A stretch of DNA of 32,000 nt, from positions 1,380,001-1,412,000 of the forward strand of contig OZ252279.1 in assembly GCA_965250005.1 (NCBI GenBank). The letters are read 5' to 3'. This stretch comes from Demequinaceae bacterium. Lineage in GTDB: Bacteria; Actinomycetota; Actinomycetes; Actinomycetales; Demequinaceae. The notes under the pieces were generated by a model. It had not been told where the DNA came from. It searched no databases and saw only the letters and a program-made list of their open reading frames with translations. Made by a program: the position numbers and the translations under genes. Position 1 is the first letter of the stretch, and every line of letters starts with the position of its first letter. Positions 1 through 32,000 of the stretch are shown piece after piece.

Positions 1-1685
1 CCAACAACCTTCTTGACCGCCTTGACGGAGCCATGGTTCCTCAGTCCAACGAAGGCTGCTTTCTGGACGAGCTTCGACACGGAGTCCTCGAACCGGACTC
101 CGTAGAAGGACTGTCCCGGGAATAGGTTGAACCCCACGGTGTAGACGATGATCGGAATCTCGAGCGCGTCAAGCGCCGCATCAGTCACATTCCACTGCCA
201 TCCGCTATTGCCATTCGGCGACGTGTCCGGCAAGAAAAGGCCGCCGCCACCTATCACGATCGCGTCGAGATTCTTGTTGGCCCAAAGTGCACGGTCCTCA
301 TCAAAGATCTGATGCGCATGGATGGAGGACCAGCGGGCGTCGGGAACCACCGTCTCGATTGATGTCCGCACTGCGATGGGGAGCATCACGTCGCCGAAGT
401 TGCCCTCGTCATCGACGTAGAAAGCTACGTGCCCTATCGCCGCGCCACTGCCTTCAGGCACGAGGCCATCGGTCAGGCGCGACTGCGCGATTCGCGAGAG
501 CACTAGCCGCGCCTTCCGCTGAGTCGGGTCGCGCGTGAGCGCTGACAGAGCAGCTTCTTCAGCAGCATCGTAATCTCGATAAACCCACTGCAAGTCGGCC
601 AGTCGCGAACGCGCTGCCGGGCCAATCTGACGCTGGTCCATTGCGAGAGTCAGCGCCAACTCCGCGTTAGCGCGCTTGGACAGCGCCTGTTGATTGGCGG
701 CAAGAGCCACAAACGACGATCCAGAAACCACTTGGGCTGTCGCGACGTGCAAACGAAGTGCCGTTTCCGCTGTTGCGAAATCGCCATCACGACCGTACCG
801 CCCCGATGCTGCACGCGGGTCGCCAAGATCCTCGTCGCGGAGCGATGCGAACGGAGCCGACATGTCCGCATAGAACTTCCGAATCCTCGATTTCTTGGGC
901 GAAATCTCGAGGTAGCGCCTCCAGAACAGCGCCGGCGCGATGTCGTACTCGTGCCACTCGTCTTCCGCGGCAGCGTAACCCGCCTCGCCGCCGCTCCATG
1001 GCTTGGTGGAGCCCGTAAAGTGCAAGATCCGGGTGTCTGCTGGCGGCTTCTGCCCCAGCTTAACCGCGCGCTTGACGAAGTTGTACTTCTTGTCGAGTTT
1101 CTCGTACTCGCCGTCGAGAACCGCAGACAACACGCCCTGGTCATGCCGCTCAAGATCGTATTCGCCTGACAGCCCGATCTCATCCATCTTCGCCACGAAC
1201 TCGTCGCTCATGGACCTACGGTCAAAGGTCATGACCCCGCTGTTGATCCGCCAGCCGCCGCGACTCTCAAAGTGCTGCGGCACCGCTCCAAAGGCCACAT
1301 CAGTGTCGACCAACTCTTTGATGTCGCCAAGGACCACCATGTCAACGTCGAGCGTGACCAAGCGGTCATAGTCGCGCACTCTGAACGCCTCAAGGATGTA
1401 GTACGCCTTCACAACGAGGTAATTTGTCAGATCACCCTTCGAGTACTTCGAGTACTGAGAGCCATCAACGCGCCGAAATACGAAGTTCGGGTACAGCAAC
1501 GAAATCCGAGCAATCGACTCGGGCTTCAAGTCGTCATAGAAGATGATGAAGTCGTGATCAACCCACGGATTCGTGAGCAATAGGCTCTTGATCAATACCT
1601 CGAACCCTTCGAGGTAGTTGTTGTCGACGTAGGACGCGAAGGCTACAGACGGCGACGATTCCGGTTGTGCGACAGCGGGCTTCAT
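1..1685 (-). CDS. Fusion protein: N-terminal glycosyltransferase family 8-like domain, helical/TPR-like linker, C-terminal polysaccharide pyruvyl transferase domain. The C-terminus runs off the left edge.
   Basis: Absent from the ORF track because it is open-ended. My translation of the minus strand from ATG 1685-1683 gives 561 stop-free codons down to position 3. N-terminal part: MKPAVAQPESSPSVAFASYVDNNYLEGFEVLIKSLL...LVTLDVDMVVLGDI...RINSGVMTF...ILHFTGSTKPW, which matches the GT8 DxD, NSG and HFxGxxKPW-type motifs. C-terminal part: ...GHVAFYVDDEGNFGDVMLPIAVR...LDAIVIGGGGLF..., which matches PS_pyruv_trans-type GNxGD and GGG motifs. It starts 16 nt downstream of the previous gene on the same strand. 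Confidence 0.75.
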   Translation of the reverse strand, partial: MKPAVAQPESSPSVAFASYVDNNYLEGFEVLIKSLLLTNPWVDHDFIIFYDDLKPESIARISLLYPNFVFRRVDGSQYSKYSKGDLTNYLVVKAYYILEAFRVRDYDRLVTLDVDMVVLGDIKELVDTDVAFGAVPQHFESRGGWRINSGVMTFDRRSMSDEFVAKMDEIGLSGEYDLERHDQGVLSAVLDGEYEKLDKKYNFVKRAVKLGQKPPADTRILHFTGSTKPWSGGEAGYAAAEDEWHEYDIAPALFWRRYLEISPKKSRIRKFYADMSAPFASLRDEDLGDPRAASGRYGRDGDFATAETALRLHVATAQVVSGSSFVALAANQQALSKRANAELALTLAMDQRQIGPAARSRLADLQWVYRDYDAAEEAALSALTRDPTQRKARLVLSRIAQSRLTDGLVPEGSGAAIGHVAFYVDDEGNFGDVMLPIAVRTSIETVVPDARWSSIHAHQIFDEDRALWANKNLDAIVIGGGGLFLPDTSPNGNSGWQWNVTDAALDALEIPIIVYTVGFNLFPGQSFYGVRFEDSVSKLVQKAAFVGLRNHGSVKAVKKVV

Positions 1686-1701
1686 TGCGTCTCCAAGGCC
1701 T

Positions 1702-3150
1702 CTAGCGAAGTGAAAGAACGAGGTCACTGGTTTTGGTCGCGTTCGCCATTACCCAGTCACGCTCGGCGTTGTAGTCGTGTGCGGTGGCTACGGGTAGATG
1801 CATGGCAGAGTCAAGCCGGAAGGCTCCGGACGTGTTGAAGTCGAACCCGATGAGATCGATCGCAGTGCTAACGTCCAGCAAGTCGACGAGCCGAAGCAAA
1901 TTGAACCCCGACGTCGGCACGTCCACAAGGCTCGAATCGCCTACGAGGTCCTTACCTCGCACGGGCCAGCGCAGGGTCGCATCACCGATGAAACCCTGCG
2001 CGTCCGAATCCAAATACTTGTTGACGGAAGCTCGCCATGCATTGAGATTGCCGCTAAACACTAGTCGGACGTCGACCGGTACGGACCAGTTGAAATTGTG
2101 CATGTGAATGGTCGCATGAAGTGACGTCTTTGATCCCGTATTCGGAGCGTCAATCTTGAATGAATTGAATCGCGCGACCACATCGTAGGAGTCGATCAGT
2201 TCGCCCGAACGCGATTCGGCAACGCGCTGGGAGTTCGCCACCAGGCAGACGGACTTTCCGGATAGGTACCTACGCAAACCCGCCGCGTCCATCGGCCGAA
2301 CCACATTCGCCGCCTCGCGCGTGACCTGAGGAAGAACCTCCAGTGGACGCGCCGCGACCGCCGCACGCGCAAGTTCCCGCGTCCGCACCGACGCATCCGC
2401 CCCAAATGCAAGCGCCTGCCTCAGCACCAAGTCTGCGGCAGCGGCGATCGAAGCGCGCCCAGTGAGCGGTTGCACACTGGTAACATCTGCGATCAGGTCT
2501 GCGTCGACCCGGGCCGATTCGACACCAGTGACCAGGTTCTGCAGCTTTCGATACAGCGCTGATACTGGGTCTCTTGACTTGTTTCCCTCGGCTTCTTGCA
2601 ACGCCTGTAGGAGCAACCCGTCCACAGCGAGCGCGGCCGTCGTCGATTCCGGCTCGTCAACACCGGTGAGTTGTGCAAACCGCGCTGCAGCGACGCGCGC
2701 AAGGTCCCGTCTATCGAGCGCGTCGTACGCTCGCGAGAGAATCTTCCATGCCGCTTTTGATTGCGGCCTGAGCTCAATGATCTGTTTCGCAAAGTCTTCA
2801 GCCAATTCTGGGCGCCCGACATTGAGTGCCGCTCGCGCAACGGAAAGCGCTCCATCAAGCGCGCGATTCTTGCCCAAATCAATCCAAGAATAGCGTCCGA
2901 GGGCATACCCAAGGCCATAATTGCTGTTCGCGCGCGCCGAGATCTCCGCAAGACTTCTCGTAGCGCGCACATATTTGACGCTGGAGGCGCGCCGATTATG
3001 TCCTTCGCGCTTGGCAACGTCGAGCGCGTCCGCGAGTGTCGACAAGAAGGAGAAATTGCGCCGGGAGTTACCCGGACCAAGGCGACGAAGGCCATGGGCC
3101 GCCCTTGACACACGCAGCACAATACGCTTCATATCAAGCAAAGTGAGCAT
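1702..3150 (-). CDS. Putative CMP-nonulosonate-dependent glycosyltransferase: about 290-aa helical/TPR-like N-terminal region plus a GT29/GT42-like sialyltransferase domain
   Basis: 482-aa ORF. Residues 302-329, CLVANSQRVAESRSGELIDSYDVVARFN, align with sialyl motif L (C-x-V-x-(G)N-S-x-x-L/V-x-x-S-x-x-G-x-x-I-D-x-x-D-x-V-x-R-x-N). Residues 412-436, PTSGFNLLRLVDLLDVSTAIDLIGF, resemble motif S (P-S/T-S/T-G ... I/V-x-x-x-G-F). Residues 458-463, HDYNAE, fit motif VS (H-x4-E). Start uncertain: the GGAG lies only 1 nt before ATG 3150, and in-frame TTG 3141 or ATG 3132 are alternatives. Confidence 0.7.
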   Translation of the reverse strand: MLTLLDMKRIVLRVSRAAHGLRRLGPGNSRRNFSFLSTLADALDVAKREGHNRRASSVKYVRATRSLAEISARANSNYGLGYALGRYSWIDLGKNRALDGALSVARAALNVGRPELAEDFAKQIIELRPQSKAAWKILSRAYDALDRRDLARVAAARFAQLTGVDEPESTTAALAVDGLLLQALQEAEGNKSRDPVSALYRKLQNLVTGVESARVDADLIADVTSVQPLTGRASIAAAADLVLRQALAFGADASVRTRELARAAVAARPLEVLPQVTREAANVVRPMDAAGLRRYLSGKSVCLVANSQRVAESRSGELIDSYDVVARFNSFKIDAPNTGSKTSLHATIHMHNFNWSVPVDVRLVFSGNLNAWRASVNKYLDSDAQGFIGDATLRWPVRGKDLVGDSSLVDVPTSGFNLLRLVDLLDVSTAIDLIGFDFNTSGAFRLDSAMHLPVATAHDYNAERDWVMANATKTSDLVLSLR

Positions 3151-3194
3151 ACTCCTCAGAGCGGTTTCGGGTGGAGGTTACGGCGGCCGATTCA

Positions 3195-4067
3195 TCAGCC
3201 ACCGATGCGGCGTAGCTTGCTCAGCGGGGCAAGCTCGCCCGGGAACACTCGCTTCACTCCGTCGCCGAGAGCGTCTTGAACAATGTGCACATCCCGGATC
3301 AGTGATGAGAAACCCTTCGGCTCAAGGGACGCCGCGTGGTCCGAGCCCCACATTGTGCGGTCAAGCGTCACATGCCGTTCAATTGCTACAGCGCCGAGAG
3401 TTGCGGCCGCAATGGAGATTTGAAGCCCCGCTTCATGTCCCGAGTATCCGGTCGGCAGGCCATAGCGCTCGCTAAGGGTCGGAATCATAAGCAGATTGGC
3501 CTCCTCCGGCGGAAGTGGGTACGTCGAAGTCGCGTGAAACAGAATCAGGTTTTCCTTGCCGAGAGTCTCAACGGCAGCGTCTATTTGCTCGATCGTCGAC
3601 ATTCCCGTTGACAGGATCACGGGCTTCCCCGTTTCCCGCAGTTTACTCAGCATCCCAAGATCGGTGACCGAGGCTGACGCAACCTTGTAGGCCACAACAT
3701 TCATCTTCTCGAGAAAATCTACAGACGGTTCGTCCCACGGAGAAGCGAACCAGTCAATACCCTTTTCGCGGCAGTAACTGTCGATCTCACGGTACTCGGC
3801 CTCTTCAAACTCGACCTTGTACCGATACTCCAGGTAGGTCATGGTTCCCCATGGAGTGTCACGTGGCGTGTCCTTCATGTGCTCTGGCGTTGATATCTCC
3901 GGCGTACGCTTCTGGAACTTGACGGCTTGCGCGCCTGCCTCAACTGCCACGTCAATGAGCTGCTTGGCGATCTCTAGCGAACCGTTGTGATTCAGGCCGA
4001 CTTCAGCGATGAAGTAAACTGGCTCGCCGACGCCAATCTCATTCGTGCCTATAGAAACCGTTGCCAT
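3195..4067 (-). CDS. neuB: NeuB-family nonulosonate (N-acetylneuraminate or Kdn, possibly 9-phosphate) synthase. Short form, apparently lacking the C-terminal SAF/antifreeze-like domain.
   Basis: 290-aa ORF. PVYFIAEVGLNHNGSLEIAKQLIDVAVEAGAQAVKFQKR ... VILSTGMST ... LFHATSTYP ... GYSGHE ... IERHVTLD is a typical NeuB/SpsE TIM-barrel signature. GGGGGA Shine-Dalgarno 8 nt upstream of the ATG. The protein ends about 55 aa earlier than the roughly 346-aa E. coli/Neisseria NeuB enzymes as I remember them. Confidence 0.9.
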   Translation of the reverse strand: MATVSIGTNEIGVGEPVYFIAEVGLNHNGSLEIAKQLIDVAVEAGAQAVKFQKRTPEISTPEHMKDTPRDTPWGTMTYLEYRYKVEFEEAEYREIDSYCREKGIDWFASPWDEPSVDFLEKMNVVAYKVASASVTDLGMLSKLRETGKPVILSTGMSTIEQIDAAVETLGKENLILFHATSTYPLPPEEANLLMIPTLSERYGLPTGYSGHEAGLQISIAAATLGAVAIERHVTLDRTMWGSDHAASLEPKGFSSLIRDVHIVQDALGDGVKRVFPGELAPLSKLRRIGG

Positions 4068-4163
4068 TGTGTACCTGTCCCCCTAGAACGCGCGCCTATC
4101 CGACCGGATGGCCCCCACCAAGGTACACGCGGGCAAGCAACAGCGCCACTTCTGGCTTCGCGC

Positions 4164-5327
4164 CTACCGGCTCCTGACCACGCGCCCAGAGAGTTCCCGA
4201 ATTGCGCCTTGTCCACCGCCTGCTGAAAGCACGATTCGCGCCGCGCGGAGGACCTCTGGCCGGGCGTCGGCAACGGCGACAGGCACGCCCACAGCCTCGA
4301 GACACTCGAGGTCGTTCACGTCGTTGCCCACATAGGCGATTTCCGCCAAGTTCAAACCCCTTTCGTGCGCCCACGCAGTCAACACCGGCAACTTCTCTTC
4401 GACGCCGTGGAGCACTTCGACACCAAGTTTCTTGGCGCGGGCAGCCACTACCGGGTTGATTTCGCTCGAGAGTATGAGCATCGGGACACCTGCACGGTGA
4501 AGCGACGCGATGCCCATCCCATCCGCTCTACTGACAGTGACCGCCTCGTGACCGTCTTGATCGACCCAGACTCGATCGTCAGTGTGAACGCCATCGAAGT
4601 CCATAACGACGGCTTCCACATCGATGGAATCTGGTGGCACGTCTACGGTGGACGCTAGAGACTGCGCGAGTTCAAGTTGTTCGGGCGTATCAATCTCCAA
4701 GCTTGTTCCTTCGGGAACAAGCACGGGAACGACGGTTCCGAAAAACCGGAACCTGGCGGCCATGAAGCCCGGAATCGCGAGCACGTAGAATGCGCCTGTT
4801 TCGCGATACTCCTGCTCACGGTCCTGGCGCCGCGGGCGCGCGTCCAGCGTGTGATTGACGGCGTCAAATCCCGAAGCAGTATGCTTCCACAGAAACGCGT
4901 CGCTCGGCGTCACCGCCATCGCGACGTCGGCGCTTCCCGAAGAAACCGCGTCCACCGCCTCGGCGACGGACTCGGGTGCCACAAACGGCGATGTTGCCTG
5001 GAGAAAGACTAGTACGTCGAACTTCTCGCCGCGGTCTGCCAAAGCCTCGATCGCATGCAGCAATGCGTCCTCGGAGCGCGCGGTATCGCTTGCGAGCTCC
5101 GCCGGACGATCCAAGACCGTCGCCCCAAAATCCACGGCGGCTTGAGCGATTTCCGGATCGTCAGTAGAAACGCAAACTGACTGAATCGCAGACACATCCT
5201 GTGCGAGTCGAATCGCCCGCCCGATCAATGGGACACCCCCCACTCGCTGCAGATTCTTGCGAGCGATTCCCTTAGACCCGCCGCGCGCCGGTATGACTGC
5301 CAGCACCCTGCTCTCACCGTTCGCCAT
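4164..5327 (-). CDS. neuA: Bifunctional CMP-nonulosonate synthetase (NeuA-like cytidylyltransferase) fused to a C-terminal HAD-IIIA KdsC-like phosphatase domain
   Basis: 387-aa ORF. The N-terminus, VLAVIPARGGSKGIARKNL...LQATSPF, is the CTP_transf_3 signature. The C-terminal roughly 160 aa contain VVMDFDGVHTDD (HAD motif I, DxDG), SS.. and YVGNDVNDL (HAD motif IV). GGAGGGAG Shine-Dalgarno 6 nt upstream. The start overlaps the upstream gene by 14 nt. Confidence 0.9.
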   Translation of the reverse strand: MANGESRVLAVIPARGGSKGIARKNLQRVGGVPLIGRAIRLAQDVSAIQSVCVSTDDPEIAQAAVDFGATVLDRPAELASDTARSEDALLHAIEALADRGEKFDVLVFLQATSPFVAPESVAEAVDAVSSGSADVAMAVTPSDAFLWKHTASGFDAVNHTLDARPRRQDREQEYRETGAFYVLAIPGFMAARFRFFGTVVPVLVPEGTSLEIDTPEQLELAQSLASTVDVPPDSIDVEAVVMDFDGVHTDDRVWVDQDGHEAVTVSRADGMGIASLHRAGVPMLILSSEINPVVAARAKKLGVEVLHGVEEKLPVLTAWAHERGLNLAEIAYVGNDVNDLECLEAVGVPVAVADARPEVLRAARIVLSAGGGQGAIRELSGRVVRSR

Positions 5328-6315
5328 CGCCTGCTCCCTCCATCGAAGCCAAATCCCCGAGCACAGCGCGCAACTCTGGGCGTCCTTCCGGAACCCACCA
5401 CTCGATTGGCACGGATGACATAGAAACCTGCGCTGACGGCAACACTCCAGACAGCACTCGCACCGCGCTGGTCGGAAGAGTGTAAATCTCTTTCACCGTC
5501 GCGCGACCAGCTAGGAAAAGTTCTACAGGCACCCGCGAGCGAATGACTCTGACGCCCGGAATCGCGGCCACGGCTTCGATTGTCTCGGCGTCCTCGCGCC
5601 GGTGAGGGTGGTACAGCGCACTACCGCGCCTCGAAATATCGCGCACCCAATCGAGATACGGTTCTGCGCGAATCTGGCCCGTGGCCACTAGGGATGTTCC
5701 AAGGATGACTCGCGCACTCTCAATTCGCACGCCGCCGAGACTCACGTCCGCCAGCCATCTGTGGCTGTTTTTCATGACTTCGTATCCCAACGCGCTTAGT
5801 CCAGTCACGTGTTGCGTCTCTTCGTAGACCGTAAAAATTGCTACGCGTCCCTTTCGCGCGACGCGCGAAATCTTTTGTCTAAGCCGCAGTCCGAGCAACT
5901 TCATCACAGGCGACTCGCGCTTGGACATTCGACTCAATCTTTTGTGGCGGTTCGCCAAGGTCGACGCAAGGTGCAACGTCGATGTGCCGTCGTCAACGAT
6001 GACCAGATCACGTGAACTACGAAGTGCGAAGTACGCGCGGAACTGTCCCGAATAGATATCGCCAACCAGTAGCTTCGCGCGCGCGCTGGGGGGCAGCCCG
6101 AAGATTGTACGCAGCGGTGGCGCAAATTCGACGCCCACGGGCAACTGGAGCTCTATAGCGGCAATGGTGGCCTCAAGTTGCCGCACTGCGTCGCGGGGAT
6201 AGATTCGCAGCGGCTCGCCCGTCTCTGCCGCGAACTCGACGGCATTGAGGATTTGCAGCGGAGACTCGACCCATGCGGCACGCACGGTTGGCGGCTTCGG
6301 CTCTGCGGCGGACAC
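5314..6315 (-). CDS. Putative bacterial-type (GT-B; GT38/52/80-like) sialyl/nonulosonyl-transferase
   Basis: The track ORF is 5314-6408. The likely true start is GTG 6315-6313, 2 nt after the TAG stop of the upstream ATPase gene, giving 333 aa. It contains LVIVDDGTSTL (D/E-D/E-G motif, nt 5986-5994) and ALYHPHRRED (HP motif, nt 5605-5610). These are the two motifs reported as conserved in bacterial sialyltransferases. There is also an N-terminal SPLQILNAVEF Rossmann-like start. Confidence 0.6.
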   Translation of the reverse strand: MSAAEPKPPTVRAAWVESPLQILNAVEFAAETGEPLRIYPRDAVRQLEATIAAIELQLPVGVEFAPPLRTIFGLPPSARAKLLVGDIYSGQFRAYFALRSSRDLVIVDDGTSTLHLASTLANRHKRLSRMSKRESPVMKLLGLRLRQKISRVARKGRVAIFTVYEETQHVTGLSALGYEVMKNSHRWLADVSLGGVRIESARVILGTSLVATGQIRAEPYLDWVRDISRRGSALYHPHRREDAETIEAVAAIPGVRVIRSRVPVELFLAGRATVKEIYTLPTSAVRVLSGVLPSAQVSMSSVPIEWWVPEGRPELRAVLGDLASMEGAGDGER

Positions 6316-6317
6316 GG

Positions 6318-7073
6318 CTACGTCGCCTTTTCGTAGGCGACACAGACCTGCTTCGGGTCGCCATCCATCTTGATTCGGCCACGATCCAACCAAATCACCC
6401 GAGAGCACGTCTCCCGAATTGTCCTCATCGAGTGGCTTACCAGGAATACTGTGCCGGCGTTCTCGCGCATCTCGCGGATCCGAGCCGCGCTCCGTTCTCG
6501 AAAATCCTTGTCTCCGACGGCCAGCGCCTCATCGATCAACAGAATCTCGTGATCTTGAGCCACTGCAATCGCAAATCGTAGCCGCGCAGACATCCCGGAA
6601 CTGTAGGTCTTCATCTGCATGTCCGCATACTCGGAAATCCCAGAGAACTCCAGAATGCGATCAAAATTTGTGTCAACTTCACGCGGGCTCATTCCCATCG
6701 CCAGGCAACCGAGACGGACGTTCTTCTCCCCGGACACGTCGCCAAGGAGAGCGGCATTGATTCCGAGCAACACCGGGCGCGCGGCACCCCTTACGGCTCC
6801 ACTAGTGGCCGGCGTTACTCCGGCGAGCGCGCGCATCAAGGTGGATTTTCCTGAGCCGTTACGCCCGATGATCCCAACGCTCTCTTCCTCGCGAACCTCA
6901 AAGGAAACGCCGCGGAGAGCGTGAACCTCGCGTATTCCGCGCGAAGCGCGGAAGAATTGGCGGCCTCGCGTGACGCGTCGACCCGTCGAGTATGCGCGGT
7001 ACGTGACGTGTACGTCATCTGCGACGATTGCCAAAGGCGTTCGCTCGGCCGATTCATTCCTATTCGCGCCCAT
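6318..7073 (-). CDS. ABC transporter ATP-binding protein, polysaccharide/teichoic-acid export type (TagH/KpsT/Wzt-like)
   Basis: Walker A GRNGSGKSTL, signature-like YSSGMSARLRFAIA, Walker B LLIDEALAVGD. Start trimmed to ATG 7073 (MGANRNESAERTPLAIV...), which overlaps the upstream permease stop by 14 nt. The track's longer N-terminus (to 7172) is Arg-rich and lies inside the permease gene. Confidence 0.9.
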   Translation of the reverse strand: MGANRNESAERTPLAIVADDVHVTYRAYSTGRRVTRGRQFFRASRGIREVHALRGVSFEVREEESVGIIGRNGSGKSTLMRALAGVTPATSGAVRGAARPVLLGINAALLGDVSGEKNVRLGCLAMGMSPREVDTNFDRILEFSGISEYADMQMKTYSSGMSARLRFAIAVAQDHEILLIDEALAVGDKDFRERSAARIREMRENAGTVFLVSHSMRTIRETCSRVIWLDRGRIKMDGDPKQVCVAYEKAT

Positions 7074-7917
7074 ACAGCTCTTCACCTCGCCAGAAGAAAA
7101 CCACGCCAGCCCCCGCGAGGACCACCGCTGCCGTGCCACATACCGCCCACGCGACGGGGGACGGGTCGGCACCTGTGATCAGTTGCGCGCGCAAGAGCTG
7201 GATGAAACTAGCGATCGGGTTGAGCCGCGCAATCTCCAACATTTCGGGACGATCTGCGAGAACCGCCTCCAGAGAATAGAAGATTCCACTCGAATAGAAA
7301 GCGACACGGTTAATCAATGGGATCAGTTGAGTGATGTCCCTCATGTGCACCGCAATTCGCGCAAAGACCAAACCGAGCCCTGCATTGAATATCGCCATCA
7401 AGAGCACAACGGGGATTACTACTAGCCATTTCCAAGTGATCGGCTCGCCAAACGAGACGACGATGACAAGCATGACCGCAAGTGCTGGGATGAATAGCAG
7501 CACCTGTTCAACCACAACAGCCAAAGGAAGCAGCACACGCGGGAAAGCAAGGCTGTGAACTAGCCCCTTGTTGCCGATCACCGATTTGGCGGTGGCTGTA
7601 AATGAGCGCGCATAGAACTGGTACAGGAACATGCCCACGATGAGAAAAGGGATGAAGTTTGCCGGGCGATACTCGCTCGGGAGAATGATTCCAAAGATGG
7701 TCCCAAAGATTGCTGCGAGGAGAATCGGCTGTATCACGACCCAACCCAAGCCCAAGCGATTCTCGCTCATTTGCGCGGATACTCGCGCGCGAGCGAGTTC
7801 GAACAAGAACGGGCGTCTCTGCCACGTCTCGGCAAAATATGCGCTCAGCGACTGACGCGCGCCTATTCTCGGCAACATCGCTGCCTCTTCGTCCAAACTA
7901 TGCGACATGCTCGTCAA
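7060..7917 (-). CDS. ABC-2 type polysaccharide/teichoic-acid export permease (TagG/KpsM/Wzm-like)
   Basis: 285-aa ORF with about 6 hydrophobic segments and typical ABC-2 features (...RRPFLFELARARVSAQMSENRLGLGWVVIQPIL...). The start at 7917 is TTG. ATG at 7908 is an alternative. Confidence 0.88.
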   Translation of the reverse strand: MTSMSHSLDEEAAMLPRIGARQSLSAYFAETWQRRPFLFELARARVSAQMSENRLGLGWVVIQPILLAAIFGTIFGIILPSEYRPANFIPFLIVGMFLYQFYARSFTATAKSVIGNKGLVHSLAFPRVLLPLAVVVEQVLLFIPALAVMLVIVVSFGEPITWKWLVVIPVVLLMAIFNAGLGLVFARIAVHMRDITQLIPLINRVAFYSSGIFYSLEAVLADRPEMLEIARLNPIASFIQLLRAQLITGADPSPVAWAVCGTAAVVLAGAGVVFFWRGEELYGRE

Positions 7918-7961
7918 TTCGTTCGACGTTCATCGATTCCCATTGCACACAGCAGATTCTC

Positions 7962-8225
7962 TCACGAATCAAGGCACCCATCTGCTAGCAACGCGTCCTG
8001 CTGTTCCGAGGCGGGTCGTCTGGTTTGAGCGGATATAGGCAACAGCATGGAACCAACCCTTCGCGCCCGCGCTGCTGTCACGCTAACCGCGAGCCACAAG
8101 TCGGTGCTGCGCACAGCCAGCACAAAGAAGGCCAACAAGGTCAAGGCGAGACCGAGGGGTAGCAGCGAGATTGAGGCAGCCGGCAACTGCACGGCGCGCG
8201 CGAGCGCAACGTTCACGACGTCCAT
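7962..8225 (-). CDS. Hypothetical small membrane protein (87 aa)
   Basis: ATG preceded by GGGGGAAGAAGAA (Shine-Dalgarno-like). A TAGATT -10-like hexamer ends 36 nt upstream of the ATG. One clear hydrophobic segment (LLPLGLALTLLAFFVLAV). No recognisable family. The Arg-rich C-terminus lowers confidence. Confidence 0.35.
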   Translation of the reverse strand: MDVVNVALARAVQLPAASISLLPLGLALTLLAFFVLAVRSTDLWLAVSVTAARARRVGSMLLPISAQTRRPASEQQDALLADGCLDS

Positions 8226-8259
8226 TTCTTCTTCCCCCAGTCAGCCCGCCTAGTACCCG

Positions 8260-8268
8260 GAATCTATC
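8260..8268 (-). promoter_or_regulatory. Promoter-like motif GATAGATTC (-10 hexamer TAGATT at 8266-8261 on the minus strand)
   Basis: The plus strand reads gaatctatc. The identical 9-mer recurs at 8915-8923 in the same position relative to another small membrane ORF. TAGATT fits the actinobacterial TANNNT -10 consensus. Confidence 0.35.
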
Positions 8269-8512
8269 GGGGAATACTCGCAACTGCGAGAGCAACATCC
8301 CTCATATCTTTGGCGCAAAATACTCTCACGCCGTCACAGTCAAAGGACCGCGCCAAAGTCGAGGCTGGCGCAGGCGCATTGAGACTATATGCCACGCAGG
8401 GGCATCAGAAACCCCAGGAGCCGGACGACTCAAACCAAGAGGCCGCGCGCTCGTGAGTATCCTTCATGCGGCACCGGCAAATCCTGCACCGCCTCGCAGG
8501 TCCCGACTGGTT

Positions 8513-8542
8513 CCGCCAATGAAGGCTACTTCGAATTGGCGG
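8513..8542 (-). terminator. Candidate hairpin terminator downstream of the 8555-8872 gene
   Basis: ccgccaat (8513-8520) pairs with attggcgg (8535-8542): an 8-bp stem with a 14-nt loop, 13 nt past the stop codon. There is no U-tract, so this is weak. Confidence 0.25.
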
Positions 8543-8554
8543 ACATTCCGGGCT

Positions 8555-8872
8555 CTACGCCTGCTCTTGCTCCAGTTGACCGAGCGTGGGCTCCACCGGC
8601 TCTAGCTCGATGCCCTTCTCCTCTAGCAGCGCGAGCGCACGGTCGCGTTGGTCGAGCGCCGGCCACTTGACGATGGCGAACACCAAAAACAGCAAGGGTC
8701 CGATCACTGGAACAAGCACCGCGATGACGCCCAGCCAGTGTGAATACCCTGCTTTGCGAGCCACCAACACTGCGGAGACCAGCAAGATGATTGTGAACAG
8801 GACGCTCAGTAGGGTGATCCAGCCGAGCCAATCGCTCACTAACTCCGACCAAGTGATGTTGTTGTCGTCCAT
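8555..8872 (-). CDS. Hypothetical small membrane protein (105 aa, 2 predicted TM segments, acidic C-terminal tail)
   Basis: GAGAGGAAG Shine-Dalgarno about 6 nt upstream of the ATG. Hydrophobic segments WLGWITLLSVLFTIILLVSAVLVA and WLGVIAVLVPVIGPLLFLVFAIV. A -10-like TAGATT ends 44 nt upstream of the ATG. Confidence 0.6.
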   Translation of the reverse strand: MDDNNITWSELVSDWLGWITLLSVLFTIILLVSAVLVARKAGYSHWLGVIAVLVPVIGPLLFLVFAIVKWPALDQRDRALALLEEKGIELEPVEPTLGQLEQEQA

Positions 8873-8911
8873 GCCGTCTTCCTCTCAGCGCCAGCACCCG
8901 CTGGCTGCTAC

Positions 8912-9991
8912 CTAGAATCTATCCGGGTACGTGGCTAGGCGCGCAAGTAGTTGCTCATTCTCTTCGCGCGAGCCGATGCTGATGCGGACACCCTCACCAC
9001 CAAACGGACGCACAAGAATGGCCGGGTCTGACGCCGCGAGGTGCTCGGCCGCGCGAGTCGACGCGTCAGCAACCGGCAGCCACACGAAGTTTCCTTGCGC
9101 CTCCGGAACCGACCAACGATCAGCCAGAAGCGCACTGCGCACTCGGTCGCGCTCGCCCACGACTTCGGCTACTCGTTCCAAGACCCTCTGCTCAACACTC
9201 AGCGCCGCGAGCGCCGCGGCTTGCGCCACCGCAGATACCGAGAACGGCGTGACGCACGCGCGGACCGGTGCTATCAGCTGCTCCGCGCCGAGGGCGTAGC
9301 CCACACGCAAACCCGCGAGGCCGTAGGCCTTGGAGAAGGTTCGCGTGACCACCACATTCGCGTGCGCGTCGATCAGGGCACGGCCATCAATGCTCTTGGG
9401 GTCGCGGACGAATTCGACGTACGCCTCGTCTACGACCACCAGGACCCGCTCAGGGATGGCCTTCATCAACTCGGCGAATTCGGCACTTCGGATCGCGGGT
9501 CCCGTGGGGTTGTTTGGGGTGCACACGAACACGACTCGAGTGCGGTCCGTGACAGCGGCGGCCATTGCCGAAAGGTCGTGGCGCGCTCCTTCGGCAAGCG
9601 GGACTGTAACCGGGACGGCACCGGCGACGGCAGTGATAATTGGGTACGCCTCGAACGAGCGCCAAGGAAAGACCACCTCGTCGCCCGCTTCGCAGTAAGC
9701 CTGCAGGATGTGGCCCAACACTGCGACCGACCCTGCGCTCACCGCTATTTGCGCAGGCGCGACCGCGTGCCGCGCGGCAAGCGCTTCCGTCAATTCAACG
9801 CTGAACATGTCTGCATACCGGTTCGACGTTGCCGCGGCTGCGGCCGCTGCCGCCGAAATCTCCGCGAACGGCGCAAAGGGCGTCTCGTTCGAGGAGAGTT
9901 TGATCGGCAACCGTCCGCCTTGCGGATTGCGGGCGCCCGGCACGTACTTAGGCATCGCCGCAATTGTTTTGCGTGGCTGCGGCTGAGTCAT
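8912..9991 (-). CDS. Class I/II PLP-dependent aminotransferase, histidinol-phosphate/aromatic aminotransferase family
   Basis: Trimmed from the 531-aa track ORF to ATG 9991 (MTQPQPRKTIAAMPKYVPG...), giving 359 aa. Motifs: LSSNETPF, CTPNNPTG, VVVDEAYVEF, and RTFSKAYGLAGLRVGY (PLP lysine). The 172 upstream codons are Arg/Pro/Thr-rich and antisense to the 10020-10418 gene. Confidence 0.85.
   Translation of the reverse strand: MTQPQPRKTIAAMPKYVPGARNPQGGRLPIKLSSNETPFAPFAEISAAAAAAAATSNRYADMFSVELTEALAARHAVAPAQIAVSAGSVAVLGHILQAYCEAGDEVVFPWRSFEAYPIITAVAGAVPVTVPLAEGARHDLSAMAAAVTDRTRVVFVCTPNNPTGPAIRSAEFAELMKAIPERVLVVVDEAYVEFVRDPKSIDGRALIDAHANVVVTRTFSKAYGLAGLRVGYALGAEQLIAPVRACVTPFSVSAVAQAAALAALSVEQRVLERVAEVVGERDRVRSALLADRWSVPEAQGNFVWLPVADASTRAAEHLAASDPAILVRPFGGEGVRISIGSREENEQLLARLATYPDRF
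8915..8923 (-). promoter_or_regulatory. Promoter-like motif GATAGATTC (-10 hexamer TAGATT at 8921-8916 on the minus strand)
   Basis: Same 9-mer as at 8260-8268. It overlaps the last codons of the upstream aminotransferase gene. Confidence 0.35.
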
Positions 9992-10019
9992 AGGGCAAGC
10001 ATGCCACCGACGTGGAACA

Positions 10020-10418
10020 ATGGCGGGCATGAGATTCACTATGCGATTCATCGCCACAGCGCTAGGCGTGTGGCTAGTGACGGCCCTCCCGCTCGACGTC
10101 CTGGTCGAGGGCGGTGACGGCTCGGGCTTCCAGCGCGTCTTGGTGTTCCTTGGTGTTGCCGGCATCCTGACGCTGGTTAACGGCCTAGTCAAGCCTGTGG
10201 TCAATTTCTTCACCCTTCCCGTTCGCGTCCTCACGCTCGGATTGTTCTCCTTGGTTGTTAGCTGGGCCATGCTCACTCTCACGGCGTGGATCAGTTCCAA
10301 GTTCAGTTTCGGCACGCTCGAGTTGGGCGGGTTCTGGAAAACGCTCTTGGCCGCGCTCGTCATCGCGATCATCACCGGGATCCTGGGCAAAGTTGCACCC
10401 AAGCGCGGCAGCAAGTAG
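10020..10418 (+). CDS. DUF360 / 'phage holin 4-2' family integral membrane protein (a housekeeping actinobacterial family, not evidence of a prophage)
   Basis: 132 aa. ILTLVNGLVKPVVNFFTLPVRVLTLGLFSLVVSWAML matches my memory of the family core (LvN..vrPil..ltlPl.ilTLGLF.lv.N). The start could instead be ATG 10029 or 10041. Confidence 0.7.
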   Translation: MAGMRFTMRFIATALGVWLVTALPLDVLVEGGDGSGFQRVLVFLGVAGILTLVNGLVKPVVNFFTLPVRVLTLGLFSLVVSWAMLTLTAWISSKFSFGTLELGGFWKTLLAALVIAIITGILGKVAPKRGSK

Positions 10419-10421
10419 CCG

Positions 10422-11849
10422 CTAGCCGCTCGTTGCCGCAACATACGAGGGCAGCGGGCTACCGTCGACGGCGGGACCAGGCGTGGCATCTGCTCCGCGC
10501 TCCACACGGAAAGTCGTCACCGTCGCCGTGGTTCCTGGCTCCGCGAAGAACTCCTCCGTTCGCCTCCGCCACTGGGCGAGAGACGAGTCTGTCGACCCGT
10601 CCACGAGCGAGCCCGTACGCACGTAAAACTCCGTCTGGTGCGCGGACACACTCCCGGTCGCAGCGTCCTGTTCTTGACCAACCGATGACTCCCCTAGCGA
10701 GCGTTCAACGGTGATGCGGTCGGGCGTGTCTGGGTTCTTGGCCCCGTCGAGCCCTGGCACGAAGTCCTCGCGATGCTCCAGATGCAGAACCTGCACTCCA
10801 GAGGGGGTGTCGATGCGCCCGCCGGGAGTGCCAGCGGTGACGACTGCGCTCAGAGAGTACATTGACGTGAACGCAGGTTGAGCCGCCAAGGCGAGAGCGG
10901 TCAGGCCTCCTTGGCTATGACCCACAAGCAGGACCGGCTCGTCTGGCCCTACCCCTAGCGCATCCATTGCTGAGATCACAGCGAGTGCCGGGTCCCCCAT
11001 CGCCGCCTGCACCTGTTGGCCATTTGCGAGATTGTCGAACACGTTCTCTCCCCCCACGTCGAACAACTCTTGCGTCCCCGGAATCTCCACGATCCACGAG
11101 ATCGAGCCATCGGCGTGCACGAGCCGTTCGACTGCGAGCGACCCAGGCTCGGCCCCGTTCCGAGGCTCGAGGGCGCCGACACGGGAGATCAACTGGCCTA
11201 GGCCGGCGGGTGCCGTGGTTTCCGCGACTGAAGTGGCCGAGATCGCGATACCGAACGGGCTGTGAACGACGTTTCCGATAGTTGCCATGGCCTCGGTTAG
11301 CGACTCTGTGGCTGCCGCGAATACGACGTCCGGGACTCCAAGCATCGCCTCGGTCAGGTCACGTCCAGGAGTGACTCGCACGTTGGGCACCGCCTCGGTG
11401 GGCACCCTTCCCAGGATGGTGATCTCGAAGAATGCGACAGCCGTCCCGCGCGCAAAGGATGCGAGCCCAACGGCAAGATCCCACCCGTACGCCGCGCTCA
11501 GCGCCGCGATGCTCGCGCCGCGTTCAGCCTCCACATATGCTCGCGCGGTTGCCGCGAGACGGCTAGCGGAATCATTCAAGTTTGCTGCGATGGGACCCGC
11601 TCCGCCTCGCGCGACCTCCGCTACTAGCAGGGCCCGTTGTGCCGCGTGTTTCAGCTCTTCTGTCTGCGGCCTGGTACCGGCGGACGCCCACTCCAATGCC
11701 ACGCGAGCCATTTGCAATTGATTGGCGACTTTTTCCATCTCTGCCGCCGCATCCACGAGGCCTTCGGAAGCTCGCCAAATGTCGGTGACCCGCGCTGCTG
11801 TTCCCGCGAACCCACCGGAAATTTCGAGCCAGTCCTCACTCAAGCGCAC
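10422..11849 (-). CDS. Alpha/beta hydrolase (lipase/esterase-like, GHSQGG nucleophile elbow) with an N-terminal helical domain of about 130 aa
   Basis: 475 aa. SWIVEIPGTQ...VLLVGHSQGGLTALALA is a class-3-lipase/DUF1023-like core. The N-terminal region is predicted helical, with no signal peptide or TM segment visible. The start overlaps the upstream small ORF by 10 nt. Confidence 0.75.
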   Translation of the reverse strand: MRLSEDWLEISGGFAGTAARVTDIWRASEGLVDAAAEMEKVANQLQMARVALEWASAGTRPQTEELKHAAQRALLVAEVARGGAGPIAANLNDSASRLAATARAYVEAERGASIAALSAAYGWDLAVGLASFARGTAVAFFEITILGRVPTEAVPNVRVTPGRDLTEAMLGVPDVVFAAATESLTEAMATIGNVVHSPFGIAISATSVAETTAPAGLGQLISRVGALEPRNGAEPGSLAVERLVHADGSISWIVEIPGTQELFDVGGENVFDNLANGQQVQAAMGDPALAVISAMDALGVGPDEPVLLVGHSQGGLTALALAAQPAFTSMYSLSAVVTAGTPGGRIDTPSGVQVLHLEHREDFVPGLDGAKNPDTPDRITVERSLGESSVGQEQDAATGSVSAHQTEFYVRTGSLVDGSTDSSLAQWRRRTEEFFAEPGTTATVTTFRVERGADATPGPAVDGSPLPSYVAATSG

Positions 11850-12109
11850 GGCCCCGCGCTGCGCTCAGCTACAAGCCAGGCGCCTACTTGTTCACGTGCC
11901 CCGTCGATACGGCCCGTGATCCCGTGAATATCCTGAAGTGCGTGCCAGAGTTCGGTCCGATAGACCGCTCGTTGATCCGAAATCCAATCGACCTCCGCTG
12001 AGGCTCGCACGTTCTGTACCGCGGCCCTAGCGGCGTCCGTCGCATCGTCGAGTCTCGCGCGCGCGACGCGGGCTGCCAGTTCCGCGTCGAGCTCAAATGA
12101 ATGCACCAT
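11840..12109 (-). CDS. Hypothetical small helical protein (89 aa), translationally coupled to the hydrolase
   Basis: GC-rich third positions. The ATG sits exactly 6 nt downstream of a TAATTT hexamer, a leaderless arrangement. There is a 10-nt overlap with the downstream hydrolase start. No family recognised. Confidence 0.45.
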   Translation of the reverse strand: MVHSFELDAELAARVARARLDDATDAARAAVQNVRASAEVDWISDQRAVYRTELWHALQDIHGITGRIDGAREQVGAWLVAERSAGPCA

Positions 12110-12115
12110 TCGTCG

Positions 12116-12121
12116 AAATTA
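12116..12121 (-). promoter_or_regulatory. -10 hexamer TAATTT positioned for a leaderless transcript starting at ATG 12109
   Basis: The minus strand reads TAATTT-cgacga-ATG. TANNNT followed by 6 nt and a start codon is the arrangement described for leaderless mRNAs in Actinobacteria. Confidence 0.35.
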
Positions 12122-12293
12122 GGACACAGGATCGGACGGGCAGGCGCGCCAGATCGACGCCGTGGATTTGTCGCGCCATTTGCCGCCTATGGACATCCGC
12201 CCAAGCAACGGGCGAGAAGGGCGCGCCGCGCGAGCCCGCCAGTCTGGCGTCGGCGCTCAAGCGTGGGAGAATGGTGCCGTGACCGCCCATTGG

Positions 12294-13703
12294 ATGCCGC
12301 TCGCGGACGTGACACCCGCCCTCGCCCTTGGCCCGCTCGACGGCAGGTACCGCACCGCGGTCGCCCCTCTCGTCGACCACCTTAGTGAGGCGGCGCTCAA
12401 CCGCGCGCGCCTGCACATCGAGGTGGAGTGGCTCATCCACCTGACGGACGAGCACGCCGTACCCGGGGCCGCCATGCTTACCGACGCGGACAAGAGTTAC
12501 CTCCGCGACCTCGTCTCCACCTTCGGCGCCGATGCGGTCGCTGAGCTAGCCGAGACGGAGCGTGTGACGGTTCACGACGTCAAGGCCGTCGAATACTTCC
12601 TCAGGAAGCGCCTCAAGGTGGCGGCCGAGGGTAGCGCGTTGCGCGGACTGGGCGAGCTGGTGCACTTCGCGTGCACGTCCGAGGACATCAACAACCTGTC
12701 GTACGCGGTCATGGTCAAGGGGGCTACACAAGACGTGTGGCTGCCGGCAGCGCGCGAGCTCGTCAACCAGGTCGCCGAGGTCGCGCGGGAGAACGCCGCG
12801 CAGCCCATGCTCGCGCGGACCCACGGTCAGCCTGCAACGCCAACGACGCTTGGCAAGGAGTTCGCGGTGCTCGCCCACCGCCTGGGCCGCCAAGTTCGGC
12901 GCATTGAGGGCCAGCAGTTCCTCGGCAAGATCAACGGCGCCACCGGAACCTATGGCGCGCATCTCGCGGCCGCGCCGGCAACGGACTGGACAGCCATCAG
13001 CCGGTCTTTCGTAGAGCACCTCGAGCTCGAATGGAACCCATTAACCACCCAAATCGAACCGCACGACTGGCAAGCCGAGCTCTACGCAGACGTGGCGCGT
13101 TTCAATCGCGTGCTTCACAACCTCGCGACGGACACCTGGACGTACATTTCGCTCGGCTACTTCGCGCAGGTGCGCGGCCAGGGAACCGTCGGCTCCTCGA
13201 CCATGCCTCACAAGGTCAACCCCATTCGATTTGAGAACGCCGAGGCAAACCTTGAACTCTCGTGCGCGCTCCTCGACTCCCTCGGCTCCACGCTGGTCAC
13301 CAGCAGAATGCAGCGAGACCTCACCGATTCGACCAGCCAGCGCAACATCGGCGTCGCTATTGGACATTCGCTGCTGGCGATTGACAACGTCCGCAAGGGC
13401 TTGGCGGGCCTGGACGTAAACCCCGAAGCGCTTGTGCGGGACCTCGATAGCAACTGGGAGGTGCTCGGCGAAGCAATTCAGTCCGCCATGCGCGCCGCTG
13501 GAATCGCCGGGACTCCCGGCATGGAGAACCCGTACGAGCGACTCAAGGACCTCACACGTGGGCGGCGAGTCGACGCCGCTGTGCTGCGTGAGTTCGTCGC
13601 GGGCCTAGGCCTGCCTGACGACGTCGCGGCTCGCCTCGCGGACATGACTCCCGCCACGTACGTGGGGGCTGCCGCAAGCCTGGTCGATTTCCTCGAGGAC
13701 TAG
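12294..13703 (+). CDS. purB: Adenylosuccinate lyase
   Basis: LGPLDGRYRTAVAPLVDHLSEAALNRARLHIEVEWLIHL resembles the E. coli-type PurB N-terminus. The fumarate-lyase signature SSTMPHKVNPIRFEN is present. Start trimmed from the track (12162) to ATG 12294. GTG 12279, with GGGAGA 8 nt upstream, is an alternative. Confidence 0.92.
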   Translation: MPLADVTPALALGPLDGRYRTAVAPLVDHLSEAALNRARLHIEVEWLIHLTDEHAVPGAAMLTDADKSYLRDLVSTFGADAVAELAETERVTVHDVKAVEYFLRKRLKVAAEGSALRGLGELVHFACTSEDINNLSYAVMVKGATQDVWLPAARELVNQVAEVARENAAQPMLARTHGQPATPTTLGKEFAVLAHRLGRQVRRIEGQQFLGKINGATGTYGAHLAAAPATDWTAISRSFVEHLELEWNPLTTQIEPHDWQAELYADVARFNRVLHNLATDTWTYISLGYFAQVRGQGTVGSSTMPHKVNPIRFENAEANLELSCALLDSLGSTLVTSRMQRDLTDSTSQRNIGVAIGHSLLAIDNVRKGLAGLDVNPEALVRDLDSNWEVLGEAIQSAMRAAGIAGTPGMENPYERLKDLTRGRRVDAAVLREFVAGLGLPDDVAARLADMTPATYVGAAASLVDFLED

Positions 13704-13705
13704 CG

Positions 13706-14491
13706 GTGTCCACGCACGTTGCGACCCGCCCGCGCCTGCGCGCGGAGGTGCTGATCGTGCTGGGGCTCAGCCTCGGATGGTCCGCCGTCCAGTCCGTGTG
13801 GATCCTCGTCGAACGATACTTGCGCGAGACGCCCATCGGCGAGCAAACCACAACTCTCAACCAGTCGGTCACTCAGGTCGACGTCATGGACTTGATCTAT
13901 CAACTGCTCCGGATCGGATTTTCTCTCATGCCCGTCCTGCTCGCTGTCTACCTGCTTGCCGGGCCAGGTATGACGGGCCTGCGGCGACTCGGACTGACAC
14001 GAGGCAGCGCCCCCGGCGAGAGCGTCCTCGGCGACGTGACCCGGGGCGCCGGACTGGCTGCGCTGATCGGCATCCCTGGACTGGGCGTCTACTACATCGG
14101 CAGGGCAATAGGACAGACCGTCTCTATCAATACCAGCGGCCTCCCAGACCAGTGGTGGACTGCGCTGGTGCTGCTGCTTGCGGCGGCTGCCGCCGCCGTG
14201 CTCGAAGAGACCGTGGCCGTCGGATACCTCGTGACTCGACTCCGCGAGATGGCATGGGGCGCCCCCGCGGCAATCGCCACGTCGGCCGTGCTTAGGGGGA
14301 GCTACCATCTGTACCAAGGCTGGCCCATGGCACTCGGGAACGCCGTCATGGGCGCCGTCTTCGCCTGGTATTTCGTCAAGCGAGGCAGAGTCGGACCCCT
14401 CATCGCAGCCCACGCCACGCTGGATCTGGTCGCCTTCGTTGGTCCCGAGGTGCTACCGGATTCCTGGCTCGCCGGAATCGGCCTCGTCTAG
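13706..14491 (+). CDS. CPBP family intramembrane glutamic endopeptidase (CAAX protease-like)
   Basis: 261 aa, multi-TM. VLEETVAVGYLVTRL (EExxxR motif), SYHLY and AAHATLDLV (His motifs). GTG start 2 nt after the purB stop. Confidence 0.8.
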   Translation: MSTHVATRPRLRAEVLIVLGLSLGWSAVQSVWILVERYLRETPIGEQTTTLNQSVTQVDVMDLIYQLLRIGFSLMPVLLAVYLLAGPGMTGLRRLGLTRGSAPGESVLGDVTRGAGLAALIGIPGLGVYYIGRAIGQTVSINTSGLPDQWWTALVLLLAAAAAAVLEETVAVGYLVTRLREMAWGAPAAIATSAVLRGSYHLYQGWPMALGNAVMGAVFAWYFVKRGRVGPLIAAHATLDLVAFVGPEVLPDSWLAGIGLV

Positions 14492-14506
14492 GGCCCCATC
14501 AATCCC

Positions 14507-14512
14507 TAGACT
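14507..14512 (+). promoter_or_regulatory. -10 hexamer TAGACT positioned for a leaderless transcript starting at ATG 14519
   Basis: TAGACT-ctcgggtc... read as TAGACT + 6 nt (cgggtc) + ATG. No Shine-Dalgarno sequence is present. Confidence 0.35.
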
Positions 14513-14518
14513 CGGGTC

Positions 14519-16990
14519 ATGAACTCCACGTCCGTCGAGCCGCCTGAAGCGACGACCGACTCAGGAGCAATCCACCTGATCGACACGCCATCGCACCGGG
14601 TTCACCGGTTCGCGGACTTCCTGAACCTCGCGGGAACGCTCGTCGGGATCGCGGTCGTGCTATTGCTTGGCGCCTACGCCTCCGGCACGACGAGCGGCCT
14701 GACCGCGGATTTGCAGGGAATCTACGAGATTCTTCGCCAGGTGCTCGTTGCCCCAGTAAACGTGCTCGAAGGCATCGTCACCCTCGTCGTTCCCGCGGCG
14801 ACCGTAGCCTCGCTTGCTGTCCGCAGGGAGCCGCGTCGCATAGTCGAATCGCTCGGCGCTCTAGTGCTCGGCATCGTCGTGGCGCTGATCGCAGCGCAGA
14901 CCACGCGCATGTGGGGAGCGCGCGAACTTGTTGACAGTCTCAGCATCACGACCGATGGCCTGACTGCCGTGACCATGCCCGCCTACCTTGCTGGCATCGC
15001 CGCGATGCTCACCACGGCCGGGCGCAGGCGAGCCCAGCGCCCAGTGGCAATCTCGTGGAACGTTCTGTGGGTGGCTGCAGCAATCGGCGTCATCAGTGGT
15101 CTGGTGACCGTGCCCGCAGTGGTTGCGACGCTTCTCATCGGCCGCGCCGTCGGGCTATTCGCGCGCTACGTGCTCGGCTCGGCAAGCGACCGAGCGTATG
15201 GCGCCGCGCTAGTGGAGGGGATCACGCGGGCAGGCTTCACAACCAAGCGGCTCATCCGCATCGACCCGAACGACGAATTCGCCTACGAAGAAGTCGATCC
15301 CGTGTTCGCCGCGCTAAGCCGCACGCGCGCGGGCCGGGTCTACGCGCTCACGACCGTCGAAAACCACCAGCTCATGGTCATCGCGCTCGATGGAGACCGC
15401 CGCATCGCCGGAACCCTGTCAAAAATCTGGCGGACGATGCGCTTGCGCGGCCTACGCACACGAGCCGACGTGAGCCTGCGCCACGTTGCAGAGGGCACCG
15501 CGCTCGTCTCTCACGCCGCCCGGACGGCGGGCGTGCGCACTCCTCGCGTCATGGGTATGTCTCAAGCTCGCGACACCATGATCCTGATCTACCAGCGTCC
15601 TGTGGGCGTCCGCGCATTCGCGGACCTCGCGCCCGAGGACGTGACAGACGACGTACTAGACGGCATCTGGGCCGAGGTGGTGATCGCGCATGCGGCGGGT
15701 ATCTCGCACCGGGCGCTCACGTCCGACACTGTGCTCGTTGGCACCGACGAACTCACGGACTTGCCCGAGGTGTGGCTCACTACCTGGGAAATGGGCGAGG
15801 TTGCCACGGGTCAGCTTTCGCGGCGCATGGACGCCGTCCAACTCATCGCGATGTTTTCAGCGAAGATCGGCGCCGACCGCGCGGTCGCGTCGGCGTTCCG
15901 GGCGCTCGAAAGTTCACAAATAGCTGCGCTCGCGCCACTGCTCCAGACGGTCGTGCTTCCGCGGGCCACGCGCATCGAAACAAAGGCGCGCGGCAAAGTG
16001 CTCGAAAACGTACGCAACGAAATCCTCGAACACCTCCCCGAAACTCCAACGGAGCCAGAGAATATCGCGCGCTTCAGTCCCCGCACCATCATCACGTTCA
16101 CTCTCGGAATCGTTGCGGCCGGGGTGATCCTGTTTACATTCAAAATCGACCAGGTGGTGCCTGCCCTCAAGGAGGCCGAGCCGCTATGGGCGGTCGCGGG
16201 TTTCGGGTTCGCGCTGCTGACGTTCATCGGCGCCGCTCTCGTGATGTCGGCGTTCTCACCGATCAAGCTGCCCTGGAATCGCGTGCTCCTCGCTCAAGTC
16301 GCTGCTGCCTACGTCGCTCTGGCGGCGCCCGCAGGAGTGGGACCCGCAGCGATCAACCTGCGCTTGCTAACCAAACGCGATGTCGCGCGGCCCGTCGCCG
16401 TGGCTACCGTTGCACTTGTTCAAGTGTCCGCCATCTTCGTGACCGTCGTCGGACTCGTGGTCCTCACTCTCGCGACGGGATCCGCGGACGCCCTTGCGGT
16501 GCTCCCGTCCGGCTCCGTGCTCGCAGGCGTAGGGATTACTGCCGTCGTCGTCGCTCTAGCGCTTACCTTCCCGAAGGTGCGCGCTTGGGTAATGGCCAAG
16601 ATCATGCCAACCATCCGACAGACGTGGCCGCGCCTGGTCCAAGTGCTCGGCCAGCCCTGGCGACTGGCGCTGGGCATCTTCGGGAACCTCTTGCTCACCG
16701 GTGCATATGTTGGCGCCTTCTACTGCGCTCTCAGGGCATTCAACCTGGAGCCAGCCGTAGTCGACATCGCCGTCGTCTTCCTGCTCGGAAACGCCGCGGG
16801 AGCGGCCGTCCCGACGCCGGGCGGCGTTGGTGCCGTCGAAGCCGCGCTGTCCGGTGCCCTTCTTTCCATCGGCATCCCGGTCGCCATCGGGTTCTCGGCC
16901 GTCGTGGTGTTTAGGGCGGTAACGTATTGGGCGAGAATCCCGTTGGGCTATGTAGCGATGCGATACCTCACCAAAAAGGGAGAACTCTGA
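14519..16990 (+). CDS. Large integral membrane protein: N-terminal TM bundle, central degenerate kinase-like (pseudokinase) domain, C-terminal UPF0104 / LPG-synthase-TM 'flippase-like' domain
   Basis: 823 aa. The C-terminal LLGNAAGAAVPTPGGVGAVEAALSGAL is the PF03706-type signature. The centre (about aa 270-470) has a kinase/RIO/Kdo-kinase-like pattern: RVYALTT..LMVIALDGD, AEGTALVSHAARTAGVRTPRV, ILIYQRPVGVRAF, IAHAAGISHRALTSDTVLV. Confidence 0.8.
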   Translation: MNSTSVEPPEATTDSGAIHLIDTPSHRVHRFADFLNLAGTLVGIAVVLLLGAYASGTTSGLTADLQGIYEILRQVLVAPVNVLEGIVTLVVPAATVASLAVRREPRRIVESLGALVLGIVVALIAAQTTRMWGARELVDSLSITTDGLTAVTMPAYLAGIAAMLTTAGRRRAQRPVAISWNVLWVAAAIGVISGLVTVPAVVATLLIGRAVGLFARYVLGSASDRAYGAALVEGITRAGFTTKRLIRIDPNDEFAYEEVDPVFAALSRTRAGRVYALTTVENHQLMVIALDGDRRIAGTLSKIWRTMRLRGLRTRADVSLRHVAEGTALVSHAARTAGVRTPRVMGMSQARDTMILIYQRPVGVRAFADLAPEDVTDDVLDGIWAEVVIAHAAGISHRALTSDTVLVGTDELTDLPEVWLTTWEMGEVATGQLSRRMDAVQLIAMFSAKIGADRAVASAFRALESSQIAALAPLLQTVVLPRATRIETKARGKVLENVRNEILEHLPETPTEPENIARFSPRTIITFTLGIVAAGVILFTFKIDQVVPALKEAEPLWAVAGFGFALLTFIGAALVMSAFSPIKLPWNRVLLAQVAAAYVALAAPAGVGPAAINLRLLTKRDVARPVAVATVALVQVSAIFVTVVGLVVLTLATGSADALAVLPSGSVLAGVGITAVVVALALTFPKVRAWVMAKIMPTIRQTWPRLVQVLGQPWRLALGIFGNLLLTGAYVGAFYCALRAFNLEPAVVDIAVVFLLGNAAGAAVPTPGGVGAVEAALSGALLSIGIPVAIGFSAVVVFRAVTYWARIPLGYVAMRYLTKKGEL

Positions 16991-18036
16991 TGGAAATCAT
17001 CACCGCCGCCGCCGCATCAGCGGCGCTGCTCGCAGGAGTACTCGCGGCGTTCAACCCGTGCGGATTCGCGCTCCTTCCGGCGTATATCACCGTGATTGTG
17101 ACCGGGAGTGCCGCGGAAGGTGTCACCAAGCGCCAAGCACTACGTCGAGCAATCAGTTTCGGCTCAGCGATGACGCTGGGGTTTGTCACGATCTTCATAG
17201 GCTTCGGCGCTCTCTTCGCCGCAGCCAACGTGGGTCTCCAAGGCGATGTGTTGCCATATATCGCCTACGTGACTCTGGTGCTCGGAGTTCTGTTGGTGAT
17301 CCTCGGCATTCACATGTTGCGCGGAGGCGAACTCAACGTGCCTGGCCTGAAGATCAAGGGAGCGGCGCCCACCCGGGCGTTTGGCTCCCAGATCATCTAT
17401 GGCATGGCGTTCGCACTCGCATCGATGTCGTGCACCATTGGCGTCTACATTCCGATCATCACGAGCTCGCTCAACGCGAGCAACCCTCTCGCTGCCGCAC
17501 TTCCCTCGGTCGTCTACGCGATCGGGATGGGCACCTCGGTGCTAATCGTGTCGATGGTCGCGGCCGTCGCAGGAAGCGCTGGTATGGCGCGCTTCCGTCG
17601 GCACACGCCCACTTTCATGAAGGCTGCGGGTGGCCTTATGGTCATCGTCGGTCTCTACGTCGTCGTCTACGGCCTCGCCGACGTACTCCCGCAGTTCGGC
17701 ATTCGAGCACTCGATCCCGTCCTTCTCGAGACGGCAGCGGTTCAGGGAGACGTTCTCCGCACCATTCAGGGCTGGGGGAACCCAGCACTGGTAGTGCTGG
17801 CGGTGGCCACCGCGGTGCTCGTAAGCTTCCTGTGGTGGAAGACCCGTCCTGAACCTGAGGTCGACGGCGAATCCAACACAGAGTCCCGCAACAACAATCG
17901 GAGTTCCGCGGCAATAGCGTCCTCGAGAGCCAAAGACGCTGCGTCGAAGGAGACTGCAACCCGGAACAAGACGGCCACTGCCAAGCCATCGAGCCGGCCC
18001 GCTAAGCGCAAGAACCCCGCCGAGAAATTCAAGTAG
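16990..18036 (+). CDS. ccdA: Cytochrome c biogenesis CcdA/DsbD-family thiol-disulfide electron transporter with a basic low-complexity C-terminal tail
   Basis: Trimmed to ATG 16990, which overlaps the upstream TGA as TGATG. AAFNPCGFALLPAY and ALASMSCTIGVYIP give the two conserved membrane Cys residues. The last roughly 60 aa are rich in K/S/A/N/T. Confidence 0.85.
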   Translation: MEIITAAAASAALLAGVLAAFNPCGFALLPAYITVIVTGSAAEGVTKRQALRRAISFGSAMTLGFVTIFIGFGALFAAANVGLQGDVLPYIAYVTLVLGVLLVILGIHMLRGGELNVPGLKIKGAAPTRAFGSQIIYGMAFALASMSCTIGVYIPIITSSLNASNPLAAALPSVVYAIGMGTSVLIVSMVAAVAGSAGMARFRRHTPTFMKAAGGLMVIVGLYVVVYGLADVLPQFGIRALDPVLLETAAVQGDVLRTIQGWGNPALVVLAVATAVLVSFLWWKTRPEPEVDGESNTESRNNNRSSAAIASSRAKDAASKETATRNKTATAKPSSRPAKRKNPAEKFK

Positions 18037-18082
18037 GGCGTTCCCGCGCGGAGTTCCTCGCGCGACACGTGAGCCAACGGAA

Positions 18083-18108
18083 AAGCGCGGCCCCGTTGGG
18101 GGCCGCGC
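18083..18108. terminator. Bidirectional hairpin terminator between convergent ccdA and the TlpA-like gene
   Basis: agcgcggcccc-gttg-ggggccgcgct: an 11-bp GC-rich stem with a 4-nt loop, followed by tctctcc. Confidence 0.75.
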
Positions 18109-18151
18109 TTCTCTCCTGAGGGGGAGTCAGTAAGTCTTCAATTCCCCTTGG

Positions 18152-18727
18152 CTAGGCAATCGACTCAGCAGCCTGAATGAGGCCGCCCTTGCCGACTGAT
18201 CCGGGGATTGTCTGCACGTTGCCCTCAGCGTCGATGAGCGCAAGCGCCGGCTGCGACACGACCGAAAAGTTCGACCAAATGCTTCCGTCGGCATCCACGA
18301 TCTGAACGATGTCACTGAGCCCGTGCTGCTCGACGAAGCGCACCATGCCGTCCTGGCCGGACCGCCCTGGAACACCGATCACTTGAACACCTGCGGGGAG
18401 TTCGTCTAGCGCGTCTGCGATTGCGGGAGCCTCGGCATTGCAGATCGGGCACCATGACGCCCAGAACCACAGCAGCGTGGGCGTTCCGAGGATGCTCGCT
18501 CCGTCGAACTCCTCGCCCGACAGGGTTACTGTTCGGAACTGCAGCTGCGCGGGAACTTCGATCGTAGCAGGGTCCGTTGTTCCGTCGTCAGCGGGCTGCA
18601 TCTCGACTACCGGATCCGGCGTGGGATCGTCACCTCCGGACGTGGCGGGTGCTGCGCACCCTGCTAGGACGAGCGCACCCGCTGTGCCAAGAATGGCCAG
18701 CTGGGTCCGCAGGGAAATATTCGACAT
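18152..18727 (-). CDS. Thioredoxin-fold thiol:disulfide oxidoreductase lipoprotein (TlpA/ResA family)
   Basis: 191 aa. Signal peptide with lipobox LVLAGC. Active site WFWASWCPICNAE (CxxC). GAGAGGAG Shine-Dalgarno upstream. Confidence 0.85.
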   Translation of the reverse strand: MSNISLRTQLAILGTAGALVLAGCAAPATSGGDDPTPDPVVEMQPADDGTTDPATIEVPAQLQFRTVTLSGEEFDGASILGTPTLLWFWASWCPICNAEAPAIADALDELPAGVQVIGVPGRSGQDGMVRFVEQHGLSDIVQIVDADGSIWSNFSVVSQPALALIDAEGNVQTIPGSVGKGGLIQAAESIA

Positions 18728-18848
18728 AGTTTGCTCCTCTCAGTTTGACCAACGTGTCAGGCACATCCAGCATTCCCTGGCTATAGCCTCTGGGTGATTC
18801 GCTGCGACAGCGCTCCCGGATTGGTTTCTGCAGGCCCGGAACTGGTCG

Positions 18849-20216
18849 CTACAGGTCCGGCGCCATATCCGCAAAGTGCGCGTAGTCCTTCTTGAACGCG
18901 ACAGCAATGGTGTCGGTGGGGCCTGATCGGTGCTTGGCAATGATGAAGTCCGCTTCGCCGGGGCGCGCGTCACGGTCGTAGGCGTCCTCGCGGTGCATCA
19001 GGATCACGATGTCCGCGTCCTGCTCGATTGAGCCAGACTCGCGCATGTCAGAAAGCATGGGTCGCTTGTCACCGCGCTGCTCAGGGCCACGGTTCAACTG
19101 GGAGATGGCGATGACTGGCACGCCGATTTCCTTGGCGAGTAACTTGAGAGCGCGCGAAAATTCCGAAACCTCTTGCTGGCGCGACTCGACTTTGCGGCCG
19201 GAGGACATCAGTTGCAGGTAGTCGACCACGACGAGGCCGAGACCCTCTCGCTGTTTGAGCCTGCGGCACTTGGCGCGGATCTCCATGAGCGACATGTTGG
19301 GTGAATCGTCGATAAACAGCGGTGCCTTTGATACGCGCGCCGCCGTCCTGGCGAGCTTTTCCCAGTCGTTTGGACCCATGGGCCCCTTGGTCATCCGCGT
19401 CAACTTCACTCCGGACTCGGCCGAGAGCATGCGCTTGGTGATCTCCTCCCTGCTCATTTCGAGCGAAAAGATTACCGAGGCCTTGCCTGCGTTGATGGAC
19501 GCGGCACGACAAATGTCCAGGCCGAGCGTGGACTTGCCGATTGCGGGGCGGGCGGCGATAACTATCATTTGGCCGGCCTGAAAGCCGCCGATCAGTTCGT
19601 CGAGCTCGCGGAATCCCGTGGGGATTCCAAGCATGCTGCCGTCGTGGGCAGATGCGGCCTCCACCTCGCTTAGGGTGCGCTCCATAACGTCACCGATGGG
19701 CAGGTAGTCCTCGGAGTTCCGGCTCTCGGTGACCGCGAACACCTCCGATTGTGCTGTGTCGACAATGACGTCAACCTCGTCGCCGTCAGCTCCGTAGGCC
19801 ATGTTCGAGATGCGGGTACCTGCCGCAACCAGTCTGCGCAGGATCGCCTGCTCGTGGACGAGCCGCGCGTAGTAGCCAGCGGAAGCGGCCGAAGGCACAG
19901 ACGAGATGAGCTCGTGGATGTACTCAGCGCCGCCAATCCGGCCGATGTTTCCGTCGCCCTGCAATTCTGCGGCAACCGTGACCGCATCGACGGGGTCACC
20001 GGAGTTATAGAGCCTAACCGCGGCTTCAAAAATTGTTTCGTGCGTGGGTTTGTAGAAATCCGAGCCGCGCACTACCTCGATCACGTCTGCCATGGCGTCC
20101 TTGGACAGCATCATGGCTCCGAGCACACTCTGCTCTGCCTCGAGGTTCTGAGGCGGAGTGCGATCGAAACTGCCGCGGGCCGCACCGTAGTTCGCTTCAA
20201 GTTCTCCTACGGTCAC
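18849..20216 (-). CDS. dnaB: Replicative DNA helicase DnaB (no intein)
   Basis: 455 aa. PPQNLEAEQSVLGAMM N-terminal motif, Walker A ARPAIGKSTL, VVVDYLQLM, and SQLNRGPEQR. GTG start with AGGAGG 8 nt upstream. Confidence 0.95.
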   Translation of the reverse strand: MTVGELEANYGAARGSFDRTPPQNLEAEQSVLGAMMLSKDAMADVIEVVRGSDFYKPTHETIFEAAVRLYNSGDPVDAVTVAAELQGDGNIGRIGGAEYIHELISSVPSAASAGYYARLVHEQAILRRLVAAGTRISNMAYGADGDEVDVIVDTAQSEVFAVTESRNSEDYLPIGDVMERTLSEVEAASAHDGSMLGIPTGFRELDELIGGFQAGQMIVIAARPAIGKSTLGLDICRAASINAGKASVIFSLEMSREEITKRMLSAESGVKLTRMTKGPMGPNDWEKLARTAARVSKAPLFIDDSPNMSLMEIRAKCRRLKQREGLGLVVVDYLQLMSSGRKVESRQQEVSEFSRALKLLAKEIGVPVIAISQLNRGPEQRGDKRPMLSDMRESGSIEQDADIVILMHREDAYDRDARPGEADFIIAKHRSGPTDTIAVAFKKDYAHFADMAPDL

Positions 20217-20610
20217 CGCTGGCGCCTCCTGTAATCGTGTCTACGTGTGTTCAAGCGTCTGAGCGTTCCCATGCGCGAGTCTCCTGACAGGCCGTTCTGA
20301 CAGGCTTTCGTGAGGGTCTGACACGCGACGTTAGTGACTGGAAGGTCCTTCGCACAACAGGCCCTGTGGACCACGGGCCACCGACCCGTGGATGGACTGT
20401 GAGTAACCGGCCACAGGGGCGCATGTGACTGTGGATACAAATGTTAGTAAACGCAATTCAATGCGGCCAATCATCCTTATACCAGGGGTGATGCCGCCCC
20501 TGAGGCTGGGGAGAACCCACTTGGAAAACCTGTCGGCGTGTCGGCCATCGGCGTGTCGGCTTTGCGGGCGCGAGTGGGACCGCGCGATCGCGATTCTTAC
20601 CCCTCGCAAC

Positions 20611-20649
20611 GCAGAGAGGCCCGCCTCCCAGGGGGACGGGCCTCTCTGC
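20611..20649 (-). terminator. Hairpin terminator after rplI
   Basis: gcagagaggcccg (20611-20623) pairs with cgggcctctctgc (20637-20649): a 13-bp stem, 15 nt past the rplI stop. There is no clear U-tract, which is common in high-GC actinobacteria. Confidence 0.7.
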
Positions 20650-20663
20650 GTGATGTCTGAACT

Positions 20664-21110
20664 CTACGAAACTGCAACCACCTGGACGGTGACTGTCGCG
20701 GAGACCTCGGAATTCAAGGTGACGGTAATCGTGTGGTCCCCAACGTCCTTGATGGGCGCGGAGATGTGTATGCGTCGCTTGTCGACCTTCGCGCGATCGC
20801 CAATGGCGTCGGCGATGTTTGACGCGGTGACAGCACCGAACAGCTTGCCCCCGTCGCCGGCTTTGGCCGCAACAACCACGGGGTTGGACTGGAGCGCGTC
20901 GCGAGCAGCCTGCGCCGCCTCGACCGACTCGATTTCTTGAGCACGACGCGCCTTGCGGAGCGCCTCGATTTGCTTCTCGGCACCTGCGGTCCACTTGTCT
21001 GCAAGCTTGCGGGGAACGAGGTAGTTGCGGGCGAACCCGTCCTTGACCTCGACCACGTCGCCGGCGATTCCCAGCCCTGCGACTTCGTGCGTAAGAATGA
21101 CCTTTGCCAT
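20664..21110 (-). CDS. rplI: 50S ribosomal protein L9
   Basis: MAKVILTHEVAGLGIAGDVVEVKDGFARNYLVPRKLA is the canonical L9 N-terminus. 148 aa. Confidence 0.95.
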   Translation of the reverse strand: MAKVILTHEVAGLGIAGDVVEVKDGFARNYLVPRKLADKWTAGAEKQIEALRKARRAQEIESVEAAQAARDALQSNPVVVAAKAGDGGKLFGAVTASNIADAIGDRAKVDKRRIHISAPIKDVGDHTITVTLNSEVSATVTVQVVAVS

Positions 21111-21121
21111 GTCAGCCCCCT

Positions 21122-21358
21122 CTAGCGGCCGGAGCCGGCGTAGGGAAGAAGTGCCATTTCGCGCGCGACCTTGATGGCCTTGGCGATTTGGCGCTGCTCT
21201 TGAACGGTCACTCCCGTGACGCGGCGCGAGCGAATCTTGCCACGGTCGGAGATGAACTTGCGCAGGAGCGCAGTGTCCTTGTAGTCGATGGTCTTGACCT
21301 TCGCCGCCTTGAGCGGGTTGGTCTTCTTTCGTGGTTTGCGTTCTTCTGGCTTAGCCAT
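21122..21358 (-). CDS. rpsR: 30S ribosomal protein S18
   Basis: 78 aa. [50 protein letters not shown]. Confidence 0.95.
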
Positions 21359-21390
21359 GTCTCGTTACTCCTGAAAGTTTGTTGGTCTGT

Positions 21391-21870
21391 TTAGAACGGG
21401 GGCTCTTCTGAAGCGGGAGCCGTTGCCCACGGGTCGGCGTCTGAGCCACCGGCAGGTGCGCCGGCGCCCTGCGACGAGCCACCCTGGCCTCCACCGGGAT
21501 TTCCGCTGCGCTGCGTGCGCTGCACCTTGGCGGTTGCGTACCGCAACGACGGTCCCACCTCGTCAACCTGAATCTCGTTGACCGTCCGCTTCTCTCCATT
21601 GTTCTCCCACGAACGCGACACCAGGCGGCCCGTGACAACCACGCGCATGCCTTTAGTGAGCGACTCAGCAACGTTCTCAGCTGCCTCGCGCCACAACGAG
21701 CAACGGAGGAACAGTGTTTCGCCGTCCTTCCACTCGTTGGAGTTGCGGTCGAAAGAACGCGGAGTGGAAGCAACAGTGAAATTGACCACCGCGGCGCCCG
21801 ATTGGATGAATCGCAGTTCAGGGTCTGCCGTGAGGTTGCCCACGATCGTGACTTGCGTGTCGCCTGCCAT
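21391..21870 (-). CDS. ssb: Single-stranded DNA-binding protein
   Basis: [23 protein letters not shown]-fold N-terminus, Gly-rich linker, acidic tip ...SEEPPF. Confidence 0.95.
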
Positions 21871-21892
21871 GATTTCTGCCTTCCTGCCGGGC

Positions 21893-22183
21893 CTAGGAGG
21901 CGTCCGGGCGGATGAGCTTGGTGCGTAGCACCACGTCGTTGAGGCTGAGCTGACGCTCGAGCTCTTTGGCCGTGGCGGACAGCGCGGTGAAGTTCACAAC
22001 AGCGTAGATTCCATCAACCTTCTTGGCGATGGGATATGCGAGACGACGCCGGCCCCAAATGTCGACCTTGTCGACGGTGCCTTTATTCTCCGTGACCACG
22101 CTGAGATACTTGTCAAGCGACGGCTGAACCGTACGTTCGTCGACCTCCGGGTCGAGAATGACCATCATTTCATACTGGCGCAT
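21893..22183 (-). CDS. rpsF: 30S ribosomal protein S6
   Basis: Trimmed to ATG 22183 ([17 protein letters not shown]...), 96 aa. AGAGGAGG Shine-Dalgarno 10 nt upstream. The track's 26 extra N-terminal codons cover the leader. Confidence 0.95.
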
Positions 22184-22240
22184 GTGTATACCCACCTCCT
22201 CTGGACTAAACGGCCACGGACGTTCCGTGGCAGGAGGGCA
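22184..22240 (-). promoter_or_regulatory. Structured rpsF 5' leader with anti-Shine-Dalgarno pairing. Candidate S6:S18-binding autoregulatory leader.
   Basis: The minus-strand RNA reads UGCCCUCCUG-CCACGGA-ACG-UCCGUGG-CCGUUUAGUCCAG-AGGAGG-UGGGUAUACAC-AUG. The inner hairpin CCACGGA/UCCGUGG has 7 bp. CCUCCU (plus-strand 22232-22237) is the exact complement of the Shine-Dalgarno AGGAGG (plus-strand 22195-22200). Confidence 0.4.
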
Positions 22241-22330
22241 ATGCATGCCTGTGTCCCACACTCAATACGGCGCGGGCAACCGGACAAGGGTACCGTGCGT
22301 GGGCGATAGGGGGAAACGGGTGGCCGCCGA

Positions 22331-22336
22331 TACGCT
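22331..22336 (+). promoter_or_regulatory. -10 hexamer TACGCT positioned for a leaderless transcript starting at GTG 22343
   Basis: TACGCT + 6 nt (caaggg) + GTG. No Shine-Dalgarno sequence. Confidence 0.3.
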
Positions 22337-22342
22337 CAAGGG

Positions 22343-23398
22343 GTGAATCCTCCTGCTCATGATCTCCGGATCGAAACCATCGACGACGAGGCGTTCGTCG
22401 GCCACGTACACGCCTCCGGCCAATCCGTTCCGATCGAGCAGGCGCCCGTCTGGGATGCGTACGACGCCGCTGTCTCCGTGCGTACACCTTGGCGTCGTCT
22501 AGTCGCCCGGGATGCCGCAGCCGACGCCGGCGCCGCGCCAATCGCCGTCATCGCTCTCACAAAGTATGAGGGGCACGGGTTCGAGTTCCTGTGGGCCAAG
22601 CACGGCCCAGTCTGGCTTACCGAGCCGTCGGCCGCGCTCGAGAAACTCGCTCACCGCGCGCTCTCAGCGTACGTCGAAGCCGAGGCCCCCGAGGCCGTGT
22701 TCGTGCGCCTGCACGCTCGCCACCAAGCTGGCCACCTGAGTCCACTTCTGCAAACTGTTACCTACGACCGCACCGTCGTCATTGACCTCGCTCCGGACGC
22801 CGACTCGTACCTCGCGGGGCTGGCCAAAAAGTTCCGCTACACCGTGCGGCAGGCCCTCAAACACGAGGCCGTAGCGGTCACCGACGAGTCAACAATGACC
22901 ACGGAGCAGTTCGGCGAACTCTACGCGATCTACCTGGAAACCGCGGATCGGGACGGCTTCGGAATCTACAGCGCGGACGCGTACTTTGAGATGATCCAGA
23001 CGCTTGCGCCCCACGCGCGGGTCTTCGTGGCTCGGCGCACCGACACGGGAGACGACGGCGCAGAGCCCGGACGCGCGACGGCCTGGGCAATCATCACGCT
23101 CTACGACGGTCACGCCCAGTACTACTACGCCGCCGGGAACGCAGAAGCTCGCGCAACCGACGCAACAGTCCGGCTGCTATGGGACGCTCTCGCGCAACTG
23201 CGCAGCGAAGGCGCTCGCACATTCGACATGATGGGCGTAGATTCGCCTCTCGCACCGACGCTCGCGGGGGTGGGACTTTTCAAACGCAAGTGGGGTGCAG
23301 AGTCCGCCGTGGATTCTAGTTGGGATCTGCCCATCAAACGCGCAAAGTACCGAGGGCTGCGAATCGCGCTGCGCCTCAAAAAACTGTTCGGCCGCTAG
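22343..23398 (+). CDS. FemAB-family peptidoglycan interpeptide-bridge aminoacyltransferase-like protein
   Basis: 351 aa. General FemAB/GNAT-duplication pattern (...FLWAKHGPVW..., LAKKFRYTVRQALKH, YYYAAGN..., GVGLFKRKWG). It lies next to a class A PBP. The family call is from memory of such motifs, not a search. Confidence 0.7.
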   Translation: MNPPAHDLRIETIDDEAFVGHVHASGQSVPIEQAPVWDAYDAAVSVRTPWRRLVARDAAADAGAAPIAVIALTKYEGHGFEFLWAKHGPVWLTEPSAALEKLAHRALSAYVEAEAPEAVFVRLHARHQAGHLSPLLQTVTYDRTVVIDLAPDADSYLAGLAKKFRYTVRQALKHEAVAVTDESTMTTEQFGELYAIYLETADRDGFGIYSADAYFEMIQTLAPHARVFVARRTDTGDDGAEPGRATAWAIITLYDGHAQYYYAAGNAEARATDATVRLLWDALAQLRSEGARTFDMMGVDSPLAPTLAGVGLFKRKWGAESAVDSSWDLPIKRAKYRGLRIALRLKKLFGR

Positions 23399-25665
23399 GG
23401 AGCTCCCGGCGACACGGACAGTTCGGGCTCCGGGACGAACGTCGCGCTCGGCGTCGGCCCTTCGGTGGGCGCGGGCAAGGCACTTGGCGACGCGCTTGGC
23501 GTTGGGCTTGGCGTCACGACAGGTTCGGGGCTGGGGGACGGCGAGGGCTCGGGGGACGGCTCAACCACTTCTCCGATGAACGAGCGCGCCGGGAATGCCT
23601 CAACCGGCATCCCCTCAAACACTTCGGCCATCATCGTGGTCCACAATCTGACGGGAACGGTCCCGCCCGTCACCTCACGGAAGCCACCGAATGGCGTGAT
23701 TGATTCGGCCGAGCCATCGTCGCCCACTTGGTAGAGCGCGACCGCGCCAACGATTTGCGGCGTGAACCCCACGAACCACGCGGACTTGTCACCGTTGGAC
23801 GTCCCCGTCTTGCCCGCGATGGGACGGTCGAGCCGACTGGCGTATACGCCGGAGCCGCGAAGCACCACCTGCTGCATCGCGTAGGTGGTCTCCACCATAA
23901 CGTTAGACGCGAATACGCGGTCACGCGTGCCTTCGTGCTCGTACTGAATACTGCCGTCCGACCGATAAACGGCCGAGACGAGGTAGGGCTCGGTAGCGAC
24001 GCCGCCCTCGGCAAACGTCGCGAATGCCGACGCCATATCGATCGGGTGGGGAGAGGCGGTGCCCAGGACGTTCGAGGGGTTTGCCTCGAGGCCGAGGGTG
24101 GCCTCGGGTAGTCCGGCCCTTTTGGCGACCTCGAGAACTTTCTCGGGTCCGACGTCGCGCGCCACTTGCACATAGACGTTGTTGACGGAGAATGCGGTCG
24201 CGTCGATCAGATTAATGTTGCCGTAGTCGACGTTGCGAAAGTTCGCCACGGGGGTGTCGAATCCTTCGATGCGCTGACCGGAGTCGCCGTTGTAGATCTG
24301 CTCGAGCGCCATGCCCGACTCGAGCGCGGCAATCAGTCCAAAGGGCTTGAATGTCGAGCCAGCCTGCGCGACGTCTTGGGTTACGGCGTTCCGCTGGATC
24401 GTCAAGTAGTCGGCCCCGCCGTACATCGCGGAGATGGCGCCGTTCTCGGGGTTGATGGTCACAATCGCCGCACGAAGGTTGGGGCTGTGGTCCGAGGCAA
24501 TTGACGCAGCCGCGTTGACCGCCGCGCGCTGAGTGCGCTGGTCGATCGTGGTGACAATGCTGTAGCCCTGCGACTCGATCTCCTCGATGCTGAGCCCCGT
24601 GCGTTCAGAGACCTCTTCGAGGGCTGCGCGCAAGATGTACCCGTCCGGGCCGCCATAGACGTTCTCGTTGCGGTATTCGATCACAGCGGGGAAGTCGAGC
24701 CGCAGTCGTTCGGCTGGAGTGAGCCAGCCACCCTCGACCATCCCGTCCAGCACGTAGTTCCAGCGAAACTCCGCCTGATCAGGGTCAAGGCGTGGGTCCC
24801 AGGCGCTCGGGGCGGGAACAATTCCCGCGAGCAGGGCTGCCTCCGCCACGGTGAGCGATTTCGCGGGATGGCCAAAGTACTCGCGAGACGCCGCCTGGAT
24901 CCCATACGCACCGCGACCAAAGTAGATGGTGTTCATGTAGTTCTCGAGGATTTCGGTCTTATCCTCCTGCTGGTCGATCTTCAGCGCCAGCAGGGCCTCC
25001 TCAATCTTGCCGGGAATATCTGTGGTGGTCTCGCCCACGTAGTAGCGCTCCACGTACTGCTGCGTGATTGTCGAGCCACCCTGACGGTCTCCCTGCACGA
25101 TGGTCTTGAACATCGCCCGGGCCGTTCCCATAATGTCGATTCCCGGATTCGAATAGAACGTGCGATCCTCAGCGGCGACGATCGCGTGGCCAACGTACTC
25201 GGGAAGGTCGCTGATGGAGACAACCTCCCTGTTCACAACGCCCAGCCTGCCGATCACGGAGATGCCGTCTGCGTAGTAGATCGTGGAGGCCTCGGCCTGC
25301 GCGAAGTCCGCAGCCGTTGGGACGGGAAGCCGCTGGTAGTAGATCGCGAGGCCCGCGAACGCGATCGTGGCAAGAATGAACGTCCCGGTGAAGCCCCACG
25401 CGAGGGCCGTGCGCAGCCAACGCTGCCAGCGGGGGCGGACCGGTGCGTTGGTGCGCGCAAGGCGCTGGGTCGTGGTGCCCTGGCGCCTGGTACCCGTTCT
25501 TTGTGCGCCGGCCCCGTGTCTTTTCGCCTTCTGCGTTGCGCTCTTGCGCGTCCCCGCGAGAGGTGGGGGCTTGACGAACCTATTCTGGCTCGTTGCCGAT
25601 GGAGAGCGCTGCCGCTGCGACCGCGTGCTCTGCCGCCTGGGTGGCTTGCGCCCGCTGGTGCTCAT
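23395..25665 (-). CDS. ponA: Class A penicillin-binding protein (bifunctional glycosyltransferase GT51 / D,D-transpeptidase), PBP1A-like
   Basis: 756 aa. GT51 motifs AAEDRTFYSNPGID, GGSTITQQYV and RKIEE-like KIEEALLALKI. Transpeptidase motifs STFKPF and KTGTS. A basic Ser/Thr/Arg/Gln-rich cytoplasmic tail of about 95 aa precedes the TM segment. The C-terminus is Pro/Ser-rich. Confidence 0.92.
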   Translation of the reverse strand: MSTSGRKPPRRQSTRSQRQRSPSATSQNRFVKPPPLAGTRKSATQKAKRHGAGAQRTGTRRQGTTTQRLARTNAPVRPRWQRWLRTALAWGFTGTFILATIAFAGLAIYYQRLPVPTAADFAQAEASTIYYADGISVIGRLGVVNREVVSISDLPEYVGHAIVAAEDRTFYSNPGIDIMGTARAMFKTIVQGDRQGGSTITQQYVERYYVGETTTDIPGKIEEALLALKIDQQEDKTEILENYMNTIYFGRGAYGIQAASREYFGHPAKSLTVAEAALLAGIVPAPSAWDPRLDPDQAEFRWNYVLDGMVEGGWLTPAERLRLDFPAVIEYRNENVYGGPDGYILRAALEEVSERTGLSIEEIESQGYSIVTTIDQRTQRAAVNAAASIASDHSPNLRAAIVTINPENGAISAMYGGADYLTIQRNAVTQDVAQAGSTFKPFGLIAALESGMALEQIYNGDSGQRIEGFDTPVANFRNVDYGNINLIDATAFSVNNVYVQVARDVGPEKVLEVAKRAGLPEATLGLEANPSNVLGTASPHPIDMASAFATFAEGGVATEPYLVSAVYRSDGSIQYEHEGTRDRVFASNVMVETTYAMQQVVLRGSGVYASRLDRPIAGKTGTSNGDKSAWFVGFTPQIVGAVALYQVGDDGSAESITPFGGFREVTGGTVPVRLWTTMMAEVFEGMPVEAFPARSFIGEVVEPSPEPSPSPSPEPVVTPSPTPSASPSALPAPTEGPTPSATFVPEPELSVSPGAP

Positions 25666-25725
25666 CCGTCAATCCTAGAAAGGGTCGCTGCTCGCGCCCT
25701 TGAGGCGCACGGCACGACCACCTCG

Positions 25726-26034
25726 CTAGAGGGCAAACACTGCGGCGATTGCGCCCCAGCCGATGCCCAGGGCGATGAAGCCAAGTAACGACCACTTCCA
25801 CCACGGGTGAATGTCGGCCGTGATTCCGCCGTTGATTGCGCGCGCCTCCGGCTCCGAAACCTCGGCAACCGTCCAGCCCGCCTCCGTCCACTGGGCGTGG
25901 TGGAATCTGCGCCCCCAAGCCACAGTCAACACGAAGAAGATGTGCACATATGTGTAGGCCACTACGACGCGCTGCCGCTCGTCGACGACGAAGTCCTTGG
26001 TCTTGCTTCCCCAGCCAAAGAAGAGCATGTTCAC
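25726..26034 (-). CDS. Hypothetical small membrane protein (102 aa), probably co-transcribed with the PBP gene
   Basis: GTG start at 26034 (ATG 26028 is an alternative). Hydrophobic segments VAYTYVHIFFVLTVAW and WSLLGFIALGIGWGAIAAVFAL. It ends 60 nt upstream of the PBP start on the same strand. Confidence 0.55.
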   Translation of the reverse strand: MNMLFFGWGSKTKDFVVDERQRVVVAYTYVHIFFVLTVAWGRRFHHAQWTEAGWTVAEVSEPEARAINGGITADIHPWWKWSLLGFIALGIGWGAIAAVFAL

Positions 26035-26143
26035 CGCTCATATCGTGGGCGCGTCGGCCCTAGTCAGCTGAGCCTAGCGGCCCACGCCCTGTCGCGCCCG
26101 TTGAAGCCCGGCACGAACACCAATCCCTCAAAGAGCCCAATAG

Positions 26144-26169
26144 ACATTTTCGATGTATCGGTTCGATAC
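26144..26169. promoter_or_regulatory. Candidate PadR operator: two overlapping palindromes in the divergent promoter region
   Basis: ACAT-tttcg-ATGT (26144-26156) and GTATCG-gtt-CGATAC (26155-26169). The segment also reads as a direct repeat TTCGATGTA / TTCGATACA. It is the only AT-rich patch in the 26035-26231 spacer, about 60-90 nt upstream of the padR ATG. Confidence 0.3.
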
Positions 26170-26231
26170 AACTTTCTGTTACGGTTCTTGGGTGCGGCAA
26201 CCGCCGCTTCAGGACCGCAGAGGAGTCAAAT

Positions 26232-26813
26232 ATGTCAAAGGGAGACGTGCTCACGCTCGCCATCCTTGGCATTCTCGAAGACAACCCTCTGCACGGCTAC
26301 CAGATTCGCAAACGGCTCGGCATCGAACTCGGTGCCTTCCGCGCCCTCAGTTACGGATCGCTCTACCCCGCCCTCAAGCGGATGCTGGCCAATGGCCTGC
26401 TCGCCGCGGACGGGGAAGACGATTCGGCGAAGGGCTCGCGCCGTTCGCGAATCTCGTACCACCTTACGGATGCCGGGATTGCTCAACTCAAGGAAGAACT
26501 CGCCAACGTCGGTGCGTCCTCCTGGGACGACAGCTCGTTCGACGTGCGGTTCTCGATGTTCAACCGCACAGATTCAGAGACACGCCTGCGGGTGCTCGAA
26601 GGGCGCCGCGCGCGCGTCTCCGAGCGCCTGGAAGAGGTAGCCGACAACCTCAAGCGTGTGCGCGAGCGCCACGATGCATACACCGAGGAACTTCAGCGCC
26701 ACGGTCTCGAGACCGTTGAGCGTGAGGTCGAATGGCTCGACCGCCTGATTGAAGAAGAACGATCCGCCGCTGGCGGTAACACCAACGGATCCGCAGCAGC
26801 GGGTAATAACTAA
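26232..26813 (+). CDS. PadR-family transcriptional regulator
   Basis: 193 aa. [49 protein letters not shown] is the PadR winged-helix signature. GAGGAG Shine-Dalgarno upstream. Confidence 0.9.
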
Positions 26814-26823
26814 GGAGATAATC

Positions 26824-27903
26824 ATGGCTAGCCTCAAGGTCGCCATTGTCGGCGTAGGAAACTGCGCCACCTCGCTCATCCAGGGCGTTGAGTTCTACAA
26901 GGACGCCAAGCCCGAGGACACCGTCCCCGGCCTTATGCACGTCCAGTTCGGCGATTACCACATCTCGGACATCGAGTTCGTGGCCGCCTTCGACGTTGAC
27001 GCCAAGAAAGTTGGCAAGGAGCTCATCGAAGCCACCGAGGCCTCGGAGAACAACACCGTCAAGATCTCCGACGTCCCCAAGACCAACGTCACGGTTGAGC
27101 GCGGGCACACCCTCGACGGTCTCGGCAAGTACTACCGCGAGACCATCACCGAGTCCGAAGCCGCCCCAGTCGACATCGTCGCCCGCATCAAGGAGGTGGG
27201 CGCCGATGTACTCGTCTGCTACCTCCCGGTGGGCTCGGAAGATGCGGCCAAGTACTACGCGCAGTGCGCAATCGACGCCAAGGTGGCGTTCGTGAACGCG
27301 CTGCCCGTGTTCATCGCCTCTGACCCGGTCTGGGCCAAGAAGTTCGAGGACGCTGGCGTGCCGATCGTCGGCGACGACATCAAATCCCAGGTGGGTGCCA
27401 CCATCACGCATCGCGTGATGGCGAAGCTCTTCGAAGACCGTGGCGTCATCCTTGACCGCACTTACCAGCTCAACGTTGGCGGAAACATGGACTTCAAGAA
27501 CATGCTTGAGCGCGACCGCCTCGAGTCCAAGAAGATCTCGAAGACCAATGCCGTGACCTCCAACCTGGGTCACGACATGGGCGAGAAGAACGTCCACATT
27601 GGTCCGTCGGACTACATCCCGTGGCTCGACGACCGCAAGTGGGCATATGTGCGCCTCGAGGGTCGCGCGTTCGGCGAGGTGCCCCTGAACCTGGAGTACA
27701 AGCTCGAGGTCTGGGACTCCCCCAACTCGGCCGGCATCATCATCGACGCCGTCCGTGCTGCCAAGATCGCGTCCGACCGTGGCGTCGGTGGCCCCATCAC
27801 GTCCCCCGCGTCGTACTTCATGAAGACGCCCCCGATTCAGGTCGAGGACACGCAAGCACGCAAGAACGTCGAGGCGTTCATCGCGGGCAACCTCGAGCGC
27901 TAG
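26824..27903 (+). CDS. ino1: myo-Inositol-1-phosphate (inositol-3-phosphate) synthase
   Basis: Trimmed to ATG 26824, with AAGGAG 6 nt upstream. 359 aa. [22 protein letters not shown]..., [15 protein letters not shown], and [20 protein letters not shown] are typical of actinobacterial Ino1. Confidence 0.93.
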
Positions 27904-27927
27904 GTAGTTCCTGCAACACACTGGCAG

Positions 27928-27965
27928 ACGCAAAGGCCGGGCCCCGCGGGGCCCGGCCTTTGCGT
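27928..27965 (+). terminator. Strong hairpin terminator after ino1
   Basis: acgcaaaggccgggcccc / ggggcccggcctttgcgt: a nearly perfect palindrome with about 17 bp of stem, 25 nt after the stop. Confidence 0.8.
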
Positions 27966-28013
27966 TCCTACGCCCGCCGACGGCACCACCCTGCACATGC
28001 GACTTCTACCCGC

Positions 28014-28019
28014 TAGCCT
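28014..28019 (+). promoter_or_regulatory. -10 hexamer TAGCCT positioned for a leaderless transcript starting at GTG 28026
   Basis: TAGCCT + 6 nt (gatcgt) + GTG. No Shine-Dalgarno sequence. Confidence 0.3.
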
Positions 28020-28025
28020 GATCGT

Positions 28026-29522
28026 GTGAACCTGAAGCCAAGTGACGCGCGGTCTTGGAAGCGGCGGCTCGCGTCACGGCTGAGGCGATACCTGGAGCGC
28101 GGACTCAAGATCTGGCCACGTTGGCCGGTCGCTCGGTGGATCGTTTTGCCGGGCGTGCTCAGCCTGTGGGCGTTCGTGGCTGTGGGTCTAACTGAACTTG
28201 AATTTAGCTGGGTCCCCCTCGACCTCGCCTGGCACGTCAAGGTGGCGGTGGCGTCGATCGCGCTCGCGCTGGGGGCCGTTCTCGTGGTCCTTTGGCAAGC
28301 ACGGCTGGAACCTCTCAAGAACTCACGTAGTCAATACGCACCTCAGATGTGGCGCCTCAACTTCGCCATCGGGCTCGCCTTGTTGGGGGCAACGGCGTTC
28401 GAGTACGCGCTTTTTGGGTCACTGGGAGGAAATTGGTCCTGGCCCTGGAATCAAGTACGGCTGCTCGGTAGCGCGACCGATACTTCGTTCATCCAATCAG
28501 CGCTCGCACTAGTCACGCCGTACATCGCACTCATCACAGCGGTGTTCGCCTACCGACGCACGCGGCTGAGCCTCGCGGACTCCGAGCGATCTGACGCAGC
28601 AGCGTTTCAGCAGCGGTATATCGACGCGGCAAAGTTACTTGCCGAAGAGAGTTCGACCGCGCGAGTCGCCGGTGCGATCGCCATGGGCAGTCTTGCGCGA
28701 GACTGGGTGGCGAACCGCCAAGAATGTGTCAACGTGATCTGCGGGTACCTGCGCGTCAAGCCGGCACCATCGCACCTCACCCGTGACGAATCCAAAGACG
28801 TCTCGGAGCGATACGACTGGCACAACGGTGAAGACAATGTTCGGCGCCAACTCGTCGACGAATTGAGGCTTGCGCTGGGCGGACACGGTAGTGACCTCCC
28901 CCACTACGAGCGACAAATCAAGATTGACGTGAATCTTGCGGGGGCGTTGTTTGCACCGAACACCAGACTCTCAGGGGCGATATTCATGGGGAATGCCTCG
29001 TTCGACGGCGCGATATTCACGGGGGATGCCTCGTTCGACGGCGCGACATTCACGTGGGACGCCTCGTTCGACGGCGCGACATTCACGAGGGACGCCTCGT
29101 TCGACGGCGCGACATTCACGTGGGACACCTCATTCGTCGAGGCGACATTCACGAGGGACGCCTCGTTCGACGGCGCGACATTCACGTGGGACATCTCATT
29201 CGCCGAGGCGACATTCACGTGGGACACCTCATTCGCCGAGGCGACATTCACGAGGGACACCTCGTTCGACGGCGCGACATTCACGAGGGACGCCTCGTTC
29301 GACGGCGCGACATTCACGAGGGACGCCTCGTTCGACGGCGCGACATTCACGTCCAACTACGAAACCTTTCCCGCTGGCATACAGCCTCGGGGGCCTCTCG
29401 GCCCACTCGCAAAGGCGAGCAGCATTCCCGACCCCCCGGGAAACATCGTCGACGACGACTCGAAACAGGAGAGAGACGCCGAGTGGTATCTCGAAGGCGA
29501 GGTAAGGCCAGACCAAAACTAA
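28026..29522 (+). CDS. Membrane-anchored pentapeptide-type repeat protein (4 predicted TM segments, helical linker domain, beta-solenoid repeat region)
   Basis: 498 aa. Four hydrophobic segments in aa 30-175. The linker QQRYIDAAKLLAEESSTARVAGAIAMGSLARDW...VICGYLRV resembles the conserved helical module preceding the repeats in many bacterial pentapeptide-repeat proteins. It is followed by eleven DASFDGATFT(W/R)-type units. Confidence 0.8.
   Translation: MNLKPSDARSWKRRLASRLRRYLERGLKIWPRWPVARWIVLPGVLSLWAFVAVGLTELEFSWVPLDLAWHVKVAVASIALALGAVLVVLWQARLEPLKNSRSQYAPQMWRLNFAIGLALLGATAFEYALFGSLGGNWSWPWNQVRLLGSATDTSFIQSALALVTPYIALITAVFAYRRTRLSLADSERSDAAAFQQRYIDAAKLLAEESSTARVAGAIAMGSLARDWVANRQECVNVICGYLRVKPAPSHLTRDESKDVSERYDWHNGEDNVRRQLVDELRLALGGHGSDLPHYERQIKIDVNLAGALFAPNTRLSGAIFMGNASFDGAIFTGDASFDGATFTWDASFDGATFTRDASFDGATFTWDTSFVEATFTRDASFDGATFTWDISFAEATFTWDTSFAEATFTRDTSFDGATFTRDASFDGATFTRDASFDGATFTSNYETFPAGIQPRGPLGPLAKASSIPDPPGNIVDDDSKQERDAEWYLEGEVRPDQN
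28995..29357 (+). repeat. Eleven in-frame 33-bp tandem repeats inside the repeat-protein gene
   Basis: Units start at 28995, 29028, 29061, 29094, 29127, 29160, 29193, 29226, 29259, 29292 and 29325. Units 2, 4 and 6 are identical (gcctcgttcgacggcgcgacattcacgtgggac). Units 3 and 10 are identical (...acgagggac). Units 5, 7 and 8 form a variant class (a[c/t]ctcattcg[t/c]cgaggcg...). Confidence 0.95.
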
Positions 29523-29595
29523 GGGCCTGTGCCAAAACTCACAGCCACAAGAGGACTTCAGGCGCGTACCATCGTGGGTAGCCAAGGGAGGCTTG

Positions 29596-29838
29596 ATGCT
29601 GAGGTGTGAAAGTTGCGGCGTTCCCCTGAACGATGAAAACCGCGGCACTGAGGAAGACGGTTCGTCCAGTGAGAAGTACTGCGCCACCTGCTATGCGCAA
29701 GGCGCCTTCACCTTGCCCGATGGCACCGTCGAACAAGTTCGCGAGAAGGCTGTCGCCGCGATCGTGAACCAAGGCGTGCCCCCGCATACCGCGAACATGC
29801 TCACCGAGAAGATCGAAGAACTCGCGCGCTGGAAGTAG
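29596..29838 (+). CDS. Small zinc-ribbon domain protein (about 80 aa; CxxC...CxxC)
   Basis: MLRCESCGVPLNDENRGTEEDGSSSEKYCATCYAQGAFTLPDGTVEQV...ELARWK. This matches my memory of the roughly 80-aa 'putative zinc ribbon' family (C.xCG.PL....fGt..dGs...eYC.yCy..G.Ft). GGGAGG lies 4 nt upstream of ATG 29596. The track start at 29593 is TTG. Confidence 0.6.
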   Translation: MLRCESCGVPLNDENRGTEEDGSSSEKYCATCYAQGAFTLPDGTVEQVREKAVAAIVNQGVPPHTANMLTEKIEELARWK

Positions 29839-29842
29839 CGAC

Positions 29843-30487
29843 CTAGGCCGCGCGCCGCGAAGCGATCAGCGCCACGCCCAGAGCCGCCATCATGACCCCG
29901 CCCGTAGCGCGAAGGCGCTCGAGCCGATGCGGCGACTTGGCGAACCAGTCCCGTGCCGTTCCGGCCAACAGTGCGTACAGGCCATCGCTCACGAGTGCGA
30001 CGAGGGCGAACACGAAGCCGAGCACAAGGATTTGAGCCCATGCCGCTCCGCGTGCCGGATCCACGAACTGCGGCAGCACCGCAGCGACGAACACGATGGT
30101 CTTGGGGTTCAGCACTCCGACGACGAAGGACTCGCTCAACAATTTGCTGGTAGGCGGGATTGCCTGTGCGTCATCGTCCGCTGGCACGTCCAGGCCCTCA
30201 CGCCGGTGGCGGATCGCCTGGATTCCCAAGTAGATCAAGTAGCCACCGCCGAACCACTTGAGAACCGTGAACGCTGTCGCGGATGCCGCAATCACCGCGC
30301 CGATGCCGACAGCCACCAGGATGGTGTGAGCCACCTCGCCACCGGTATTGCCCACCACGCTCACAAGAGCGGCGCGCTTGCCGTGCTGCAGTGCCCGGCC
30401 GACGATGAAGAGAATGCTCGGTCCCGGGATGACGATGACCACGAATGCGAGCGCTGTAAACGCTACGAGCGTGTTGAGGCTGACCAT
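29843..30487 (-). CDS. LysE/RhtB-family amino-acid exporter
   Basis: 214 aa, about 6 TM segments. LVAFTALAFVVIVIPGPSILFIVGRAL is the typical LysE N-terminus. Confidence 0.88.
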   Translation of the reverse strand: MVSLNTLVAFTALAFVVIVIPGPSILFIVGRALQHGKRAALVSVVGNTGGEVAHTILVAVGIGAVIAASATAFTVLKWFGGGYLIYLGIQAIRHRREGLDVPADDDAQAIPPTSKLLSESFVVGVLNPKTIVFVAAVLPQFVDPARGAAWAQILVLGFVFALVALVSDGLYALLAGTARDWFAKSPHRLERLRATGGVMMAALGVALIASRRAA

Positions 30488-30496
30488 GCCCCGACC

Positions 30497-31843
30497 CTAC
30501 CCGCGCCGGGCGACGGCGAGGCGGGCGAGGACTGCCGCGAGCAGCACCAGCGCGAACGCCTGCCACGCGGTCACTTCGACCGTCGCCGCTCGAGCCGTGA
30601 ATCCTTCGAGCACCCCGCGAAATCCCACTACGGCGAAACCGATCATCCCGAGTATCGCACTCACGCTCGCGAGCCCGGCGAGAACCATGCGCCACCACGC
30701 CCGGCCCACGGTGGCGGAGCGCGCGGGCGGCCGGTCGAAGCGCCGGAACGTGAGAACGCACAGGCCCACGAGCACTAGGAACAGGACGAACAGAGGCAGC
30801 CTCAACGCCCACCATGCTCCAGTTCCCGGCGGCCCAAACACCGGCGCGCCCACCGCGTAGAGCAACCCGTACATTCCCATCAGCGCAACGAAGTGCCACA
30901 AGAACGCGGTCATCGCCACCGAGCCAGCGGCGATCACCACGCTCCAAGGGCGACGTCCCTGAAGCCACCGCGTGAGAGCCGGGCGCAGCACGAGCAGCGC
31001 ACCCGCCTGCGCGACCGCGAACGTCAGGAGCACTACCGTGGGCGGCGCGAGGTTCGACAGCTTCTCGCCCGGGTAGGAGATGAGCGAGTCGCCGTACGGG
31101 CCAAGCCAAATCAAGTGTGCCGACGCCGCGGTCCCCAGCCCGAGCATCGTCCACCCGAGTTTGACTCCCCGGCGGTTGGCGACGCCGTCGGCGTAGAAGA
31201 AGCCGAGCTGGTGGATGGCGAGCCACACGAACGCGAAGTTGAGCCACATCACGTGCGGGACGTCGAGGCCCAGGCGCAGCACGTCAACCGCCACTACTGA
31301 GCCGGCAAGGGCAGCGAGGGCTCGCCAGCCAAACCGCTCGTGCACGCGCAGCATCGCGGGCGCAAGTGCGGCGGCGATCAAGTAGATGCCAATGAACCAC
31401 AGCAGCTGCCCGGCAATCTGGAGCGCGAACGCCGCGGTCTCTCCCACCTCAAGCAGCAACTCAACCGCGACGGACGCGACCATGCCCACCGCAACGAACG
31501 CCAGCGCGGGCAACACCAGCCGCGAGATGCGCGCGTGAACAAAGTCCGCGTACCCGCCGCCGCGCTTGGCGAGCGACCGCCACGCGACCGCGTGTGCGAA
31601 GCCGCCCACCACGAAGAACACGGGCATCACTTGCAGCAGCCAGGTCCCGGCTCGGGCCCACCAGAACCACGACACCAGGTTGTCGGTGTCCCACACGTCT
31701 CCTGCGGGGCCCTCCTCGATCACGATGACCGCGAGAAAGAAGTGGCCGATCATGACGCCGGCGAGCGACGCCACGCGCAGGAAATCTACGTAGCGGTCGC
31801 GCGACGCGGGGGTCCCGGCCACGAGGGAGGCGACGTCGCTCAT
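30497..31843 (-). CDS. Acyltransferase family 3 (membrane O-acyltransferase, OatA-like core)
   Basis: 448 aa, about 10 TM segments. RYVDFLRVASLAGVMIGHF matches the acyl_transf_3 N-terminal R..-D..R......V...H motif. It ends 9 nt upstream of the LysE gene. Confidence 0.85.
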   Translation of the reverse strand: MSDVASLVAGTPASRDRYVDFLRVASLAGVMIGHFFLAVIVIEEGPAGDVWDTDNLVSWFWWARAGTWLLQVMPVFFVVGGFAHAVAWRSLAKRGGGYADFVHARISRLVLPALAFVAVGMVASVAVELLLEVGETAAFALQIAGQLLWFIGIYLIAAALAPAMLRVHERFGWRALAALAGSVVAVDVLRLGLDVPHVMWLNFAFVWLAIHQLGFFYADGVANRRGVKLGWTMLGLGTAASAHLIWLGPYGDSLISYPGEKLSNLAPPTVVLLTFAVAQAGALLVLRPALTRWLQGRRPWSVVIAAGSVAMTAFLWHFVALMGMYGLLYAVGAPVFGPPGTGAWWALRLPLFVLFLVLVGLCVLTFRRFDRPPARSATVGRAWWRMVLAGLASVSAILGMIGFAVVGFRGVLEGFTARAATVEVTAWQAFALVLLAAVLARLAVARRG

Positions 31844-31898
31844 GCGTTCAGGCTACGGCGTGCCAGCGCGCCAGCGCGCAATGGGTGATGCTAGGTGG

Positions 31899-32000
31899 CT
31901 AGCGTGCCGAAACGGCTTCGCGCGGATCCGGTCCGTATTCGTTGGTCCCGCGCTTAGGCTCGAGGATGCACATGATCAGCGGAACGATTCCAAGGCCGGC
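31899..32000 (-). CDS. DUF805-family inner-membrane protein, 3' end only (N-terminus off the right edge)
   Basis: Open-ended and not in the track. The minus-strand translation AGLGIVPLIMCILEPKRGTNEYGPDPREAVSAR* carries the DUF805 C-terminal hallmark (G.N.YGPDP). Confidence 0.55.
   Translation of the reverse strand, partial: AGLGIVPLIMCILEPKRGTNEYGPDPREAVSAR

Follow-up and report, generated by a model that had tools for sequence, protein, structure and literature searches.

A Demequinaceae operon predicted to make and export a Kdn-containing surface glycopolymer

The 32,000-nucleotide stretch of Demequinaceae DNA analyzed here (the window) begins with genes for a nonulosonate synthase, glycosyltransferases and an ABC exporter. 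Which sugar acid do these genes make, and what kind of surface polymer carries it? The original prediction described seven minus-strand genes for a Kdn- or sialic-type glycopolymer exported by an ABC transporter.

Results

Seven genes form a compact operon

The seven minus-strand genes (g1–g7) are a genuine, tightly packed actinobacterial operon and not chance ORFs, because all seven have strong homologues and the gene order recurs in relatives. The full order is found in Demequina oxidasica, D. iriomotensis and two metagenome contigs, and the g3, g4, g5 and g6 products occur with identical starts in a public protein collection, all called from a single contig. Base-by-base reading of the junctions agreed with the predicted coordinates, overlaps and gaps throughout. 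The first gene, g1 (7917..7060; 285 residues from TTG 7917, with an alternative ATG at 7908), ends at TAG 7062–7060 and overlaps g2 (7073..6318; 251 residues; ATG 7073–7071) by 14 nt. The g2 stop codon (TAG 6320–6318) is followed by 2 nt and the GTG start (6315–6313) of g3 (6315..5314; 333 residues), whose stop codon (TGA 5316–5314) lies within a 14-nt overlap with g4 (5327..4164; ATG 5327–5325). Gaps of 96 nt (4068–4163), 44 nt (3151–3194) and 16 nt (1686–1701) separate g4, g5 (4067..3195; 290 residues), g6 (3150..1702) and g7 (1685..<1), and the left edge of the window cuts g7 after 561 visible residues. Both g2 and g7 are preceded by a GGAG-like ribosome-binding site. The GC content of the operon is below that of its surroundings.

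Synthesis and activation of the nonulosonate

The g5 product is a NeuB-family nonulosonate synthase without the SAF/antifreeze-like domain. It covers the full Pfam NeuB profile (1.8e-81), as expected for the NeuB-like sugar synthase first proposed. The glutamate and metal-binding histidine residues aligned to Neisseria meningitidis NeuB E25, H215, E234 and H236 are kept, and a serine occupies the E134 position. The protein shares 78–80% identity with the Demequina and L081 orthologues (L081 being one of the syntenic loci) and about 60% with the Streptomyces gene in the SCO4881 position. It belongs to no curated NCBIfam equivalog, scoring 259 bits against NeuB_NnaB (cut-off 400) and 214 against PseI (cut-off 340), and the solved proteins closest to it include, at similar scores, synthases of legionaminic and pseudaminic acid; SpsE and PseI are among its PDB neighbors. 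It is predicted to be a Kdn-9-P synthase that would use PEP and mannose-6-phosphate.

The g4 product is a NeuA domain (4638..5327) fused to a KdsC-type phosphatase domain (4164..4622). Pfam CTP_transf_3 (6.3e-25) and HAD are both detected in g4, which fits the earlier reading of an activating and possibly dephosphorylating NeuA-HAD protein. PDB matches of the amino-terminal domain are CMP-Neu5Ac synthetases and the Kdn-specific PpNeuA. Arg194 (within 4737–4754) aligns without gaps to Arg196, the Kdn gate-keeper of PpNeuA, and is kept in 40 of 40 homologues from related loci; this column holds Phe in the CMP-Neu5Ac synthetases of N. meningitidis and Vibrio. The R196L substitution turns PpNeuA's preference for Kdn into one for Neu5Ac, and the CMP-sialic acid synthetases of the Kdn-only producers Brevibacterium sp., Streptomyces albus and Klebsiella ozaenae have Arg at this position (PMC12934254).

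The carboxy-terminal domain of g4 is a KdsC/YrbI-type (C0 HAD) sugar-acid phosphatase, predicted to act on Kdn-9-phosphate. Its NCBIfam matches to KDN-9-P phosphatase (3.2e-27) and KdsC (3e-27) are both under cut-off, and it matches PDB entries 3mmz (1.2e-47) and BT1713 (3e81; 3.3e-24). The nucleophile motif DFDGV (4587–4601) contains both catalytic Asp residues. Glu and Lys are conserved at BT1713 positions 56 and 67, which we take to be substrate-site residues, whereas the YrbI/KdsC-type phosphatase 3mn1 has Arg and Ser. Motif IV reads GNDVND, with GND rather than GDD and Asn at the position of BT1713 Asp103, presumably a Mg ligand. In vertebrate CMP-sialic acid synthetase, the homologous carboxy-terminal domain is an inactive phosphatase. 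This precedent and the Asn substitution make the dephosphorylation step insecure.

Neither the operon nor any of the syntenic loci L003, L009, L081 and L083 contains a gene for a UDP-GlcNAc 2-epimerase, dehydratase, DegT-type aminotransferase or N-acetyltransferase. Because of the Kdn-gating Arg, the phosphatase residues shared with the Bacteroides Kdn-9-P phosphatase and this lack of amino-sugar genes, the nonulosonate is most likely Kdn rather than Neu5Ac, legionaminic acid or pseudaminic acid.

Two putative Kdn transferases and a GT8-pyruvyltransferase

The g3 protein and 39 members of its family have no Pfam or NCBIfam match. Its AlphaFold model (pLDDT 93.5) has a GT-B fold with GT80 sialyltransferases and a GT38 polysialyltransferase as the best PDB fold matches, and the family has invariant DDG (residues 108–110; 5986–5994) and H238-R-R-E241 (5593–5607) motifs. 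Alignment by hhalign to the Streptomyces gene that follows NeuB gave a probability of 100% (E 4e-43). These features point to an uncharacterized GT-B glycosyltransferase that is a putative Kdn transferase using CMP-Kdn.

The g6 protein joins a TPR-like region to a GT29-like domain. Residues 1–284 (2299..3150) are all-helical in the AlphaFold model, the family profile matches consensus TPR proteins over residues ~96–170, and several family members have TPR Pfam matches. The carboxy-terminal domain (1702..2298) scores 21.8 bits against Pfam GT29 (cut-off 23), and 25 of 26 family members match PF00777 (best 1.5e-6). Foldseek matched this domain to ST6Gal1, ST3Gal1, ST8Sia3 and ST6GalNAc2. It shares the fold of the eukaryotic GT29 enzymes (ST6Gal1, ST3Gal1, ST8Sia3) and has L-like (CLVANS...IDxYDVVxRFN; 2161–2247), S-like (PTSGF; 1903–1917) and VS-like (HxxxxE; 1762–1779) sialylmotif residues. 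Unlike these enzymes, g6 is a cytoplasmic bacterial protein with an amino-terminal TPR domain, lacks the motif-S cysteine of the conserved disulfide, falls under the Pfam gathering score and has CMP-Kdn as its predicted donor. The GT29-like domain is thus a second putative Kdn transferase. The original prediction called both g3 and g6 sialyltransferase-like, an assignment that is insecure for both by sequence alone and that gains support from the predicted structures, the invariant DDG of g3 and the PF00777 matches of g6 relatives.

Decoration of the polymer was attributed to GT8 and pyruvyltransferase activities, and both Pfam families are found in g7. The amino-terminal domain (906..1685) is a GT8 retaining hexosyltransferase (Glyco_transf_8, 1.1e-20) with DVD (1341–1349) and HFTGSTKPW (996–1022) motifs. 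A helical, TPR-like linker follows (411..905), with a weak NCBIfam TPR match over residues 296–400 and 35–57% conservation in the closest homologues. The carboxy-terminal polysaccharide pyruvyltransferase domain (1..410) matches positions 1–135 of the 280-position PS_pyruv_trans profile (1.7e-07). Full-length homologues of 774–808 residues span the entire profile, and about 215–245 residues are missing here. In 78 of the 80 related genome loci, g6 and g7 sit side by side in the same orientation, which indicates that the two proteins act together.

The ABC exporter and the extent of the locus

The g1 and g2 products match Pfam ABC2_membrane (6.6e-16) and ABC_tran (2e-19), consistent with the TagGH-like ABC-2 transporter proposed before. 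The best NCBIfam match of g1 is the galactan exporter permease Wzm/RfbD (8e-27, under its cut-off), and there is a weak KpsM match (2.4e-06). In D. oxidasica and L081, the product of the gene that leads this operon is 54% identical to g1. The TagH/Wzt-like ATPase g2 has a Walker A motif (GRNGSGKS; 6843–6866) and matches TagH models (2.6e-51 and 8.7e-48) and galactan Wzt (2.9e-44). The two-gene permease and ATPase arrangement is that of TagGH and Wzm-Wzt, but g1 and g2 score far under every equivalog cut-off, g2 has no carboxy-terminal carbohydrate-binding extension, and the cargo would be a Kdn heteropolymer instead of a polyol phosphate. An exporter of this type implies that the whole polymer would be assembled in the cytoplasm on a lipid carrier before export.

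The original suggestion that the locus extends past the left edge holds: g7 is cut there, and the window lacks the DUF6716 (SCO4879-like) gene found in most related loci, which makes a leftward continuation of the locus probable. Two close relatives have further same-strand genes beyond g7. In two syntenic loci an O-acyltransferase gene follows g7 (seen whole in L081 only, where DUF6716 comes next), and another set of nonulosonate genes lies directly past g7 in D. oxidasica. The complete system probably comprises more than these seven genes, and the 32-kb window encodes no TagO/WecA-type priming transferase and no LCP ligase.

Discussion

We consider it probable that the operon is a self-contained route to a Kdn-containing, phosphate-free, pyruvate-decorated anionic surface glycopolymer that is made in the cytoplasm and exported by the ABC transporter. 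In this pathway, g5 would form Kdn-9-P, the HAD domain of g4 would remove the phosphate and the NeuA domain would convert Kdn and CTP to CMP-Kdn. Kdn would be added by the unrelated transferases g3 and g6, one probably to start or branch the chain and the other to extend it. The GT8 domain of g7 may add an alpha-linked hexose alternating with Kdn, and its pyruvyltransferase domain a pyruvate ketal from PEP. The finished lipid-linked chain would be flipped outward by g1 and g2, after which an LCP enzyme from another locus presumably joins it to peptidoglycan. Cell-wall attachment, the strict sense of 'teichulosonic acid', is a step that we infer, as we do the substrates, the sequence in which the transferases act, the lipid carrier and the structure of the polymer; the layout of the genes, their families or folds, the diagnostic residues and the synteny are observed directly.

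The same enzymes could make a loose capsule or exopolysaccharide, or a membrane-anchored glycolipid or lipoglycan, in place of a peptidoglycan-linked polymer, which we regard as rather unlikely. The window lacks LCP ligase and TagO-type primer genes, ABC-2 exporters of this kind also serve capsules (as in the weak KpsM match) and mycobacterial galactan, and low GC is frequent in variable surface-polysaccharide loci. However, wall-polymer loci commonly lie apart from the LCP and primer genes, the Kdn heteropolymers described in actinomycetes are cell-wall polymers, and published work cites the Streptomyces homologues as genes for wall teichulosonic acid. It is less likely still, indeed improbable, that the TPR regions of g6 and g7, which give fold and profile matches to OGT-type TPRs, are substrate adaptors as in O-GlcNAc transferase and that the transferases glycosylate surface-layer, pilus or flagellar proteins; we give this very little weight. 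Nonulosonates decorate the flagellins and S-layers of other bacteria, but here a polysaccharide exporter heads the operon, the pyruvyltransferase-GT8 fusion typifies polymer decoration, the related loci share no conserved target-protein gene, and the Streptomyces homologues are linked to a wall polymer.

A different sugar, a 5-acylamino nonulosonate such as Neu5Ac, legionaminic acid or pseudaminic acid with precursor genes left of the window or elsewhere, is improbable, if less so than protein glycosylation. The best NCBIfam match of g4 is PseF (1.4e-37, under cut-off), g5 has sub-cut-off matches to NeuB_NnaB and PseI and PDB neighbors that include SpsE and PseI, and the left flank lies outside the window, in the place where D. 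oxidasica has its second nonulosonate set. Against this, Arg194 is predicted to clash with an N-acetyl group at C5. The phosphatase fused to NeuA is also hard to reconcile with such a sugar; to our knowledge, the bacterial Neu5Ac, legionaminic and pseudaminic acid routes have no phosphorylated nonulosonate intermediate. The four syntenic loci lack epimerase, dehydratase and aminotransferase genes, and the genes that follow g7 in two of them encode an O-acyltransferase and, in L081, DUF6716. An aminotransferase upstream of the operon is of class I/II, lies 1 kb away and belongs to the conserved purB-side neighborhood. The Kdn-type reading of the original prediction therefore remains favored over Neu5Ac, legionaminic or pseudaminic acid.

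The pathway to CMP-Kdn resembles that of Bacteroides thetaiotaomicron, where BT1714 is reportedly the Kdn-9-P synthase, in its three-step logic, phosphorylated intermediate and C0-type HAD phosphatase. It differs in the fusion of phosphatase to synthetase and in GND replacing GDD, and the transferases and export downstream are unrelated. The neu-kps loci of Escherichia coli K1 and N. meningitidis share NeuB, NeuA, a GT-B sialyltransferase with a D/E-D/E-G motif and an ABC-2 exporter. Unlike them, the window operon lacks NeuC, KpsC/S, KpsD/E and NeuD/E, has a SAF-less NeuB and a NeuA with the Kdn-type Arg and a phosphatase domain, adds GT29-like and GT8-pyruvyltransferase genes, and belongs to a Gram-positive host.

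The Kdn-teichulosonic acid of Promicromonospora citrea 665T (Dmitrenok et al. 2017), as summarized in PMC6801904, is ->6)-a-Glc-(1->6)-a-Glc3S-(1->4)-a-7,9Pyr-Kdn-(2->. This chemically defined Micrococcales wall polymer unites alpha-hexose with alpha-Kdn that bears a 7,9-pyruvate ketal, as expected from the joint action of a retaining GT8 enzyme, a transferase for Kdn and a pyruvyltransferase; no genes are known to have been assigned to it, and nothing here corresponds to its sulfate. The window organism is not a Promicromonospora, its purB being 76.5% identical to Demequina purB. Isoptericola, of the same family as Promicromonospora, carries the g6/g7 pair (locus L071).

The closest known genes are those of Streptomyces. 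SCO4873–SCO4882 is cited as the S. coelicolor teichulosonic-acid cluster (Ostash et al. 2014) and is activated by PhoP (Allenby et al. 2012, PMC3479208); a search upstream of the window operon gave no PHO box of the Streptomyces type. Since g3, g4 and g5 are homologous to SCO4882, SCO4880 and SCO4881 of this published cluster, the earlier view that teichulosonic acid genetics are poorly defined has to be dropped. The proposed synteny comparison showed NeuA-HAD (~45–55% identity), SAF-less NeuB (60%) and g3-family (26–34%) genes grouped in Streptomyces as well, in the order GT2(-), DUF6716, NeuA-HAD, NeuB, g3-like, which agrees with the published description of SCO4878–SCO4881. The S. coelicolor product is a phosphate-free Kdn wall polymer, the type proposed here. 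In contrast, the visible window locus has no DUF6716, GT2 (SCO4878), GtrA or bactoprenol-glucosyltransferase gene, and it includes the g6/g7 pair, which is absent from the S. coelicolor cluster as described in PMC3479208 and adjoins the cluster in many other Streptomyces. As a compact relative of the teichulosonic-acid genes of Streptomyces, the operon represents a type of system that is already known. It opens with a TagGH/Wzm-Wzt-type exporter, whereas none lies within 10 kb of the Streptomyces loci examined; ABC export is therefore not general to the family.

Operon structure and chromosomal context

The original prediction placed a seven-gene operon (g1 to g7) on the minus strand at positions 1–7917 of the window, and open reading frames were found at these positions. 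Base-by-base reading of the junctions reproduced every predicted spacing. The g1 stop and the g2 ATG share a 14-nt overlap at 7060–7073, g2 and g3 are joined by TAG, 2 nt, and GTG at 6320–6313, and another 14-nt overlap, at 5314–5327, links g3 and g4, all on the minus strand; the other neighbors are separated by 96, 44, and 16 nt. The g3 to g6 products are recorded with identical starts as gene calls, all from one NCBI/ENA contig. The last gene, g7, runs off the left edge with 561 codons visible, and its complete homologues have 774 to 808 residues.

The remaining window is ordinary actinobacterial chromosome containing the genes for PurB (76.5% identical to Demequina oxidasica PurB), an MprF-like protein, DnaB, SSB, PBP1A, and a FemAB-like protein. 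The cell-envelope genes of this region lie at 14519–16990, 22343–25665, and 28026–29522; their products include an 823-residue protein that combines an MprF-type LPG_synthase_TM domain with a long N-terminal part lacking annotation, a FemAB-like neighbor of PBP1A, and a 498-residue pentapeptide-repeat protein. The G+C content of the operon (1–8000) is 0.55 to 0.61 per kb compared to 0.60 to 0.68 for most of 9000–32000. Low G+C is frequent in variable surface-polysaccharide loci or acquired DNA. The spacer between an aminotransferase gene and g1 (7918–8911) is about 1 kb, and is only about 170 to 210 nt in the two closest syntenic contigs. It contains two small minus-strand open reading frames, one of 105 residues and hydrophobic (8555–8872) and one of 87 residues (7962–8225), and no homologue of either was found in any related locus retrieved. 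The longest aminotransferase open reading frame (8912–10507, 531 residues) has an N-terminal extension of about 200 residues that overlaps the upstream hydrolase frame (10422–11849); homologues have 364 to 380 residues, so translation probably begins at an internal codon.

Streptomyces-type PHO boxes (two GTTCACC units) were matched 4 times in the window versus 2.8 expected, and none is upstream of the operon. A σ70 scan gave 1 promoter-like site versus 2.3 expected, none of them upstream of g1. Terminator-like matches fall within genes, an Rfam search of the window returned no RNA family, and a repeat search of the 1-kb spacer upstream of the operon gave nothing notable.

g5 and g4 are candidate CMP-Kdn biosynthetic enzymes

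The NeuB-like assignment of g5 was borne out by a match to the whole Pfam NeuB profile (PF03102, positions 1–241 of 241) at 273.6 bits against a cut-off of 22.1 (E = 1.8e-81). The protein ends at residue 290 without a C-terminal SAF domain. It scores below the equivalog cut-offs for NeuB (TIGR03569, 259 versus 399.65 bits) and PseI (TIGR03586, 214 versus 340.25 bits) and is not assignable by score to any NeuB, PseI, or LegI equivalog. Equivalents of the metal-binding histidines H215 and H236 and of the catalytic glutamates E25 and E234 of Neisseria meningitidis NeuB are present, and Ser133 occupies the position of E134, the proposed catalytic residue of the meningococcal enzyme. This serine is found in 35 of 35 orthologues, and the motif that contains it, KVASAS[LV]TD (window 3669–3686, residues 128–133), is kept in all 35. 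The motif marks a distinct SAF-less NeuB subfamily.

Pfam and NCBIfam agree with the predicted NeuA-HAD architecture of g4, in which a CTP_transf_3 domain (Pfam, 6.3e-25) is fused to a KdsC-type HAD domain. Arg194 of g4 aligns without gaps to Arg196 of PpNeuA, 13 residues past a conserved Tyr, and an equivalent Arg is present in 40 of 40 g4 homologues from related loci; the N. meningitidis and Vibrio enzymes have Phe in this column. PpNeuA is Kdn-specific, its Arg196 gates the C5 pocket, and the R196L mutation shifts its preference to Neu5Ac (PMC12934254). According to the same paper, organisms that produce only Kdn, Brevibacterium and Streptomyces albus among them, have this Arg in their CMP-sialic acid synthetases (PMC12934254). 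Both features of a CMP-Kdn-specific synthetase, the CTP_transf_3 fold and the gate-keeper Arg, are thus found in g4. The HAD domain scores below the cut-offs of both the Kdn-9-P phosphatase model (NF058599, 95.6 versus 180 bits) and the KdsC model (95.4 versus 208 bits), and is closest to PDB 3mmz (1.2e-47) and the Bacteroides Kdn-9-P phosphatase BT1713. Conserved Glu289 and Lys300 of g4 correspond to Glu56 and Lys67 of BT1713, two positions occupied by Arg and Ser in a YrbI/KdsC-type phosphatase; Glu56 and Lys67 are presumably the substrate residues that distinguish Kdn-9-P phosphatases from KdsC. Both Asp residues of the nucleophile motif (DxDG) are conserved. Motif IV (4311–4328, residues 334–339) reads GNDVND rather than GDDxxD, with Asn replacing the first Asp; 35 of 36 homologues and 3mmz share this GND form. 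The phosphatase domain may for this reason not be fully active.

Three independent lines favor Kdn, a nine-carbon acidic sugar, as the probable product: the gate-keeper Arg of the NeuA domain, the fused HAD domain, and the missing amino-sugar genes. The phosphatase domain points to a phosphorylated nonulosonate and hence to synthesis from a 6-phosphosugar, and a mannose-6-P precursor would need no extra genes. No epimerase, dehydratase, DegT aminotransferase, or acetyltransferase is encoded in the operon or in four syntenic loci. The aminotransferase at 8912–10507 was considered as a legionaminic or pseudaminic acid pathway gene and rejected, because it is of class I/II rather than DegT type, lies 1 kb from the operon, and sits in the purB-side neighborhood that is kept in relatives. 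Counting against Kdn are the failure of equivalog scores to place g5 and the Ser at the Glu134 position in all of its orthologues.

g3, g6, and g7 are candidate glycosyltransferases

Neither g3 nor 39 of its relatives match any Pfam or NCBIfam model. Its AlphaFold model (pLDDT 93.5) has a GT-B fold with two Rossmann-like domains. Its closest matches in the PDB are headed by 2zwi, PmST1, and 5wcn (E = 2.5e-6 to 1e-5, TM about 0.5); they include GT80 sialyltransferases and a GT38 polysialyltransferase, with generic GT-B UGTs ranked among them. The family has an invariant DDG (residues 108–110) and, 129 residues downstream, an invariant His238 within P-H-R-R-E. Bacterial sialyltransferases carry D/E-D/E-G and HP motifs, separated by 125 residues in NmB-polyST (Freiberger et al. 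2007, PMC2169525). The g3 DDG and His resemble these motifs of the GT38, GT52, and GT80 enzymes, but in g3 the His is followed by Arg instead of Pro. A family profile searched against PDB sequences found nothing below E = 0.25. The g3 profile shows no detectable relationship with DUF6716 (probability 0.5%) or, in an hhalign comparison, with a PF07388-positive, polysialyltransferase-like Streptomyces protein (probability 0.2%), so g3 did not arise as a divergent copy of either. The GT-B fold supports the predicted sialyltransferase-like character of g3; the motifs agree with it at the DDG but not at the Pro, and no sequence similarity to a member family was detected.

The original prediction made the same call for g6, and here too the parts fared differently: the GT29-type fold and sialylmotifs agree with it, but the Pfam GT29 score (PF00777, 21.8 bits) is under the gathering score of 23. 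PF00777 is matched by 25 of 26 g6 family members at E ≤ 0.01 (best 1.5e-6), and a sequence search with the family profile extends to ST3Gal1 and ST6Gal1. The g6 AlphaFold model has a pLDDT of 82.7 overall and about 90 in the C-terminal domain, and its Foldseek matches are ST6Gal1 (E = 1.5e-4, target-normalised TM 0.52), ST3Gal1, ST8Sia3, and ST6GalNAc2. Invariant or nearly invariant columns are C302-x-x-A-N-S, I/V-D-x-x-D-x-V-x-R-F-N, P412-T-S-G, and H458-x4-E463. The g6 sequences CLVANS...IDxYDVVxRFN, PTSGF, and HxxxxE reproduce the sialylmotifs, so that motifs L, S, and VS are all present together with the GT29-type variant of the GT-A fold. These motifs were reportedly defined by Datta and Paulson and by Jeanneau and colleagues. 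The N-terminal 280 residues are TPR-like by both model and profile. The sialyltransferase calls for g3 and g6 rest on fold and motifs, not on family thresholds. No characterized actinobacterial GT29 or Kdn transferase was found in the literature searched.

Pfam supports the assignment of g7 as a GT8 and pyruvyltransferase fusion, arranged as GT8, a helical linker, and PS_pyruv_trans. The GT8 domain, of the retaining type, scores 74.8 versus 24.3 bits and has the DxD motif as DVD at residues 113–115 and the HxxGxxKPW motif as HFTGSTKPW at 222–230. The pyruvyltransferase domain scores 31.9 versus 25.3 bits against PF04230, and its visible part covers only profile positions 1–135 of 280; the complete D. 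oxidasica homologue covers positions 1–276.

An ABC exporter heads the operon

As predicted, g1 has an ABC2_membrane permease domain and g2 is a 251-residue ABC_tran ATPase, encoded by adjacent, overlapping genes. The best NCBIfam matches of g2 are the TagH and Wzt models, below their cut-offs. The TagH, Wzt, Wzm, and KpsM equivalog scores for g1 and g2 are all far under the cut-offs, so the pair is not placed in one exporter subtype. This arrangement, an ABC exporter at the operon head, occurs only in the window, in the two Demequina genomes with full synteny, and in two metagenome contigs; by tblastn, no kept Streptomyces locus has an ABC exporter within 10 kb.

Related loci and the Streptomyces teichulosonic acid cluster

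A scan with the g6 family, using one genome per species, confirmed 337 stretches encoding a relative, of which 80 loci were kept. tblastn with the seven proteins placed g7 after g6 in 78 of these 80. The complete seven-gene order is present in D. oxidasica and D. iriomotensis, and two contigs of one metagenome have both the complete order and the same upstream neighbors (purB, hydrolase, aminotransferase). In many Streptomyces, the g6/g7 pair is followed after about 7 kb by NeuA-HAD, NeuB, and a g3-like gene. One complete Streptomyces locus begins with a methyltransferase (minus strand), g6, g7, and a PF07388 polysialyltransferase-like gene (minus strand) and ends with GT2 (minus strand), DUF6716, NeuA-HAD, NeuB, and the g3-like gene. 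These last five genes agree with the published S. coelicolor description of SCO4878 (GgaB-like glycosyltransferase, divergent), SCO4879 (NeuE-like), SCO4880 (NeuA), and SCO4881 (NeuB) (PMC3479208). SCO4873–4882 is cited as the PhoP-activated teichulosonic acid locus identified by Ostash et al. 2014. In the synteny comparison that the original prediction called for, homologues of g3, g4, and g5 are co-located in Streptomyces teichulosonic acid loci. Its description of the genetics as poorly defined is only partly right, because part of the operon belongs to a gene set already linked to a Kdn wall polymer. In an ENA metagenome contig (L082, 1–9000), the g6/g7 pair lies beside PhoD, two phytase-like genes, and a glycerophosphodiester phosphodiesterase, phosphate-scavenging neighbors that echo the PhoP control of the Streptomyces cluster.

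Compared with the SCO4879–4882 gene set, the window operon has the homologous NeuA-HAD, NeuB, and g3, but no DUF6716 homologue was found anywhere in the 32-kb window. DUF6716, a 'putative glycosyltransferase' in the SCO4879 position, accompanies g6/g7 or NeuA/NeuB in most related loci, including D. oxidasica (L003), L004–L009, L023, L033, a full-synteny metagenome contig (L081), and most Streptomyces loci. In the closest full-synteny relative, g7 precedes genes for an Acyl_transf_3-SGNH O-acyltransferase and a DUF6716 protein, both on its own strand, and a second full-synteny relative has another same-strand gene there. Together with the missing DUF6716, these genes indicate that the locus probably continues beyond the left edge, as had been suspected, and a DUF6716 gene may lie there.

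The flank after g7 is variable, since D. oxidasica has a second nonulosonate gene set at that position instead. This set (L003, 13621–19232, minus strand) lies directly after g7 and is convergent with it; it encodes a 541-residue protein with a NeuB domain behind an extension of about 280 residues, a 370-residue protein without a Pfam match, a 251-residue CTP_transf_3 protein, and a 691-residue TPR protein. In Streptomyces albidocamelliae (L070, 13627–15162, minus strand), a gene of the PF07388 α-2,8-polysialyltransferase family directly follows g7; its product would be a third sialyltransferase-like enzyme type in these clusters. This gene has no counterpart in the window.

Proposed pathway and significance

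These results confirm the original observation and support its interpretation, with three corrections: Streptomyces homologues are known, the locus is probably incomplete, and the sialyltransferase calls are fold- and motif-based. The locus type to which the operon belongs is known, though poorly dissected; the operon is a compact variant of it with a linked exporter.

In the proposed pathway, g5 and the HAD and NeuA domains of g4 would produce CMP-Kdn. The adjacency of g6 and g7 and the TPR-like regions in both make the pair the best candidates for a polymerase that would alternate Kdn and α-hexose with built-in pyruvylation. g3 would supply a second Kdn transferase activity, which may serve in initiation or branching, and g1/g2 would export the lipid-linked chain. 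We infer the substrates, the order of steps, and the wall linkage. The window contains no gene for a priming transferase or an LCP ligase. The wall polymer of Promicromonospora citrea, →6)-α-Glc-(1→6)-α-Glc3S-(1→4)-α-7,9Pyr-Kdn-(2→ (PMC6801904), shows that the proposed Kdn/α-hexose/pyruvate chemistry exists in related Micrococcales.

The most interesting parts of the operon are the TPR-fused bacterial GT29-like protein and the GT-B family outside Pfam and NCBIfam models, both of which represent enzyme groups that matter beyond this operon. There is also demand for CMP-Kdn-specific enzymes and Kdn transferases as glycan-synthesis tools. Many actinomycetes have teichulosonic acids as major wall polymers. 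To our knowledge, only S. coelicolor SCO4873–4882 has been tied to these polymers, with no transferase, polymerase, or export step assigned. In the window operon, as in its counterparts from Demequina and the metagenome, a single co-transcribed unit combines the sugar-nucleotide pathway with three candidate transferases, a pyruvyltransferase, and an exporter, which makes the enzymes of Kdn-polymer polymerization and export a directly testable question. We tentatively suggest, as a joint reading that may well prove wrong in part, that g6 is a working bacterial enzyme of the GT29 sialyltransferase fold, which is otherwise of eukaryotic type, acting on CMP-Kdn, that TPR-joined g6 and g7 form a polymerase laying down alternating α-hexose and Kdn and pyruvylating the chain during growth, and that g3 founds a new Kdn-transferase family without a Pfam model. 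If this is true, the operon would be a complete blueprint, from synthesis to ABC export, for pyruvylated teichulosonic acids, which are so far known only as chemical structures.

Follow-up and report, generated by a model that had tools for sequence, protein, structure and literature searches.

The C-terminal domain of a 482-aa protein from a Demequinaceae bacterium is, as judged from profile searches and a structural model, a GT29-type glycosyltransferase domain with the GT-A variant 2 fold. The protein is encoded in a DNA stretch of 32,000 nucleotides that was analysed as a whole and is called the window here. We consider it probable that this bacterial GT29 is a cytoplasmic transferase for CMP-Kdn, or another CMP-nonulosonate, that builds a wall polymer of the teichulosonic acid type. 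Many actinomycetes have teichulosonic acids as major polymers of their walls. In the literature searched we found nothing relevant on an actinobacterial GT29 or on the Kdn transferase of teichulosonic acid, and no assayed enzyme from the bacterial GT29 branch.

The GT29-type protein and its sialylmotifs

An earlier sequence-only reading had located animal-type sialylmotifs L, S and VS in this protein. The ORF is real and the three peptides lie precisely where that reading had placed them. The features of the protein are as follows.

1702..3150, minus strand: whole ORF, 482 aa, helical/TPR-like N-terminal domain and GT29-type C-terminal glycosyltransferase domain (ORF list)
2302..3150, minus strand: all-helical N-terminal domain, aa 1-283 (AlphaFold)
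2665..2865, minus strand: best TPR-like stretch, aa 96-162 (weak Pfam, NCBIfam and PDB matches)
1702..2301 with the stop codon included, minus strand: compact GT29-type catalytic domain of about 195 aa, aa 284-482
2164..2247, minus strand: motif L equivalent, CLVANSQRVAESRSGELIDSYDVVARFN, aa 302-329, C-L-V-A-N-S ... G-x-x-I-D-x-x-D-V-V-x-R-F-N
1837..1917, minus strand: motif S equivalent, aa 412-438, P-T-S-G ... I-D-L-I-G-F-D-F
1762..1779, minus strand: motif VS equivalent, H-D-Y-N-A-E, aa 458-463, with H458 as predicted catalytic base

A database search returned 56 close homologues. PF00777 scores 21.8 bits (E 1.4e-4) against the full-length protein, just below the Pfam gathering score of 23 bits, and 23.2 bits (E 5.2e-5) against the isolated C-terminal domain, just above it. 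The match is confined to model positions of about 58-105, which is motif L, and nearly all of the sequence similarity to animal enzymes comes from this motif. At E up to 1, PF00777 was matched in all 19 family members searched (best E 2.6e-7) and was the sole glycosyltransferase family matched in them. Four homologues carry a precomputed PF00777 annotation, and distant relatives reach 37-130 bits. The proteins that the family profile matches at a distance are genuine PF00777 members, such as P0196 with 130 bits. Against the PDB, the profile finds GT29 enzymes only (ST3Gal1, ST6Gal1, ST8Sia3 and ST6GalNAc2), and hhalign aligns it to pig ST3Gal-I with 93% probability (E 2.8e-7). An AlphaFold model of the C-terminal domain (pLDDT 85, pTM 0.87) points in the same direction. 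PDB ranks 1-30 in Foldseek are taken exclusively by ST6Gal1, ST8Sia3, ST3Gal1 and ST6GalNAc2 (best E 3.1e-6, prob 0.98-1.0, TMq 0.44-0.65), and from rank 31 on the probability is at most 0.35. Profile, profile-profile and fold searches all assign the C-terminal domain to the GT29 type.

The sequence-only reading had regarded GT42 and Maf-like enzymes as the nearest bacterial relatives. This view has to be corrected: other GT29-like proteins from prokaryotes stand closest. At E up to 1, neither PF06002 (GT42) nor PF01973 (Maf/DUF115, MptE-like) was matched in any of the 19 members. hhalign against CstII, the sequence of which was verified against 1RO7, gave 2% probability over 36 columns, all of them in the motif-L region. 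CstI, CstII and Lst chains, and GT42 structures altogether, are absent from the Foldseek PDB top 50 for the domain model. It is therefore very improbable that we are dealing with a functional GT42/Maf-type enzyme that transfers Pse/Leg-type sugars, for instance in flagellin or S-layer glycosylation, and owes its GT29 likeness to a shared ancient fold. Such an enzyme would also sit oddly in an operon with a polymer-export ABC transporter and with no Pse/Leg genes among the scanned ORFs. It would account for the GFDF(Y) segment and the G-A-Y-R stretch after motif S, which resemble S-G-I-D-F-Y ... S-Y-A-F of CstII, for the weak fold matches to MptE/Maf-like viral proteins (E ~0.01-0.2) and for the fusion of the relative P0123 to an MptE-like domain.

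The notion that GT29 is essentially a eukaryotic and viral family is outdated. Bacterial GT29 sequences have been described by Petit et al. (2018, Sci Rep 8:2946, PMC5811610), and actinobacterial orthologues of like architecture are already named 'glycosyltransferase family 29 protein' in NCBI and UniRef. Sialylmotifs in a bacterial protein are, as such, no surprise. Relatives of the protein occur in 334 GTDB species, chiefly Actinomycetota, and fall into 1,697 clusters at 50% identity.

Conservation of the motifs was measured over 31 family sequences with 32-55% overall identity. Both HMMER and hhalign align motif L to that of ST3Gal-I (37% identity, 49 columns), with N306/S307 on N150/S151 and N329 on N173. 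C302, A305, N306, S307, G316, D320, D323, R327 and F328 are invariant in the family. The exchange of the motif L glycine for alanine (VANS versus VGNS), already remarked upon in the sequence-only reading, is real and, with A305 invariant, a family trait. The motif S peptide quoted there, PTSGFNLLRLVDLLDVSTAIDLIGF, comprises aa 412-436 (nt 1843-1917). By HMMER alone this segment is not significant (-0.3 bits); in the multiple alignment T413-S414-G415 align with S271-T272-G273 of ST3Gal-I, and L-I-G-F with L-Y-G-F. Invariant residues here are P412, T413, D432, L433, G435, F436 and F438. Motif S contains no Cys, and hence the animal-type L-S disulfide is absent. The VS stretch H458-D-Y-N-A-E463 lines up with H319-D-G-D-F-E324 of pig ST3Gal-I and also with HDNKAE, HNYTRE and HDFDRE in genuine PF00777 proteins, and H458 and E463 are conserved in at least 90% of the family. 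The histidine singled out earlier, H458, aligns with His319, which we take to be the catalytic base of ST3Gal-I. The alignment holds no counterpart of motif III ((H/Y)-Y-(Y/W/F)-(E/D)) between motifs S and VS; where it would be expected, the family carries G-A-(Y/F)-R with an invariant R445.

A chance origin of the motif matches is effectively refuted. That they arose by chance, or that the protein is a catalytically dead scaffold, might be argued from the full-length Pfam score just under the gathering threshold and from the family member P0056, which lacks the histidine and other key residues. However, profile, profile-profile and fold evidence independently lead to GT29, and in the 31 sequences the residues predicted to serve catalysis and CMP binding are either invariant or conserved to at least 90%, so that we give this explanation hardly any credence.

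The 482-aa protein has no hydrophobic N-terminal segment and no type II Golgi topology. Bacterial GT29 sequences likewise lack the disulfide and the membrane topology of the eukaryotic members (Petit et al., PMC5811610). These features thus separate bacterial from eukaryotic members and do not exclude the protein from the family.

The N-terminal region had been described as a long helical, TPR-like domain. Its helical nature is supported by AlphaFold, which gives 12 helices over about 283 aa with pLDDT mostly 80-95. The TPR-like character is weakly supported: about two putative repeats, at aa 96-162, give weak sequence matches, and the remainder is helical without a repeat signal. The weak matches are to Pfam TPR_14 (aa 102-140, E 0.037), NCBIfam SctY (aa 105-160, E 9e-5) and designed TPR proteins in the PDB (aa 111-170, E 0.003-0.006). 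Full-length Foldseek searches also find the TPR-plus-GT proteins OGT and SPY (E ~1e-3, low TM). The N-terminus is basic, with 9 Arg/Lys among the first 32 aa, and aa 1-283 contain no transmembrane segment. Across the family the length of the domain is kept and its sequence is poorly conserved. Polymer-length control, acceptor recognition or membrane association are possible functions.

The operon and the probable sugar donor

On one strand, the operon encodes in this order the TagG/TagH exporter, an orphan protein, a NeuA-phosphatase fusion, NeuB, the GT29 and a GT8-TPR-pyruvyltransferase fusion. The genes around the GT29-type gene are the following.

7060..7917, minus strand: TagG/Wzm-like ABC-2 permease (PF01061 E 6.6e-16; Wzm/RfbD model E 8e-27)
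6318..7172, minus strand: TagH/Wzt-like ABC transporter ATPase, start codon uncertain (PF00005)
5314..6408, minus strand: orphan protein, 333 aa in database form, without known domain, conserved in clusters of this kind
4164..5327, minus strand: fusion of a NeuA-like CMP-nonulosonate synthetase and a HAD phosphatase of the KdsC / Kdn-9-P phosphatase type (Pfam, NCBIfam)
3195..4067, minus strand: NeuB-family nonulosonate synthase, 290 aa, without the C-terminal SAF/antifreeze-like part (PF03102 E 1.8e-81)
3..1685, minus strand: GT8 retaining glycosyltransferase fused through a TPR-like middle to a polysaccharide pyruvyl transferase, cut at the window edge

The GT29-type gene stands beside NeuB and NeuA, the makers of a CMP-nonulosonate donor, in the same operon. 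In the NeuA-phosphatase fusion, the NeuA-like part matches PF02348 (aa 10-181, E 6e-25), and the HAD part (aa 236-384) matches the KDN-9-P phosphatase model NF058599 and KdsC equally well (E 3e-27 each). The synthase aligns to positions 2-270 of the 329 of TIGR03569 with a score below the cut-off. The ATPase matches the teichoic-acid exporter TagH model with E 1e-47 to 4e-51, also below the cut-offs. The downstream fusion matches PF01501 with 74.8 bits (aa 20-231) and PF04230 with 31.9 bits (aa 429-555, partial at the window edge). A promoter scan of positions 1-9000 gave no excess over shuffled sequences, and a terminator scan of the same region found weak terminator-like sites only, inside genes.

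The arrangement is conserved. In 79-80 of 80 related loci, the gene directly after the GT29-like one encodes a GT8-TPR-pyruvyltransferase fusion, and in two Demequina loci (L006, L007) NeuB and NeuA-HAD stand in the same order as in the window. The organism itself is Demequina-like by its DnaB, which shares 77-83% identity with the DnaB of Demequina species (order Micrococcales). NeuB or NeuA lies within 10 kb of the GT29-like gene in at least 35-38 of the 80 loci, a lower bound as the flanks end at 10 kb; neither was found within 10 kb in the Cellulomonas loci. In natural fusions, a GT29-like domain is joined to a NeuA-like cytidylyltransferase (P0138, P0123) or to a pyruvyltransferase (P0181). 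PF07388 (GT38-like) genes occur within 10 kb in 62/80 loci. The window contains no GT38-like or DUF6716 gene, which leaves the GT29-like protein as its only recognisable nonulosonate transferase.

Which nonulosonate is activated? Most probably the donor is CMP-Kdn. Kdn is favoured over Neu5Ac because the phosphatase belongs to the Kdn-9-P/KdsC type, because no UDP-GlcNAc 2-epimerase (NeuC), ManNAc-supplying or Pse/Leg pathway gene turned up among those window ORFs that were scanned with Pfam or NCBIfam, and because teichulosonic acids with Kdn have been reported from the walls of Streptomyces and Promicromonospora (PMC7831098; PMC6801904). For Promicromonospora citrea, the polymer was reported as ->6)-a-Glc-(1->6)-a-Glc3SO3-(1->4)-a-7,9Pyr-Kdn-(2->. 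The same fold and mechanism could also serve CMP-Neu5Ac, with a true sialic-acid polymer or capsule as product. Among NCBIfam models, NeuB_NnaB indeed fits the synthase best (E 5e-77), NeuA-like cytidylyltransferases often take several sugars, and the PF07388 genes near the family are polysialyltransferase-like. However, NeuB scores 259 bits, far under the equivalog cut-off of 399.65. Together with the phosphatase type, the missing NeuC/ManNAc-supplying gene among the scanned ORFs and the Kdn content of the reported actinobacterial teichulosonic acids, this makes Neu5Ac an unlikely donor, if one still worth keeping in mind.

The orphan protein has 92 homologues, each named 'hypothetical protein', and the family shares invariant V-D-D-G and P-H-R-R-E motifs. 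In the Demequina loci it occupies the same position as in the window. A Streptomyces counterpart with ~25-35% identity lies downstream of NeuB; from published cluster descriptions we infer that its position may correspond to S. coelicolor SCO4882. It matches no Pfam, NCBIfam or PDB entry. The idea of a hidden GT-B sialyltransferase was dismissed: a Pfam scan of 20 members and a PDB profile search were negative, hhalign gave no match to the PF07388-like or DUF6716 proteins of Streptomyces, and BLAST found no match between the orphan and the GT38-TPR-GT29 fusion P0098.

Other candidate nonulosonate transferases in these clusters are the Streptomyces counterpart of the orphan and the PF07388 (GT38-like) genes. 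GT29 might then add only a single priming, branching or capping residue, while the orphan and/or, in other genomes, GT38-like or DUF6716 proteins polymerise. This would fit the fact that, in Demequina as in the window, the orphan shares an operon with NeuA and NeuB, and it would fit the position of its relative after NeuB in Streptomyces and the frequent GT38-like neighbours. It would also fit the S. coelicolor Kdn-polymer cluster (SCO4873-SCO4882), whose published description names no gene of the GT29 type; GT29 is therefore not obligatory for Kdn polymers. Against this stand the orphan, without a detectable glycosyltransferase signature, the window, without a GT38-like or DUF6716 gene, and the strict pairing of GT29 with the GT8-pyruvyltransferase, which suits a two-sugar repeat. 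We regard a single-residue role as rather unlikely.

A proposed route to the wall polymer

The role that we consider probable, CMP-Kdn transfer during wall polymer synthesis, can be put into a scheme, in which we infer the donor and acceptor, the polymerising function and what the TPR-like domain does. The cytoplasmic, disulfide-free enzyme would use a CMP-nonulosonate donor supplied by the two genes directly upstream. CMP would be held by motif L (N306, S307, N329) and motif S (T413-G415), and H458 would act as general base. Inverting transfer would place the sugar as an alpha-ketoside on a hexose hydroxyl of the growing lipid-linked glycan. The GT8 domain of the downstream fusion may then add an alpha-hexose as the site for the next Kdn, and its pyruvyltransferase domain may add a pyruvate ketal, so that both enzymes jointly make the repeat of a teichulosonic-acid-type wall polymer. 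The finished chain would leave the cell via the TagG/TagH-like ABC transporter. The helical domains of both enzymes would most plausibly serve enzyme-enzyme assembly or oligomerisation.

A further step is tentative, and we hold it to be possible but doubtful. In Micrococcales and many Streptomyces, the GT29 family and its GT8-TPR-pyruvyltransferase partner could be the missing repeat-unit polymerase for pyruvylated Kdn teichulosonic acids, with the TPR-like domains docking both into one alternating machine. If the polymerase reading is true, this would be the first GT29 enzyme to have its function in bacteria defined, and that function would be Kdn polymerisation. If the functional inference holds, a compact gene set would comprise exporter, orphan, Kdn activation, GT29-type transferase and GT8-pyruvyltransferase. 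Animal GT29 members are difficult to express, and a small, soluble, disulfide-free GT29 catalytic domain would be a handy bacterial model and possibly a tool enzyme. The broad actinobacterial spread also bears on the origin of eukaryotic sialyltransferases; abundance in Actinomycetota, in hundreds of species, would weaken the published idea of a specifically alpha-proteobacterial (mitochondrial) origin of eukaryotic GT29.

Comparison with known systems

The closest counterparts are the bacterial GT29-like proteins described by Petit et al. or so named by NCBI. They share with the 482-aa protein the catalytic domain with motifs L, S and VS, and they also have neither a transmembrane anchor nor an L-S disulfide. 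Examples are WP_118767016.1 from Cellulomonas rhizosphaerae and WP_156162168.1 from Demequina iriomotensis. Two Cellulomonas orthologues have 38-45% identity over ~79% of the query and, with 481 aa, the same two-domain length; a shorter Demequina orthologue has 58% identity over 43% of the query. The set of Petit et al. is proteobacterial (alpha, gamma, epsilon) and Actinobacteria are not described there (PMC5811610). In the literature searched, no function, partner gene or polymer is assigned to the actinobacterial branch.

With the animal GT29 enzymes (pig ST3Gal-I 2WNB, human ST6Gal1 6QVS/4JS1, ST8SiaIII 5BO6, ST6GalNAc2 6APL) the protein shares the predicted GT-A variant 2 fold, P-[ST]-[ST]-G ... 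G-F in motif S and H-x4-E in motif VS. By analogy, it should be an inverting enzyme that uses a CMP-sugar donor and needs no metal. However, the catalytic domain is smaller (~195 aa versus ~270 aa), has Ala for Gly in motif L and lacks motif III and disulfides. The protein is cytoplasmic, while the animal enzymes are Golgi type II membrane proteins, and a helical/TPR-like N-terminal domain stands in place of their stem region. Kdn is the probable donor sugar, and the enzyme probably acts on a wall glycan of the bacterium.

GT42 enzymes (Campylobacter CstII 1RO7, CstI 2P2V) are also bacterial and cytoplasmic and belong to the GT-A variant 2 superfold. They have a similar G-N-x motif at the domain N-terminus and a similar G-[IF]-D-F-Y segment, but no significant profile similarity, and their catalytic His lies in G-H-S instead of A-H-D-Y-x-x-E.

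Multi-domain capsule or teichoic-acid-like polymerases with TPR are found in Actinobacillus (Cps1B/Cps3D) and Haemophilus influenzae b (Bcs3). As in the 482-aa protein, a GT domain is joined to a TPR-like helical array in these polymerases and in OGT/SPY, and the cytoplasmic synthesis with ABC export of the capsule polymerases is analogous to what we propose for the window system. In contrast to the multi-domain polymerases, the window has its two GT activities on different proteins, both of which carry a TPR-like segment, and the catalytic folds are GT29 and GT8 instead of TagF-like or GT4.

The S. coelicolor cluster SCO4873-SCO4882 for teichulosonic acid, a Kdn polymer, was described by Ostash et al. 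2014 (cited in PMC13011467; PMC3479208). Its product is a phosphate-free anionic wall polymer, and NeuA and NeuB genes are common to the cluster and the window. In the published descriptions, SCO4874-4878 are given as a membrane GT, a GT2, a GtrA, a hypothetical protein and a GT2, with no GT29-like or GT8-pyruvyltransferase gene among them. SCO4876 and SCO4877 were considered as S. coelicolor orthologues and rejected, as they are published as GtrA-family and hypothetical proteins, between the GT2 proteins SCO4875 and SCO4878. The hypothetical genes SCO4879 and SCO4882 have, in the same descriptions, positions consistent with the DUF6716 and orphan-like genes of Streptomyces loci, to which they may correspond. 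Compared to the S. coelicolor cluster, the window operon is far more compact and carries the TagGH exporter within the operon itself.

Family placement, fold and motif residues

The 482-aa protein encoded by window ORF 1702-3150 on the minus strand carries peptides resembling the animal sialyl motifs L, S and VS at aa 302-329, aa 412-436 and aa 458-463, exactly at the coordinates that a reading of the sequence alone had assigned to them. Its sole glycosyltransferase family match in Pfam is PF00777 (GT29). The whole protein scores slightly below the 23-bit cut-off of this model (E 1.4e-4, 21.8 bits), the isolated C-terminal domain reaches 23.2 bits, and all 19 family members scanned match it, with a best E of 2.6e-7. 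Searched against the PDB, a profile built from the C-terminal domain retrieves ST3Gal1, ST6Gal1, ST8Sia3 and ST6GalNAc2 alone, and hhalign pairs it with pig ST3Gal-I at a probability of 93% (E 2.8e-7). The likeness to sialyltransferases is thus not chance motif matching, an explanation that is effectively excluded. The sequence-only reading had named GT42 and Maf-type enzymes as the nearest bacterial relatives; these are instead bacterial GT29 proteins. When the three profiles are compared, PF00777 wins, while the GT42 (PF06002) and Maf/DUF115 (PF01973) models match 0 of 19 family members, and hhalign of the same domain profile against CstII (sequence verified against 1RO7) gives a probability of 2%. 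A GT42- or Maf-type function is effectively excluded.

Structure prediction leads to the same family. In the full-length AlphaFold model (pLDDT 83.5) aa 1-283 form 12 helices, as had been anticipated for the N-terminal region, followed by an alpha/beta domain. When this domain was modelled alone (pLDDT 85, pTM 0.87) and searched against the PDB with Foldseek, the first 30 ranks were all taken by the four solved GT29 subfamilies (best values E 3.1e-6, prob about 1.0, TMq up to 0.65). Past rank 30 unrelated Rossmann-like folds follow with prob 0.35 or less, and no GT42 chain is found among the top 50. The helical domain is conserved across the family in length, not in sequence. The GT8-pyruvyltransferase partner enzyme also contains a TPR-like segment, and TPR modules are known from capsule polymerases; by this analogy we favour a role of the helical domain in bringing the enzymes together in an assembly, or in oligomerisation.

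A multiple alignment was built from family members, prokaryotic PF00777 proteins, pig ST3Gal-I (verified against 2WNB) and CstII, and the residue numbering was checked. Among 31 sequences with an overall identity of just 32-55%, conservation at the aligned positions is complete or at least 90%.

Residues of the 482-aa protein and their counterparts in pig ST3Gal-I
N306 / S307: N150 / S151 (motif L)
N329: N173 (motif L)
G339-x-K-T342: G-S-K-T (after motif L)
T413-S-G415: S271-T-G273 (motif S)
L-I-G-F436: L-Y-G-F (motif S)
H458-D-Y-N-A-E463: H319-D-G-D-F-E324 (motif VS)

The loss of the motif L glycine had been noticed correctly: A305 is invariant within the family, but Gly is retained at this position by most other GT29-like proteins of prokaryotes. 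Motif III has no counterpart in the family alignment, where G-A-(Y/F)-R, including an invariant R445, takes its place. Motif S contains no Cys and a membrane anchor is absent; the protein is a predicted cytoplasmic enzyme free of disulfides, and its catalytic domain is small, at about 195 aa. In one family member, P0056 (406 aa, with precomputed TPR Pfam domains), the predicted catalytic His, the Glu of H-x4-E, the Asn of R-F-N and P-T-S-G are all altered, and judged by these residues it may be an inactive paralogue.

Distribution in bacteria and phages

GT29 had been taken as an essentially eukaryotic and viral family, a premise that does not hold. Petit et al. described bacterial GT29 sequences without a transmembrane domain and without the disulfide cysteines (PMC5811610). 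Orthologues from Cellulomonas rhizosphaerae, Cellulomonas sp. PhB150, C. edaphi and Demequina iriomotensis are already called 'glycosyltransferase family 29 protein' in NCBI and UniRef. A GTDB scan with one genome per species found relatives in 334 species, and the best 80 of these belong mostly to Streptomyces, Cellulomonas, Demequina, Actinacidiphila and Isoptericola. An exhaustive profile search returned 1,697 clusters at 50% identity (E up to 1e-3), the distant ones being bona fide PF00777 proteins of up to 130 bits. Our literature search found no paper that gives the actinobacterial branch a function. The protein belongs to a known, annotated and biochemically uncharacterised kind and is not exotic in bacteria. 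The original observation is confirmed, and its interpretation is supported in part: the assignment as a GT29-like protein stands, while its supposed rarity in bacteria and its kinship to GT42 and Maf do not.

Relatives also occur on viral contigs, with 129 in IMG/VR at 38% identity or less. The best match among viral structures (BFVD A0A6J5NLG3, 492 aa, E 8.7e-14, TMq 0.82) is named 'Glycosyl transferase family 29 [uncultured Caudovirales phage]', followed by sialyltransferases of herpesvirus, poxvirus and mimivirus. The family may be carried by phages or prophages, where its members perhaps modify host wall polymers. A separate observation concerns locus L009 (JBCECL010000060.1), a 24-kb contig in an alpha-proteobacterial bin labelled Brevundimonas sp. 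It carries a Cellulomonas-like cluster of GT4-GT38, GT29 and GT8-pyruvyltransferase genes; its GT29 domain is 57% identical to that of the window and its GT4-GT38 gene 61-72% identical to the Cellulomonas gene. Either the contig was binned wrongly or the cluster was transferred horizontally.

The operon and its conserved neighbours

The GT29-like gene is the sixth of seven tightly packed minus-strand genes.

Genes 1 to 7 of the operon in the window
7060-7917, minus: TagG/Wzm-like permease
6318-7172, minus: TagH/Wzt-like ATPase
5314-6408, minus: orphan protein (database form P0208, 333 aa)
4164-5327, minus: NeuA-like cytidylyltransferase fused to a KdsC/Kdn-9-P-type HAD phosphatase
3195-4067, minus: short NeuB-family synthase, 290 aa
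1702-3150, minus: GT29-like gene
3-1685, minus, cut by the window edge: GT8 domain, TPR-like middle and polysaccharide pyruvyl transferase domain

Between the longest ORFs of TagH and TagG there is an overlap of 113 nt, and the orphan ORF exceeds its database form by 31 codons; the start codons called mechanically for these three ORFs probably lie too far upstream. Since the NeuB homologue aligns only to positions 2-270 of the 329-position model, it lacks the C-terminal SAF-like part. NeuA is fused to a phosphatase of the Kdn-9-P/KdsC type, which suggests a 9-phosphate route like that of the Bacteroides Kdn pathway. The G+C content of the operon (window 1-8000) is 0.55-0.61 against 0.60-0.68 in most of 9000-32000, and lower values are common in surface-polysaccharide loci that were horizontally acquired or exchanged. 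The stretch 8912-31843 holds ordinary housekeeping and envelope genes, among them those for an aminotransferase-domain protein (531 aa), adenylosuccinate lyase, a CAAX protease-like protein, an MprF-like LPG_synthase_TM protein (823 aa), a thiol peroxidase/redoxin, DnaB, a FemAB-family protein and a class A PBP. DnaB is 77-83% identical to Demequina DnaB, which places the host in the Micrococcales as a Demequina-like organism.

The GT8-pyruvyltransferase fusion, whose GT8 domain has the DVD motif, begins 16 nt downstream of the GT29-like gene and directly follows it in 79-80 of 80 related loci, a pairing that seems undescribed. In 35-38 of the 80, NeuA or NeuB is located no more than 10 kb away, a lower bound because many Streptomyces clusters visibly overrun the 10-kb flank; Cellulomonas loci have neither within 10 kb. 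Both Demequina loci, from D. oxidasica NBRC 106264 and D. iriomotensis NBRC 109399, share exactly the gene order of the window. Of the 80 loci, 62 have a PF07388 (GT38 polysialyltransferase-like) gene within 10 kb, and in most Streptomyces and Cellulomonas loci PF07388 genes (alone or GT4-fused) and DUF6716 genes accompany the pair (examples: L050 13021-14556, minus; L050 15489-16838, plus; L003 6127-9027, minus). The window contains neither gene type.

Natural fusions among the relatives, which include P0187 and P0196, join the GT29-like domain to a NeuA-like cytidylyltransferase (P0138), to an MptE/Maf-like domain plus a NeuA-like cytidylyltransferase (P0123), to a pyruvyltransferase (P0181) or to a GT38-like domain and TPR (P0098). 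Through the NeuA-like, pyruvyltransferase and GT38-like fusions the domain is linked to CMP-nonulosonate chemistry and to pyruvylation. Other partners are GT2 plus methyltransferase and GT92, and P0173, P0196, P0197 and P0199 have two tandem GT29-like domains.

TagH and NeuA-HAD flank the orphan protein, as in the Demequina loci. All its 92 homologues are named 'hypothetical protein', and it has no Pfam or PDB match. Its invariant motifs are V-V-G-D-A-F-S-G, V-D-D-G and P-H-R-R-E. In Streptomyces loci a 25-35% identical relative lies downstream of NeuB, at what may be the position of SCO4882. The orphan could have an enzymatic role, so far unnoticed, in making nonulosonate polymers, or it could be a transferase of unknown fold, an identity for which Pfam, PDB profile and hhalign searches detected no support.

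Proposed function and known wall polymers

One operon combines donor synthesis genes, the GT8-pyruvyltransferase partner and an ABC exporter with a domain of the GT29 fold in which the CMP-binding and catalytic His positions are conserved. We propose that the 482-aa enzyme would take a nonulosonic acid from a CMP-linked donor and pass it, with inversion, to a hexose on a lipid-linked glycan. The alpha-hexose that comes next would be added with retention by the GT8 domain, the pyruvyltransferase would ketalate the product, and the completed chain would be exported by TagGH. Kdn is the most probable donor because the NeuA-fused phosphatase is of the Kdn-9-P/KdsC type, because the scanned window ORFs include no UDP-GlcNAc 2-epimerase and no Pse/Leg pathway gene, and because Kdn teichulosonic acids are reported actinomycete wall polymers (PMC7831098). 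Neu5Ac is a reasonable alternative donor, and a capping or priming role is a reasonable alternative to polymerisation. The value of the system does not lie in sialylmotifs in a bacterial protein as such, since bacterial GT29 is not new. It lies in a clean, testable operon, in the invariant GT29/GT8-pyruvyltransferase pairing and in its wide actinobacterial spread.

For the S. coelicolor teichulosonic-acid cluster SCO4873-4882, the published gene descriptions (PMC13011467; PMC3479208) list no GT29-like gene, and GT29 is therefore not obligatory for Kdn polymers. SCO4876/4877 were considered as counterparts and rejected, as their published descriptions do not fit. Promicromonospora citrea is from the same order as the window organism. 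Its polymer, ->6)-a-Glc-(1->6)-a-Glc3SO3-(1->4)-a-7,9Pyr-Kdn-(2-> (PMC6801904), combines alpha-hexose with alpha-Kdn and has a pyruvate ketal on the Kdn, just the three chemistries that the invariant gene pair encodes.
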